The notes under the pieces: generated by a model | The model's input: the letters and a program-made list of their open reading frames with translations, nothing else | What the model was told of the DNA's origin: nothing | The model's database searches: none | DNA from: Amphiscolops sp. MND2022 | Lineage: Eukaryota | Length of the DNA stretch: 64,000 nucleotides | NCBI GenBank assembly: GCA_964187785.1 | Contig: OZ076409.1 | Location: forward strand, 11,348,001-11,412,000 | Reading direction: 5' to 3' | Shown here: one piece after another, positions 1 to 64,000 of the stretch | Numbering within the stretch: the stretch's first letter is position 1 | Layout: each line of letters starts with the position of its first letter | Translations under genes and position numbers: made by a program

Positions 1-711
1 TTTACCATATACTTTGACCTTGAATCCAAAAAATGTTGAGCAAAATACACCTTCGTTCACGGACGGTCTAAATATACCTTTCGCACGTTACGATAGACAA
101 CTCACTTCAAGGTTACAGCTCGTTCCGAAATAAAATCATGTTAGTTTATTCATATTTAGTTGTTGATTTTGAGAGGAATTTTAAAGTAATACGTGTACCG
201 TTTTGGCGTGTCGCCTCAGAGTGGTAATGTAGTTTGAACTACACGAAAAATTTACTTGTTTTCGAAGATCGCTCGCAACTTTTATGACTTTCTAAAACTC
301 CTACAGAACCTTTCAAAACTTTCGAGCAAAAAAACGTTCCTATTCTTTATTCGACTCCATTTTTTGGTTGCGTTTTCAAGCCCTGACGCTTTGCCGGTTT
401 TCCTATGAATCAGAGCATTTCAAATCCAGCTAAGGAACTTCAAGTTTACCGCCATTTTATTGCACTGCAACTTTGAACAGCCAAGTTTTGAACCATGCGC
501 CGCCTTTAGCGTGCTTTTGGAGAAGTGTTGAGTACATCAGATGATTAGTTGCGAAATCAAAGTGCGAATACCACGTAAAGAAAGAGAATTTTATTTCAGT
601 GGCATTAACAGAATCTGCAATAAAAATCTACAAAATTTACCGCTGGAAACTTTCAGCAAGCATGTTCTATGTTTTTTAACACAATAAACTGGAGCGTGTT
701 ATAAGTTTCAG

Positions 712-1147
712 GGTGTCAGGACATTTCATCCTATGCACTTTCAACCTATGCATTTTCAACCGCTCACAATTTCAACCTATTGCATTTTCAACGTTCGCAA
801 TTTCGACCTAAACTGGTTTTCGGTAATGGATCCTAATTAGTTACATAATTAGTTTGGTGGTTTTAACTTTCATACATTTCTAAATTCAAATGTGCTAGTT
901 TTTACGCCAGTTTCGATACGTTTTGGCTTCTTCATGAATAATTACAATTAGTTAAGGCTGTTTGATTCATTAGTAATTATTACACTGAAAGAATAGCTCA
1001 ACCGAATCAAGACTACATAGCCAAAATTAGTTTAGGTTGAAACGGCGGACGGTTGAAAATGCAATAGGTTGAAATTGTGAGTGGTTGAAATGGCAACAGT
1101 TCAAAGTGCATAGGTTGAAAGTGCATAGGACGAAATGTCATGTAACC
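712..1147. mobile_element. Non-autonomous foldback DNA transposon (MULE-like MITE)
   Basis: Long imperfect TIRs (GGTGTCAGGACATTTC... / ...GAAATGTCATGTAACC) built from internal TTTCAACC repeats. Flanks AAGTTTCAG (703-711) and AAATTTCAG (1148-1156) form a 9-bp TSD with one mismatch. Confidence 0.8.
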
Positions 1148-1570
1148 AAATTTCAGGAGTCTTGACTAAGATAGTTTACTGGGCGTACATGTGGTTCATA
1201 TTACCCAGCAAGACTCACATAATTCAAAAATTCTGAAAACAGACTGCGTCACCAATCTCATGTGGCGAATGGTGGGACGTGCAATCATCGAATGGAAACA
1301 GCCCAGATCGAAACTGCTGAAACTTTTACTCCATGACAACTTCGGTATGAGTTTTTGAGAAACGTGATAAAAAAGTCGCTGACAACTTGACGAAGAAGTA
1401 ACAAGTCAGGAACGACAAAATACTTCAAGTACCTCAAAGCTTCAAAAACTGTTTCTGAGCATGTTTCGATTTCAGAGTGATAACTGGAACAAAAAAGTTG
1501 AAATTTTTGTTTCTTCAAAGAACCTAAACGTTAAAAAAACTATTAGCGTGAAAAGGGGTGTCGAGATGTC

Positions 1571-2047
1571 GGACCATGTGATCTATTTCCCCCAGGTACA
1601 CCTTGTTAGAAATTCCCCCCCCCCAAAAAAAAAAAAAAACGAAAACGGCTTTTTCACAAGTATATTAATTATTGAATGAATAAAACAAGTTGATATGCTT
1701 ACAAATATTAACAAACGCGTGAATTTAAACTTCGTGGCAAAAGACCCAAATTTTTTAAATGTTGAATGCAAAGTTCGTAGTTTTGTAAATATGGAAGTAT
1801 GTCCGTTTGGAAGCACATTTCAAAGAATAATGATTGATTTTAGCTGTGAATCAATGTAAAAGATATGATTATGTCGACATCAATTATTTTATTGGACTAA
1901 AATTTCAACGCAACGATTTCGACATAATGATATTTGACTATTTAAAATGTTATGTCGACATAATTAATTCGTTTAAAACTAGTATTTGAACCTACTGTAT
2001 TATCCCCCCCCCGCCGCAGTTTGGGGGGGGAATAGATCACATGGTCC
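1571..2047. mobile_element. GGACCATGT-TIR MITE (Merlin-like)
   Basis: TIR GGACCATGTGATCTATT / AATAGATCACATGGTCC. 8-bp flanks GAGATGTC / GAGATGAC. Confidence 0.8.
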
Positions 2048-2807
2048 GAGATGACTTCAAGATAACAGGTCGAAAATTTAAAAAGTCTATAAACAGTCAG
2101 ATACGTTATATCCGAATTTCAAACTTTCATTATCGAAGTGATTATTATATACGTTATATGAGAAACTAAAATTAGTACTTAGTAGTAAACAAAATCATCT
2201 TTAAAAATTTATCTCCTGGGCGTTGGTTAGCTTTGAACGCTCACTTTCCGCCAGGGAGGACGCCAACAAAACGTCAAAAAACTGTATCTGAGTTTTCCAA
2301 ATTGTATCAGGCAGGTGCCACTACAGAAACTGTATATCGATCAGAAATTTTTTGATCAAATCAAAGAGCAAGTTAATCAACTGGTTTTGTTGCGGCGCAA
2401 TACAAATAACGCGGATTAGATAAGCAAATAATAAGGCAGGTTTGCCAGAACAGATGCCCGCTAGCATTCCGATCATTCAATCACAGGTTCAAGACCTGCA
2501 AATATTTGAGGAAAAGTATTGAAATGTCCATATTGTCTCATAAATTTGCGAATTTATATATTTCAACCAAATTTGCAAAATTACATGAAAGGTCTTGCTC
2601 GGCATTGTTCATTATTGTTTGTAAAAATGGGAAAACAATTATTGTTCGTTTGCCTTCCAAAGGCATTAATCTGACCCTTTTTCAAATTCAATCCTCTTTG
2701 CCTTGTCACGGATTTGGCCGATATTCTCTTGAACATTTAAAGTATTGAGTTCTTTGGTTCTCAATCGAAATGTAGAAACCAACTTCTAAAGTTTTACATG
2801 GTGCCCA

Positions 2808-3011
2808 TGTTATACGTTGTAATACCGAACCGAATCTTTCGGATGACAAATGTCAATCAAACTTAGATCTTCCCCTTAGACATTCATAGAACAAATGAGA
2901 CTTATGTTTATATATATTTGTAAACATAGTGCTAAATCTTTCATATTAAAGATACATCATTTGTGATACAGATCAGTAAAAAAAGAAGATCGCTTTGACT
3001 TTGCTTTTGAG
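2808..3011 (+). repeat. 5' LTR of Gypsy element 1 (3'-truncated)
   Basis: Starts TGTTATACG and matches 15957-16160 up to TTGCTTTTGAG, then jumps straight into coding-like sequence. Confidence 0.9.
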
Positions 3012-5975
3012 AAGACGAATCAGAGACAATTGAAGGAGAATCCGACGAATCAGAGACAAGCATACACAGAATTGAAAGACTAAACAGAATTACCGACAGA
3101 AACAAATGCCTGACAGCCGTGAATAAACGGTATCGAAAAGGAGTTTATAGTGGACACCGGATCACCAATTTCAATAATGCCCGCAGACGAGAAAGTAATA
3201 AAACAAACCGAGATACAAAAAGTGAAACAATGGTACCAAGACGTGAACAAAAATGAAGTGAAATTCCGAGGGAAAATACCGGCAAACATTGAATACGCGA
3301 ACAACAAACAGAAAATGCAAATTTTAATTACCGGAAGAATTGACATTACACCACTACTCGAAATGAACTGGATGAAAAAATTTAACTTGACAATCGGAAA
3401 CATCCGATTGCAAGATAACAGCCAATAAGAAAAAAGACGAGTAATTGAAAAGTTTCCGGACTTATTCAAGAACAACACCACGATAAAAGATACCGAAATA
3501 AATATCCAACTAAAACCGGGACACTATCCGGTGAAACAAAAAGCAAGACCGATCCCATTCATTACATCTACAAGAAGAAGTCGGGAAAGAACTAGAAAAA
3601 TTGATAAAAACCGGACAAATGGAAAAAGTAAAACATGTAGATGAAGATTGCTTCGTTTCACCGGTAGTAAATACAGTAAAAACCGACAAGTCGGTAAAAA
3701 CAGCATTGGACTCAAGAAAGTTAAAAGACAGCTGTATAAAAATCCGACCACGCATGCCGAACATGGAAGAACTGCTAAATCAAATCTCGGTGAAAATTAC
3801 AAGAGACCGAACAAAAGAATTGAGGATATCAAAGATCGACCTCGATTACGCATACGGCCAAATGAAACTATCAAAAGAAACAAGCCGACAATGCGTATTT
3901 GCAATAACGGGAGGAAAGTTTAGCGGGTACTACAGATTCAAAAAGGGATTCTACGGTCTCGCCGATATCTCCACAAAATTCCAAGAAAAAACTGACGGAA
4001 CACTAGAGTACTCCACACCGGCATGGCTGGATGACATTATAGTGGTAACATGAGGTGACCAAAAAGAACACGAAAAAAAAATATATTCGATCTATTAGGA
4101 AAATTGGAGAAGGCAGGATACCGAGCAACCGAATGAAAAACCGAATTCTTCTTGAACAAAACCAAATGGCTGGGTCACGAAATTGACGAAACGGGAATTA
4201 AACCGAACAAAGAAAAAGTGAGAGCAATACTGGAATTAAAACACCCGGAAAACCAAAAACAACTGAAATCATTTCTCGGCGCAATTTAATATTTGGCAAA
4301 ATTTTTACCGAGACTATCGGAAAGGACGGAAAGACTCCGAAGACTTTTGAAGAAAGATTCCACATGGAATTGGGGAAAACAACAAGATGAAGATTTCAAC
4401 AACATAAAGAAAATGTCAACGAAAGAACCTTGCTTGGCACATTACGAAAAAGATAGAGAAAACATAGTGACAACCGACGCAAGCAAAACCGGACTCGGAC
4501 TTACATTATGGCAAAAACAATCGGACGGGGAAATAAAACCGATAGCATTCGGTAGCAGATTTTTAAACGACAGTGAAAAAAATTATTCAATCGGAGAACT
4601 AGAATTACAGGCAGTTGTCTGGGGTTTAGAAAAATTCCGATTTTATTTATACGGTAAGAAAGTCTTTCTTTACACAGACCACCAAGCACTTGAACCTTTG
4701 ATTTAAAGGAACCGATGTAGTAGACAATATAGCGCGAGATAAACTAGATGGTTAGACCGCCTCGCACACACTGATTTGGCTATTCAACACATCGCAGGAA
4801 GTAGTCTAAAGTTTACCGACTTTCTAAGTAGAAATCCGGTAGAAAACGCAACAACCGAAGACGTATACGATGAGCAATACGTAATTAACATCCTTTCAGA
4901 ACAAGCCGAATTAAATAGAAAATAGGGACCAATATTCACCGACCAATCACAAAACGCGACGGAAAGAACAGAAACGACCGAAACAAATTTTAACAACCAA
5001 TCACAGCGGAATAGAACATTCGAGAAATACCGAGACGTGAACAAAAAACACGAACAAGCGAAACTCACAAAGATATTTGACGACGAAAAGCCAAAACGGA
5101 AAGTCAAATCCGATAATTGAATCAAAACTCGAATTCGAATCCAAATTCATTACAAAACTTACCTCTATTTAAGACTGAAATGGACCGGGTTTATTTTCAC
5201 TGGGGCGCAACTGCCTAAATAATGGAAATTATCAGAAAGGGGAGAAAAAACGCGAAAACTCTCAGATTGGTAGAGAGACGTCTAGAAAACTCCCGGCCCG
5301 GAACAATGATAAGAAAGTTCGACATGAATGCCCAAAGACAAAAATGGGTCCCCTCAAGGCAAAAGGAGCAAAGGAGGAGATTGTGGAACTAGACGGCGAA
5401 CTATTAACAAGGGCCAACAGATTTGGAGGAGGCTATCAACCATTAGAAGAACGAACAGAAGAGGAGGATCAAGAACCACAGCAACTGGAGATAATCGAAA
5501 AAGCCGAAGTCGAAATTGAGGGCGAAAGCCAGATAATCAGGGGCGACAAGTTTCCCATCGTTGATCTGAAGGCATTCAATACAGAAAGAAAAGAAGCCCA
5601 ATTCACACAGATCAATCAAGTGATGGACAAAGTTACCGGGAACAAAAAAGTCACCGAAGAAACAATCAAAAAGGCCGAATTCAACTTCATGCTCGACCTA
5701 GAAACGCTGAGAGCCAAATCAGCCACCGACGCAGAACTGAATAGAGTCAGAAGCGCAATGAGAAGAAATGAGAAAAATACGTCTCCGGAAGCATACCGAA
5801 CAACATTTGAAAAATTGAGCAACAGGTGGGGACTAACATTCAATGATGACCGAATAATTGTGCCATATGAATTGAGAAAGAAATTATTGGAAGCACTACA
5901 CTTCGGACACGCCGGATCTACAAAGATGGCAGCGGAAGCCAAAGTCTTTTGGTGGCCAAACATGCAAAAGGATAT
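3012..5975 (+). pseudogene. pol: Gypsy pol pseudogene: protease, RT, RNase H, start of integrase
   Basis: Motifs DTGS (PR), KIDLDYAY / GFYGL / WLDD (RT), TTDAS / ELE / TDHQAL (RNase H), HFGH (IN zinc finger). Many in-frame stops and frameshifts. Confidence 0.92.
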
Positions 5976-6927
5976 TGTAACGGCTGCTTGCCCTTATCCT
6001 GCGCTGAGGCTTGACAAACTTTACGCCGCCCTGATCCGTTGCTTAGTACTGTGGACCGTTACTAAACAAATCCTGGTTTTCTTGTTTTAAAGGACTGTAT
6101 CTTTTGGCTGGTGGGTCCGATGTGACCCGTGGAATCTCCTGCGATTCCTCTTTGCACTGATTTGGATCCGATGTGATCCTTAACACACTTCCCTCACAGT
6201 ATCTTCACGCGCTCCGGCTCTCCAACTATGAGAGTAGCTACTTAGTCGCTCTAACTCTAGCGAAAAGTTGTGAAGATTGAGAAGTTGATTAATTAGTCTT
6301 GCGGTCCTGAGACCCAACTTGACTATAGCTATTCAGTGGAGGAAATCTCTATCTAATAATGGTATACATATCGTTTACAATTCTACAGTAAATATAAGCA
6401 AATATCAGTTGAAATATGTTGTATAAATAAATGACATTTAAAGCATAAAATGAAGTTATTGGCTAAGTAAACAAACGATGTGGTGGTTTTGGCATGTTGG
6501 TCAGGTGGGGTAAAAGGTATGTTTACACAATGTAAATATCATTAATTTCAACAGAGTTACATTTCCTTCAAGGTCATATGAGAAAATAACATAATAATTA
6601 ATACATCAAAATTGGGTAATTCATGGGGTCCGACCTAGGTCACTTTGTGTGTTAATTGCTCGGAACCCAGAGAAGATACGGGGTTCGGTGTTTCGAGTGA
6701 AAAGTTAGTGTAGCACCACTACTATACGTGTGCCAAGTTTCAAGGTGATTGAATAAGTGGTTTACCGGGACGGGGGGGGTGGCCCTTTTTTACATAGGGT
6801 CATTTTTGCTAAGACTTGTAATTTTCCAACTTAAATCTTGATAAAGTTTCTAAGTGTTTTGAGTTATAAGTTTCATCAGTCACGTTCGAGTTTGAGTTTC
6901 TGATCTCGCAATTGACTGGCGCCAACA
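5976..6927 (-). repeat. 3' LTR of BEL/Pao element
   Basis: Direct repeat of 13639-14589, with about 5 substitutions and 1 indel counted by eye. Confidence 0.96.
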
Positions 6928-9900
6928 TTGCCGGCCCTGTTTTTCTCCCGAAAAACACTTTCGTAGAACATGGGTGCCAGTTTCACTACTGGTCTTTTGA
7001 GTTTTCCATCTTCAGTTTTCACCAGCGCTGATCTCACTCGCCCATCGCTTCCATGATAGACGTCCAACACTCTACCCATCTTGTAGTGTGCTCTTTTCAC
7101 ATTCTCATCTACTATCCAAACCAAATCATTGACTTCAAGTTGTCTAACTTCTTCTTTATTCCATTTAGATCTCTCGTTCCATTGGGGTAAACATTCTCTA
7201 TTCCATCTGCTCCAGATCATATCTGCGTATGCTTGTGATACTCTGAATACTCTTCTCAGATCTGTATATCGCTGAGCGTCAGGAATAAATGGGGTTGCTG
7301 GACTTGCGCGTCCTAGCAGGAAGTGGTTTGGAGTCAAAGCTTCCAAATCTTCAGGATCATTACTGACACTAGTCAGAGGTCTCGAATTCAATATCTGCTC
7401 GACCAGGCACATTGTTGTGAATAATACATCATCTGTCAGTGTTCTGTTTCCTACAATTGCCATCATAGCTTTCTTGCAGCTTCTGACCATTCGCTCCCAA
7501 ACACCTCCAAAATGCAGAGCTCCTGGGGGGTTGAACTTCCATTTTATTTGCTTTTGAGCCAAAGACTGCTCAATGTCTGATTGATTCCAAGCTTCTATCC
7601 ATTCTCGCATTTCCCTTGCTGCACCCACAAAATTTGTTCCATTATCACTTAGAATGATATTCGGTTTTCCTCTTCTTGCGATGAATCTCGTAATTGCAGC
7701 AAGACATGCGTCGGCTTCCAGGCTGGTCACAACTTCAACATGCACAGCTCTTGTTGTCAAACATGTGAATAGACAACACCACCGTTTCATTGATTTCCTC
7801 ATGAATCTCACTTCGAATGGTCCAAAATAGTCTACTCCAGTATTGGCAAAAGGGAAAACTCTTTCTTCCAATCTTTCTTTAGGTAAGTCTGCCATGAAAG
7901 GTTGAACTCCTCCAACTTGTTGCTTTCTGCACTTAACACACTTCAACTTCACATTTCTGAGCGCGTTTCGGAGTCCAATTATCCAGTAATTTTGCTGCAA
8001 AATGCTGCTAACATACTCTGTTCCTTCGTGATAGTTACTTTCATGCGCATCTCCAATCAATTTCCTCACTATTGGATGCTTCGCAGATAGCAAAATTGGA
8101 TGTTTCATTTCATAACTCGCATCAGCATGACGTAGTCGTCCTTTTAATCGCATTAGGTTCTGATCTTCCATAAATGGTGACAGTTTGTTCAAGTTATCAG
8201 ATGCAGCCATTGGTTTACCTGCGGCCAATGCTTGATATGTTGGACCAAAACTTTCCATCTGGCTCTTCCGCAGTAACAGTCGGATCACTTGCTGCATTTC
8301 TTCTGTTATCACCACCTTTCCTTTGATTTTTGATTTGAACCGAAGGCAATAGGCGAAGATCCGGGTCATTCTTCTGAAAGAACCGAACTTCTCCCAATCA
8401 ATGTTCTTTTCTTCTGGCACGACTTCAAAGACTTGCTCTATGTCTTCTGTTTTCTGCTGAAACAACTGTGGTGAGGTTTGTGGCCAAGCAACTTCTTTCT
8501 CTCGAAGCCATGCCGGCCCTGTGAACCACTCGCTCTTTTCTAATTCATGGACGGATTGTCCTCTTGTTCCGATGTCGGCAGGGTTTAAGATCCCTTCGAC
8601 ATATCTCCACTGATCAATGGTTGAACTGTCAAGGATTTCAGCGACTCTATTCGCTACAAACACCGGTTGTTTCTTGTCAGCTCCATGCAACCATTGCAAA
8701 ACGGTTGTCGAATCCGTCCAAAAGAAAGTTCGTTCAACTTGAATGTCGTGTTCGTCTACGATCAGTTGTTTTAATCGGGTTCCATACATAGCTGCTTGTA
8801 ACTCTAGTCGGGGAATTGATTGTTGCTTCATTGGCGCTACTCGGCATTTCCCTACCACATAGGCAAGCTCTCCAGTTTGTTGATCTCGAAAGTAGGCAAC
8901 TATGCACATGGCTTCCAGGGATGCATCGGCAAAAATATGCAAGTCCACTACTTCAGCATTTTTCGATAGATATTTTCTTTTGATAGCCATTTCATTCATG
9001 TGACTCAACTCCGATGCCCAATCCTTGAAAGCAATCTCGTCTTCTGGAGAAACTTGTTCGTCCCACGATTGCCCATGCTTCTTCCAAATTCCTTTGAGCA
9101 ACAATCTCATTCTCACTGTGAAGGGGGAAAACAATCCCAGCGGGTCAAACACAGAGGATACGTGAGATAGAACAATTCTCTGAGTGATCTTGACAGGCAC
9201 CTCTTTTCCCGTACCGCGGCAAATCTCAAGACTGTCTGACTCCACATTCCACTGGAGTCCCAAGATAGAGGGTGCCAATGGTTCAGCTTCGAATGTTTTA
9301 CTTAGCGCGTCTGATCTATCTTCAGAAGGAATTTCTTCCATTACTTTCTCTGAGTTGCAGATCCATTTCGTTAGTTGAAAGCCACGATCCGCTAAGGATT
9401 TTCGCAAGCAATTATACACTTCCACAGCTTCTTCCCTCGAAGCTACTGACTTCACAAAATCGTCCATATAGAAGTTTCTGTTGATCAACTTTGCAACCAT
9501 CCCATTGTCATCTCTGCTGTCTCGTCCGACTTGTTGCAAAGCGTAGTTGACACATGTTGGCGAACTCTTAGCTCCAAAAATGTGTCTTCCATATTCATAC
9601 ACAGAGATAGGTTCAGTGTGGTTTTCTCTCCACAAAAATCTTAGAACTTTGCAATCAGTAGGGGGTACTTTCACTTGGAGAAACATCGCTTCGACATCTG
9701 CTGTCAGGGCGATTTCCTTTTCCCTGAATCTGAAGATAATTCCTATCAGCGATTGTAGGAGGTCTGGACCGGCCATCAATTTATCATTAAGTGAAACACC
9801 TCCGAACTTTGAGGCAGCGTTGCAAACTCGTCTCACTTTGTCCGGCTTGTTCGGGTTCAGCACAGGAAGATGTGGAACGTACCACTGAAGGTCTGATTTA

Positions 9901-12900
9901 GTGTTTTCAAGCTCTGCTTCATCCAGAATTCTCACAAATCCCTTTTGTACGTCCACATCAATTGTCTCTTTGTAGCGTTGTTTCAAGTTCGCATCCTTTT
10001 CCAGTCGGCGCTCGAGAGACTTCAATTGACTTACTGCTGAACTGTAATTGTTTGGCAAATGCGGCTTTGCATTTTTCCAAAGTAACCCGACCTCGTATCT
10101 CTTTCCGTCGAACTTCGTGGTTGCTTTGAGCATTTCGAGGGCTCGCTCGTCTTCCTTGGACCTTCCGGATACGCTGCAGTTGGAAGCATACGATTCCATG
10201 CTCCACCAAGACTTCACTTGATCCGCTAACGGGTCCACTTCTGCTGCAACTAGACTTTCAGTTGCGAGCTTTGCTGTCTCTTGTTGAGGCAATGGTCCAC
10301 TGAGCATCCATCCCAGCTTCGTTCGCACTGCCCAGGGCTTGGCGTTTCCACACTTTCTATAGTCGATTGCTCTATGCAAGTGGTAGCAATCTTGGCCCAA
10401 GATGACTTTCACTTCTCCCAAGTTGATGGTAGAATCCCTCAACACTGACAGGTGAGGATATGCTTCCTTCAATTTCTTGATGTTGTACGTTCGATTTCCT
10501 GCGTTTACGTTGGGATGACTAAAGGCCATGATATCTTCTTTGACCTTTCCGTCTTTATCTCCAATCTTGACTCGAAGTCGTTTGCTACTAATATCTGACG
10601 TTCCATGAATCCCTGCAACATTCAGATCCACTGGCTGTCCCGTCAGATTTAGCGCTTTCATCAGGCTCTCGTCCACAAAGGACAGGCTTGCTCCAGAGTC
10701 ACACAAAGCGAACGTTTTCACATTTTTTCTCCCACTCCCTATCGTTACTGGAATTACTGGAAGCACTCCACTGCTTTTCATTGATGACAAATTGGAGACC
10801 TCTTCGACATTTTCAACATTTTGCTTTTGTTCCACGTTCTTGTATGGTCTGTGAAGCAATCTGTGATGCGGTTTTCCGCAACCATTCACGTCACAGAGTC
10901 TACCAGAGCAATTTCTCATCTGATGTGCGTCTGACAAACATTTGAAGCACAATTTCAACTCTTTCGCCTTTTGTCCTCTTTCTTCGACGTTCATCTTCTT
11001 GAACTTCTCACATTTCCATATGGGATGTTTGCCATCTTTCAGCGCACACTCTCGCTGGTATTTCGAGTTGTCACTGGCTGTGTTTGTTGTTGATGTGGCA
11101 AACGTGGAGCCTTTGGCTTTTTCCTTGTAGTTCGACTTCGCGCGATCAGCATTCGGGTTTGAAGACAAGAGCAATTCGTCTTGAACATCTGCTATATCAT
11201 AGAGCCATTCACTGAACACGGAGAGTCCGGGTTGATACAGGTTCATTTGCTTCACATAAGTGAGCCACTTCGTTTTCATGTCCAGTGTTAGCTTCCTTGT
11301 GGCACTGCCTAAAACTCCTTCTGAGTTTAGGTCTCCGACGTAGTTGAATTCTGTCAGAACGTTCACACAACTCGACACTATTCTCGCAAACTTAATCAAT
11401 GCAGCTCCATCGTAAGGTTTCATAGGGGGAAAGGAATAGATTCGCTTCAACTGGGCGTTCACAACCATTTGGGGTTTTCCAAAGTTTCGAACTAGCACGT
11501 TCCACGCCACATTGTACATCTCAGCAGTGTACCCAAGGCCAGCAATCGCCTCCTTGGCTTTGCCTGTGACCATGGTTTTCAGGTGATTCATCTTTACACT
11601 GTCATCCATATTGGCTGCGTGGACGGTTGCTTGAAAGAGTTGTGACCACTCTGGCCACTCCAATGGGTCACCGGAAAACACTGCCAGCTTCAGTTTTGGC
11701 AAGCTAGATCTGATGTAGTAGTCATCTCTCGCATTTGACACTATGTTTGGCCCATGACTTGGCATATACTGCTTCTGTGTGTTCTCAAGCTGTGGTACTT
11801 GAAATGCACTACTCGGGTTGCCCCCATTCGTAGGTGGTACCCAGCTTTGGTTTGCCATAAGGGTCATTGACGGCTTCGATGTGGCGAATTTCACTTCTGG
11901 TTGCGTTGTTGCTCTTTGGCTGCCAACTCCTATGACAGTCTTTGTTCTGTCCATTCCAAGACCTCGCACAGCGGCTTCTGTGGACATGACTGGTTTCAAT
12001 GAGGACTTCAAATCCCTCACTTGCGCGGAGCCTTGTCCTCCATGAGTTGATCGTGCCGAAATCACTGGTGCTGAGATGGACGTTTGCTGGTAACTTGGTG
12101 GCACGTTAATCGACAATGCCACGTTTTCAGCTTCTTCGGTCTTGTCCATCCAATCTGAGACTTTCGTCAGATTGTCGTCTGGGGTCCCGACGGGTGAGAT
12201 ACTTCCGAAACTAGACCCACAACTACTCGGAACTTTCGCCATCTCTATTTCCTTTTCAGCAATTCTAGCCTTGCGGGCCACTTCTTGTCGCAAGTCTGCT
12301 ATCTCCTTCTCTTTTGCTTCTCGTTCCAGTTTCTCCAGGCGCTTTTGCAATTCTTCGTGCTCTTTCAGTGCTTTCAGTTCTAAATGCATAACTCTTCTTG
12401 CACTTGATGTTTTTGAAATCACTGAGGTTTTGTTGCTTTTGGCTCTTTCACTTCGCGAATGTATGCTCAATTCTTCTATTGGCAATGATCTAGCTCCATT
12501 TCTTGGCTCTTGGCTATCATCCGCGTTGTGACCATCATGTTCCTTTTGCTCATCGTCTGGTTGCGGCTCCTTTTGTGGTGAAGTACCATTTTTACTCGAT
12601 TTGTCTGCGGCTACGCTTGCACGAACGTCTGCTAGTCTTTGTTCGGCGTCTTCAAGGCTTCGCAAAATGGCTCCTGCTTCTCCTGACTTTAGGAGAGCTT
12701 CAATTTTCAATTTGAGGTCAGACCTCTCTTGAAGCAATTCTTGACATGCTGCTGCATAATCTTCTTCGGCGTCCTCGCCGTTTTCAATTCGTTCATCGCG
12801 CAACTTTTCGTTGTGGGCGATCTTTTCATCAATACCACGTTTCTTCTCTTCAAGATCCAAATAGTTTAGTATCTGATTTTCATCTTGCAATGCTGACATC

Positions 12901-13256
12901 AGTATTATCACCCTTCCAGTGTTAGAGTCTTGTCGCTGCAACTCAACAAATCGGGTCTTCATCGCTTGGATCACTGTTGAGAACATTTCGGGTATCTGGG
13001 GTTGGTACTTGATTTTGATTGCATTTTGGATTGCCTTAAAGAGTCGTTCTCGCCTGTTTATGACATCTATTCGTCGTAACAGTAGCTCTGCTATCTGTTT
13101 GTTGTCATCATTCCTAGCTAGGTTTTCATCAATTGCTCTGATCGTCTTGCCGTGCTCGCAAGCTGCATTCCAATGACTCACAATTTGGGCCGCGTCTGCA
13201 GAGTTCTTCAGAAAGTTTTCAACTTTGTTGATATCAAACAGTTTTGGTTGAGCCAT
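6876..13256 (-). CDS. BEL/Pao Gag-Pol polyprotein (2126 aa)
   Basis: Gag FSGDPLEW motif, three Cys/His knuckles, protease LCDSGAS, RT ADVEAMF / FYMDD, RNase H IFADAS / IPRLELQAA, integrase VDYFGP / SDNGTNF / GGVWERMV. The stop lies inside the 3' LTR. Confidence 0.97.
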   Translation of the reverse strand: MAQPKLFDINKVENFLKNSADAAQIVSHWNAACEHGKTIRAIDENLARNDDNKQIAELLLRRIDVINRRERLFKAIQNAIKIKYQPQIPEMFSTVIQAMKTRFVELQRQDSNTGRVIILMSALQDENQILNYLDLEEKKRGIDEKIAHNEKLRDERIENGEDAEEDYAAACQELLQERSDLKLKIEALLKSGEAGAILRSLEDAEQRLADVRASVAADKSSKNGTSPQKEPQPDDEQKEHDGHNADDSQEPRNGARSLPIEELSIHSRSERAKSNKTSVISKTSSARRVMHLELKALKEHEELQKRLEKLEREAKEKEIADLRQEVARKARIAEKEIEMAKVPSSCGSSFGSISPVGTPDDNLTKVSDWMDKTEEAENVALSINVPPSYQQTSISAPVISARSTHGGQGSAQVRDLKSSLKPVMSTEAAVRGLGMDRTKTVIGVGSQRATTQPEVKFATSKPSMTLMANQSWVPPTNGGNPSSAFQVPQLENTQKQYMPSHGPNIVSNARDDYYIRSSLPKLKLAVFSGDPLEWPEWSQLFQATVHAANMDDSVKMNHLKTMVTGKAKEAIAGLGYTAEMYNVAWNVLVRNFGKPQMVVNAQLKRIYSFPPMKPYDGAALIKFARIVSSCVNVLTEFNYVGDLNSEGVLGSATRKLTLDMKTKWLTYVKQMNLYQPGLSVFSEWLYDIADVQDELLLSSNPNADRAKSNYKEKAKGSTFATSTTNTASDNSKYQRECALKDGKHPIWKCEKFKKMNVEERGQKAKELKLCFKCLSDAHQMRNCSGRLCDVNGCGKPHHRLLHRPYKNVEQKQNVENVEEVSNLSSMKSSGVLPVIPVTIGSGRKNVKTFALCDSGASLSFVDESLMKALNLTGQPVDLNVAGIHGTSDISSKRLRVKIGDKDGKVKEDIMAFSHPNVNAGNRTYNIKKLKEAYPHLSVLRDSTINLGEVKVILGQDCYHLHRAIDYRKCGNAKPWAVRTKLGWMLSGPLPQQETAKLATESLVAAEVDPLADQVKSWWSMESYASNCSVSGRSKEDERALEMLKATTKFDGKRYEVGLLWKNAKPHLPNNYSSAVSQLKSLERRLEKDANLKQRYKETIDVDVQKGFVRILDEAELENTKSDLQWYVPHLPVLNPNKPDKVRRVCNAASKFGGVSLNDKLMAGPDLLQSLIGIIFRFREKEIALTADVEAMFLQVKVPPTDCKVLRFLWRENHTEPISVYEYGRHIFGAKSSPTCVNYALQQVGRDSRDDNGMVAKLINRNFYMDDFVKSVASREEAVEVYNCLRKSLADRGFQLTKWICNSEKVMEEIPSEDRSDALSKTFEAEPLAPSILGLQWNVESDSLEICRGTGKEVPVKITQRIVLSHVSSVFDPLGLFSPFTVRMRLLLKGIWKKHGQSWDEQVSPEDEIAFKDWASELSHMNEMAIKRKYLSKNAEVVDLHIFADASLEAMCIVAYFRDQQTGELAYVVGKCRVAPMKQQSIPRLELQAAMYGTRLKQLIVDEHDIQVERTFFWTDSTTVLQWLHGADKKQPVFVANRVAEILDSSTIDQWRYVEGILNPADIGTRGQSVHELEKSEWFTGPAWLREKEVAWPQTSPQLFQQKTEDIEQVFEVVPEEKNIDWEKFGSFRRMTRIFAYCLRFKSKIKGKVVITEEMQQVIRLLLRKSQMESFGPTYQALAAGKPMAASDNLNKLSPFMEDQNLMRLKGRLRHADASYEMKHPILLSAKHPIVRKLIGDAHESNYHEGTEYVSSILQQNYWIIGLRNALRNVKLKCVKCRKQQVGGVQPFMADLPKERLEERVFPFANTGVDYFGPFEVRFMRKSMKRWCCLFTCLTTRAVHVEVVTSLEADACLAAITRFIARRGKPNIILSDNGTNFVGAAREMREWIEAWNQSDIEQSLAQKQIKWKFNPPGALHFGGVWERMVRSCKKAMMAIVGNRTLTDDVLFTTMCLVEQILNSRPLTSVSNDPEDLEALTPNHFLLGRASPATPFIPDAQRYTDLRRVFRVSQAYADMIWSRWNRECLPQWNERSKWNKEEVRQLEVNDLVWIVDENVKRAHYKMGRVLDVYHGSDGRVRSALVKTEDGKLKRPVVKLAPMFYESVFREKNRAGNVGASQLRDQKLKLERD

Positions 13257-13283
13257 TTCTTCTCTTCTTGATTGAACTCAGTT

Positions 13284-13486
13284 CCCAAAGTCACAATAGC
13301 CCAAACTCCCAGAGACACAATAGCCCAATCTCCCAGAGACACAGTAGCCGAATCTCCCAGAGACACAATAGCCCAATCTCCCAGAGACACAGTAGCCCAA
13401 TCTACAGAGACACAGTAGCTCAATCTCCCAGAGACACAATAGCCCAATCTCCCAGAGACACAGTAGCCCAATCTCCCAGAGACACA
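13284..13486. repeat. 24-bp tandem array in the BEL/Pao 5' leader (~8 copies)
   Basis: Unit GAGACACA(A/G)TAGCCCAATCTCCCA repeated head-to-tail; one unit is 23 bp. Confidence 0.95.
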
Positions 13487-13618
13487 AAATCAGCAACTCC
13501 AAGATCCAGACACTTGTTCTTCTTGGGCAATCTTCTCAGTTGTCCACCAACGAGTCGTCTTCTTCTTCTAGTCCGGGTCGTCCACCAACGAGGTGTCCGG
13601 GTCGTCCACCAACGAGTT

Positions 13619-13636
13619 GTCCGGGTCGGCGGACCA
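13619..13636 (-). promoter_or_regulatory. Primer-binding site of BEL/Pao element (tRNA-Tyr-like)
   Basis: TGGTCCGCCGACCCGGAC on the minus strand, 2 nt inside the 5' LTR boundary. Resembles the complement of a tRNA-Tyr 3' end; tRNA identity is inferred. Confidence 0.8.
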
Positions 13637-13638
13637 AA

Positions 13639-14589
13639 TGTAACGGCTGCTTGCCCTTATCCTGCGCTGAGGCTTGACAAACTTTACGCCGCCCTGATCC
13701 GTTGCTTAGTACTGTGGACCGTTACTAAACAAATCCTGGTTTTCTTGTTTTAAAGGACTGTATCTTTTGGCTGGTGGGTCCGATGTGACCCGTGGAATCT
13801 CCTGCGATTCCTCTTTGCACTGATTTGGATCCGATGTGATCCTTAACACACTTCCCTCACAGTATCTTCACGCGCTCCGGCTCTCCAACTATGAGAGTAG
13901 CTACTTAGTCGCTCTAACTCTAGCGAAAAGTTGTGAAGATTGAGAAGTTGATTAATTAGTCTTGCGGTCCTGAGACCCAACTTGACTATAGCTATTCAGT
14001 GGAGAAAATCTCTATCTAATAATGGTATACATATCGTTCACAATTCTACAGTAAATATAAGCAAATATCAGTTGAAATATGTTGTATAAATAAATGACAT
14101 TTAAAGCATAAAATGAAGTTATTGGCTAAGTAAACAAACGATGTGGTGGTTTTGGCATGTTGGTCAGGTGGGGTAAAAGGTATGTTTACACAATGTAAAT
14201 ATCATTAATTTCAACAGAGTTACATTTCCTTCAAGGTCATATGAGAAAATAACATAATAATTAATACATCAAAATTGGGTAATTCATGGGGTCCGACCTA
14301 GGTCACTTTGGGTGTTAATTGCTCGGAACCCAGAGAAGATACGGGGTTCGGTGTTTCGAGTGAAAAGTTAGTGTAGCACCACTACTATACGTGTGCCAAG
14401 TTTCAAGGTGATTGAATGAGTGGTTGACCGGGACGGGGGGGTGGCCCTTTTTTACATAGGGTCATTTTTGCTAAGACTTGTAATTTTCCAACTTAAATCT
14501 TGATAAAGTTTCTAAGTGTTTTGAGTTATAAGTTTCATCAGTCACGTTCGAGTTTGAGTTTCTGATCTCGCAATTGACTGGCGCCAACA
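13639..14589 (-). repeat. 5' LTR of BEL/Pao element
   Basis: Direct repeat of 5976-6927, adjacent to the PBS. Confidence 0.96.
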
Positions 14590-15813
14590 GATATCGAAAA
14601 GAAAGCAAAAAACTGTGTGGCCCGCATGGCATCCGGTAAGAATTTAAAATACCAAATACCGAAACGCGAACTCGGAAAACTAAAAACACTAACGGAACCG
14701 AGACAAGAAATTTAAACTGATTTTTCCGGAAAACTAAATAACGAAAAACTAAATCTCGAAGTTCACCTCGAAAAAGTGCAAAGAATTTTGTGAATCAAAA
14801 AATATAGAAATTGAATATAGCACACCGAGAATCCATACCGGTACGAGAGCAGTAGAACGCGCAATACAAACATTGAAGATTTTAATCATTACCAACCTAG
14901 AAGGAAACATATGCCTATGCGAATGTGTAAATAGAGCAATGAACGTGATGCGCTTTACAATATATACGGGGATGAAAATCACGCCATTCGAACTACACCA
15001 CGGTCGGAAACCAAGAACCGAACTAACGAACGTGATAAAAAACGGAAGATCATTCCTTTCTAACTGGTCGGAATTACCTGTTTTAGCAAGTGATAAACCG
15101 AAGATCCCCATCTATATAACCAGAAATGGTGATGGAGAAGTGGCAAATCACATAGTAATGGCCCGGACCAAGAATGAACAAAAAGCATTAGCCGAAAAAT
15201 CTCCGAAGAAGAAAAATTCGGTTGGTTTATACCCTTTCCAATTCTTTGAATAGAACCATAACAAAAAATCGTTGGAAGGTAGATTTCAGAACAAATTACA
15301 AAATGTAAATGGTACGGAACAAACCATAACCACCGACACCGGAAATATTATCCACCGAAAATTTTTTGCGGGTCCGAGTGTATTTCAGAAAGAAAGGAAG
15401 GCAGCCCCGAAAATCGGAGACAACATCGGATCCAAAAATCGCCATTGCCTCAGAGGAGTCGACGGTAAATATATGCAATGGTACTGCGTGACGTACTCAA
15501 CGGAAAGTTGAAAATCGTTCCAAACCAAAGAACCGAATCAGACTCGGGAAGTGAAAAGGGCGAAATAGAGGATGACGAGAGTGATTTCGAGAATCACGAT
15601 ACCTCCGAGAAAAACGGCTGCTACCGACCAGTGACAACATCCCCCGAGGATGAACTCAATCTACACACCGACGGTGAAATAGATACCTGTGAGAAAAAAC
15701 TTAAAAACAATACAACAGAAAACGAAAGAACAAGACGATCAAACCGTAAAAGTAGACAACCGAATAGATACAGGGTGTTACATATACAAAAAATTTCTGG
15801 GTGTGATTATTAA
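14590..15813 (+). pseudogene. pol: Remainder of Gypsy element 1 integrase and C-terminal tail
   Basis: Removing the BEL insertion restores ...WWPNMQKDI|EKKAKNCVA.... Later fragments include ERAIQTLK and TPFELHHGRKPRT. The core is partly deleted and frameshifted. Confidence 0.88.
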
Positions 15814-15943
15814 AACAAAACTGTTACAGGTGAAAGATGGAACGTCCGAAAAGAGCCCCTGAAACCGTTGACCAAACCAGCAGATTTCACCCGGGAGAAA
15901 ACACCGACTCCGGGAACATCGAACCAGTGAACGAAGAGAGCCC

Positions 15944-15956
15944 AGAAGGGAGGAAA
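15944..15956 (+). promoter_or_regulatory. Polypurine tract of Gypsy element 1
   Basis: AGAAGGGAGGAAA directly abutting the 3' LTR. Confidence 0.88.
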
Positions 15957-16179
15957 TGTTATACGGTGTAATACCGAACCGAATCTTTCGGATGACAAAT
16001 GTCAATCAAACTTAGTTCTTCCCCTTAGACATTCATAGAACAAATGAGATTTATGTTTGTATATATTTGTAAACATAGTGCTAAATCTGTCATATTAAAG
16101 ATACATCATTTGTAATACAGATCATTAAGAAAAGAAGATCGCTTTGACTTTGCTTTTGAGTTTAAAGATACTTTTAACA
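15957..16179 (+). repeat. 3' LTR of Gypsy element 1 (223 bp)
   Basis: TGTTA...TAACA termini; matches 2808-3011. Confidence 0.92.
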
Positions 16180-16387
16180 AAAGACTATATTGTTTTCTTA
16201 TCAAACCAAGAAATAGAACAGCCCATAGTGTGTTTGAACCCTAATTGATCTATCAAAACAAAGCATTGCGCATACTTACATTTGCACATCAATGTAATAA
16301 TCTCAAATTCTCTGCACCAATTTGACAATATGTAATACTTTACATTGATTACTTTACTCAACTGATTGGCTTCATTCGATTGATCAA

Positions 16388-17253
16388 GGCTTTCCCGACC
16401 AGGCCGATAATAATCTGACCATATTATGGCACCATAGAAATCATACAAACTTACTTACTATGAACTTGCCATGATCGGCCTGGAATCATATATGGTCCAG
16501 AGTATGATCGGCCTGGAATCATATATGGTCCAGAGTATGGTCAGCGTGGAATCAGAAATTTTTGTTCCAAACGTGTGTTGACGTGACATGCAAACAAAAA
16601 TTTCCAAATATTGAGAACAGTCAGGTTTATAGGCTGAGGGCAATGGAGCCACATTCGATCTTTTGTATCTGCGAACGATACATTGCAGGTCAGAACTCCG
16701 TTAAGCTCTAAGCGGAGTTAAAGACAAACTATAGTAACTCAGTTTGTTCTCAGCCACTCCTTAGTTAATAACTAACTCTTTTGTTATAGCAGTACGCACT
16801 TTGCAGTATGATTTTTGATTATTTCGAGACAAATTACCAATAATTCAGCAAAAGATGCCCAAAATTGATGATTGCTACCTTGTTTTCAATTTGGTGATTG
16901 TATTGAACCTTTGGTTGAGGAATATCTTGTAATTTCATCAGTGTATGCGTTAATTGACTACATTATCCTAATTTTTTTATGGCTCCAGGCTGACCATACT
17001 CTGGGCCATAAAGGTTTATGGTTCCAGGCTGATCATAGACTGAACCATATATGGCCCAGAATATGGTCAGGCTGGAACCATAAACTTTGCTTTTTTATGG
17101 TTCCAGGCTGATCATAGACTGGACCATATATCTCCAGAGTATGGTCAGCCTGGAACCACAAACCTTTATGGTCAAGAGTATGATCAGCCTGGAATCATAC
17201 TGTGAGTATGATGGCAGAGTATGATTGACCTGTTTTTGTATGGGAGGGAAACC
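16388..17253. repeat. Foldback-like element of ~33-bp units in both orientations
   Basis: ATGATCGGCCTGGAATCATATATGGTCCAGAGT units at 16470-16555, inverted copies at ~16984-17130, forward copies again to ~17230. Boundaries are approximate. Confidence 0.65.
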
Positions 17254-17849
17254 CGGGATGCCAAAACCAACAATCGTTATAACTGTTGTCATTTCAATAT
17301 CATTCGGTCATATCAGTAGTAACTAGTCATAGCCAGAGGAGCCAGAGGAGCCAGAGGGAGATACCCCCTCTCCCAGCAGATGACAGACCTTCAGCTAAGC
17401 CAGGAAACAGGGACCACTTCCTTTCCTCAAAAGGTAGGCGGCGAAACAGCTGTGACAGGCCTCCTCATTCCATGATGAGACCACACAATTCACCAAAGTT
17501 CAAATTACTGACGTTCCGAATTTTCTAACAACCCGAATTTTTATCTGGTAAATGAGATCAGCGTGGAAACTTAGTGAACAACCCGAACCTGAGGGAAGCC
17601 CCGTTCGACTGTACCCCTGGCCAATACCCGTCACCAATACCCTTGATCCCCGCAACGTGACCCATGACCCCTTGAGCTTGACTTCGACCCTCCGGAAAGT
17701 ACTCGTAGTGGTAAAACTCGTCGAAGTTGAAAAAGATTCTAAAGAGAAAAATCTATTTTACGGTTCAAGCATTCATGCAAACAATCTTCGTGAAAATGTG
17801 CAAAATCTGATTGATAAAACTTTCCAAGATGAAAACGAATTGATAATCC

Positions 17850-18307
17850 GACAGGACGTCCTAAATAAGAGCCTCTGTAAACATTAAAGCAAGTTTTATC
17901 GTTCTTCATCAGTATTTTACCTAGTAAATGTCAAATAACCTTGAAATATTGCATGAAAGGTCTTTCTAGCCATTGGTTGATTTTGTTTCTAAATATTCAT
18001 AATCGCATCAATCTGACTCTTTTTCATATTCATTTTGCTTCAATTTGTCACGGATTTAGCCGATATTTTGTTGAAATAAGTTATTTAATTCATTGGCTTT
18101 CAGCCAACTTTAGACACCGAATTTTAAAGTTTTACAAGACCGGAAAAATAGAAGAATGAACTAACGGCAAACCCCTGTGAAACGGGGTCTCTATTTCATA
18201 ATAGCGTCATAATAAGAAGTCTCGAACGTTCAATTACTTGAACAAAGATAAGGGGTGAGCATGACTTGGCTTTATACGTTTTCCCGTTTTGCAATACACT
18301 GAGACGT
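17850..18307 (+). repeat. Repeat block B (second copy 34764-35256; diverged relative near 2545-2800)
   Basis: Direct match from GACAGGACGTCCTAAATAA to GCAATACACTGAGACGT. Confidence 0.88.
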
Positions 18308-18453
18308 TGTTATTTTCCGACCCACATTTTCAATGGGGAGGAAAAATCATCATCTGTGTTGCGTTTTTTTCCAAATTCTGCCAAAATTCCACTTTGTACA
18401 ACTCCACTCCACTTACTCAGTCTCCCTGCTCAGCCTTCATCCTTCATACTGAG

Positions 18454-18628
18454 ATGGGAATATTATTTAAAATAAAAATGGGATTAAGATCTAAATGGAA
18501 TAAGATCTAAACTTTCAGGACGGGATTTTAATATTTGAAGTAAAAATGGTATTAAGATCTAAAGAGAATAAGATCTAGAATTTCAGGACGGGATTTTAAT
18601 ATTTAAAGTAAAAATGGGATTAAGATCT
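18454..18628. mobile_element. Left part of a TAAGATCTAAA-repeat foldback MITE split by the env-bearing element (right part 33356-33423)
   Basis: Repeated TAAGATCTAAA units continue after the 3' LTR and end in inverted copies (TTTAGATCTTATTC). Confidence 0.65.
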
Positions 18629-19040
18629 TGTGATGCCATGATGCATGTCCTCAAAGATTCTATAAATCTGAAATACTCTGAACTCTTAACCAAAGTAATT
18701 AGCAGATGTAATCTAATTCGAAAGCTAATTATTCTAGAAGAAACATCATCTAATATATCCTGTACCAAGCTTCCCCGATTCGTCCTGTTGCTGTCACATT
18801 GTTAATTGATGAAACCTACCCTAGTTAATAGAATATATATACACGGAGAAATTGAGAATTCATCCTAGCAATCGGTCTTCCTCCCACACTTCAAGAACTG
18901 AGATCTCAGAGATAGATTGTACTCAGAACTAGCTAGCTACAAGAAAAAAGATAAGACGACTCTGCTGTTAAAATCTTAGACTTCTTATGTCAGTAATAAC
19001 ACTTCTAAAAGAAACCACCACACAACTTTTTAACAGCTCA
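18629..19040 (+). repeat. 5' LTR of env-bearing element
   Basis: TGTGATG...GCTCA; matches 32944-33355 with about 11 substitutions counted by eye. Confidence 0.96.
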
Positions 19041-19042
19041 AT

Positions 19043-19053
19043 TGGTGCGACCG
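19043..19053 (+). promoter_or_regulatory. Primer-binding site (probably truncated)
   Basis: TGGTGCGACCG two nt after the LTR, fused directly to gag-coding sequence. Confidence 0.7.
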
Positions 19054-19990
19054 GCTGGTGTAATGAGAATGCATCCACTATGAACCTCAAATGTAATGAA
19101 ATCTTTACAAAAGGACTTCCAAAAAACCTTAAAGTCTTTGCAAATAAAAGGCAAGTAAAACACACTTCCACTGTTCTAGAACCTTCAATTCCTTTTCATA
19201 CATTAGTAAAACTTGTTGACGCTGAAGATATTGCAAACGACAAAATCAGAACACATGATCTTGCACTTGAAATTAACAATATTACAAAACAATTGAACAC
19301 TCAAACTCTTGACCCCTCATCTCAAGAGCAACTTATGTATACACAACCCAAAGACCCGAATAACAAAAATAAACCTGCATACAAAAAATATTGCTCATAC
19401 TGTCATAGAACAAATCATTCCATTTCTGCTTGTTTCAAAAAACAACGAGATGATGAAGATAAACGAGAAGCATATGCTCGATCAAAATCTCCACAAAAAT
19501 CATTCGTTCAGTACTTTCGTTCTCCTTCCAATGATAGAACAAATTACTATGATAATCGATACCGAAGTCGAAGTACTTCACGAGACAATTCTTACAACAA
19601 AAATTATTCACAAAACCGATACCGTTCTACATCTCGCGATGGAGATAGATTTCGTTACGACAAAAGTACTACTCCTCCACACTACTCTAGATCAAAATAT
19701 GATACATACAAACGTGATTCTCGGTCTTACCGTTCTCCTTACAGATCTTCTTATAGATCCCCATATCGACAAAACTCTCGTCCTAGATACAGATCACGCT
19801 CCTATTCAAGAGACAACAAATTCACAAAGTACACAAATTCATATAGACCACCATCAAGACCAAGAGACTCTAGATTTTCTAGATCCCGCTCACACTCCAA
19901 TTCCAAAAATAAAATCAATATGATACAACAACAAGACCAAACTGACCCTGTAAAATTTGAAGTACACATGTATCACCCAACAGCAATGGC
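19054..19990 (+). pseudogene. gag: C-terminal part of gag: single CCHC knuckle and Arg/Ser/Tyr-rich tail
   Basis: CSYCHRTNHSISAC at 19392-19433 followed by RS-rich repeats, in frame with protease LDSGAS. The N-terminus is apparently deleted. Confidence 0.85.
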
Positions 19991-22900
19991 AAATGCTGTC
20001 ACACCTACAAGTTGGTTTTATACACTATATGTACATACACCATCAAGTATAGTACAAAGAGACAACCCATCCCGATTAGAAATTGCATTCCTCCTAGATA
20101 GCGGTGCTTCCATTTCTGTACTCAATTACCCAACATATAACTCTTACAAAACTTCTAGATATCAGATCAAATCACACCTCTGATGTTGAACCAACTCGAA
20201 ATTCCAAAACATTAACTGTTGCAAACCAAACTGAAGTTCCTATTTTACATTATGCAAATATAATTTTGAACACCACTATTGATGAAAACTCTCGTTACTT
20301 TTCAGTACCTTTCGCAGTAGCTGATATCAAATACAACATCCTTGGCACACCATTCTTTGAAGACAATATACAAAACATAAACATACAAGACTTTACACTC
20401 GAATTTAAATACCAATCAAAAACACACCCAAGTTATGCAAAGTTCACAACACTCCTATCTAAAGATTATCCATATTTCTCTTACATTTATAGAATTAATT
20501 CAAAAACTCAAATACGTCTAAAACCCAAGTCTTCAAAAATTGCACACTTTCCAATTAAAAATTATCATAATCTTCATTTTACAACTGCACCACAAAACCA
20601 CTTCTTTCCTTCAGTACCTCATACCTATTTTGCTACCAAATTTCGTACAACTTTCAATTTCATTGAAGTATTTACAGATGACAAGCCAGACATTTGTGCA
20701 ACTATTATTCAGAACACTTCAAAACATGTTGCAACCCTGCCTACAGGACATATTGGATACATTGATGTTCCAATTACTAATGAAAAACCTAAATTCTTCC
20801 AAGTTAACGACATTAACACTTTAATACATAATGTTACTCATACTTATCATCCTGATATTACAGAACCACTTCCACAAACTAACTATATTGTACAATATGA
20901 TGATCCTACAACCCCTCCTCCTCAATTCTCTCTACATCAAATTTATATGACAAATAACGACATTCCAAATCAAACTTCTCCTTTATATAACGTTCAACCT
21001 ACTTCTCACACTTCCGAAAAACGCATTTTCCCTTCTCTACCATATACTTCTGAAAATCTGAAACTTAATAATAAATTTAACTTCCAATTTTCTGACCTTA
21101 CAGATACAGAATACATTACTCTTTGCAATATGTTACTCAAGTATAAAACATGTTATGCAACTCATAAAAACGACGTTGGAAAAATTTCAACACCATTTCG
21201 TATACGACTTAAACCAAATGCTCAACTTATGACACAACGTCCTTCCAAAGTCCCTATTCACTACCGAGACAAACTTAACGTACTTCTCAAAGAACTCGAA
21301 AAATATAACATTATCAAACAAATAGGTTCCTCTCCTCAAGACAAACCCGTTTATGGCACAACTTATTTAAACCCTCTCATTATAATCCCAAAGGGAGATT
21401 CAATAAAATGTGTATTAGACGCTCGACACCTTAACTCCAATACAGAACAATCTGATGAATCTTGGCCTATTGAACCTCTTGCTCCACAACTAGCACGCGC
21501 AAATAAGAAGTACAAATCTGCTATTGACCTTATGTATGCCTATGCACATACACCTCTTGACGAAGACACTATAAAACTTACTAGTTTCTCTTCCGGAGAT
21601 AAACTTTTCGCTTTTATCCGAGGCTTTTATGGTCTCAAAGGACTACCAAACTTCTTTACAAAACAAATGTCTACTTTCTTTAAAACTCTTATACAACAAG
21701 GTTTCGCTCTTGTCTACATTGACGATATATTACTTTTATCTGATTCTAAAGAACACATGTTCCAACTCATAGAACAACTACACATTATTAGTACAAAAAA
21801 CAATCTTAAACTAGCCCCTGAAAAATCCTTTTTCATGCTTCTTAAAGTCAAATTCCTTGGACATGAAATTGGTTACAATACAATTAAACCAATACATTCA
21901 AAAATTGCAGCTATCCATAAAATCCCTTCTCCAACTGGCAAAGTTGCCCTATTGAGTTTCATTGGCGCACTCAATTTTTACACCAAATTTATTGAAAAAC
22001 TACATATTAACCTCAAACCATTTTACGATCTTTTACATGAAAACACTCCTTGGAAATGGACAGACGAACACGAAAGTCTATTCCAAAAACCCAAAATGTC
22101 TCTCACTTCTGAAACAGAATTAACAATACCAAATACAAAACATCCATTTTTCATTACATTTGACGCTTCCCTTAATGGTTTAGGCGCTGTCTTATTCCAA
22201 TTAAATGACCAAAACAAAATGAAAGTCATATCGTACAACTCTCGTATACTTAATCCACAAGAACAAAAACTCTCCACACTTGATAGAGAACTTCTTGGTA
22301 TAGTACACGCACTTCAAATCTATGAATTTCTCATCATAGGTTCTCCCCATCCAATACACATTTTTACTGATCACAAACCTTTATTACATTGTTTTACAAA
22401 GAAAGGTAATCTCAGTCCTCGTTTCTACAGAGCTCAAATGCAATTGACAAAGTTTTCAAAACTCAAAATAATTCACACTCCTGGAAAAAATCTCTCTGTT
22501 GCCGATATGTTAAGTCGCTCCTTCACAAAAGCTGAATTACAACTAAACCAGTTAAAACATAAACACCTCCCACCACAAATCGATTTTGCACTTCTACAAG
22601 ACAACACTCTTAAACCTGTACATTACTTAATTAAACATGAAGAAATTTTACCTCATCAAAAACATGACTCTGATCCAATTCTCGCTGATTATGGTACAGA
22701 TCAATTCTCTATTCGTATCAATGATAAAGGAAATGACATTGTTGTCAAACCATTACAATCCTTCTCATTCAAATCTATAACTTTTTTTCAAACTAAGTTC
22801 AAGACACCAATAAAAAAGAACAATAAAACCCTTCATCAACAATCTCTCTTACTTAATGATACTGACGTTACAAGTGATGACGAAGATCATATATACACCA

Positions 22901-24960
22901 GAATTCCAAAATCTGACTCTTCCTTCTTACAAGACACAACATTACAAACAGAAAATTATTCTACTCTTGAACAACCAACTCACACTACCTCACAAAAATC
23001 AGTTTCTGCAATAAATGTACAACCCAATATACCCTCTCTAACACACTGTCAACAAAATATACCTTTCTATGATACATCATTTTTTAAGTACAAAATTTAT
23101 TTTCAAGGTTTCTTCCTTACTCATTAGACATAAAAAAACTTCAACAACAACAATCCCAAGATCCGGTTCTTAGAACTGTTTATTCTTGGTTATTAAACAA
23201 TGAAAAACACGAATTTGTAACACCTCTTAGTACTGGTACTCCATTTTTACATGTATATTACAAAAGATTTTCACAACTTTTCATCATCCACAAATCTTAT
23301 TAGTCTATATATTACAAACCCTACTGTTATAAACCAATCCTCTACTCCAAATTTTGTATAAGACACTATTCGTATATGCCTTCCTTTTCGACTGTTCAAA
23401 ACTGTCTTTAACAAACTCCATGAACACTCTCATACTGGTATGAAAATTACATACAATACATTCAAACAATATTACTACATTCCATTTCTTGAAAAATGGC
23501 TTTCCATTTTCATACATGACCGTATTGAATGTCAACGTAACAAACACTTCAATATGATTTTTCGAACTGCTCCTACACAATCATTTTCAGAACATGCTCC
23601 ATCTTTCAACTATCGAATTTCAATGGACACTAAAGGACCTATTAATCCTCCTTCTCACAATAAATCCTATATACATGTAATTATTGACGCTTTTAGTCAC
23701 TTTGTTGTTACAGTACCCATTAAATCAAACAACGCAAAGACTGCTATCAAAACTCTCCTACACCATTGGATTATTAAATTTGGACCACCTATATATCTTG
23801 TCACTGATGGTGGATCAGAATATGTTAATAAAGAAATGGCACACCTTTGCACACTTATGGGAATTCGTCATTCTCCTAGAACAGCTTACTCTCCTTGGAC
23901 AAATGGCCTTGTTGAAGTACAAAACAGAAATCTTGGTACCCATCTACGAATGTTCTTACATGACACACCTAAAGATTGGGCATTCTAAGTCCATATGTAC
24001 GCTTATGCACATAATTCACAACCACTTTCAGAACTCAATATTTCACCTCACGAAATTGTTTTCCACACCCGACCCAGAATACCCCTTACATTTGATTTGA
24101 ACCTTAACCGAGACACCTCTAAAACATGTATTTCACGATATTGCTCTCAACTTCCAGCACACTCCCATTATGATTAATCAGATTTAAACCCATTTTTCAA
24201 TAAAACCCTTTCAAAACCCATTCCCCAATGGTTTCTCGCTGTAGAAACTGCTATGTTACAAATTTATTCTACAGTATACGAAAACACCCTACGAAAAATC
24301 AATTCACAAGCATACATTACAAAAACTTACCATGAAGGTAAACCCCTTCCTATTGGTACCTTTGTTTTAAAACGCAATTTTACACATGTTCATTTTTCTG
24401 ACAAACTCAAACCCCTTCGGATTGGACCATACAATATTCTTGATAGATTATCAGATGTTACATATGAACTACTTGCACAAGATGGCTCTACAGTACACGT
24501 CCATAGAAATCATTTAATCCCATATTATCCAAAAGAACCACTCGTATAACCACATCTGCGTAGTTTTATGCGCTTTTCAGATACAACTCAATTCCATATT
24601 CCACAACCTACCAAATATGCAAACAGTGATTCTTCCCCTTTTAATTCAGACGAATCCTTGTCAGAAGAAGATTCTCAAACATTTGTAACGCCACCATCAT
24701 TTAGTACATCCAATCAAAATACACCATCTATAACATCCAATGACAAGTCTTTGACTCCCTCAACCAATGACAACTCCTTATATAGACATATAATTAATAC
24801 CCCTCACACTAATGTCTCTAGTGACAGATCAAGACACTCATCTAATAACCAAACAACTTCACTTCCTCCTCTAATTGACAGAACCACAAAAACTACTTAT
24901 AAACTACGACAACAACCCCAATTAGATTATAGACTTTTTATTACACCCTCAAAACTGTAA
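19991..24960 (+). pseudogene. pol: pol: protease, RT, RNase H, integrase with GPY/F module
   Basis: LDSGAS; SAIDLMYAY / GFYGL / YIDD; DAS / RELLG / TDHKPL / ADMLSR; HEHSH..CQ, MDTKGP, TDGGSEY, NGLVE, IGPY. Frameshifts near 20137, ~23120 and ~23285, and several stops. Confidence 0.95.
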
Positions 24961-25046
24961 TCCTATCATTCTATCCGCTGGCTCACTCAAAACTAGTCAC
25001 TCCAGTTGAATGAAATATAACCCATAACAAGTTATCTCAAAGATAA

Positions 25047-26285
25047 CCTGTTGAAAATACTTCAACAATCCTGGATCCTCCCTCTGATATACCTCCATCA
25101 GCTCCAAGTATTCCTTCCACACCTGAATCTTCAGTATCAAGCACTACAAACTCTAGTAATGTAACTCCTACTACTCCTTCTAAAAGATCAAGATCATACA
25201 TCTCTGAAACTACCTCTTCATCACTTCTTCATAGACCACCTATAACTGAAATCCCTATAAACACCCGTACTCAACAAACTCCTATTAACACTCCTATTAT
25301 ACACATACCAAATCCTGAAAGTGTTGAACAATACGTTACCTACAAACATCCTACAGCTATCAAAACTGTTAGACTACAACCTCAACTTAATCTTGTACAA
25401 ATCCCTGATACTGAATATACAAAGCTACCTTCACTGAAATTACCATCAGAACTTAGCACTACTTCTTCAAAACTTTATCCACCATTAAAACCTCTTCGAA
25501 AACCTTCTACATCACTCTCAAATCTCTTAGACAATACTTCAGACTACGCTTCATCACAAGACACAAGCTCACTTTTTGTACCTAAACATCGATATAATCT
25601 TCGTGACCTCCCTTCACGTAGACTTAGTACAGACACTTCAACACTCAATTTTTCCGCTCTTTCTAGCAATTCTGCACTACGACTTGTACGACAACACGCT
25701 CAACCATTGTCCTCTGACACACCATCTTCAGAACTCTTCCAATCTCCTTATTTTACTTCTGGTTTTGAAACCGCTTCATTACTCTCATCTAACCCTCAGA
25801 CTGCATTTTTATCAGGAGACCTTTTTTCAGAAGTAGTAATCCCTACTCCTGTTCCTGCACATATTCGACTACCCGAATACTATACTGCAGAACACTCTAG
25901 ATCCCCAACTCCAAATTTTGCTGACTATCCACTTAGAGTCGATGGTATAACCATCTACGACCCACAAAACGATCCCCGATTTCCAATTCTTGCAGAACGT
26001 TTCATTAATTACAACGACCTCTTATCTCACAAACGCAAAGAAACAGAACTAAAACGCCTTCAGACATCAAACCTAGAACTTAAACTTGAAGTCAAAGTCA
26101 AATTTCAAGGATTAAATCCACACCCAATATTTCACGTTTCTAAAATAGAACATAAAACCTCTCCTGCTCCTTTTGAAGTAGTACATATTGAATTTGAACG
26201 CGATCTTAATATACCCACTATCACCTATGGCAACATTGTCTTCTGTAACCCATATTCCGGTCTTAAATATACAACATCTTTTTAA
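25047..26285 (+). CDS. ATG-less 412-codon stop-free frame between pol and env (Ser/Thr/Pro-rich N-part, unknown function)
   Basis: Manual translation shows the frame of ORF 25707..26285 stays open back to a TAA at 25044-25046. It contains PPSAP. Confidence 0.65.
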   Translation, partial: PVENTSTILDPPSDIPPSAPSIPSTPESSVSSTTNSSNVTPTTPSKRSRSYISETTSSSLLHRPPITEIPINTRTQQTPINTPIIHIPNPESVEQYVTYKHPTAIKTVRLQPQLNLVQIPDTEYTKLPSLKLPSELSTTSSKLYPPLKPLRKPSTSLSNLLDNTSDYASSQDTSSLFVPKHRYNLRDLPSRRLSTDTSTLNFSALSSNSALRLVRQHAQPLSSDTPSSELFQSPYFTSGFETASLLSSNPQTAFLSGDLFSEVVIPTPVPAHIRLPEYYTAEHSRSPTPNFADYPLRVDGITIYDPQNDPRFPILAERFINYNDLLSHKRKETELKRLQTSNLELKLEVKVKFQGLNPHPIFHVSKIEHKTSPAPFEVVHIEFERDLNIPTITYGNIVFCNPYSGLKYTTSF

Positions 26286-28970
26286 ACCCTACACAACCTT
26301 TTACATAACAAATCTAATACTTTATTTACATTTATTCAACTCTACCTTTTCCATACCCATAACACCCTCTGACACAGAAAACTATCTTCCATCGGATGAC
26401 CCAAATATTACAAATCTCATGGTTTCTCATTATGACTGTGCAAAACAACACAATCTGAGACAATTTAATCTACTTTATGTAAAACAATGCACTGAAGCTC
26501 CTTCCGACATTAAACATGCCAGTGTTAAAGCCCGTGTATATGTCCGAGCAAAAGCTAATCGTATCAAAGCTTTCAAATGTGTTGCTTATGCAAAGAAAGA
26601 AAGGAAAATATGCTTTCAAGGTTCCGTAAAATACCGTCGTGTTGATAGAACCGTATGGAATCATAATACATTACCACTCCCTGTTACTCTTGATCCAGTA
26701 GAATGTAAAAACATTATAAGACATTTAAATGGTACAAATGATAAAATATTGAACAACCTTCAATACAACAAAACTTTTACACTCTTAGAAGATCATTATT
26801 TTAAAGAACGTTTAGAACAATATCAAACTCCTTTCACTGTATATCAACTGAACAAAATGTATACAGGTACATTTACATTTATGCCTGCTGATAAAAACTG
26901 GATATATGACCCTACTCAAAACCCTTATCATAACTGTCCTGCTCATCACCAATTTGAAGTCAACTTAGTTAGTTGGCGACTAGAAATTTCTGAAGTAGAA
27001 CTTACATATGATGAGCGACTAGAAATTTCTGAAGTGGAACTTACATATGATGACACATCTAATGACATGATAATCGATGGACATACATTACCCTGCTACT
27101 TTGCAGATGGTTTCTGTAAACCCACTACAAAAACCCCTTTTACTCTTGTTTGGTTCAATGATGACTATTGTCTAATTTTTACCTTACAAGACTTTATTGG
27201 CCGTATGACTAAAATTGAAGATAGATATTGGATTGAAACAGACTCTTTTGTACATTCTCCACACCCAATAATATCTAAACCAGCTTCTGGTACGAAGGTA
27301 CAGAATATCCCTATGTTTATGCTCCTCATACACAACATCCAAATAACCCAAGTCTTTCAAGATTTGAAGTTTTTCCTACAGCACAAACCTTTTGTGGTAA
27401 ACCAGACCCTCTCTATTCTACACAATATTCAGACTTTTTGTTACCTACACTGATGGTTTCAATATGCATACAGGACAACCCAATCCTCATTCCATGATTG
27501 ATGAATATATTTCTGGTAAAATAGTATTGGACACTTCAAATAACAAATTTGTATTCCCTGCATTAAATGTATCAAACAATTTTGCTACTATTGATTATGA
27601 TGCGCATATAAACACCAAACTAGATTATACTATTAATCATGTTTTTAGATCAATGACAGTACAAGAACTAAATACCCTTCATACAATATGTGAACTAGAA
27701 CGTAACCAACTCCTTACAATACTCGCAATGTCAGTACAAAACCCTCAACTTGCTGGTTTCCTTTTAACCGGTAATAGAAGTAATTTCTTATACGTTGAAG
27801 GCTCAACCGCCTGGCTTTACGACTGTCCTCATTTTTTATCTCTTTTATACAAAGCAGATAGATGCTTTGACCGTATACCCATACATTTTAAAGATACCTT
27901 AATGTACGTTGATCCTATTACAAGACAAACTTATGATTATGCTACACCAATTACATGTGATAATAATCCACGTAACATTATTGAACTAGACCCTGATTCA
28001 GACGACCAAGACTTTTACATTCTTGGACCTGAACCTATTAAACGCAAACCACCACTAATGTTTACACCTTCACAAATCAAAACTACAAAACGCCCTAATA
28101 CTTTTACAGCCCAAGATGCTGGTATATATTCAAATGCAGAACTTGACAAATTTTGGAACCGTATTTTATTTTCTAAACATTCTGATTCTACACTCCAATT
28201 AATAGGCAAAGCTCTTAGTTATTCCTTCATTTCATCTAATACTCCAAATTACGATGCAGATTCCCCTCAAGACTCTGGCAATCCTTACAACACATTACGT
28301 ATAGGACTCCATGATAAACTCTTGAATTTAACTCCTCTTTTTACACCTACATGGTTTTTAGATGCTTTTATTGCACTTTTTGGATACCCTTGTTACATTC
28401 TCACACAATGTGGTATATACTTTTCTACATTTCTTTTCGTACAAGCTACTCTTACACTCTGTCAAACTTTACAAAACAATATCTATTAAATATAATCTCA
28501 AAAATAATATTACTTTATTTAGTTCTATAGCACATGGTTTTTTTAATGTTCTTACAGCACGAATGGTCAGTCACCTCCATGAGACTCAAAACAAAAAACC
28601 TAAAAGTAAACTTTTAAAATCCAAATCCTTAGATAATTTTATTGACACTTCTCCAAATTTAATTAACCATTCTACAGATGTTACTTCCCCTCCACCTTTC
28701 TACACTAAACGTCCTAACAAAATTCAATTTCCTAAATTTAATTTGTTTCCGAAACGACACCACAATTCCCACCAAAAAACATCTACACTTCCTTTCTCTC
28801 CTGTTCAACATCCTCCACTTCCTAATTATACTCATAAAAACTTTCACTCGAATGACAATTTAACTACTCAACATGACACTTTAATTAACAATCCTGTCAC
28901 TTGTACTACGGATACACCAATTAAAATCTATTCACGGATAAACTATCCTTTTCCTCCTCCATCTTCTTGA
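26227..28970 (+). pseudogene. env: Envelope glycoprotein, class III fusogen-like (herpesvirus gB / chuvirus G type), frameshifted
   Basis: ATG at 26227, hydrophobic signal-like stretch, YDC..C start, many Cys and N-x-S/T sequons, CELER...NPQLAGFLL...WLYDC...CFDRIP core, C-terminal hydrophobic segment and tail. Split over ORFs 26188-27453, 27464-28489 and 28362-28970. Confidence 0.85.
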
Positions 28971-29179
28971 ACACTCTTTCTGTTTTTCTGTAACTCTCTT
29001 CCAGAACACTTGTATACTATCTCTTCACAATTGCTACTCCTCCACCGCTCGAAACCCTTGCAGAAGTTGATCTTCCTCAGCCCAATAATACATCTCTCAT
29101 AATAACCGTCTTCAAAAACTCTTCAACTAAAGTTGATAAATCCACTCGTTAGTGTAGTTTATAGTACTTTCACTTCAAA

Positions 29180-30880
29180 GTGATAAGGCCTCTTGGAATA
29201 GATAACACTGTTGTTGTTGATGATAACATTGTTGATGTTTTTAAACACACCATGACACAAGCACAAATTGATCTACAAACACAGCTTGAACAAGCAACCC
29301 CAACAGATCTTATAACTAGACATCTTTCAAATGATTCTTCTGTTCTCTATATTGAGACTTCTGAACAAACACCTCCATCTTTTCTCGAACAAATGGAACA
29401 CACAAAAGCTGAACACGAAAGTTCAAAACCTACTCCTTCCCAAGATGATACTGATCATACACAACCGACACCACCTACTCCAAAAAAAACGATATGAGAT
29501 TATGAAAGATCCAATCTTTCTTTCGTCACCAGTATATCTTCCTTCAATACCTTCAAAAATTTCACTGTGCACAAATCGTGATGATCATTTGATCCCAATC
29601 CTTTCTACAGACGATTTCGTCTTTAAAGCACAGCTAACTTCTCTATATATGCATCCTACTGACTATTCATTTCGCTTATATGACAAAAATCAAGACTTCT
29701 TTACATCCATTGCCTCCAAAATAATGGGTCCATACCAATATTGGCTCGATAATGGAGTTAAATATTTCTCTCTCCAATTCAATTTTCTTCGACCGTCTAT
29801 CTACGATCTCAAAACAGATGAATCTGATCCATCTTTTCTATCTATAGCACAAAAAGCTACTCATCATCAAACATATACTAAATTCCTGCAATACACGAAA
29901 CCACAAAATCACATTTTTGTCAATTACAAATATACTTCAAAGTGATTGTAATTTGATTCAATTTGTAATTTTGTCAATTACAAATATACATCACCGTTCA
30001 CAATGACAAATATGTACACTCTGGACCACTCCTGTATAACAGGCTACCTTCGAAACTATGACCCTATAAAACAATACTTCTGTTTGCTTCCATACAACAA
30101 TACTTCACGCCCACTTATTGTACCTCAAGTATATCTCATACATTACGATGATTTTTTGTTGCCTTGCAACATTCCTACTCAAATTGCCAAACCTCTTACT
30201 GTTATTAAACACCTAGTATCTTTTCCCCTTGACGATAAAGATAGAACGTACTATACAGCACTCTACAAGCAAACGTATTCCTACAATGAACTTCTCTTCA
30301 TATCTGCCAAAACTATCTCTTTCATGGTACAAGCTGAACAAAAAACTGAACATAAATCACACGCTTCACCTATAAAAAACGCTCCTGACAAACTTTCCTC
30401 TGTATTAAACAACCGAGCACTTCGCGACATAATAAATTTACTTGATCCCTATAAACGAAACTCCTCTGAAACACCTATCACAACACTCACACATATACTA
30501 CACTGCTATGACAGAACACACAAACTCCTTCAATTTAGACTCTCAACGCATCACTCAATCATCCCAAGCAATTCAATCTGCTTTGGAAACTATAACTACC
30601 CTTTTTAACTCAACTAATCTTCATTAAACTCTTATACAGGTAATATAAAGTTTTTAATTTTTCTTCTCTGGTACTTTCTATGATCCATCTTTGGCACAAT
30701 ATCAAAGGTATTTTTACTTTTGCTTACTTTTTTAAAATTAAAATCTTTCTTCTGAATGAAATCTCAGGACTATCTTTCACGTATAATATTCTTTCCTACA
30801 GCACATGTCAAACAGATAACTACTTCTATCAAAAAACAACTACAATACAAGACATACAAAACAATATAGCACAACACTAA
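29180..30880 (+). pseudogene. Post-env accessory ORF(s), frameshifted, unknown function
   Basis: Consecutive overlapping + strand ORFs (29180-29497, 29331-29945, 30003-30608, 30442-30627, 30680-30880) inside the LTRs, with the element's codon bias. Confidence 0.55.
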
Positions 30881-31048
30881 ATATGATACATTCCAGCTCC
30901 AAATTTTGTTGTACATCTTTGACTTGATATTGACATTTTTCTTACACTTCCTCTGTTTTAGAAACATCTATTCTTCCTCCTCCTTCATCCAAATTCTTTC
31001 AGAACATCCCAACTTCTCTTTCTTCGCATTCTTCCAACCCTCGTCATC

Positions 31049-31497
31049 ATGGCTCCATATGCTGAAACAAACGACATTATCACTATGACCTCAGAGTTTT
31101 CAAAAGTGCATAGTCTCAAAGCCGCCATATTTCACACCATGGCATTCAAACTCTCGCTTGAAATTCACAAAAACAAAACTACGCCAAAATGTCTCATCGC
31201 TTTCTTAAAAGTCCTCTACAATGTCAGATAAAAAAGAAAAAAATTACTTTTGAGCAATACTCGCGGATCCATCTTCAAGGACCTAAAATTGCCATTTGCG
31301 AAACGGCATCTAATGTTGTATTCGTCCTAAATTCTTCCTTTACTTCAAAGGATCAGTATTTTCGTACTGCTCTCCACGAAGCCACTGACGCTTTTAATAA
31401 TATGCTGAAAGATTTCGGGTATACTCAGAAATTAGAACTCTATGACCCGATCCCACACCAAACTCATCCTCCATCGCAAAACTCTCTCTTTCAATAA
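31049..31497 (+). pseudogene. Second post-env accessory ORF (~150 aa, one frameshift)
   Basis: MAPYAETND... and ...ITFEQYSRIHLQGPK... join across an A-run near 31230-31243. Confidence 0.5.
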
Positions 31498-31722
31498 TCT
31501 CTATAACACAAACTTCTACTTACTTCTATTTCACTCTTCAACTGCATTTCGTCTCCAAATCCTTCATCTTTCTTCGATGATGCATTGAAATGTGGTTGCT
31601 GATCACTCCTCCAAAGAACTTCTCCTACACATGCTGACACTCTTCACTTCACCCATCCACGATGGTCAACAACATCCATCTCCACTTTGGGTTCATCGAC
31701 GTTGCCAACCTTTGTCCTCGTC

Positions 31723-31827
31723 ACTGGTCTTCACTCCACGATGACTTCTTGACTGGTCTTCATATCTCAGATGCTGACTTCTTGACTGGTCTTCACACCT
31801 CAAATGCTGACTTCTTGACTGGTATTC
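31723..31827 (+). repeat. 33-bp tandem repeat (~2.5-3 copies) in the 3' untranslated region
   Basis: TGACTTCTTGACTGGTCTTCA.A.CTCA.ATGC units starting at 31742, 31775 and 31808. Confidence 0.85.
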
Positions 31828-32943
31828 GTACTCCAATGGACTATACTCCAAATTTCAAACATTGTACTCCAAACTTGACTCAATTTTCAAACTGAACTAT
31901 ATAATCCATTTTAACAAATATAACTTGTAACTTATTGTAACCTATTTTAATCAACTTATAACTTTAATACCGTGTAGTGCTATATACTCTTATCTAATCC
32001 TTAGTGCTATATACTCTTATCTAATTTTAATCTTTTGTAATCGTATTATAATTACCCCTCTGTTTCAAAATCCCCAAAAAATTTCTACCGATAATTATCT
32101 TTGTAACCACAATATTATCTGCTTCTATTGTCTTGTGTATAGTACATTGATATAATCTTATCTAATTATTTTGTTATATCTAAAATACACTTCAAAAATA
32201 TATCTCTAATACCCATCTTTTACAGAACACAAGTCCTACCTACAGCACAAGAAATTTTCTAAGATTTTTGGACAAAAATTTTTCTTTTACAAAACATGTT
32301 CTCCACCTTTGTTTTAATCCCCAAAAGCATTCCCAAAAATTTTCCAAATTTTTCTTTACAACTGTTAAAAAATGTCACTTCTCGTTTTCTACTGTTTGAA
32401 ACTTGAAATTGCCAAAGTTTTTTTTTCAACTTTTGCCTCTGCTCTATTCTTCACTTTCGTTGAAAATGAACTCTCACTCGAACCTTGACTTTTCGAAACT
32501 TCTTCACTTTTGGTTCACATACCCGCCAATGTTGGTTCACAACTCATTGACAACTTCACACTTTAATTCTTCAACTTGAAAAGTTTTCAATGCTGACTAA
32601 GTCATGTTGATGAAAGAATTTTTTCAAACAAGCCGATGGCTGATACGAAAAAGGAAACATGAAATGATGAATAGTTGTCAACAATAACTTCATAAGAACT
32701 TGTCAGTTAAAGAAACTGAAAGAACTTGAACCTTGCTTGAACCTTTTTGCACCAATTGAATCGTTTATGACGTAAGAAGTCAAATAGTCTTAGGTTGTTC
32801 TCACTCCTTAAGTATGGTACTCTACAAAACGAAACTCATGCAACTCTAGTACAACACATATGAAACAAACCCATGCATATAACAAAAAACTCCTCAAACC
32901 CAAAGTGCGTATATGTAATTTTATTTTTAAATTCCCGGTTTAT

Positions 32944-33355
32944 TGTGATGCCATGATGCATGTCCTCAAAGATTCTCTAAATCTGAAATACTCTGAACTC
33001 TTAACCAAAGTAATTAGCAGATGTAATCTAATTTGAAAGCTAATTATTCTAGAAGAAACTTCATCTAATATATCCTGTACCAAGCTTCCCCGATTCATCC
33101 TGTTGCTGTCACATTGTTAATTGATGAAACCTACCCTAGTTAATAGAATATATCTACTCGGAGAAATTGAGAATTCATCCTAGCAATCGGTCTTCCTCCC
33201 ACACTTCAAGAGCTGAGATCTCAGAGATAGATTGTACTCAGAACTAGCTATGTACAAGATAAAAGATAAGACGACTCTGCTGTTAAAATCTTAGACTTCT
33301 TATGTCAGTAATAACACTTCTAAAAGAAACCATCACACAACTTTTTAACAGCTCA
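32944..33355 (+). repeat. 3' LTR of env-bearing element
   Basis: Direct repeat of 18629-19040, followed by TSD ATCT. Confidence 0.96.
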
Positions 33356-33498
33356 ATCTAAAAGGAATAAGATCTAAAACCACTAAAATTTAGATCTTAT
33401 TCTTTAGATCCTATTCCCCTCCCAAAATAGCTATGGCTCAAGTGATGAAGGCGAAAAGGGAGGAAAATATCCCGGTGCTTAGGTGGCGTCTTGTTCGT

Positions 33499-34746
33499 TA
33501 TGAACAGTCTTCTTTATGAAACTCGAGAGCAAAAATTGAAACAACCCGATAGGACCATGTTTCTTAACCACCCCCCCCCCTCTCTCTCCTTATAACTTGT
33601 TTCTTATATCCTCAACACGAAGACCACTTTTTCTTCTTGGAAAAAGTTTTGCACGCATCAAAATATATACCCTGATTTTCTTTACTTTTGAAATAGCAAT
33701 ATTTCAGACCTGTAAGAAACTGAAATCGTCTATAAATGCCAACATTTCAACGCCTAGGTATACGCTATGAAATGAATTCAACCTTTTCAACCGTGAATCA
33801 ATGTAATAGGTAGGGTTATGTCGACATCAAATATTTTATTAGAGTGAATATACATCCCAAACGATGTCGCCGTAATGGTATTTGAAGCCTGTTCTTTATT
33901 CCCACCTGCGGTCGCTTGGGGGATGAAAAACATGGTCCACCGAATATAATAAAATGATAGTCTTGATTGAGCATTGACACAGGAATGAATGAAGTAATTT
34001 AACGCAGCGACACAAACAAACATGATTTCAAGTATGGATCACAAAAAATTTTACGGAATCTTTGGCTTTAGACAATGCACCATGGTCTTGTTTTGGAAAC
34101 CCTTTATTGCAAAAACCCAGCAATTATTGTTGAAAAAGCATTTGATCACGATTGCCATATGCTTAATCGTATGATTATCAGCTCCGCAAAAGACCATACA
34201 GACAAGAATATTGTTATAGGGCAGGAACGCTGGTGATTACGACTATTTGATCCCATGTATCAACGACTTCGATTCATATTTTGATTAGTGATCAAAATCG
34301 ATAGAATATAATTCAAAGCAGAAATTGATTTAATAGTTCAGTTTTTGTCTATCAAATTCGATTACAACAATTGCAAACTAATATAGTACATTGTAAACTA
34401 ATATCGTAAACTGTGCTCTTTGAAGTTGTGAAACTGCAGAATGACAGATTGTAGAATCAAACAACTTAAAAGTTCAGCTCCCTTCGAGTCGGAGACTTTC
34501 GGAAAAGTTTGCAGTGAATAAGAAATTTATGAACTTCGAACTGCCGATTATTACAATTTACTTCGCAGTTCAAAAATGCCGATTCGTCTGATTCACTTGA
34601 CTTTCCATATTCTTTGATTCAACTGAAATTTGAAATAAAAACTTCATTTTTCCAGTTTTATTATCTTTGAAAAATGAAAGATTTTAGTTCTAGGCCAAAA
34701 ACTTGTTCTTTTTTCAAATTATTTCTGCTTAAAACTTCTAGATTGC
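33499..34746 (+). repeat. Repeat block A, first copy (second copy 35264-36565)
   Basis: Colinear match from TATGAACAGTCTTCT to CTAGATTGC. Confidence 0.92.
33552..33938. mobile_element. GGACCATGT-TIR MITE (duplicate at 35317-35741)
   Basis: GGACCATGTTT / AAACATGGTCC termini; flanks ACCCGATA / ACCGAATA. Confidence 0.72.
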
Positions 34747-35263
34747 CAATCTGACGAAAATCTGACAGGACGTCCTAAATAACAGCTTCTGTAAACATTA
34801 AAGCAAGTTTTATCGTGCCTCGTCAGTAATTTACCTAGTAAATGTCAAATAACTTTCAAATGGAAAGGTCTTGCATGAAAGGTCTTTCTAGCCATTGGTT
34901 GATTTTGTTTCTAAATATTCATAATCGTATATTGTTCATTGGCCTGCCAAACGCATCAATCTGACTCTTTTTCATATTCATTTTGCTTCAATTTGTCACG
35001 GATTTAGCCGATATTCTGTTGAAATAAATTATTTACTTCATTGGTTTTCAGCCAATTTTAGACACCGAATTCTAAAGTTTTACAAGACCGGAAAAATAGA
35101 AGAATGAACTAACGACAAAGCCCTGTGAAACGGGGTCTCTATTTCATAATAGCGCAGACACCAGATTTCTCGAACGTTCAATTACTTGAACAAAGATGAG
35201 GGGTGAGCATGACTTGGCTTCAGACGTTTTTCCCGTTTTGCAATACACTGAGACGTAATTCAA

Positions 35264-35350
35264 TATGAACAGTCTTCTTAATGAAACTCGAGAGCAGAAA
35301 TTGAAACAACCCGATAGGACCATGTTTCTTAACCACCCCCCCCCCCCCTT

Positions 35351-35392
<42 letters not shown>

Positions 35393-36565
35393 TATAACTT
35401 GTTTCTTATATCCTCAACACGAAGACCACTTTTTCTTCTTGGAAAAAGTTTTGCGCGCATGAAAAAATATACCTTGATTTTCCTTTATTTTTGAAATAGG
35501 AACATTTCAAGCATGAAAGAAACTGAAATCGTCTATAAATGCCAACATTTCAACGCCTAGGTATACGCTATGAAACGAATTCAACCTTTTAAACAGTGAA
35601 TCAATTTAATAGGTAGTGTTATGTCGACATCAAATATTTTATTAGAGTGAACTTACATCGCAAGCGATGTCGCCGTAAAGGTATTTGAACCTTGTTCTTT
35701 ATTCCCACCTGCAGTCGCTTGGGGGATGAAAAACATGGTCCACCGAATATAATAAAATGATAGTCTTGATTGAGCATTGACACAGGAATGAATGAAGTAA
35801 TTTAACGCAGCGACACAAACAAACATGATTTCAAGTATGGATCACAAAAAATTTTACGGAATCTTTGGCTTTAGACAATGCACCATGGTCTTGTTTTGGA
35901 AACCCTTTATTGAAAAAACCCAGCAATTAATGTTGAAAAAGCATTTGATCACGATTGCCATATGCTTAATCGTGTGATTATCAGCTCCGCAAAAGAATAT
36001 ACAGACAAGAATATTGTTATAGGGCAGAAACGACTTTGATTCATATTTTGATTAGTGATCAAAATCGATAGAATATAATTCAAAGCAGAAGTTGATTTAA
36101 TAGGTCAGTTTTTGTCTATCGAATTCGATTACAATAATTGCAAAGTAATATAGTACATTGTAAACTAATATCGTAAATTGTGCTCTTTGAAGTTGTGAAA
36201 TTGCAGAATGACAGATTGTAGAATCAAACAACTTAAAAGTTCAGCTCGCTTCGAGTCGGAGACTTTCGGAAAAGTTTGCAGTGAATTAGAAATTTATGAA
36301 CTTCGAACTGCCGATTATTACAATTTACTTCGCAGTTCAAAAATGCTGATTCGTCTGATTCACTTGACTTTTCCATATTCTCCGATTCAACAGAAAGTTG
36401 AAAAATCTGTAATTTGAAAACCTTCATTTTTCTAGTTTTCTTATATAAAAAAAACTAGAAAAATGAAGGTTTTCAGATATCTTTGAAAAATGAAAAAATT
36501 TAGTTTTAGAATAACTTCTTTTTACTATTTTTTCAATTAGTTTCTACTGAAAACATCTAGATTGC
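35264..36565 (+). repeat. Repeat block A, second copy, with expanded (CT)n at ~35355-35391
   Basis: Direct match to 33499-34746 with indels. Confidence 0.92.
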
Positions 36566-37177
36566 TGGATAATACTTTCTTTCCGGCTTTGTGGTTAACG
36601 CGGGTGTCCGTGCGTAGTGACAGGGGCTTAGAAACCGTTGAATTTGGGTTCGAGCCCGGCACTGAAAAAGTTTTTTTATTTACGAAGGTAGAAGAGACCA
36701 AACGGTTGCGCTTTATATATACTTCCGTCTACTTTTCGGGAGTATTTTTCAACTTTCTCCCGAAAGCTGAAGTGCATTCAGCGATGCCGAAGAGACACCT
36801 TTTGGTTCTTTTTTCATATTTTTATTCATTCTAAAAACCTGAACGATACCCTTGAGAAAAACGTGTCTTTCAGAAGTGTATCCTTGCAAATTTTGTGATG
36901 TTTTCAATTGGAAAACAAACCCTTTTCAAAGAGTCCTCCCTATTAAAAAGTCCTACCTCTGGGCTTTTTAACGCTTTTCATGATTTTTTTCTGAAAGTCT
37001 TTGGCACCAAGTAGAACAACGGGGCGGGGACACGCATCAACCCAGTGTCGAATTTCTGTGTCTTTCCTGTTTTTTCTTCAACAGAAACACAAACGGAATT
37101 GTTTTCGGTTGAAACAGCCTTTTCTATAAAACTTGTGCTGGTTTCAATTTGTTGACTTTTTATCCGAAGCGCGTTAA

Positions 37178-38217
37178 CCCTAAATGGACCAGAAAATTTT
37201 CGGATTCATCCAAAAATCTGGTGCTTGAACTTTAAACATCAGTATCTCCTAAATTATTCAAGTCCGACAAACGATTTGTAATAGCGCGTGCAAAAGAAGA
37301 CAATCAGGGCTATTAATTTGATTTTTGAACTGCTTCGCCGCACTGGCTCCAAACTTTGCGCCAAAACATTGCACGCCTCGTGTTTCTGACTGCATTTCAA
37401 AACATGCTATGGCCACTACGACTCAATCTTCATACCAGTGGGATAAAGTGGCCGTGAACGAAAACTGAAAAAAACGGAAAATCTGCGCTATTTTTTTCTA
37501 TTTTTTGGTCCGTTTTCTTGATTTTAGAGACAACGCTTCAATATTCCGTGAAAAGGCTTGCAAGCCCTGGTTGGAACTGCTTGAACTTTTCACATGTTTT
37601 TGTAGGTTACCAAGCTAATTTTTCATGATTTTATAAGATTCTCAAAGAATCGTCCCTGCAATAAAACTTCACTGATTCGATTTAATTTTATCAAGCTGCC
37701 TATAAAATGCATCCTGAATTTGACGGCAATTATGCGCCGCAAAGTTTTGCAGGTTTCGTTAAGACGCCGTTCTTATTTTGAAAGCAGCTGAGACCGTCAT
37801 CAATGTTACCGCGCTTTCAATGCAAATATACTTCTGTCTCATAATAAGTTTCAAAGTAGCGTCATATTCAGCGTGCTATTTGACTAACGGTGATTACATA
37901 AGGTACTTACTTGAGAAACTTAAGCGTGAAAACAAAGTTATCGGGGTGGTGAAAAAAAAACAGAAATATTTTCAGTTTTAATGTTCAAAATGTTTCCACG
38001 CAGGCTTCCGGAATTTTCCATGTTTTGTAAAAAGAATTAGCCTGCATGTTTCCATGCAGCATGAAAAAGTTCAAGCAATCTCGACTAGGGATGCTATGTA
38101 ATATCGTCTGAAAATCTTATTAAAGAGTTTTCTTTACCATACGGTCACTGACAGTGGTTCGTTCAGAAGTTTGCAGAAAGTAACTGGGACAAATACGTCC
38201 CAATGGTCCATTTAGGG
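37178..38217. mobile_element. piggyBac-like non-autonomous element
   Basis: TTAA-CCCTAAATGGACCA ... TGGTCCATTTAGGG-TTAA: 14-bp perfect TIR with TTAA TSD. Confidence 0.88.
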
Positions 38218-39812
38218 TTAAATTAAATCCTGAATCCGCCCTAGGTCTGGCCAGAAAGGGGGCCTGTTTCGACTCTGACGAGGTCAGGTGTTTGTATGTT
38301 TTCAACTTAAACAAAACAACAAAACTATCACTCATTTCTGATACAACGCGAATAACGTTGCAAATGCGTTTTATCTGAAATAGCAACCTTTGTACTGATA
38401 TAGACTGGGAGTTGTCAAGATGAAGGCAACAAAAATGCGATTTGCCGAGTTTTCATTCGCAACCGCTAAATGCTTATTTGCACCAACTAGTTGTCAGATC
38501 TGTAGCAATTTTTTCATTCGAAAGATTTATTTGCCAAGCATTCGACGGTAGAAGATGTCTGGTTTTTGTCCAAAAGAGTGTTATCACTTTGCACAAACAG
38601 ATCGTGGGCCAGAAAAAAAGTGACTATACTAGTATGGCGGTTTTAGTCCTAGCTGGACGCGCAGACTATAACTGTGTGCGCAGAAATGAAAGAAATGGTA
38701 ATGGTTATAAATCTCTCAGTTTCTCAGGAGCGATTTTGTTTGGCGATTGGACCAAAAAAAATCACACTAACTTTCTGAAACTACTTTACTAAAGTGGTAA
38801 AAGTCACACCTGGAAAGAAGCCTCAATTGTATAAGGGAGTCCATAATTAACGCAACTTTTCTCCGATATAAAATTTAATTAGCAACTTCCAACTTTCATC
38901 CAATCTAATTTTTTTCGACACACTAATGTTTTTTCGCAATGTCGTTATAATGACATTTGCACCGAATTCTGTTCATCCCAGTTGCAGCTATGTGGAAACA
39001 CTAAATTTTGTCCGGAAAATTGAGGGTCTCATTTTCATTTCCACCCTGATTTTCGAACGGTTCATATGTGAAAAGAACGGTAAACTTTGATAGTCTTATG
39101 ATACTCTAAAAATACTACAAACTTGAGTTTTCTCAACAGAGTTAAAGGATTTAAAAATTGATTTCGTACCAAGTTCGTCCATGGAGAAATTTCAAGTTTT
39201 CAAAACTGAAAAATAATGAAAAAAGTATTTTCACGGTTTTTACTTTAATTTGAACTTTTCATGCAAGTTTTGTACACTCTCTGGACGTTTTCGTGAATAT
39301 GAACAACAACATAGTTTACATAGTTCAATGATGAAATAATTCCTCTGCTTATTTTTTTTCGGATAAAACTGAAAGTTTTTAGAAGTGCCGGAAGAGAGAC
39401 AAAAAGGTTGAAATTTTAGGTAGAATAGGTAGAATCCTAATTTGCTAATTTTTTTATACATTTTTCATCATTGAATATGAGGAAGTTGACGCTTTTCACT
39501 GTATATCAACTTATTGACTCAATTTTTCTCATTTGATTTCTACAAAAAAATTTAAAACCCAAATTCTTCCAAAATTAAATTCTTCTATTGCAACTAAAAT
39601 ATATATCTCCATGTTTTGGCGTGGTGTGCTGAAGCAATGTTTTACTCACAGTTAACAGCAAGTTATTATGCAATTGAAAAAGCACAGATACATCAAAAAA
39701 CTAACTACTAAAACATTTTATACCAAAAACAACATCATTAATGCTAATCAAATCAATTAATTTGGGTCAGTCAAATTGTGTTAAGGATCAATCACTAAAT
39801 TCTGTTCAATGT

Positions 39813-40733
39813 TCATTTCTTCAACTTCAGGGAATAGTTTTTTCCTCCATTGTTGTCCCAAAATTCCCCATAAGCACTCGTGAACTTGACACAAAAGTTG
39901 ACCTCGCTGCTGGAAATCTCGGACGCCTTGCAGTGAATTTCGAATCGAAATTGGTCGTATATTTGAAGCACGTTGTTTTCTGGGAAATGAGCCGAAGTGA
40001 CGTCACGGAAACTGTTCCAATTATCGGTAGTGTATCTCACCGTAACTTCTTTCTGTGCGCCCAAATTCACAACAGCAACCATCCCAACTATCATGGTGCC
40101 ATACGTCTTTATATTGGCCACCACAACCTTTTGCAGGTCCAGTTTGGGCTGTCTTCTGTTCAGTTCTACCCTGGGCAGGTAAACTGGGATGAAACTTCGC
40201 ATTCCACGAAGTGACGTAATAAGTATTTCACGCTCGTTTTCGTGATCGTAATCTTCGTAATCCGATGACTCATTACCACCTAGTTCGTCCAGGTTTTCAA
40301 TCGTCTTGACGAGTTCCAAGTTCTTGCCACAGTCGTCGGCAAAAACGACTCGCTTCTTTTTCAAACACTTCGGGTCCGACTTTCCAGCTTTGAGTGAATC
40401 AGTCGAAGAGCGTGATCGTTTGAGAGATCTTTTGCAGCAAACTTTTGCCCGTCTTTTGCTTTTGGGTGTTGCAGGTTCGCACAATTTCGAGTCATTTTTG
40501 ATCGAATTTGACCTCAAGGTCAAAGATTCAGCAGGTTCCGCGTGTAGTTTCGTCAGCTCCACGACTAGTTGAAGGGGAATTGTGCTGAGTAATTTTGGAC
40601 CAATAAATTCATTAGACGGGCATCGTTTGCGGAATAAAAGCGATTCGAAAGACGTGGTTGCGTGAAGAACGTCTGAAAGTGACATATCTTTGTCGCGCTG
40701 GGACGTTTTTTTGTGCTTCTTGTTTTCGTCTGT
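39813..40733 (-). CDS. PPP1R3: Last coding exon of glycogen-targeting protein phosphatase 1 regulatory subunit (PPP1R3 family, CBM21)
   Basis: KKKRVVFAD (RVxF), VVNLGAQKEVTVRYTTDNW and FWDNNGGKNY motifs. Phase-0 acceptor TTTTGCTTTATTTCAG ends at 40734. Confidence 0.92.
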   Translation of the reverse strand, partial: TDENKKHKKTSQRDKDMSLSDVLHATTSFESLLFRKRCPSNEFIGPKLLSTIPLQLVVELTKLHAEPAESLTLRSNSIKNDSKLCEPATPKSKRRAKVCCKRSLKRSRSSTDSLKAGKSDPKCLKKKRVVFADDCGKNLELVKTIENLDELGGNESSDYEDYDHENEREILITSLRGMRSFIPVYLPRVELNRRQPKLDLQKVVVANIKTYGTMIVGMVAVVNLGAQKEVTVRYTTDNWNSFRDVTSAHFPENNVLQIYDQFRFEIHCKASEISSSEVNFCVKFTSAYGEFWDNNGGKNYSLKLKK

Positions 40734-40984
40734 CTGAAATAAAGCAAAAGTACAATCAACATATTGATAGCTTGAAATAAATAGCTTGCATATTGCAATA
40801 AAAAAACTCAATTGTTTTTGTACGTTTGTTGCTTATAAACGTTAGCACCGACGCTCCATTTTAAGATCTAAGTTCTATGTAGGTTTGGAATGAACTCCGA
40901 GTAAAAGTTGAATATTTAACTCGGATTTTATAATTTTTTCAGTAAGAAACATTTATCTTTTTGTACGTTTCTTTTCACTGCAAA

Positions 40985-42249
40985 CAGTGATGTGAAGAAA
41001 GAATGCAACCTAGAAATTTTGATGAGCTTTGCAAAACCTTGATTAACTGAAAAAAGAATAGGATCTTAGGCAAAACAAACATATTTTGAGAAAGGTCATT
41101 TCAAGGGCTTTTAGTTGATTCATTTATTTACCTAAAACATTGCTTCAAACAAGCAAAAAGTTGCGTCTACAAATAATAAAACTAAACTTGCAAAATCTTT
41201 CTGTTTGTCAAGTTTCCAAAATAACCAACGTACATAAATCAGCTGTTTCCTGAATTATCAATGACCGATGACATGTTAATTACAAAAAAAGTCTAGGTCG
41301 TCCGAAAAAAGCCAACCAAAGAATGGAAAGAATTGTATATAGTTCGAGCTTCAAAAAAGACCCTTTTATAAGCGCTTCCCAAATAAACAATTCTCAACAA
41401 ATCGACTTATGTAGCAGTTATATCAGGAAGATATTGAATGAGTATGGCCCTCGAGTGCGAAAAATTGCAAAGATTTGCAATTGCAAAAAATTGCAAAAAT
41501 TGCAATAAACCCTCAGTTTCTGAGCCAAATCGACAAAAACGTGGGCGAAGAAAAGATGGTAAAAAACGCCTATTTCTGAAAAACAGTCGTTTTTTGGACG
41601 AGACTATGCTTGAACTGAAAGAAAGGAAGGATTTTGTGAGAAGGACCAGAAAAATCCATTCAGATAGCCGCTTTTTCGAGAATGTATAGCCGCTTCTTTT
41701 AGGGGGTTTGGGGATGTTTTCGATCAAAAGGCGATAGATTGCTGATAACTCCAAAAACAAGGCGGATTCAGATGAATACACCAAAATTGTCAAAGATCAT
41801 GTTATAGACTTCCCTTATATGCATGAACAGTTCCAACAACACAACGCCCCAGCTCACACATCAATAAAAAACCAAAACAAAAATAAGGAAAATGTGTTCA
41901 TTTTACTGGAAAATTGGCCTGCAAAGTCCCATGATCTTAACATTATCGAAAATGTGTGAAGTGTCCTGAACAAAAACATCTGTAAAAGACATCCGGAGAA
42001 CCTAGAAGAACTTTGAAATTATTTCCAAGAAGAATTATTTCCAGTTGAGTACATAGTAAAACTTTACAACTCAAGTTCTCGACGATTACAGCTAGTTGTT
42101 GCAAAAAACGGTTATCCGACGAAATATTAGACTTTTTTCTACGTAATGGTATGTTTTGTATCTTCTTTGGATACGTTTTGATATATATTTGATTTGATTT
42201 CATATCAATAAAATTTTGTACGAAGTCGCAATCTTTCTTCTCACCACTG
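40985..42249 (+). mobile_element. Decayed Tc1/mariner transposon
   Basis: TIRs CAGTGATGTGAAGAAAGAATGC / GCAATCTTTCTTCTCACCACTG followed by TA. Transposase remnants GRPKK, DETMLE, QQHNAPAH, WPAKSHDLNIIEN. Confidence 0.88.
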
Positions 42250-42978
42250 TATGCAATTATGTTTAGATTGAAACCACAAGAAGTTACTAGAAATCATGTT
42301 TCAAAAAGATTCCATAAAAATTGTAGAAAATGTACATTCCTAAAAGGGCGTGAAAAACCATACAGTTGGTGATGATTGGGAAACAAACACGAAAATATCT
42401 GCTCATTTCTAAACTGACTCAAAATCAACTCTTGATTGATAAGAATATAAAAAACTAGAAGTTGATTCACTCAAGACTTTCATTCGGTGTAAAATCGATT
42501 GCAATAATTCATGTTTTTTTACTTCAAAACCGACAATCTGGCAGCCGTGATATTGTAATTTTAGTGATAAAATTCTAAATCGATCTCAATCGTAGCAATT
42601 GAATTCGATCATCCAGAAATAACTTCTATTAAAATTAATTTCATTTTTTTCGATATCGGGCAAAATTCTTGAAAGCAATGAAGACTGGTGTCAATTGTAC
42701 ATGGATTATATTATTTGAAAACTTGCGGAAATCAATTTCAGGATAAAATTATTACCAAGTGAAAATAATTTATCGGATCCAAAAGTACATAGATTCCTTC
42801 AACAGAGACCGCTGATTAGAGAAAGTTATAACAGGCATATAAAGTTATACTTATAATTTTCTTAAAACTTATAAATACTCTCAGCTCCAAACCGTGTGAA
42901 CATTTTGGTTTGAACTGAATATATTCTGACCTTAGATTAGTTTGAAAAACAAATCCTTCAGTCAGTACTAAGCTGTAT

Positions 42979-44976
42979 TCGCTTAGTAAACGGTACAATG
43001 CAGAACTTGCAAAAAATGGTCATTACGAAATTATGTGCAGGTCATTAAAAAGAGTCCAATACGTGGAAAGAGCAACCTCATCAGCAGAAGAGGACAACTG
43101 GGACTACGAGAAAATTCAGAACATTCACAGCAAAAAGCACAAAAAGAGATTTTACCACGCAACACTATTGGCCGAAAAGTTATCAATCAAATTCGTTGTA
43201 GATAGTGGATCACCGGTAACACTATTTCCCGAGTGCTTGTTAAACGCAATAACCAATTTAAAACCACTTGAAACCACCTAAAAAGATGTGAACTACCAAA
43301 AGATCGAAATTAGCGGACAAACAAAAGCAATTGTTGGAATGAATAATAAAACACTCAAGTTGCCGCTATTGATGACGTCCCTGCAATTAATAACATGATT
43401 CCCCTATATACAAATCGGACAAGCGAGCCACATACAGAACACAGGAGACACAGCCAGACAGAAGGAACAAGAGTTCACTACGACCGAAACTATTGCATCC
43501 GAAACAACCGCTTATGAGAAATGATTAAAAACACTGAACTGTTTGAAGAGGAACCCAATCGACCAAATACCCGAGGAATACAAATCATTCCAGAAGTATC
43601 TCTCAACCCGATTAGGAATAGTTTTCTACGACGATCGCATTATTTTACCCCGAACTTTAGGACGAACGATCATAATGCTGCTACTCAAAGGACATGCGGT
43701 CATAAACAAAATGACGTCAGCAGCCAAACCGTTTTGGTGTCCAAAACTACAATTTTAATGCTTTTAACGTTATAGCAGGTGGCTGCGTGCATATGCGAAA
43801 CACCATAGGAAAAACAGCAAACTTTTTTTGGAACGATACATTACAATAAACAGTTTGCCAAAAACGATCAGATCGGATAAAGGTACGGACTTTACCGGAA
43901 AGAATTTAGTGATTTATGTAAATCCGTAAACATAAAATTAATATAGGAACACCGGAAATTCAGGGAATTCACACACCAACCGGGTTAGCAGAAAAAGGAA
44001 GAAAAACCACCAGAAACTTCTTCCGAGCGAACCTCGAAGAAGGCAAATTCTTGAACGAAGCATTAAACCGTTCACTGAATACAGAGAGGACAACGGTCCA
44101 TTCGAACTTAAACGAGTCTCCTTCCGAACGCCCTTACGGGAGAAAACCGAGAACGGAGATACATATTTACCTGAGCATATCTCCGAATAAACAACATGTT
44201 GTTTCAGCTGAACTGGGGACCATACAAATTTATAGATTTTACAACGGGAGTGGAAAACATGACCAGCTGGTGATGAAAACGGACAGAAAGTTGAAAGAAG
44301 ACGTTAGTAACAACTTTCCATACCAGTGTCTAGAACAGAAACGAAATCGAGAGAAATTCGAATGTAAATACGACAAAAAAAACACAAACGTTGATAGCTG
44401 GTACCAAACATACAGCAACAACAAACGGAAAAAAATAATACATTGGAAAAGAATCAGCAAACCATTGAAAATGAATTTTTAAAACCCACTATCGAAGAAG
44501 GGGGAAACGCCAGAGGCCCTGACGAAAAATTTGATGACGACCATAGAAGAAAACATCACACCGCTGAGCATATCGAACGAAGCAGCACTCCAGTGCTACA
44601 AGAAACAATTTTAAAATCAACTATCTATGTGGAAACCACTTCAGCAAGTCGCGGCTTCGGAAGAGGGAGAACAAAATTGATCCGCGACAGGAAAATCAAG
44701 AGCCCAGGAAACAACAACCTGAGGTTCTACGTTGAAAACATGACACAACAACAACTGCGCGAGGCAAGGCACGCAGCAGAAGTAAACCCAACAGTGATCA
44801 CAAGCTTCGATAAAAACGTTAATACTGTTTCCATAAAAACAGAAACTTTAGACAACATGAAGTTGAACGAAAGGAACAACCAAACCGAAACAAATATACG
44901 AGAGTCGTTTAGACTAAGCTCCACAAAGCCTATAATCTGGTACGGAATCCCGATCACATTTCGACTATTACAGCTT
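42979..44976 (+). pseudogene. Internally deleted Gypsy fragment (zinc knuckle, protease, integrase pieces)
   Basis: CRTCKKNGHYEIMC, FVVDSGSPVTL, GHAVINKM, IRSDKG, YGRKPRTE. RT/RNase H and LTRs are absent. Similar in style to element 1. Confidence 0.8.
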
Positions 44977-46581
44977 AGATATTGAATGAGTATGGCCCTC
45001 GAGTGCGAAAAATTGCAAAGATTTGCAATTGCAAAAAATTGCAAAAATTGCAATAAACCCTCAATTTCTGAGCCAAATCGACAAAAACGTGGGCGAAGAA
45101 AAGATGGTAAAAAACGCCTATTTCTGAAAAACAGTCGTTTTTTCGGACGAGACTATGCTTGAACTGAAAGAAAGGAAGGATTTTGTGAGAAGGACCAGAA
45201 AAATCCATTCAGATAGCCGCTTTTTCGAGAATGTATAGCCGCTTCTTTTAGGGGGTTTGGGGATGTTTTCGATCAAAAGGCGATAGATTGCTGATAACTC
45301 CAAAAACAAGGCGGATTCAGATGAATACACCAAAATTGTCAAAGATCATGTTATAGACTTCCCTTATATGCATGAACAGTTCCAACAACACAACGCCCCA
45401 GCTCACACATCAATAAAAAACCAAAACAAAAATAAGGAAAATGTGTTCATTTTACTGGAAAATTGGCCTGCAAAGTCCCATGATCTTAACATTATCGAAA
45501 ATGTGTGAAGTGTCCTGAACAAAAACATCTGTAAAAGACATCCGGAGAACCTAGAAGAACTTTGAAATTATTTCCAAGAAGAATTATTTCCAGTTGAGTA
45601 CATAGTAAAACTTTACAACTCAAGTTCTCGACGATTACAGCTAGTTGTTGCAAAAAACGGTTATCCGACGAAATATTAGACTTTTTTCTACGTAATGGTA
45701 TGTTTTGTATCTTCTTTGGATACGTTTTGATATATATTTGATTTGATTTCATATCAATAAAATTTTGTACGAAGTCGCAATCTTTCTTCTCACCACTGTA
45801 TGCAATTATGTTTAGATTGAAACCACAAGAAGTTATTAGAAATCATGTTTCAAAAAGATTCCATAAAAATTGTAGAAAATGTACATTCCTAAAAGGGCGT
45901 GAAAAACCATACAGTTGGTGATGATCGGGAAACAAACACGAAAATATCTGCTCATTTCTAAACTGACTCAAAATCAACTCTTGATTGATAAGAATATAAA
46001 AAACTAGAAGTTGATTCACTCAAGACTTTCATTCGGTGTAAAATCGATTGCAATAATTCATGTTTTTTTACTTCAAAATATAAATATGTTAGCCGTGATA
46101 TTGTAAGTAATGTTATATACAGTATACAGTATTATATACTTCTAAACTTGTTAGTATTGTAATTTTAGTGATAAATTTCTAAATCGATCTCAATCGTAGC
46201 AATTGAATTCGATCATCCAGAAATAACTTCTATTAAAATTAATTTCATTTTTTTTCGATATCGGGCGAAATTCTTGAAAGCAATGAAGTCTGGTGTCAAT
46301 TGTACATGGATTATATTATTTGAAAACTTGCGGAAATCAATTTCAGGATAAAATTATTACCAAGTGAAAATAATTTATCGGATACAAAAGTACATAGATT
46401 CCTTCAACAGAGACCGCTGATTAGAGAAAGTTATACAGGCATATAAAGTTATACTTATAATTTTCTTAAATTTATAAATTCTCTCAGCTCCAAACCGTGT
46501 GAACATTTTGGTTTGAACTGAATATATTCTGACCTTAGATTAGTTTGAAAAACAAATCCTTCAGTCAGTACTAAGCTGTAT
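44977..46581 (+). repeat. Direct duplication of 41429-42978 (3' part of Tc1 plus flank)
   Basis: Near-identical sequence; the 86-aa antisense ORF is identical in both copies. There is an extra ~55-bp insertion near 46105-46160. Confidence 0.94.
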
Positions 46582-48184
46582 ACGGATCTATAATTTTTCA
46601 ACAACAATTTTTCTCATTTAGTTTCGGTTAAGTAACTATTAACATAGTATTTTCATCATTGAGTCCAACGAAAGAGGGAAATTTTTAACCAGTCTGAATC
46701 TAAATGAGGAATTTTTGGGATATGTGACGATTCTTAAAAATGAAAAGTTATTACTCCGTCATCTTTTCTTCGCCCACGTTTTTGTCGATTTGGCTCCACT
46801 GAATTATGCATGGGGTAATAATCACTGAATCAAGCATAGTCTCGTCCGAAAAAACGACTGTTTTTCAGAAATAGGCGTTTTTTACCATCTTTTCTTCGCC
46901 CACGTTTTTGTCGATTTGGCTCCACTGAATTATGCATGGGGTATTTTAAGCTTATAAGCAGCTCTTGAACCTAACTTAGCATTCTAATGAACATTTAGTC
47001 TGTTTTAGATGTTATTTTTCCAACATGGATAATGATTATCCAGCCAATTAGCAATTTTTATTTCTATAATATGCGCCTGCAAGAAAAACTACTATTAATA
47101 GATTCTCCGAGAGATACCGACGATTAAATGAAGTCAACATGAAGAATTTTAATCAAACTTCCAAAAATTATCATAATTTAGACTGATTTAAAGCGGTTTA
47201 CAGACTAGATCTATAGACTGTGAATCCATTATTTTGAATCTAAAATGAAAACAATTTCCATTTTTATCCGATGCCGATTTGAGATGCTTTCAATCAATTG
47301 AATCCGTTGCGCTTCTGTTGCTTTCGTCGCAAAAAAGCTACTTTTGTGTACTACTTATAGATGATGATCGAATTTGAACACCGCAAAATAGGTTTTGGCA
47401 ATTGAAGAAACCCTCAATACAAAAGATTGCCAGAAAACAATCATGCGTTATCAAAATGAATAATCATGCGTGATCAATTTGATTGAAGTTACAAAAAAGT
47501 TACAGAAAAATCTTGAAACAAAACTCCAAAAGTATCTTCAAAATTAACGTGCTTAATTATGAAAAAGTAACGCGATGATACAATTCTAACATCATTTACT
47601 GTATCTATCAACTACGTTGGTTCTCTGAGAATTTTTTGCAAGTGATGAATATTTAGATGAGGGCTTAATTATAAATTCAATTCAAATATAGAGTAATCAA
47701 TGTTCATTAGACCATTTATGTTCAGACATTTTCAGTGCAGCAAAAATTTCAGCTTCATATCTGATAATTCACTGACTGAGAAAAACTCGAGGGAATTTTT
47801 TCCCATTTTTTCACGTGACTTCTGCTCAAAACTCTTGGGAGGCTAATAATGTCCCTGAATTACATGTATTTGTCTGACGGGATGCGTAGCTACCAGAAAT
47901 ATATCCCAGTGAGGTTCGTCATATTAGCGGGAATAGTATTAAAAAACGGATCTTTCAGATAAAATTTGATAAATTTAATAAAAACTGCCATTAACGGCCC
48001 CTTGTCGTTCAAAAAGACCTGAACGTCCTTTCACTAGAAATGAATTCAAGCAAATTAAGACGAGCATTTTAAGTCAGTCAAGCGTAACAAAATAACAAGC
48101 AAACTACGTACAGAAATACTGAAAGTTGATGAAAAATGTACTGAGATAATTCAAGTCGTTCGAACGTCCGTCAAAATTTTGAAT

Positions 48185-48233
48185 GGACCATGTGTGGGGT
48201 GCTGTGGGGGGTGGTAAATTGAACACATGGTCC
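48185..48233. mobile_element. Minimal 49-bp GGACCATGT-TIR MITE
   Basis: GGACCATGTGT / ACACATGGTCC; flanks TTTTGAAT / TTTTGATT. Confidence 0.75.
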
Positions 48234-48757
48234 TTTTGATTTTTTCCGTGCATGTTTTGACGCTTTTCGTCGGCATAAACGCAATGGCTACTGTTTTTAA
48301 AGTATGTTATCGGGCAATAATGCAGGGCGCAAAATACTGCTCAGTGCATGCTACGCCTGTGGGATTGAAAAAGAAAAATAACTCTTTTAGTTTTTCCTGT
48401 CGGCTGAAACCCTCCCTGTTCATTTCTGTCACGACTCGAGCAAGAAGTTAGGCGAAACTCTTCAGTTTTCAAACTGATTGACGTTGAAGCATTAGCTCCC
48501 ATGATAGGTGGTATTTGATAAAGAAGTTCTGTGAATTTTGACACAACAAAAGACCAATCGGTAAAGCGAAAGACTTGAAATTGTAAAATGGGTTCAAAAC
48601 TCACACTGGTCAAATGTTTGCTAACGTACCGACAAAATTGCTTTTTGTTCCCTTCTAAATAGAAAATGGCATTTTCTATCAGCGTTGGTGTTGTAAACAG
48701 GGCCTGTTATAAACACTTGTGTTTTTAGCTGCTTAATTTAAATGTTTTTGGTATTTT

Positions 48758-49224
48758 TTAGTCGACGCTTTTCCTGAAAAGAGTCGACTATAGTCATGGC
48801 TTTTCGTCAGTGTTTTTTTTTGTTTTTTAAGACCACCTGAAGTGACCAAAATAGTTCTACAAAATTTCAAAATTCACCTGTTGGCCCAGGGAACTGAACC
48901 AAAAAGGTTTCCCGCGTAACATACAATACCGGACGAGACCAAAGGGTCCCCCTTTTAGATTTTTTTCGGCACTGTGCGACTTTTTTTCGGAAATTTTTTC
49001 CCACCAAAGGGTCCCCCTTCAATTTTCGAGAGTGTTGCAACAGAATGGATGTTGAAAAATCCCAAAGGGTCCCCGCTTTCAGTTTTTTTTGGCATTGTGA
49101 GACCTTTTCAGAATTTTTTCATAAAAGGTTCCAAATTCACCACTACTTCGACATTTTGAAGTCCTTTTGCTATTTTTGAGCCTTAGATATGGCGCCGACT
49201 TCAACGGGCCGGTCCCGGCTTGTT
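48758..49224 (+). mobile_element. Helentron-associated-like interspersed element
   Basis: 5' TTAGTCGACGC matched by subterminal inverted GCGCCGACT, then a GC hairpin and CTTGTT end. Related 3' ends near 49770-49795 and 53762-53790. Confidence 0.6.
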
Positions 49225-51573
49225 CAGATAATACATGGCAAGCACGGGGAGAAAACTCGACCCTGTATGGGCTAACTGCAACAGAATTACACCGAATAAG
49301 GCGAGATGTCGCAAGTGCCCTTACGACGTTGCCCCATTGGTCGATCGAATGGAAAAAGTATCTCAACAAATTCATACGGCAACGCCACATTTTAAATCGG
49401 CGCTTTTTGTGTGAACAAAAAAGCCCGACTCCTACACTGACACTTTTTTCTCTAGAACACAGAAGTCACAGTGAAAGTTCTACTTTGTACAGAATCTCTT
49501 TAGGCCTTCCTACTTTACTAGCAAGCAATTTCTAGTGCTTCCAAAGGGTACCGCTTTTGGGTACCATACTTTTTGAAGCTTTTTACGTTACCAGACTGAC
49601 TTCGTTAATTTTTTTTCAAAATAGTATTCTGATTTTTCAAGTTGGGGTTAAGCAATTTTCGAGTGTTAAGCATATCCCTTCATTTATTTTTCGGGAGTGT
49701 AAGTCTGATGAACATTTCACAATAGTCTCCTTTCGCATATTCAAAAAACCTTTTAACTTTAAACGGGGCGCCGACATGGGCCGTTCCCGGTTTGTTGATG
49801 ATTGACTTAATCAAATTTTCTTTATTCATTTGTTGCTTTTGTGGGCAGTTATCAGGATTTAAAAAACAATGTTTAAAACGCTTTCAACGTTTTTTTTTGT
49901 TTAAAAACACTTTTTTGCCAACCCTGCTTTCCATGCAAAAAGAGACTTAGTTGTCTTTGGTAACGACCATTCGTTAGTGCTAAAGATAAGCACTTGATAA
50001 AAACTAAACGAGAAGAGCCATTCAAGTAAACAATCGTCAAAGAGTTTGTGAGGAAAGTTTTGCGAAAAACTCAAATGCCTTCATTTCCGAAAGGCTTAAG
50101 ATGTTAACTTTTGACAGATAAAACCCACAAATAACGCAACAATATTTTCGTTTGAAATTTACGCATGACAGTTAGCTTATTATGTAAGCTTACAAAAGAA
50201 AAATTTCGAAGAATTAGTGACGTCAAAACCCTGTCTACGGGATTCAAACCGTAGCTTTTACTATTTTGTTGTATTAAAACTACTTCAATGCCTTTTATTG
50301 GTGTTTGCATTGACGCAAAATCGTCTAACCTTGAACGTTGTAATGGTATTGACACTGACTGAGACCTAACACCGGCCTCCCAATTTGCCGGAGGCCAAAA
50401 ATATTGCGACAAAAAAGCGACTGTGCAGTGTCAATAGAAGCGAGAAATAAAAAGTCTGACTACCATCGTATTTAACGAACGCCCAAGGAAACGAGGAAAG
50501 GCTACCTTCTGTTAGCTGCTAATTTCAGGCCCAGTTTTCTGAATTTTTCTTCCAATTAGCGATTATAAAATTCACGGTTCTAAGCCTATCACTCCTACTG
50601 GAAATCTTAATGGAAACAAGCATATTTCCGCAGTATATGCGGTTCAAAAAATTTTTTCACAAAATTTGTGCTAAATCATTCGAAGATTAGCAATATGAGT
50701 CAAAATTGGAATTTACGGTTCAACAACGTTTAAATTTCAACAGATGAAGAGCCCGATTACGCCGCAAACTTACCTCATATCTGGGCTCAAAATATCCAAA
50801 AAGTAACCTTCAGTCAAAAAGTCTGATTTTAAGCTTCTCTACTACAAGTTTTTTCAGATTTTTTTTTGGCATGATAACACTTTGGCTTTCAAAGAACGGT
50901 GTTTTTTTATATGGAACTTGAATGAAACCCACAATTGGGTGCAAGATTCTGACAGCAGCTGCCTGCATTGAAGTAAACTGTGCGTCTACTTAGAGAAAGC
51001 ATAGTTCCATGAATTTTTATTGGAAAAAGAACACGATCACAGAAGTTCATGTGGAGTAATCTAAATGAACAATCAAAATCGACAATCTTTTTGTCTGTTT
51101 ACTGCTATTTGCAAACACCTTTATAGATTGAGTGATAATTTCACCACAAATTGGGTGATTTTCAGCATAACAAAAAGACCGACTCCGAAAACCGAAAACG
51201 TAATTAAATAGCAAACTTTGAAAACGTGATATTATGGCAAATTTTCAAACGTATCAAAATGATCAATTTCTTGCCGAAAACAGCAAGAACAATTGGCTGT
51301 ATCACTCGGTCTTTCTCTTTCCGGTGCGCTTTGCACCCCTCCAGGTCGGCTTTCGTCAAAACCATTCGCTAGTCAAGTAGTGGCACGTCGCTCCACCTCA
51401 CTTTGCTCCTACACGTAGGGAACTAAAGGCGTGTATCCGTAGCTGATCAGGTCTCTTTGTTACGCTTCGAAAATTGACCATTTTGTTGCACTTTAAAATC
51501 GGCTGTTTTGTTATGCCTAAGAATCGGACATTTTGTGACATCCCTTTTCACATCTGTATCATGATCATTCATG

Positions 51574-52250
51574 CGTGTCCAGACAAACAGGCTCACAGAC
51601 GAAAGAGCTTACACACAAAAGGCCAAAAACACAGAAAAAAGGGCCACAGACAAAATGGCCAAAAAAGCAAACGAAAGGGCCAAAACAAGGTTTAGTTAAA
51701 ATAACGCATGGCAAAAAATCTGGCCCTTTCTTACTTCCTAGCATTACTAGCTGTTCTTTGAACCGCAATTAGCAGCCATTTGGACATTCAATTCAAGAAA
51801 TTCAATATTATTCAGTTTTTGCAGTCCCGAATGAAGATCATGTACTTCCACATGCCGTCTGTACCCTCCAGCGCTTCCTGAAAAGATCCTGCAACAGGTC
51901 TAGGAAGCCGAATTTTGAATTTTTGACAACAACCGAAGTTATCGCAAATCAATGTGTTTTACCCCTAACGCATTTTAACGCGCGAATTTCGAAGTCAATT
52001 GTGACTTTTTCAGGCAAGGACGAAAAACATGAGAACATTTTTTGCGTCGTATATAGTTAATTAATCTTGAGATATTTCATCAACAGGTCGTTAACACTAA
52101 CACTTCATCATGTTACTTTATCACCTGCTAGAAATTTCCTCCAATTTAACTTAATTAAAGATGTGTTAATAATTAAATATAAACATGATTTTTGGACCTT
52201 CTGTCTGCGTTTTTGGCCTTTTTGTCTGTGGCCCTTTTGTCTGTGCAACC
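51574..52250. mobile_element. MULE-like foldback MITE
   Basis: CACAGACAAAA(A)GGCC repeats on the left and inverted on the right; flanks CATTCATG / CATTCACG. Confidence 0.7.
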
Positions 52251-53034
52251 CATTCACGTATATACCATTGTAAAATACCGAAAGTAATACTCTAGGTACC
52301 TAGAGCAGCAACTGAGAAACTTCGCTGTTGATGGGACCTTAGCACCATTGGTAATCTACCATAATTGTGTTACTTTGACGGAAAAACTTTAGATATTGCT
52401 TCGCTAAAATACTTTGGCAAATATGGGGTTGAATTATTTAATTTATAAATAACTTCATTGTCAGTCTAGACATTAGTTTAGATATTCTTGGCAGTAGCTA
52501 TTGCCGAACTCTTGAGAAAATAAGTATATGCTAAAGTGCAACACCTCATCGACTTTTGGTATTTCAAGATGAAACCTGTGACCTCAAAATGGATAGCAGA
52601 TGGTGAGCGTTTCTGCAAGGTTGAAAGAACTTTGACGTCAAATAACTTTGACTCAAATAACCGAAAACCTACATCTGAACTATTTACAAACGTTGGAATT
52701 ACGCCCACCATCGTATTTGATAGGTAATGATAGGGTATTCCGATCATGAGAACCTATTAAGTTGAAAACATAGTTTTGGTGGATGTACAATTGTTTTTGA
52801 GCTCCAATTAGACCAGAGGACTTATTGACACTCTTGTCTGAGTTATTGCAATTTCTCGATATGCAAAATCGACCATTCATAATGATGGAAACTTTCAGAA
52901 TTAGGTGTTTTTTTCAATGTCAAACTTAAACTTGGAACGCTTGTTATGATTCAGTCAAAATCTTGCAAATATTTCTTGATTATATAATATATTTCTGGCG
53001 CCATATGTAACTGAACGAAATAACTTCATCAAAA

Positions 53035-53404
53035 TGAACATGTTTATAATGCCCCCGAATGAAAGAAATTGATATGGCTATAAATACTTAGAGGATTGTC
53101 TCCATAGTTGTTTCGACACTTGAAGCAAAAAAATATCCAGATAATTTTGACAGTTTTCTTACAAAAAGCAAAAATTCGCCCCTGGAACAGGCTAAAATTG
53201 TATGGAAGCCCTATTTTAACGCAAATTTTCTCTGCCATAAATTAAAATGAGCAACTTTAACTGTATATTAATGTAAACGATGGGATTATGCCGTTATCAA
53301 TTTTTTGGACCAAAATTTCAGCGCAAACGATGTCGACATAATGGTATTTGAACCTTGTTTCTTATCGCCCCGCGATCGCTTAGGGGGAATAAGAAACCTG
53401 GTCC
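53035..53404. mobile_element. GGACCATGT-TIR MITE (diverged)
   Basis: TGAACATGTTT / AAACCTGGTCC termini; flanks CATCAAAA / CTTCAAAA; shares the internal AAACGATGTCGACATAATGGTATTTGAA block. Confidence 0.68.
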
Positions 53405-54228
53405 CTTCAAAATTTGAAAGTTTCGATTTTATTTGCACTTTTTGTCGGCTTTTTCGAAGAAAAAGCACGAATCTTGTAGTGGCTAGTTTTTTTCGTCAGT
53501 TCAACGCAATCGGCCCACTTTTTGTGCATTATGCACTTTTACCAAAGTACTTAGTACTTCATTTGAACGCATTTAAAGACTCTAACATGAAATATAAAAC
53601 CATTCCAAAGCAGAATTGTCATCCATTTCCACTTTTTTTCGGCACTATGACACTTTCCCCCATTTTCAGCTTTGTGAAGAGTCCCCCTTCAATTTTTCAC
53701 GATCTTTTGCAACAAATTGGGTTTTTGCATATTAAAAAAAATAATTCTTTTGAACCTCAGCGGGCGCCGACTTGGGCCGTTCCCGGCTTTTTCCTTTTTT
53801 CTCTATGGAGGGCCCTTTTGTGGACTCATAGCTCTTTTCATGAAACAGAAAAAATTCTTTTCTGTGAGTTATGGGAAGATATGAATTATCGAATGAAATC
53901 AAAAAACCGCTTTTATACGGGTTTTCCTTTTCATTTGAATGACTCCTTCCTTTTCAATCATGCATTTCGCTGATCCCAACATTTGAGCACTGATTTTTAA
54001 ACACTGAGAATACATAGGACTATCCAGCTGTATGGCGTACACCATTTTTTGCTCACGTGAAGAAATTAAGAATGTTTGTGCAGCTGAAAACTTGCAGTTT
54101 TCATGATTCGCGTTGATCCGAAAAACGCTTCGACTACTAAACGTCTTCGAAGCACCAGCATTTCCAAGAATTTTCAGCTGGCAACAAAGTTGCATGAAAT
54201 GAGGGCAGAACCGCCAACACATTGAAAC

Positions 54229-55240
54229 CCCTAGGTTACAAGAATCACAAATCTTGCAAAATTCTTCCGAAATTGTCGTCAACTTAGAATTTCTTACAAG
54301 AATCTTACAAGTTCGTACAAGAAACGCAAATTTTGCACAAATTTGTTACAATGTCGAACATTTCTTACAAGATTCTGATAACATTTTCGCAAAAAATGCA
54401 TTTTTTTCGTGGGAAATTCTTACAAAAAATGTTATGTGTTATTTCGACCAAAAATTCAAAAATCATCAAACTACCAGCAACAACAGCCACAGTTGCCGTT
54501 TAAAATGCACAAACTGTCCCAGGATCCCAGCAAAAAGGTCCAAATTGTTGATTTTGAGCACGAAGGATTTACATGCAAATTTACCCTAAAAATTACTATA
54601 ACGTATTCCAGCTATGAAACTCCGAACAAATATGAACATGGTACCAAATGAAAAAAAAACATTTTAAGGGCTTTCTAACGGTTCTAACCCAAAGCTGCTG
54701 TCAGCTGCTGTGATGGAGAAAATCAGCAAAAAAATACTACAAAACCACCTGTGAAATGTCATTGAAAACTATAAAAACCCTGAAAATTCTAGCAAAATTC
54801 AACCATCGGTTTCATTTCTTCCTCAGCCTATTTTAACTAGTCAGGAGACTGCTGAGAATGGAGTACATTGCTCTCTTAGAGGCAATGACACTTCGCAGGG
54901 CTGTAATATTGTAAGCGAAAGCTTTACAACAATAAGATCAAACAATGCTCATGATGCAAAGAAGGCTTTCCAATAATTCAAGATCTAGATGCTGTAATAT
55001 GGGCAATTGTATCATTTTTCGCGTACAGATCGTTTTTTCTTTTGCAGCCGTTCAATTTTTTTGAGGCAAGAAATGCAAAAAAATGTCAGATTTATGCATT
55101 TTTTGTAACATTCTGAGCAGAAAAATGCAAATCTTGCAAGATTTTTGCAAGAGTTAGATTCAAAAAATGCATTTTCTTAGAAGATCTTACAAGAATTCTC
55201 GTAAGAATTTTGCAAGAGTTGTGATTTTTGTAACTTAGGG
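54229..55240. mobile_element. CMC/EnSpm-like non-autonomous element
   Basis: Long TIR CCCTAGGTTACAAGAATCACAA / TTGTGATTTTTGTAACTTAGGG with TCTT(A/G)CAAG subterminal repeats; 2-bp TSD AC. Confidence 0.78.
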
Positions 55241-55418
55241 ACAGGATGTAAAATGTACAGCTATTTGATCTAGGGTACCAAAATTAGTGAAGCCTTTTCC
55301 AAATTCATTGCGAAAACTTTACAAAATTGTATTAGTAGTTTCAACGCAATTTAAAGCCTTCTTCGAAGAAACTTCATAATGCGCATTGGATATTAAATAT
55401 AAATTCCACTAAAATTTG

Positions 55419-55681
55419 GTACCATGTGTCTTATTCCAAACACAAACCCCCAATCGTATGAAAGGGCCCCTTTTATAGTTCAACGCAAATTTTCTCCGCC
55501 AAAAATTCTAATGAGCAGCTTTGAACTGGCAGACAATGTAAAATATAGGATTACGTCGTCATGAAATATTTCATTGAACCAAAATTTCAACTCAAACGAT
55601 ATCGGCATAATGGTATTTGAAATTTGTTTTTTGTCCCCTTGCGACAACTTACGCGGAGGGGGGTTATAAGACACATGGTCC
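55419..55681. mobile_element. GGACCATGT-TIR MITE
   Basis: GTACCATGTGTCTTAT / ATAAGACACATGGTCC; flanks AAAATTTG / AAAATGTG. Confidence 0.75.
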
Positions 55682-55710
55682 AAAATGTGAACTGCTTTGT
55701 GAGAACTTAC

Positions 55711-56004
55711 ATCTTTCTCGTTTGGCGGCGGCAGGAGTTGCAACTGTGGGTTAGAAGCACCAAGCAGGAAAAGAGGCAGACAGGCAAGAAGTTCAACTGA
55801 TGACGTCATTGACCCGGACCTAGACCTCTGGGCGCATGACGTCATGTCTAGGTACCCCAAGTTTGCATCGGAATCCAGGGTCATCACATCTTGCTGTGTT
55901 TTCTTCAGGGCATCATCCAGAAAACGTCGCACTTTCTTCACCTTGCCCCAAAGACTTGATTCTTTCTTCTCCGAGTCTGTCCCGACAGCGCATTCTATGC
56001 ACAT
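55711..56004 (-). CDS. PPP1R3: Probable first coding exon of the PPP1R3-like gene (98 codons)
   Basis: AAAAATG start, non-repetitive coding-like composition, consensus donor GTAAGT at 55710 in phase 0, matching the phase-0 acceptor at 40734. Confidence 0.68.
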
Positions 56005-57233
56005 TTTTGGTGGCCAAAGTCTCGAGTTTTGGGCAGTTGCTAATTTATACGGTCACGTGGTTTAAAATCCAAAAGAGAGTCAGCTTGAAAACCGGTTCAG
56101 TTTTTGCCGGTTAAGTTTTGGAGGTGTTGAGATGTTTCAGCCAATTGAATCGCAGTATCTTGTTTCAGTTCGAACTCTTCGCGTACTGACTGCTTGTCAA
56201 AAGCAAAGCGGTTGGTCACACATTGTAGATGAGGTCGAACGAGTTAAGTAGATCCGAACCGGTTCGGTTTCAGACTCGGTTTTCAGCTTCGAGTTAATAT
56301 CACGTGCACTAATAAACTGGATATGACAAATCACAAATGAAATTCAAGTTTCACCAGCTCGAACGAGCAAATTTGAAACTAGATAAAGCGTCTGACCGCA
56401 TATAATACTAGAGAAGATAAGCAAATGAATTAAATTGCAGCAATTTCGTGACAAATAAACTTTTCGTGACTTTTATTATGTAGCAGTTTCAAGGACTTTC
56501 GCTGTTGTAGTTAGATAATGAATCCAATGGAATATAAATCCAGCGATAAAATTCCAAACACTCGGTTTATGAAAACGAAAAATGCAAGAATTCGAAGCCT
56601 TTAAGTGTGTACAAACAGAAATAAATACCTCGAGCTGTGAATGATCAACGTACGGTCTAGAAATTCCTACCTAGCTAGGACAGAACCTAAATTTAGAAGA
56701 ACAATGTGTTAACCAAAATGGGTGGCCGCTCTAAACTGACTACACGGGAAGCTTCTCAAATATAATAATAATAATAATTCCTTGCACTACCGCTACTATC
56801 CAACAACCAAATGGATCTATTTCTCGATTTCTGAAAAATACCAATTACAGGAAAAACAGTGGTGCTTTTCCGTTCATGGCGTTTCTTGTGACAAAATATT
56901 CGCCAATGGGAAAAAAGGAACGGACGAAAATGGTGGAAAGTGATCGGAATTTTTACTCAATTGGGAATCGGGTGTCGAGCTAAGAGGAAAAAGTGATGAA
57001 CGTAGGAAATGGAAGGAATTCTGCTTGTGTGAACAGACGACCGGGGATAAATTGGTTCACGCATTCATGTCTGGCTTTGCTCGCAGGAATTGATTTTGGC
57101 ACTTAATCCAACCATGAATTGAATGAATAGAACAAGAGAACGGAATCACAAGAGATAGGAAGACGAAAAAGAGCGTGCTTGTATTTTCATGCATTTCTTT
57201 TGAAGCTTACAAGTTCAGCGAGATGCAAATTAT

Positions 57234-57945
57234 AACAAGACGTGAACATCACAAGTAGGCGCCCCGCCCCGCTCAAGGTTCAAAAAACAAAGTTTTTAAA
57301 TATGCAAAGGGCACTATTGTGAGAATTTTATTGAATTTACAGTGCCGGAAAATACCCATAAGACTCGAAAATCGCCCGTTTTCCCCACTGGAAATATTTA
57401 AAAGAAAATAATTAAAATTTCCATAATCAGTGAAAAAATTGCCATCAGTTCCAAAGGACCAAAAAATAATTAAGAAATTGACCCTTAGGACTTGGAAAAG
57501 GGTTTTACCTTACAAAAAACCAAAAAAGAAGTGTTTGAAAAAATTTTCAATGTTTTTTTCGAAAAATTCATAAAACTTTTTTTTGGTTAGTCACAATGTG
57601 CCGAAAAAAATAGTGGCCCTCTATGCTCGCAAAACGCTTTAATTGAGCTAAAACTGAAGAGGGCACTTCGGTTGAACAACTCACAAAAAAGCGGATAGTG
57701 CCAAATAAAACCAAATAAAACCTTTGGGTCTCCCCAAAGTACTCTAAAGTACTTGTGGAGGCATAACAAAATTTAGTGCAAGACTCGACTCACTTTCTCC
57801 TGCTTTTCAGAACTTAAAAAATCCGGGTCAACGTCTAGGCCAAATGACAGTTAGAAGTTCAACTTATAGAAATCTGTCAGTTCGCTGGTCTTACAAAAAG
57901 CCACTATTATAGTCGGGTCTTTTTCTACGAAAACCGCCGACTAAA
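57234..57945 (-). mobile_element. Helentron-associated-like interspersed element
   Basis: Minus strand begins TTAGTCGGCG and ends GGCGCCTACTT...CTTGTT. Confidence 0.58.
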
Positions 57946-57979
57946 AATGACAATTAAATTGAATTTTCAAAACAAGAAA

Positions 57980-58355
57980 AACAAGCTGGGAACGGTCCAA
58001 GTCGGCGCTATATCAAAGGCTCAAAAATAACAAAAGGGCTTCAAAGTGTCAAGTGTCAACGTTTAAAAAAATATAGTCTCACAAAGCCGCAGTATCATGC
58101 ACCAAAAATTTTGGTCAACGGCGAGACTCGAACCCGCGTCATTCTGCTTGGCAGACCTCAAAAAGTCCTTATTAACCTTTATGCCAAGTGGCAGTAGAAG
58201 TAGCAGTTTAATGTAGCAGTTAGTGGAAGCCAGCATACAAAGCTTATAAAATCTGTCACTTTGTTGGTCTTAAGAAAAGCCAGTGCTATCATAGCACTGG
58301 CTTTTCTTAAGACCAACTATGATAGTCTGCGTTTTCTACGAAAAGCGCCGACTAA
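57980..58355 (-). mobile_element. Helentron-associated-like element carrying a tRNA fragment and a perfect hairpin
   Basis: Minus strand TTAGTCGGCGC ... GCGCCGACTTGGACCGTTCCCAGCTTGTT. Confidence 0.62.
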
Positions 58356-59378
58356 AATAAAAACAAAAGTCGAATTCCGTGCTATGCAAGCAAACGGCTG
58401 GCGGTCATCTTCAAGTTCAATAAAGTTTAATCAAAAATGACTAGTTACATTATTTGAAGTGTCTATATTTGCTTCGATGATTAAACTATGGATATAAAAT
58501 TTAGTAACCCTAATAATATCTCGAATGGAATGCTTCGAGGAAAGTCTTTGGAATGTTAATCAGAAGAAACGACTTGAACATGTTTAAACAACGTGAACAA
58601 CCCCTCCCTGCATTAAAATCAACTTTGAAGAATCGACCCCAAGTTTCAAAACTTCTAAGTAAAAGTGTAAGGTCATACGTAATGTTATGCAGTTTTGTAT
58701 CATCGAAATAAATTATTTTTTCTTTTCTCTCTTGCACAAACATGACGCATGCTTAAAATTAAAGATTAAAAATATACAGGCGCGTCTTATCGATGCAACT
58801 TTCACGATAAACAGGAAAAGAAACAACCTTATTAGGGCTTACCTCAATAATGCTAGAATATTTGCTGGTTTTGAGAGAATGCAGAGACTAGAACAGCCTC
58901 TTCGTTTTTCTGGGAAAAATAATTGCTTTTTAATCATCTGTGCTGACAATAAAAACCAGCAGAAATGACGCTGTTCGAATGAAGCCCATATAATTTAAAG
59001 ACAATTCCCACCCAAGTTGGCGCCTCGCTCAAATTTACACCCACTTGGCAAGTTTCTTAAAGATGCAAAGGAGATTATTTTTAAAGTTTTATCAATTTTT
59101 CAGTGCCGAAAAACAACCCAAAGCATACATATAAGTCTCAGAAACCACACTTTCCCCAACTAGAAACACAAAAAATCCATTTACCATGTTCCAAAGTTGT
59201 ATCAAAATTAAAAGGTGTCACCCAAAGAATTAAATTCACATAAAATTAGCTCCAGGCGAAATGCATTGGCAAAATTTTCGGAGTTTTTTTAACGTTTGAC
59301 CGAAAGTTTCCCAAAAACAACAAAAATTCCAACATGTCCAAATTTTTATCGTTTTTATGCAAAATTTTATTAGACTTC

Positions 59379-60295
59379 TGTCGCAGGCGGCCGCCTGCGA
59401 CGGCAACTATTATCAAATACTAGTGGACGGAGATAACACCAACCCACCGCCAGGTGTTTTGCCAATTTAGAACATATTAGACTTATGGTCAATTTAGCCA
59501 CACCCAAAAAACTAATGTTAGTACGGAAAACTTGGTTAATATTATGTTTTAGTTGATTAATATTTCATTTTGTGCCTGATTGGAACTGTTGCTAATTGTT
59601 TTGTAATTGGCAGTGTAAAATTGATAACAGCTGTAAAATGCAATTAATTTGCTAGCAATCGGTACAAGGAAACGTGTTCAAAAACTTATTTGGTCTCGCT
59701 CAGCGTACACTCGGTCCAAATAGTATTAACCAATCACAGTGCTTCATTTGTGCTATACTTGTGCTTATTTTACTGCCGCCGCATAGACTTTCAGTCCAAA
59801 GCGGAATTAATCACGTGACCTAACCATGTACTGCAATTTGAGCGCTGTTGATGAAGTCAATTAGACTTGTAGTACAATTTATTAGAATGCTACTATTATC
59901 CATTCATGTAGTGTTGCTGTTTAGTTAGAAGCATGTAAATAGCATATTTAAAGTTAGAGAAATTTCACAATACCAAAATTAGTAAACTGTTGATCTGATT
60001 CAATCTCGCTTAGCCGCTTCCCTTTGATGCTATTTTTATCATATAATCATGATGAAATGATGACGTAATGTCGCTAGAATTGCCCTAAAACCCCATAAAG
60101 TGCTATTTTTAGAAGCATGACACGCATAATTTTGCGTGTCACTCTGACCAAACTATAAATAGCAGGGACACTGAGGTGCAGGGACAATTCTTTTGATGAA
60201 CAAGATACAATTCAGTTGATACTACATTTGTTATACGCAATATTGAGAATTACTCAGTTAACGTTCTGTTGATTGGAATAATTTTGTTTGTGACA
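59379..60295 (+). repeat. Putative 5' LTR (917 bp)
   Basis: TGTCGCA...TGTGACA termini, TATAAAT at 60154, 36 nt upstream of the gag ATG. The partner LTR is not in the window. Confidence 0.6.
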
Positions 60296-60331
60296 ATACA
60301 CAATTGACCTTAAAATCACGCAATCTTTTCA

Positions 60332-62098
60332 ATGCCTTCAACAAGAAAGCAAAAGGCTAAAGAGAGACGCTCAAGGCAGTTAGACAAGCTGTCCGACGCA
60401 GAAAATGTTGACATAATGCTAGGGAGTTACTCTAGAGAAGATGAAGAGAACAATGCTAGCGAAAATGATGTGAATTTAGACTCAGTTTCTAGTAGACCGC
60501 AACAAGAGTACGAATATCATAGGGGAAGATTTTAGGTCTTTACTGAATACCAATAGTAGAGAAAACAGCGAAATTACCATAGAAACAACTAGATTGATCA
60601 ACGATGAAATTTCTAGCCAATTGAGTAGGAAGCTCAATGAGATTAAAACAAGCCTGAATTCTCAGATACAAAACGCACTTTCAGCTGTAATTACTAATAC
60701 AGTGCTTCCCTCCATTCAAAATACCCTTAATTTGCAGGGGAGCCCAATTTTACCATTATGAACCCAAGGTCCAATGAGCCACAGCAAGGGTTAAAAGCAG
60801 CCAGCTCAGCCAGCAAGGACTTAAGGTCTAGTGAGCGACAACGGAACACCGGAGCTGAAATAACACAGGAAACCTGGAGAAAACGTTCTAAAACGTCCCC
60901 ACTAGAAGGAAATCTTAGACACATGTCTAGAGATAGTTCAGAAGATTCGTATAATAGTGAACAAAATCACGACATGGTGACAGGAGCCAAACTTACCCCA
61001 CATGTGGTTCCTGAAATTCTCACTGGATGTCCCATGCATTCCCAAGCCCCCCTGCAACGACAAAATTCTAACAACGATGAGTCTCAGGACACTGTCCCTC
61101 AGGTCCCTGAGACCACAACACCAACTATGCCCTCTGATCCCATTAACCGTCTTGCAGAAGTACTAGTCGGCATGAATAACCGTCCATCAACACAAACACT
61201 GATGGTACGCCCAGTCAGCACGACTACACTGACTTTCGACGGCAAATCGGAGAAATTCGAACTCTTCGAAGATCTCTTCCACACAATGATCAAAATGCAA
61301 CCTGATATGACTGAGACAATGAAAATAAACCATTTTCATTCCTTGTTACGCAAGAATGCGTTACAAACCTTCCGTAACATTATTACGGCAAATAGGCACA
61401 CTTTGGAGGACATTCTAGCAGTATTTCGCAGGAAATACGTTGAACCTGAGTCCCAGGCGACAGCCAAACATAAATGGCACAGATTGGTGTTTGATCCAAA
61501 CACCATGAAACTGCCAGACTTCCTTGAGGAATTAAATCAAGGAGCTGAAAAAGCGTTTGGCGAGAACGCCCAGGCCATGATCGATAGCCTCCTCTATGCC
61601 TAACTGCCGCCAAAACTGAAAAGCTCCGTCAATATGGCTAGACTCGAAAATGCCACCTATGAGGAAATTGTCACCCATTTAGAACGGGAGCTTGAGCTCA
61701 ATGGACTTGCGGAGGGGGACGACATTCCAGTACCAACAAAGTCCACTGCCCCTACAGCAACACGACCGGGAACTGGCCTTCTTTCCTCTGGCATTGATCC
61801 AAACATTACTTGCAACTATTGCAAGAAACCTGGACATGTCAAAGACGATTGCCGCAAACTCAAAAGAAAGGAGGAACAACGCCGCAATGAAGGGCAGGAT
61901 ACTAAGAAAGAATATCCCAAATGTCCAACTTGCGACAAAACGAACCACCCGGCGGAACGATGTTGGAAAAGCGCTGGAGCCCACCTCAAGCCCAAAAACC
62001 TTAAATTGGATGACACCACGGTCACCGATAAGCCCACCAGCCAAGAAGACGCGAAAAATAAACAAACCACATCCATTTTAAAGAATCCAAAAAACTAG
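60332..62098 (+). pseudogene. gag: gag (frameshifts and one internal stop)
   Basis: MPSTRKQKAK start, FDGKSEKFELFED capsid-like region, CNYCKKPGHVKDDC and CPTCDKTNHPAERC knuckles. Confidence 0.85.
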
Positions 62099-64000
62099 AT
62101 TTGCCACGATTCTAAATAAATGGAAAACTCCGTGTACGACAATACATAATATCTGACCCTTCAAACGTCTATTACACCGAATACTATACAGCTCTCAAAG
62201 AAACTTCATCAGCTGACTGGCAGCAGCAGATGAAAACTTCACCTAATTTTCTTACCACTCTGGACCCTATGTCCAACAGACTACAAACGGATACTTCAAT
62301 GATACGACTTATACTCTTATTGATGACTATAACCCATACTACTCTGATCCTGACTATAGTTTTGACCCCTATTGGGACGTCAATTGCTACAATCAACATC
62401 ATCTATATTTCTACCGTAATTTCAACAAACCGAGCCACAACATAGAACTAGATTCCAATGACATTGACCAAGCCTTGAATATGGTCCTTGCTAAAGCCCG
62501 AGTGGACCCTTGGCAACATGGCACCCACCCCATTCATCACACGACCCACCCCATTGATGACGACGAACTTCACCGTGTGGGACCACAGGTCTCTCTGGCT
62601 TCAGCAGTTACTGCACGTTTCGTGAACACCCTAATCACAAGAACAGGCGAACCAGACTATGTACCGCTGACAACCAATCTCGGTTTCAAATATAAACGAC
62701 GAATGCTCTATTTTCCGATGGATTTCGGCGAACTAACATTAGATGGCCTTGTAGACACGGGAGCGCTATATAGTGCAATCCCAGAAGCTGATCTACGTAA
62801 AATCCGATTACTAGCCCCTCAGTCCATTGTGAAAGAGGGCCCGGCCCCCAACTTCTAAATCATGGTTGCTAATGGGCAGCTGGAGACTCCAAAGGGCACC
62901 GTCGAATTGAAGTTTGGAGTCGGCGATATTGAATTTCACGAAATATTCATAGGCATGGAAAAACTCACCAGTCCTTTGATTGGTCTTTTGTTCCTTCAAC
63001 GGAACAACACAATTCTGGATATGAGACAAGGAGTCCTGAATTTCCCCTTCTTTTCGATGCAATTAAAAACTGCAGACCACAAATACACTAACGTTATGGA
63101 ACCCATTTGCATTAGGGAGGATGTAACTATCCCACCTAATGGCCGACACTCGGTCCTCATGACTTCACAACTGTACGAGAATACTACAGTTACTGGGATC
63201 CTTCAACCAAGCAACAATCTTACAGACGATGGCGATATTGCCTTCTGCGCTGCTTTAGTCACCCTGACCAATGGTCAGGTATCGGTTCACCTGAACAAAT
63301 TCACTGACAGTCCATACACGCTCAAAAGGGGTACACAAGTAGCTAATTTCACTGTCCTAACACCAGAGCAGATGAAATACGTTAAACCTATCGACCCGGT
63401 GAACACCTGGCATCTCTTACAGGACAACCCTGAAAAGGCTGCTTACTATGCAAGTAGCTTGATTAAATCCACCAAACCTGAGGACTTCAAGGAAAACTAT
63501 TGGTTTCCAACGCCAGAGGACCCTGGGGACCCTCAGCATCACACTCCAATCCAGAAAAGGATTTTATCAGAACTGATCAACCTCCAGGAATTAGAAAAAC
63601 TCAATCCTCAGGACGACCCTGAGTCGAGACGTCAATTCTTATCCAACTTCGACTGGACTGACTCTATGCTCCAACCGGCTGAAATAGCTCGCATAGAGGA
63701 CCTACTTGTCGAATTTCACGATATTTTCGCTAGGCATCGCTTCGACATAGGCATGAACGAGGACTTCAAGGTCAAACTAACCCCGAAAGATGATTCTCCG
63801 GCCTATAGTCAAAGTTTGCCAACGCCCATAAATCTCAAGGAGGATATCCTTGTAGAATTGGCCCTACTGCATCGCTATGGGATAATTACAACACTACCAT
63901 TCTCCAAATACGCGAGTCCCATTTTTGCACAAAAGAAACCCAATGGCAAACTGAGACTTCTAGTTGACTTGCGCAAAATTAACAACCTGATCTCGGATGA
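62095..64000 (+). pseudogene. pol: pol 5' part (protease, start of RT)
   Basis: LDGLVDTGA; in-frame TAA at 62856-62858, then open to the window end with RT motifs. Confidence 0.88.

Follow-up and report, generated by a model that had tools for sequence, protein, structure and literature searches.

A deleted copy of a large Ty3/gypsy-type family in Amphiscolops sp., with a class III envelope gene and three further reading frames

What kind of element is a 14.7-kb unit that is bounded by long terminal repeats (LTRs), carries a gypsy-like pol and a viral-type glycoprotein gene, and has more reading frames beyond them? The question is posed by positions 18629 to 33355 of the window (the whole stretch of DNA analysed: 64,000 nucleotides of contig OZ076409.1 from Amphiscolops sp. 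MND2022). The answer that we consider highly probable is a dead, deleted copy of an ~18-kb Ty3/gypsy family that combines a class III env with ORF-X, ORF3 and ORF4. An earlier note on this DNA had described a single LTR element with 412-bp LTRs differing at 11 sites and an ATCT target-site duplication, and analysis at 18629-33355 agrees. Pfam matches and reading frames uphold the order claimed there (gag-PR-RT-RH-IN, ORF-X, glycoprotein, further ORFs), with gag reduced to a remnant and ORF3 and ORF4 as the further ORFs. Its figure of about 8 kb between integrase and 3' LTR is also correct, since the pol stop at 24960 and the LTR start at 32944 are separated by 7,983 bp. The features, all on the + strand, are:

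18625-18628, +: target-site duplication ATCT, 5' copy
18629-19040, +: 5' LTR, 412 bp, with TG..CA ends
19043-19052, +: primer-binding site, truncated by a deletion (junction 19052/19053)
19053-20133, +: gag remnant followed by the protease start; the gag part corresponds to residues 765-1012 of the full ORF
19392-19433, +: CCHC zinc knuckle of the gag remnant
about 19557-19913, +: Arg/Ser-rich tail of the gag remnant
20091-20111, +: protease start, DSG motif
20134-24960, +: pol, with PR, RT, RNase H and integrase (zinc finger, core, SH3-like), by Pfam
21715-21726, +: RT motif YIDD
25047-26285, +: ORF-X, 412 aa, open in the window copy, no Pfam match
26227-28970, +: env, class III, chuvirus-like glycoprotein (PF24664, fold matches)
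29165-30624, +: ORF3, with a Met at 29252; unbroken versions have ~440-465 aa; 40% identical to its sister-subfamily counterpart
30980-31497, +: ORF4, with its first Met at 31049; unbroken versions have ~150-180 aa
31498-32943, +: 3' untranslated region; coding signature absent (shared variants by codon position 18/17/21)
32944-33355, +: 3' LTR, 412 bp
33356-33359, +: target-site duplication ATCT, 3' copy

The 11 mismatches between the two LTRs are accompanied by no internal gaps, and matching 4-bp target duplications also flank all three of the other copies that have both flanks to compare. The PBS-like TGGTGCGACC begins 2 nt beyond the 5' LTR; six of eight other copies have two more bases of it than the window copy does, and the other two have point changes. 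One pattern search for a tRNA gene exactly matching this site found none. A purine-rich tract adjoining the 3' LTR is absent from all nine copies, which have an identical non-purine sequence there instead.

Matches to the LTR are abundant in the genome (3061 first-look candidates; the 40 that were scored have 95-100% identity), and the best 40 of the 3061 include 12 same-strand pairs. Seven of these pairs are spaced by 17,254-17,611 bp and three by 20,965-23,517 bp; the two shorter ones are a pair at 15,249 bp and the window copy itself, at 14,315 bp. The full length of the family is thus ~17.7-18.0 kb, and 14.7 kb is not the designed size of the unit: the window copy is that long because of a private deletion. 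A segment of 3.2-3.35 kb that is present between 19052 and 19053 in all eight other copies fetched is missing from it, and in a search with the junction sequence the window copy alone, among 40 scored matches, matches all 100 nt. The lost segment lies directly 3' of the primer-binding site and comprises the leader together with gag residues 1-764, and hence the capsid domain as well. With at least 16 frame breaks and its capsid gone, the window copy is defective, as the earlier note had said; it is a dead insertion, shortened from within, of an LTR family with a high copy number, and its mobility, if any, could only be supplied in trans. The further suggestion of intact relatives stands in part: there are copies with open frames, but none of the nine copies examined is open in every frame.

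Eight kilobases after integrase is unusual for a gypsy element, and this is the sole lead to a reading of the post-integrase block as a one-off nested insertion or chimera, foreign to the element. Comparison with the other copies refutes a one-off insertion and leaves the idea with a negligible chance of being right: window positions 23.3-33.4 kb are aligned by all eight other copies fetched, with the block in the same order in each, and not one of the 12 LTR pairs is spaced at close to the 9.5 kb that an element lacking it should show. The order ORF-X, env, ORF3 recurs in a sister subfamily, and strand composition is uniform throughout the element, with a GC skew of about -0.2 to -0.5 as against ~0 in the flanks.

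In its full form the family has a leader of ~1.06 kb, a 3' UTR of ~1.4 kb and one continuous Gag-Pol frame of ~2,730 codons, which runs from an N-terminal extension of ~660 aa through capsid, CCHC nucleocapsid and Arg/Ser-rich tail to PR, RT, RNase H and IN. The extension is fast-evolving, and constraint on it is not significant (nonsynonymous/synonymous counts of shared versus singleton variants, 13/10 versus 57/32 and 34/24 versus 88/43). What had been called gag in the window is the C-terminal quarter only (zinc knuckle and Arg/Ser-rich tail), the ~760 deleted N-terminal residues having contained the capsid domain (PF03732, Retrotrans_gag, by Pfam). That part of the earlier gag-pol description must accordingly be cut back to a remnant, while its Ty3/gypsy-type pol is confirmed by + strand Pfam matches to RVT_1, RT_RNaseH, Integrase_H2C2, rve and SH3_Tf2-1. 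The window pol has one frameshift (about 20134-20147) and eight in-frame stops (23125, 23131, 23194, 23218, 23359, 23986, 24175 and 24547); in one other copy, NC to IN is a single frame of 1864 aa.

Judged by the domains and best matches of its pol, the element is Ty3/gypsy (Metaviridae-type): among solved structures Ty3 Gag-Pol is its best relative (7q5b, E 3.1e-48), with HIV RT at about 1e-4, and the margin of Ty3 over retroviral RTs exceeds 30 orders of magnitude. An assignment to BEL/Pao (Anakin or Tas type), or to Troyka, Odin or lokiretroviruses, has a precedent in the mosquito elements that, according to the available part of the report (PMC7642597), first linked a chuvirus-like env to BEL/Pao, but it is most unlikely. 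None of the three domains Peptidase_A17, DUF1759 and DUF5641 is matched by the element (Pfam), whereas a BEL/Pao neighbour at 6879-13277 matches all of them in the same kind of scan. Troyka elements have CG..CG ends and a 3-bp duplication, as given in the accessible part of PMC12440569, in contrast to TG..CA and 4 bp here.

That the glycoprotein is of class III, as proposed earlier, is borne out by PF24664 (Monjiviricetes_fusion; chuvirus/gB-like), which two pieces of the window env match in Pfam with E 3.9e-21 and 0.0067. The env score for this profile reaches 85 bits, the cut-off being 27. The frame starts with Met 26227 and has a hydrophobic signal-like segment, a transmembrane segment (28367-28441) and a long tail; the window copy has three frameshifts (about 27279-27312, 27434-27443 and 28419-28483) and a 13-aa in-frame tandem duplication (26977-27054). 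An env model that is poor overall (mean pLDDT 46) has xinmo/chu-like glycoproteins as its best Foldseek matches in BFVD (E 4.5e-13) and HSV gB as its best PDB match (E 2.9e-7; VIA Z 7.8, with 225 residues aligned at an rmsd of 10.7 Å), at TM-scores of 0.14-0.23 and Z < 8.

ORF-X, ORF3 and ORF4 match no known family. ORF-X has a Ser/Thr/Pro-rich N-terminal half, a conserved C-terminal half and, in either subfamily, no Met codon; a conserved means of joining it to pol was looked for and not found. The sister subfamily, with 53% identity in env, has ORF-X and ORF3 at the same positions: a Met-less frame of 477 aa is 39.7% identical to ORF-X residues 117-412, and ORF3 is 40% identical. The window ORF3 has frameshifts at about 29484 and about 30454-30533, and its stops at 29943 and 29949 adjoin a 54-bp tandem duplication; ORF4 has a frameshift at about 31225-31246.

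One might take these three frames for chance openings or decayed passive remnants: a known domain, a solved or predicted fold and a database name are all lacking, ORF-X has no start codon, and no similarity to ORF4 is detectable in the single sister-subfamily copy examined. Such a reading is scarcely credible in the face of three observations. First, a stop is expected every ~17 codons at the element's base composition, so that frames open for at least 400 codons are not due to chance. Second, ORF-X and ORF3 retain ~40% identity to long open frames of a subfamily that is 53% identical in env. Third, nonsynonymous/synonymous counts differ between variants common to at least two of nine copies and singletons: 8/23 shared and 103/47 singleton in ORF-X, 2/11 and 89/50 in ORF3, and 28/54 and 41/25 in ORF4, compared with 32/78 and 350/186 in pol and 14/38 and 203/103 in env. 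Shared variants fall at codon position 3 in 20 of 31 cases in ORF-X, 11 of 13 in ORF3 and 57 of 82 in ORF4, an excess that vanishes once frames are shifted; two non-coding controls have an even spread over the positions (10/7/6 and 18/17/21). The three ORFs show the same frame-specific signature of purifying selection as gag, pol and env, so that such selection acted on all six coding regions during replication of the lineage. The accessory ORFs proposed by the earlier note are, on this reckoning, real genes.

Where they came from is a separate matter. Chuvirus genomes have the genes of a nucleoprotein and a small protein after G. Since the closest matches of env are chu-like and xinmo-like glycoproteins, and ORF3 and ORF4 lie directly 3' of it with sizes that roughly recall those two proteins, env, ORF3 and ORF4 might have been captured jointly from one chuvirus-like RNA virus. 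ORF3 and ORF4 would then derive from nucleoprotein or small-protein genes of the virus and be neither new nor of host origin, an idea about origin that is compatible with the main explanation. We think it unlikely: in 14 members of the family ORF3 has no Pfam match, even with the E limit relaxed to 5, and the place after env is taken, in a more distant family of this genome, by an unrelated coiled-coil ORF of 524 aa, which suggests that the post-env slot has been filled independently. A viral fold search with ORF3 (no matches at E <= 0.001) has no weight either way because its fold model failed (pLDDT 34).

How such a ~18-kb Ty3/gypsy element might work can be sketched. Genomic RNA from the 5' LTR would serve as the Gag-Pol mRNA, and ORF-X, env, ORF3 and ORF4 would be translated from subgenomic RNAs, probably spliced, with ORF-X requiring an upstream or non-AUG start. 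Env may permit spread from cell to cell or from soma to germline, and ORF-X, ORF3 and ORF4 may have accessory roles, such as RNA export, assembly or defence against silencing by the host.

The strict insect errantiviruses (Drosophila gypsy, ZAM, Idefix) are Ty3/gypsy elements of ~7-8 kb with three ORFs, the third encoding a fusion glycoprotein, and are thought to be mobile between cells. The Amphiscolops family likewise adds a fusion glycoprotein gene to a Ty3/gypsy element, but its env is class III (PF24664) rather than the class I baculovirus/paramyxovirus F type, and it has ~18 kb and six coding regions. With the complex retroviruses (lenti-, delta- and spumaretroviruses) the likeness would be one of workings only: several small extra genes, placed both between pol and env and 3' of env, a gene without its own start (served by splicing there, ORF-X here) and a strongly skewed strand composition. 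The family is not a member of that group; its pol is nearest to Ty3, not Retroviridae, and Pfam detects no homology of ORF-X, ORF3 or ORF4 to retroviral accessory proteins.

The lineage had been thought possibly undescribed, a suggestion that is not supported because Chary & Hayashi (eLife 2026, PMC13524379) describe the combination of Ty3/gypsy pol and gB/chuvirus-type env across metazoans. Equally unsupported is the earlier premise that such envelopes belong mainly to BEL/Pao elements: their table has 221 ENV_HSV rows, the chuvirus-like glycoprotein of mosquito BEL/Pao also stands beside gypsy pol in 114 elements, and one adjoins gypsy pol in several arthropod groups (PMC13524379). Judged by its coding content, the element is of a kind already known, an env-carrying gypsy with a gB-type envelope. 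It shares with those wide-sense 'errantiviruses' (PMC13524379) Ty3/gypsy pol, gag-pol-env order, class III env, LTRs, a tRNA-type PBS and multicopy families. Unlike them, it totals ~18 kb, has a selected 412-aa ORF separating pol from env and two more selected ORFs 3' of env, and extends gag N-terminally by ~660 aa. The non-insect search of that study was confined to regions of no more than 10 kb, with POL and ENV at most 1000 nt apart; here the gap exceeds 1 kb because ORF-X sits in it. A term search of the paper's text (PMC13524379) found no description of accessory ORFs, and the PBS of the window family is absent from its table.

In the available part of Dezordi et al. (2020, PMC7642597), mosquito Anakin is likewise a genome-amplified LTR element with a chuvirus-type glycoprotein as env, but on a BEL/Pao rather than a Ty3/gypsy backbone. 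Extra ORFs beyond gag and pol recur in LTR elements of bdelloid rotifers (Rodriguez et al. 2017, PMC5408684) and of plants (PMC7264820), as the accessible parts of these papers describe; in Amphiscolops they accompany an env of class III, and constraint on them is demonstrated directly. The apparent novelty of the family lies in ORF-X, ORF3 and ORF4, which seem to be unpublished. A 2023 follow-up on Anakin (PMC10084718) reported, in its available part, no clear Gypsy capture of a chuvirus-type glycoprotein; the window family and the elements of Chary & Hayashi (PMC13524379) show that such capture does exist.

The element at 18629-33355 (the window copy) is bounded by two direct LTRs of 412 bp each, at 18629-19040 and 32944-33355, which differ by 11 mismatches with no internal gap (repeat finder and direct alignment). 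Both start with TG and end with CA, and ATCT stands on either side; two near-identical direct LTRs with a short target-site duplication mark the window copy as an LTR retroelement. All that the earlier note had described from the sequence is present where the note put it; the distance between the pol stop and the 3' LTR is 7,983 bp. Matching 4-bp duplications are found in all three of the other copies that could be checked on both sides, and the LTR pairs of these three diverge by 1.0-1.9%, as against 2.7% in the window copy. The insertion point of the window copy is a 68-bp tandem repeat (18461-18628 and 33356-33420) whose units hold short palindromic motifs, AAGATCT, of which the target ATCT is a part. 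A direct repeat of ~470-500 bp (87% identity; 17842-18307 and 34756-35256) brackets the window copy at a distance; its two units would be ~2.2 kb apart without the element.

The primer-binding site (PBS) is TGG-initiated and begins 2 nt past the 5' LTR. One exact acceptor-stem pattern search found no tRNA gene to match it (the single match is unlike a tRNA); within the window, ARAGORN places no tRNA and Rfam no family at gathering score. A purine-rich tract adjoining the 3' LTR is absent from all nine copies (the window copy and eight others). At 32884-32943, and at the same place in the eight other copies, the sequence is conserved and pyrimidine- and T-rich, which is odd for plus-strand priming.

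A search of the 1.07-Gb assembly with the LTR returned 3061 first-look candidates; the best 40, which were scored, are 95-100% identical and make up 12 same-strand pairs. Seven of these pairs are spaced at 17,254-17,611 bp, three at 20,965-23,517 bp, and two are shorter (15,249 bp and, for the window copy, 14,315 bp). The large block that follows integrase might have been a one-off nested insertion. It is not: the region homologous to window 23.3-33.4 kb is complete in all eight of the other copies compared (each retrieved as two overlapping stretches), and none of the 12 pairs has a spacing near 9.5 kb, which is what would be expected without the block. The window copy itself lacks 3.2-3.35 kb, between 19052 and 19053, that is present in each of the eight others. 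The breakpoint is 12 nt beyond the LTR, within the PBS, and a 100-nt probe laid over the junction finds a full-length match only in the window copy, the other 39 of the 40 scored matches ending at the junction. The deletion junction is private to the window copy; the family to which this shortened copy belongs is 18 kb long and has the gene order gag, pol, ORF-X, env, ORF3, ORF4.

Decay of the window copy goes further. Gag residues 1-764 are lost, there is one frameshift at ~20134-20147, and the pol frame carries eight in-frame stops, five of which fall between RNase H and integrase, inside 235 nt. After pol, ORF-X is open; three frameshifts interrupt env, which also has an in-frame tandem duplication of 13 aa; ORF3 is broken by two frameshifts and, next to a 54-bp tandem duplication, by two stops; and a single frameshift interrupts ORF4. 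None of the nine copies examined has every frame open. The window copy is a fossil, and nothing follows for this particular copy.

In the full form a leader of ~1.06 kb is followed by a single Met-started frame that runs from gag into pol. One copy stays open from its start for 1012 codons, up to an in-frame stop within an Arg/Ser-rich tail, and in another the stretch from nucleocapsid to the end of integrase is a single 1864-aa frame; gag and pol therefore make up one frame of ~2,730 codons, and no frameshift site separates them. The capsid domain is seen only in full-length copies, since PF03732 (Retrotrans_gag) covers gag residues 692-764, just within the part deleted from the window copy. 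Upstream of it are ~290 ordered-looking residues and ~370 low-complexity residues rich in Ser/Thr/Pro/Asn/Gln; downstream are a CCHC knuckle and the Arg/Ser-rich tail. Over that tail (window 19297-19923, plus strand) an alternative frame of 206-218 aa, open in most copies listed, is probably a by-product of repetitive codon content. A crude splice-donor scan of leader and gag gives weak sites only. The leader of full-length copies (L037:700-800; absent from the window copy) holds two tandem ~45-nt units, each with a weak GTAAT donor-like site.

The Pfam matches on the plus strand of the window copy are RVT_1, RT_RNaseH, Integrase_H2C2, rve and a Tf2-type SH3 tail. The PR-RT-RNase H-IN order, the gypsy-type RT-RNase H, the H2C2 finger, the SH3 tail and the Retrotrans_gag capsid place the family, by its domains, with Ty3/gypsy (Metaviridae-type) elements. 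The best solved relative of pol is the Ty3 Gag-Pol polyprotein (7q5b, E 3.1e-48), with Ty3 RT next; further solved matches are an 'Enzymatic polyprotein' chain, which we take to be a caulimovirus enzyme (6.5e-27), Pr125Pol, presumably of foamy virus (3.6e-15), and HIV RT (~1e-4). Searched with pol, the ESM Atlas yields generic gypsy clusters only. Assignment to BEL/Pao (Belpaoviridae; Anakin, Tas) is rejected: the window family has no Pfam match to Peptidase_A17, DUF1759 or DUF5641, and a neighbouring element at 6879-13277, the positive control, matches all three. Troyka, for which the consulted part of its description gives CG..CG termini and a 3-bp target duplication (PMC12440569), is ruled out by the TG..CA ends and 4-bp duplication of the window family. 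The RNase H bridge of the window family is ~315 aa long; it is by the fold of this bridge that 'insect' and 'ancient' groups of env-carrying gypsy elements are defined in the portion consulted of Chary & Hayashi (PMC13524379).

The neighbouring BEL/Pao element (6879-13277, minus strand) has one open 2133-aa gag-pol frame (Peptidase_A17, DUF1759, DUF5641, RVT_1, rve) and appears nested in fragments of another Ty3/gypsy element (3535-6087 and 14753-15250, plus strand). A second BEL/Pao-like element, with a DUF1759 gag, occupies 60731-64000 (plus strand) and runs past the window end. The only clear host gene seen is represented by an open frame of 339 aa (39816-40832, minus strand) that contains a CBM_21 glycogen-binding module; it is probably one exon of a gene for a regulatory subunit of protein phosphatase 1.

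In the window copy, env follows an open 412-aa frame as two pieces that match the Pfam family PF24664, 'Monjiviricetes_fusion'. An open 917-aa env copy scores 85 bits and the window's own fragment 75 bits, against a cut-off of 27, and this score is the firm evidence for a predicted class III envelope protein. The protein database holds 52 relatives of env, all unnamed, and PF24664 is found in 50 of them. An AlphaFold model of Env built from a 12-sequence alignment is poor overall (mean pLDDT 46) and confident only at residues 95-330 and 365-410. For a model of that quality, the best fold matches in BFVD are xinmovirus, chu-like and tick-chuvirus glycoproteins (E 4.5e-13 to 1e-10); the PDB gives herpesvirus gB first (E 2.9e-7), followed by Dhori Gp and baculovirus GP64. 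VIA-align gives Z 7.8 with gB domains I-II (rmsd 10.7 Å over 225 residues) and Z 6.7-7.3 with lyssavirus G. All of the leading fold matches are class III fusogens, at TM-scores (0.14-0.23) and Z values (<8) that are not decisive alone. An N-terminal hydrophobic segment and a C-terminal membrane segment can be read by eye from the translation. An errantivirus in the strict sense (insect, with an F-type env) is rejected: Env matches PF24664 and the gB/G folds, not baculovirus F or paramyxovirus F.

Whether the additional ORFs are genes can be asked of the nine copies. Most differences between them are private changes (~1% in each copy), a record of decay after insertion; variants common to at least two copies arose mostly during replication of the lineage. 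Comparing shared with singleton variants amounts to a McDonald-Kreitman-like test that needs no consensus. In env, ORF-X, ORF3 and ORF4, nonsynonymous changes are depleted among the shared variants.

Nonsynonymous/synonymous variants, shared versus singleton, by coding region
gag C-terminus: shared 9/25, singleton 56/38, p 0.0012
pol: shared 32/78, singleton 350/186, p < 0.0001
ORF-X: shared 8/23, singleton 103/47, p < 0.0001
env: shared 14/38, singleton 203/103, p < 0.0001
ORF3: shared 2/11, singleton 89/50, p 0.0009
ORF4: shared 28/54, singleton 41/25, p 0.0009

Shared variants fall at codon position 3 in 20 of 31 cases in ORF-X, 38 of 52 in env, 11 of 13 in ORF3 and 57 of 82 in ORF4. Singletons are even over the three codon positions, and the shared-variant signal is lost in shifted frames. 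In two non-coding controls, shared variants are likewise even by position (10/7/6 in 30625-30975 and 18/17/21 in the 3' UTR). The N-terminal 660 residues of gag give no significant signal (13/10 versus 57/32, and 34/24 versus 88/43): either this region evolves fast or the test is underpowered there.

A sister subfamily in the same genome (env 53% identical; 31 of 50 scored env matches without an internal stop) has a 477-aa homologue of ORF-X before env, with 39.7% identity over aa 117-412, and a homologue of ORF3 after env, with 40% identity over aa 77-369. The one copy examined shows no similarity to ORF4, and a 195-aa frame fills its place. By these comparisons of sequence, ORF-X, ORF3 and ORF4 are predicted to be genes under protein-level constraint. 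Accessory genes under selection liken the family to complex retroviruses, as a functional analogy only. No Pfam family corresponds to ORF-X, ORF3 or ORF4. For ORF3 there is no Pfam match in any of 14 members even when E is relaxed to 5, no usable ESM Atlas match, and no match at E <= 0.001 in a viral fold search that started from a failed AlphaFold model (mean pLDDT 34); a profile search of 1.84 billion representatives gathers 661 clusters, the 150 listed being for the most part short, unannotated fragments. No fused form of ORF-X turns up in a search of longer proteins (722-2060 aa), which is weak evidence. Roles of the three proteins in regulation, assembly or anti-silencing are guesses.

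Class III env genes are very abundant in this genome (first-look candidates number 12,555 for one other env type and 8,868 for another). In one of these, a distant family (env 27% identical; L051/L052, G000:C7:21875300-21882430, minus strand) integrase adjoins env with no ORF-X, and env is followed by a 524-aa coiled-coil ORF (P0172) that has no Pfam match. P0172 is unrelated to ORF3 (hhalign probability 0.1). A gene after env thus seems to recur from family to family, with different proteins filling the place.

Neither the 412-codon nor the 477-codon ORF-X of the two subfamilies contains a Met codon. A frameshift from pol is excluded, as the pol frame has no overlap with that of ORF-X. An intron from a GT at the pol stop to an AG 152 nt further on would fuse pol in frame with ORF-X in the window family, but such an intron is rejected: in the sister subfamily the gap of ~245 nt is full of stops and there is no GT at the pol stop. 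Lacking a Met codon, an overlap with pol and a conserved donor at the pol stop, ORF-X must therefore either take a start codon from an exon further upstream or initiate at a non-AUG codon.

G is extremely scarce on the coding strand of the window copy (A 0.34, T 0.31, C 0.24, G 0.106), and GC skew goes down to -0.5 in the copy and is near 0 in its flanks. The sister subfamily is likewise G-poor (G 0.089); the distant family is milder (G 0.17). G-to-A hypermutation as the source is rejected for want of a G>A excess among private substitutions (G>A 0.0685 per G versus C>T 0.0899 per C). On the sense strand T>C exceeds A>G among private substitutions (0.0555 versus 0.0338).

The copies record integration with 4-bp duplications, high-copy amplification and, for Gag-Pol, ORF-X, Env, ORF3 and ORF4, constraint at the protein level. 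By what is known of gypsy elements and retroviruses, transcription would start in the 5' LTR, Gag-Pol would be made as one polyprotein, subgenomic RNAs would express the downstream genes and Env might mediate cell-to-cell spread. We entertain, as a tentative and rather doubtful proposal, that the window family and its sister subfamilies are invertebrate endogenous retroviruses in which the gene plan of complex retroviruses evolved independently on a Ty3/gypsy backbone. Three lineage-specific accessory proteins would surround a chuvirus-derived class III envelope; ORF-X, being startless, would need splicing or an unconventional mode of initiation; the accessory genes might have a regulatory role in RNA export or expression, or oppose silencing by the host; and the extremely G-poor, C-rich strand might reflect adaptation of the replicating genome or a mark left on it.

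In the consulted portion of their paper, Chary & Hayashi (PMC13524379) report 1,512 env-carrying Ty3/gypsy elements across metazoa, 221 of them typed ENV_HSV. With its Ty3/gypsy pol, gag and gB-type env in one multicopy LTR unit, the window family belongs with their gB-type elements. The interpretation in the earlier note is partly supported: the note had suggested a possibly undescribed enveloped lineage, but the combination of gypsy with a class III env is already known (PMC13524379). The same portion gives the limits of their pipeline: outside insects, POL and ENV no more than 1000 nt apart, and regions no longer than 10 kb. The window family has a 1.2-kb gene in that gap. A term search of their text, as far as it was to hand, meets no description of accessory ORFs, and the PBS of the window family is absent from the table as consulted (PMC13524379). 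Extra ORFs have been reported in rotifer and plant LTR elements; our search of the literature (repeat libraries such as Repbase lay outside it) found no published account of a gypsy element from an animal that combines an env with several extra genes under selection. What looks new here is the 18-kb form with its six coding regions, and its interest lies in the accessory genes and not in the gypsy and class III env combination.

The family is also a warning: the largest elements may escape a survey that sets narrow limits on spacing and length. ORF-X, ORF3 and ORF4 would be three orphan proteins with testable roles, such as export of RNA, assembly of particles or protection from piRNA silencing. 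Gypsy elements that carry an env have proved to be widespread, yet they have been described as three-gene units; three more selected genes would show that the complexity of lentiviruses and foamy viruses is reachable by invertebrate retroelements via a separate route.

Follow-up and report, generated by a model that had tools for sequence, protein, structure and literature searches.

Cell-to-cell movement has been shown for the gypsy-type errantiviruses of Drosophila. Gypsy elements carrying a gB-type or chuvirus-like ENV with the gB fold are described by Chary and Hayashi (eLife 2026, PMC13524379), who report that a genome typically carries several intact copies that are nearly identical. In mosquitoes, the elements named Anakin are BEL/Pao retrotransposons with a Chuviridae-derived glycoprotein (Dezordi 2020, PMC7642597). 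Gypsy elements with exactly the glycoprotein type considered here have already been published from insects and arthropods, and the Env finding as first stated for this locus confirms that published pattern in one more family. A 2023 report by Dezordi is said to stand beside the 2020 one as a prior description of such elements.

The locus analysed here lies in a window of 64,000 nucleotides; all coordinates are positions in this window, and all listed features are on the + strand. Like the gB-type ENV errantiviruses presented in PMC13524379, the element has LTRs, a gag-pol of gypsy type and, downstream of it, an ENV with the gB fold. In contrast to those presented there, full-length copies of the family measure 18.1 kb, have a gag ORF of ~1264 aa, and carry two to three extra conserved ORFs around env, and the gypsy assignment is made by Pfam domains. 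Three env peptide strings are absent from the accessible supplementary files of PMC13524379. Anakin has the same glycoprotein family as the env of an LTR retroelement amplified by retrotransposition (PMC7642597), whereas its backbone is BEL/Pao and the element here is without Peptidase_A17, DUF1759, and DUF5641 in Pfam. These three domains were all matched by a neighbouring BEL/Pao element at 6876-13277, which provides a positive control. The glycoproteins of Jingchuvirales and other Monjiviricetes have in common with this Env the membership of PF24664, the near-invariant cysteines, and the central-helix motif, and they give the best predicted-structure matches. On the other hand, the gene here is DNA-encoded inside a retroelement, and it has 32-36% identity to its nearest relatives on virus-sized contigs. 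With herpesvirus gB, the modelled Env has the overall domain plan in common, long central helix and crown domain IV included, but there is no detectable sequence similarity, identity in structural alignments is ~10-13%, and no counterparts of the gH/gL partners are evident here.

The env-carrying element is a dead Ty3/gypsy LTR element of 14.7 kb (18629-33355). It is enclosed by the target-site duplication ATCT, read directly at 18625-18628 and again as the same 4 bases at 33356-33359. The 5' LTR (18629-19040) is 412 bp long and has the ends TG...CA, and the 3' LTR occupies 32944-33355; in a blastn self-comparison, 18628-19042 and 32943-33357 are 97.3% identical over 415 bp. The start of a PBS (TGG..., 19043-19052) follows two bases past the LTR and is ended by a deletion at 19052/19053; two LTRs, a target-site duplication, and a PBS are all present. 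A genome search with IUPAC patterns for a tRNA whose 3' end could pair with the PBS gave no match, part of the queries being the deletion-shortened PBS of the window. The internal deletion comprises 3.35 kb, with the window jumping from L011 920-1351 to L009:700 of the comparison copy. Of 40 places scored for the gag deletion junction, one is the window copy, and the remaining 39 align up to the junction and no further.

What is left of gag-protease (19053-20562) is the C-terminal part, with a CCHC knuckle, an R/S-rich region, and a DSG protease motif. By tblastn it corresponds to residues 234-595 (frame 3) and 595-737 (frame 1) of ORF1 of the comparison copy, with a frame break near 20136. 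The Retrotrans_gag domain, located at residues 161-233 of L009 ORF1, falls in the part deleted from the window copy. The pol gene (RT, RNase H, and integrase, 20566-24957) is of Ty3/gypsy type, matches RVT_1, RT_RNaseH, RT_RNaseH_2, rve, and Integrase_H2C2 in Pfam, and contains 8 in-frame stops; the comparison copy has an open pol of 1469 aa, to which the window pol is 91% identical in amino acids. Gypsy-type gag and pol, for which SH3_Tf2-1 and Retrotrans_gag were also matched, are followed by env downstream on the same strand.

The env gene itself (26227-28970) encodes a chuvirus-like (PF24664) glycoprotein of the gB-fold, class III type and contains three frame changes. It was mapped with P0001, an intact 901-aa Env paralogue that is 80-95% identical to the window env, depending on the piece. 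Four collinear frame pieces were obtained by tblastn: P0001 residues 1-348 at 26227-27312 (frame 1, 86% identity), 338-392 at 27279-27443 (frame 3, 80%), 390-739 at 27434-28483 (frame 2, 95%), and 733-901 at 28461-28967 (frame 3, 91%). The frame breaks thus lie within 27279-27312, 27434-27443, and 28461-28483, and the boundaries of the pieces match the frameshifts which the preliminary description of this DNA, made from the letters alone, had placed at ~27295, ~27438, and ~28460. Its start and stop of the gene, 26227 and 28970, are exact by the same alignment. The peptide strings that it had cited were all recovered on the + strand: SHYDCAKQHNLRQFNLLYVKQC in the frame of 26182-27453, TFCGKPDPLYSTQY in the shifted frame at 27279-27497, and ICELERNQLLTILAMSVQNPQLAGFLLTG...AWLYDC...RCFDRIPI...YVDPITR...PITC with the hydrophobic anchor at 27401-28489. 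The gene also contains an in-frame 39-bp tandem duplication (26976-27053), which adds 13 extra codons and went unmentioned in that description; it was detected as a gap in the tblastn alignment and by Tandem Repeats Finder, which gave 2.0 copies of a 39-nt period with 97% matches. The window copy is incapable of Env-mediated fusion and transfer: its env has the three frame breaks and this duplication, its Gag is without the capsid half, and its pol contains the 8 stops.

The family of the protein was assigned from Pfam, where PF24664 (Monjiviricetes_fusion) is the sole family above its cut-off for Env. The stretch 27401-28489 reaches 75.1 bits (E 3.9e-21) against a gathering cut-off of 27 bits, and the intact paralogue P0001 reaches 83.2 bits, while the N-terminal env piece alone scores 14.9 bits, under the cut-off. 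A search with env among 1.84 billion proteins returned 1445 cluster representatives at E<=0.001, a level of matching far beyond chance. The residues C475, E476, and R479 are near-invariant among 24 full-length relatives and lie where the family is most strongly conserved, which bears out the CE..R central-helix pattern recognised earlier.

Residues 59-128, 242-324, 365-395, and 444-600 of P0001 form the confident blocks of its structural model, including a long helix at 444-488 whose codons lie at 27596-27730 in the tblastn register. Among the matches listed by Foldseek against the PDB, all are herpesvirus gB (best E 1.4e-11), and 96 matches were found at E<=0.001. VIA-align gave Z 11.7 over 392 residues for gB, Z 8.8 with an rmsd of 3.7 A over 165/187 residues for domain IV of pseudorabies gB alone, and Z 8.0-8.1 for rhabdovirus G. 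In the BFVD (Foldseek), the top matches are glycoproteins of chu-like or chu-related viruses (E 7.7e-29 to 1.7e-26), and the nearest clusters in the ESM Atlas are, in order, PF24664, gB, and rhabdovirus G. The confidence of the model is moderate (mean pLDDT 58.6, pTM 0.35), and its global TM-scores against gB in Foldseek are low (0.20-0.32) because the domain orientations and the disordered tail fail to superpose; the fold match therefore depends on agreement at the level of domains. At that moderate confidence, the model displays the features of a class III fold, namely an elongated multi-domain shape, a beta-rich fusion domain, a central helix, and a crown domain. In the PDB sequence search, the env piece gave 3 chance-level matches (E>=0.095; tRNA synthetase, ribosomal protein) and no gB or G, a profile of 24 env sequences gave zero matches, and the Pfam family Glycoprotein_B (PF00606) was not matched at E<=1 by P0001, P0010, or P0015. 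The kinship to gB is thus structural only.

The PF24664 match, the gB fold, and the chu-like model matches lead to a class III-type, chuvirus-like Env. Within the chuvirus-like Monjiviricetes_fusion family, the protein is a predicted type I membrane glycoprotein with a gB-type, multi-domain class III fold. Its modelled parts are a hydrophobic signal or anchor at the N-terminus, domains rich in beta structure, the central helix, and a gB-like crown domain. A single C-terminal transmembrane anchor follows the ectodomain, seen as a hydrophobic stretch at about residues 697-732 of P0001 and as a modelled helix at 706-745; its position by tblastn is 28355-28462. Beyond the anchor, the C-terminal part has a proline-rich tail with a PPxY motif.

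The preliminary description had called this a gB- or chuvirus-like class III Env and not a retroviral one, and Pfam, Foldseek against the PDB, VIA-align, and BFVD all agree with it. One alternative would be that a class I protein (retroviral, or of the F-type found in Drosophila gypsy) or a class II protein of the phlebovirus kind has been misread as class III. Most known insect errantiviruses do have an F-type env according to PMC13524379; however, Pfam gave no match to F-type, retroviral TM, or phlebovirus glycoproteins even at E<=1 and the top fold matches are all class III proteins, which leaves such a misreading scarcely credible. A best match to a cellular protein, named beforehand as the outcome that would speak against a viral-type fusogen, did not occur. 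The gene could also be pictured as a stand-alone endogenous viral element, either a chance insertion of a chuvirus G or a host-domesticated gene, that merely lies between two LTRs, and solo chuvirus glycoprotein insertions are indeed recorded in mosquito genomes (PMC7642597). This is very improbable for the present env, which stands on the same strand as gag-pol within one LTR pair and matching 4-bp duplications, has the strong C-over-G skew of the whole element, keeps its position both in the comparison copy, which is full length, and in a diverged second family, and has multiplied together with the element, giving candidate copies in the thousands. The best explanation, which we hold with high confidence, is that 26227-28970 is the inactivated env of a dead Ty3/gypsy-type endogenous retrovirus-like element with a chuvirus-like class III Env. 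When intact, such an Env would presumably form a trimer on the membrane and fuse the envelope of the gag-pol particle with a neighbouring cell, and fusion of this kind could allow the element to move between cells.

For the origin of the gene, which the preliminary description took to be capture from a virus, an exchange between the element and a negative-strand RNA virus may be proposed, and the literature disagrees on capture. Capture was inferred from phylogenetic nesting in mosquitoes by Dezordi 2020 (PMC7642597), whereas Chary and Hayashi 2026 (PMC13524379) argue for an ancient association with pol, the gB-type ENV largely co-diverging with POL. If the latter applied here, the glycoprotein would not have been captured from a chuvirus; it would be an ancient part of env-bearing gypsy elements that co-diverged with pol, or negative-strand RNA viruses would have taken the gene from retroelements. 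Such a history fits the two families in this genome, in which all genes have diverged and the order has been kept (pol 59%, env 53%) as after long joint descent, and it also fits the mere 32-36% identity of the nearest relatives on short virus-sized contigs. Against it, the best scores in the structural comparison go to glycoproteins from named exogenous viruses of the chu-like kind, and PF24664 and the nearest ESM Atlas clusters are mostly from Negarnaviricota. We regard a history without capture from a chuvirus, by either of these routes, as a serious possibility, if on the whole a somewhat doubtful one. A search of viral contigs with the env alignment gave 7 pattern matches, 0 of which were confirmed by tblastn.

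The element belongs to a family that is among the larger animal LTR elements and is very abundant, with mostly stop-free scored env copies. A first look at the 1.07-Gb genome gave 11,875 env candidates; all of the 50 that were scored are full length at 98-99% identity, and 49 of these 50 are stop-free. In the second family, 29/50 scored env copies are full-length and stop-free. The two families have the same gene order and differ in every gene, with pol 59% identical and env P0010 53% identical to P0001. Selection was estimated by dN/dS between the window copy and the 91%-identical comparison copy, which gave 0.04-0.17 for env, 0.09 for gag, and 0.13 for pol. The family has thus evolved under purifying selection.

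Additional ORFs lie on both sides of env. ORFx (25047-26285) is open over 412 codons, is free of Met, and overlaps the start of env by 59 nt in another frame. Its dN/dS against the comparison copy is 0.076, it has 248 database relatives, and its homologue in the second family is 36% identical and likewise Met-free. ORFy survives downstream of env as a remnant (29240-30624; 449 aa when open) with 2 frame breaks and 2 in-frame stops near 29943-29951; its dN/dS is 0.079, its database relatives number 268, and the homologue of the second family is 43% identical. These two are accessory ORFs that both diverged families have kept. A weaker case can be made for ORFz as a gene. Its remnant (30989-31494; 179 aa when open, 1 frame break) has a dN/dS of 0.047 over only 90 codons, and it shows no similarity to the ORF at the same position in the second family (BLASTP E 22), so it was left out of the shared accessory genes. 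Pfam gave no family for ORFx, ORFy, ORFz, the N-terminal half of gag, or their counterparts in the second family. A PDB sequence search with ORFx and an ORFy profile gave nothing below E 0.47, the ESM Atlas had no usable match for ORFy, and the AlphaFold2 model of ORFy from a 22-row alignment is unusable (mean pLDDT 33.9). Accessory genes of this kind would have been missed by published surveys limited to three ORFs.

The absence of Met in ORFx extends to its relatives, as internal Met makes up 0.093% in 120 ORFx relatives versus 1.69% in ORFy relatives. In both diverged families, ATG is very rare in all frames across the 1.2-1.4 kb spanned by ORFx. The two regions have 2 and 1 ATG, versus 10.5 and 9.5 expected from base shuffles, which gave counts as low in 1/1000 and 0/1000 cases. 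Shuffles of synonymous codons lowered the expectation to 4.5 and 1.7, with counts as low in 150/2000 and 794/2000 cases, which points mainly to protein composition, above all the absence of Met, as the source of the ATG paucity. Selection on silent sites is not demonstrated by these counts. Pyrimidine tracts ending in AG that resemble splice acceptors are present upstream of ORFx and past the stop of env; nothing was drawn from them because the entire strand is pyrimidine-rich.

A Met-free, ATG-poor ORFx over the start of env raises the possibility that a single spliced bicistronic mRNA yields both ORFx and Env through leaky scanning, with an initiation that is non-AUG or supplied by an exon. 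Among reverse-transcribing viruses, leaky scanning is used by HIV-1 for vpu/env. The ORF I/II arrangement of rice tungro bacilliform virus, as outlined in PMC5902531, pairs leaky scanning with an AUG-free upstream ORF, similar to the Met-free ORFx that overlaps env, whereas for ORFx/env leaky scanning is an analogy and a hypothesis. The overlap offers a concrete hypothesis for multi-protein expression in a non-retroviral 'complex retrovirus'. On a wider reading, the element in the window would have decayed from a 'complex' endogenous retrovirus family that lies outside Retroviridae, seems to have been active recently, and is perhaps active still. Two or more accessory genes of unknown fold would be maintained by strong purifying selection in both families (36-59% identical), with ORFx and Env perhaps from one such bicistronic mRNA and an Env that itself recruits ESCRT. 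This reading is put forward tentatively and, taken whole, is rather unlikely.

The cytoplasmic tail of Env is the basis for the last of these proposals. A limited literature search on late domains found no account of them in the glycoproteins of chuviruses or the Env tails of retroelements, which does not imply novelty; in the accessible text of PMC6394706, late domains are discussed in other lispivirus proteins and not in G. The Env tail measures ~155 residues, compared to about 70-110 in virus-like relatives, and in the window it has the late-domain-like PPxY motif PPFY at 28692-28703. Late-domain motifs are present in 15/24 tails of the Env family versus 1.6 expected. To our knowledge, chuviruses have no recognised matrix protein, and the enrichment is a possible lead on chuvirus budding. 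The motif is PPxY in the Env tails of elements versus YPxL or P(T/S)AP in the virus-like relatives, a combination suggesting that Env may be the protein that recruits the ESCRT budding machinery in this family of glycoproteins.

The env gene is distributed over four overlapping plus-strand frames in the stop-to-stop ORF list (window 26182-28970), in which all the peptide strings quoted in the preliminary description are present. When the longest piece (27401-28489, 362 aa) was searched against a collection of 5.8 billion proteins, 16 longer proteins were obtained at E<=0.001 among 1667 candidates. The best relative is P0001, an intact 901-aa Env paralogue that is 95% identical and represents a cluster of 1758 member sequences. 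tblastn of P0001 against the plus strand of the window places residues 1-348 in frame 1 (26227-27312), 338-392 in frame 3 (27279-27443), 390-739 in frame 2 (27434-28483), and 733-901 again in frame 3 (28461-28967). These four pieces are collinear with P0001, and therefore both ends of env and all three frame breaks proposed earlier are exact. The gene also has an in-frame 39-bp tandem duplication (26976-27053), which was absent from that description.

The sole Pfam family over the cut-off for env is PF24664 (Monjiviricetes_fusion, viral fusion glycoprotein), with E 3.9e-21 and 75.1 bits (cut-off 27) for the central piece in the window and 83.2 bits for P0001, and Pfam Glycoprotein_B gave no match at E<=1. 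Searched exhaustively with HMMER, 1.84 billion cluster representatives yield 1445 Env relatives at E<=0.001, 142 of them at E<=1e-30. The alignment of 24 full-length relatives (A1) contains invariant cysteines and, ahead of an AG(F/Y)LLTGNRS block, a C475-E476-x-x-R479 motif that is nearly invariant; this is the "central helix" pattern recognised in the preliminary description. Sequence searches of the PDB with Env found nothing relevant. The natural intact paralogue P0001 was modelled with A1 as the input alignment. The model has a mean pLDDT of 58.6, confident blocks at residues 59-128, 242-324, 365-395, and 444-600, and a 45-residue helix at 444-488.

A fold search of this kind had been proposed earlier, and it leads to gB in the PDB and to chu-like glycoproteins among predicted viral structures. 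In the PDB, Foldseek finds 96 matches at E<=0.001 (best E 1.4e-11), and those listed are all herpesvirus gB (HSV-1/2, VZV, HCMV, HHV-6B, PrV), with low global TM-scores of 0.20-0.32. VIA-align, run on the Foldseek candidates, aligns gB at Z 11.7 across 392 residues (model residues 66-642); for domain IV of pseudorabies gB by itself, Z is 8.8 (rmsd 3.7 A, 165/187 residues), and for Mokola and rabies virus G it is 8.0-8.1. In the predicted viral structures of BFVD, the top matches are glycoproteins of chu-like and chu-related viruses (E 7.7e-29 to 1.7e-26), followed by Xinmo-, qin-, and rhabdo-like G and then by gB, and the ESM Atlas neighbours of Env come in the same order. The reading of the env product as a class III, chuvirus-like glycoprotein, already advanced from the sequence, is thus supported by profile (PF24664), fold (Foldseek, VIA-align), and language-model features (ESM Atlas). 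The kinship with gB is structural only. Capture of the env gene from a virus is plausible.

The cytoplasmic tails of the retroelement Envs P0001, P0002, P0009, and P0010 carry PPxY, which lies at 28692-28703 (+) in the window, and in the virus-like relatives the tail carries YPxL and/or P(T/S)AP. These three are classical late-domain motifs. At least one of them is present in 15 of the 24 A1 tails versus 1.6 expected from composition-preserving shuffles, the sequences being related and not 24 independent trials, and the far longer ectodomains hold only 4 occurrences of the three motifs in all. The motif types differ from clade to clade.

The element around env is delimited by direct repeats at 18628-19042 and 32943-33357 that are 97.3% identical in the self-comparison of the window. 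At base level, these resolve into a 5′ LTR (18629-19040, +) and a 3′ LTR (32944-33355, +) with TG...CA ends; ATCT flanks both outer sides of the pair, and a TGG-initiated primer-binding site (PBS) begins two bases past the 5′ LTR. Everything between the LTRs is on the plus strand with a uniform strong C-over-G skew: a gag remnant (CCHC knuckle, DSG protease motif), pol (Pfam RVT_1, RT_RNaseH, RT_RNaseH_2, rve, Integrase_H2C2), an open 412-codon frame termed ORFx (25047-26285), env, and then more broken frames. Its backbone is of the Ty3/gypsy and not of the BEL/Pao type; Peptidase_A17, DUF1759, and DUF5641 are unmatched here, yet all three are matched in the BEL/Pao element of the same window.

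Associations of this kind have been reported. Dezordi et al. 2020 describe BEL/Pao elements with captured chuvirus glycoproteins, named "Anakin" (PMC7642597), and Dezordi et al. 2023 report LTR-gypsy fragments adjoining chuvirus glycoproteins in Hymenoptera and other insects (PMC10084718). In Chary & Hayashi 2026 (PMC13524379), gypsy elements with gB-type ENV are reported across Metazoa, a chuvirus-like glycoprotein adjoins gypsy POL in 114 elements from four arthropod groups, and the search is limited to three ORFs. Since gypsy elements with a chuvirus-like glycoprotein are published, the env found here is not the first of its type but adds another example to a known combination. Further interest lies in the size, abundance, apparent recent activity, and extra genes of the element family, and not in the dead copy of the window.

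The genome comprises 1.07 Gb and 1929 contigs; searched in six frames with P0001, it gives 11,875 first-look env candidates. The 50 that were scored all cover the full length at 98-99% identity to P0001, and 49 of them are free of stops. A comparison copy, covered by three loci (L011, L009, and L010), is 18.1 kb long with 421-bp LTRs that are 99.5% identical, and has six open frames: gag-protease (L011 2420-4000 plus L009 1-2214, ~1264 aa, Retrotrans_gag), pol after a single in-frame stop (1469 aa), ORFx (L009 6726-7982, 418 aa), env (901 aa), ORFy (L010 1870-3219, 449 aa), and ORFz (179 aa). The family is large, abundant, more gene-rich than published descriptions, and apparently recently active. 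In full-length copies, the capsid-like domain of the gag-protease ORF is also preceded by a ~290-residue N-terminal region that matches no family and by a long linker rich in Q/P/S/T.

The copy in the window is a dead relic. Its identity to the comparison copy (91% for DNA, 87% for the LTRs) places it in an older or different subfamily. Directly after the first PBS bases, 3.35 kb is missing, comprising the leader and N-terminal gag (~760 codons, capsid-like domain included). This deletion is private to the copy, because 39 of the 40 LTR-end matches that were scored stop at the junction and the remaining one is the window itself. Relative to the comparison copy, gag has one frame break, pol eight stops, env three frame breaks, ORFz one frame break, and ORFy (29240-30624, +, downstream of env) two stops in addition to two frame breaks; ORFx is still open.

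Nei-Gojobori counts between the two copies give dN/dS of 0.09 for gag, 0.13 for pol, 0.04-0.17 for env, 0.076 for ORFx, 0.079 for ORFy, and 0.047 for ORFz (90 codons only). The databases contain 248 relatives of ORFx and 268 of ORFy, with full-length open frames down to ~60-70% identity. The same genome holds a second env family, P0010, which is 53% identical overall to P0001 and lacks a stop in 29 of 50 scored copies. One copy of this family (C4:590200-609000, L012 and L013) carries gag and pol fused into 2497 aa (pol 59% identical to the first family), an ORFx homologue (L012 8498-9931, 36% identity, E 6e-39), env, and an ORFy homologue (L013 2974-4557, 43% identity, E 2e-66), with no detectable ORFz counterpart. 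The gag/pol boundary is one in-frame stop in the first family and is fused in the second. These homologues, together with the low dN/dS and the open relatives, establish ORFx and ORFy as conserved accessory genes of the element lineage. For ORFy, Pfam, the PDB, and the ESM Atlas gave no match, and its AlphaFold2 model (pLDDT 34) is unusable.

Met codons are absent from ORFx in the window copy, the comparison copy, and the second family. In 95 of the 120 relatives listed internal Met is absent, and over all 120 it accounts for 0.093% of residues (35/37,603), compared with 1.69% in ORFy relatives. ORFx overlaps env in a different frame and stops 59 nt past the env ATG. Between the beginning of the ORFx frame and this ATG, one family has 2 ATG triplets over 1198 nt and the other has 1 over 1438 nt, against 10.5 and 9.5 expected by base shuffles. 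When synonymous codons are shuffled instead, the expectation drops to 4.5 and 1.7, and therefore the paucity is carried mainly by protein composition. The ORFx start would have to be supplied by an upstream exon or a non-AUG codon, and ribosomes scanning through a stretch so poor in AUG could get to the env AUG. The same logic has been demonstrated for ORFs I-III of rice tungro bacilliform virus (PMC5902531). Alternatively, splicing could fuse ORFx to Env and place the ectodomain between two membrane segments, an arrangement mentioned for some gB-type ENVs by Chary & Hayashi (PMC13524379).

The env-bearing element is inserted into a 68-bp tandem repeat (18461-18596) and is flanked on both sides by another repeat (17842-18307 and 34756-35256, 87% identical, 16.9 kb apart), with a tandem duplication of ~1.8 kb (33499-36403, 95-98% identical) downstream. 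The BEL/Pao element (5976-14589, -) looks young: its 952-bp LTRs are 99.4% identical, and its gag-pol is a single open frame of 2133 aa (6876-13277; Peptidase_A17, DUF1759, DUF5641, RVT_1, rve). No env was seen in it. Direct repeats of ~1.5 kb (41429-42978 and 44977-46581, 98-99% identical, 3.5 kb apart) possibly represent a large-LTR or tandem element; no Pfam family matches the ORFs that lie between them (43922-44985), and an inverted copy of a 93-bp piece is present at 46830-46922. An open frame at 39813-40832 (-) with a CBM_21 carbohydrate-binding domain (E 6.4e-25) is probably a host gene exon, perhaps from a glycogen-targeting phosphatase subunit. Another BEL/Pao-like gag region (DUF1759, zinc knuckle) with four consecutive ORFs occupies 60731-64000 and continues past the window end.
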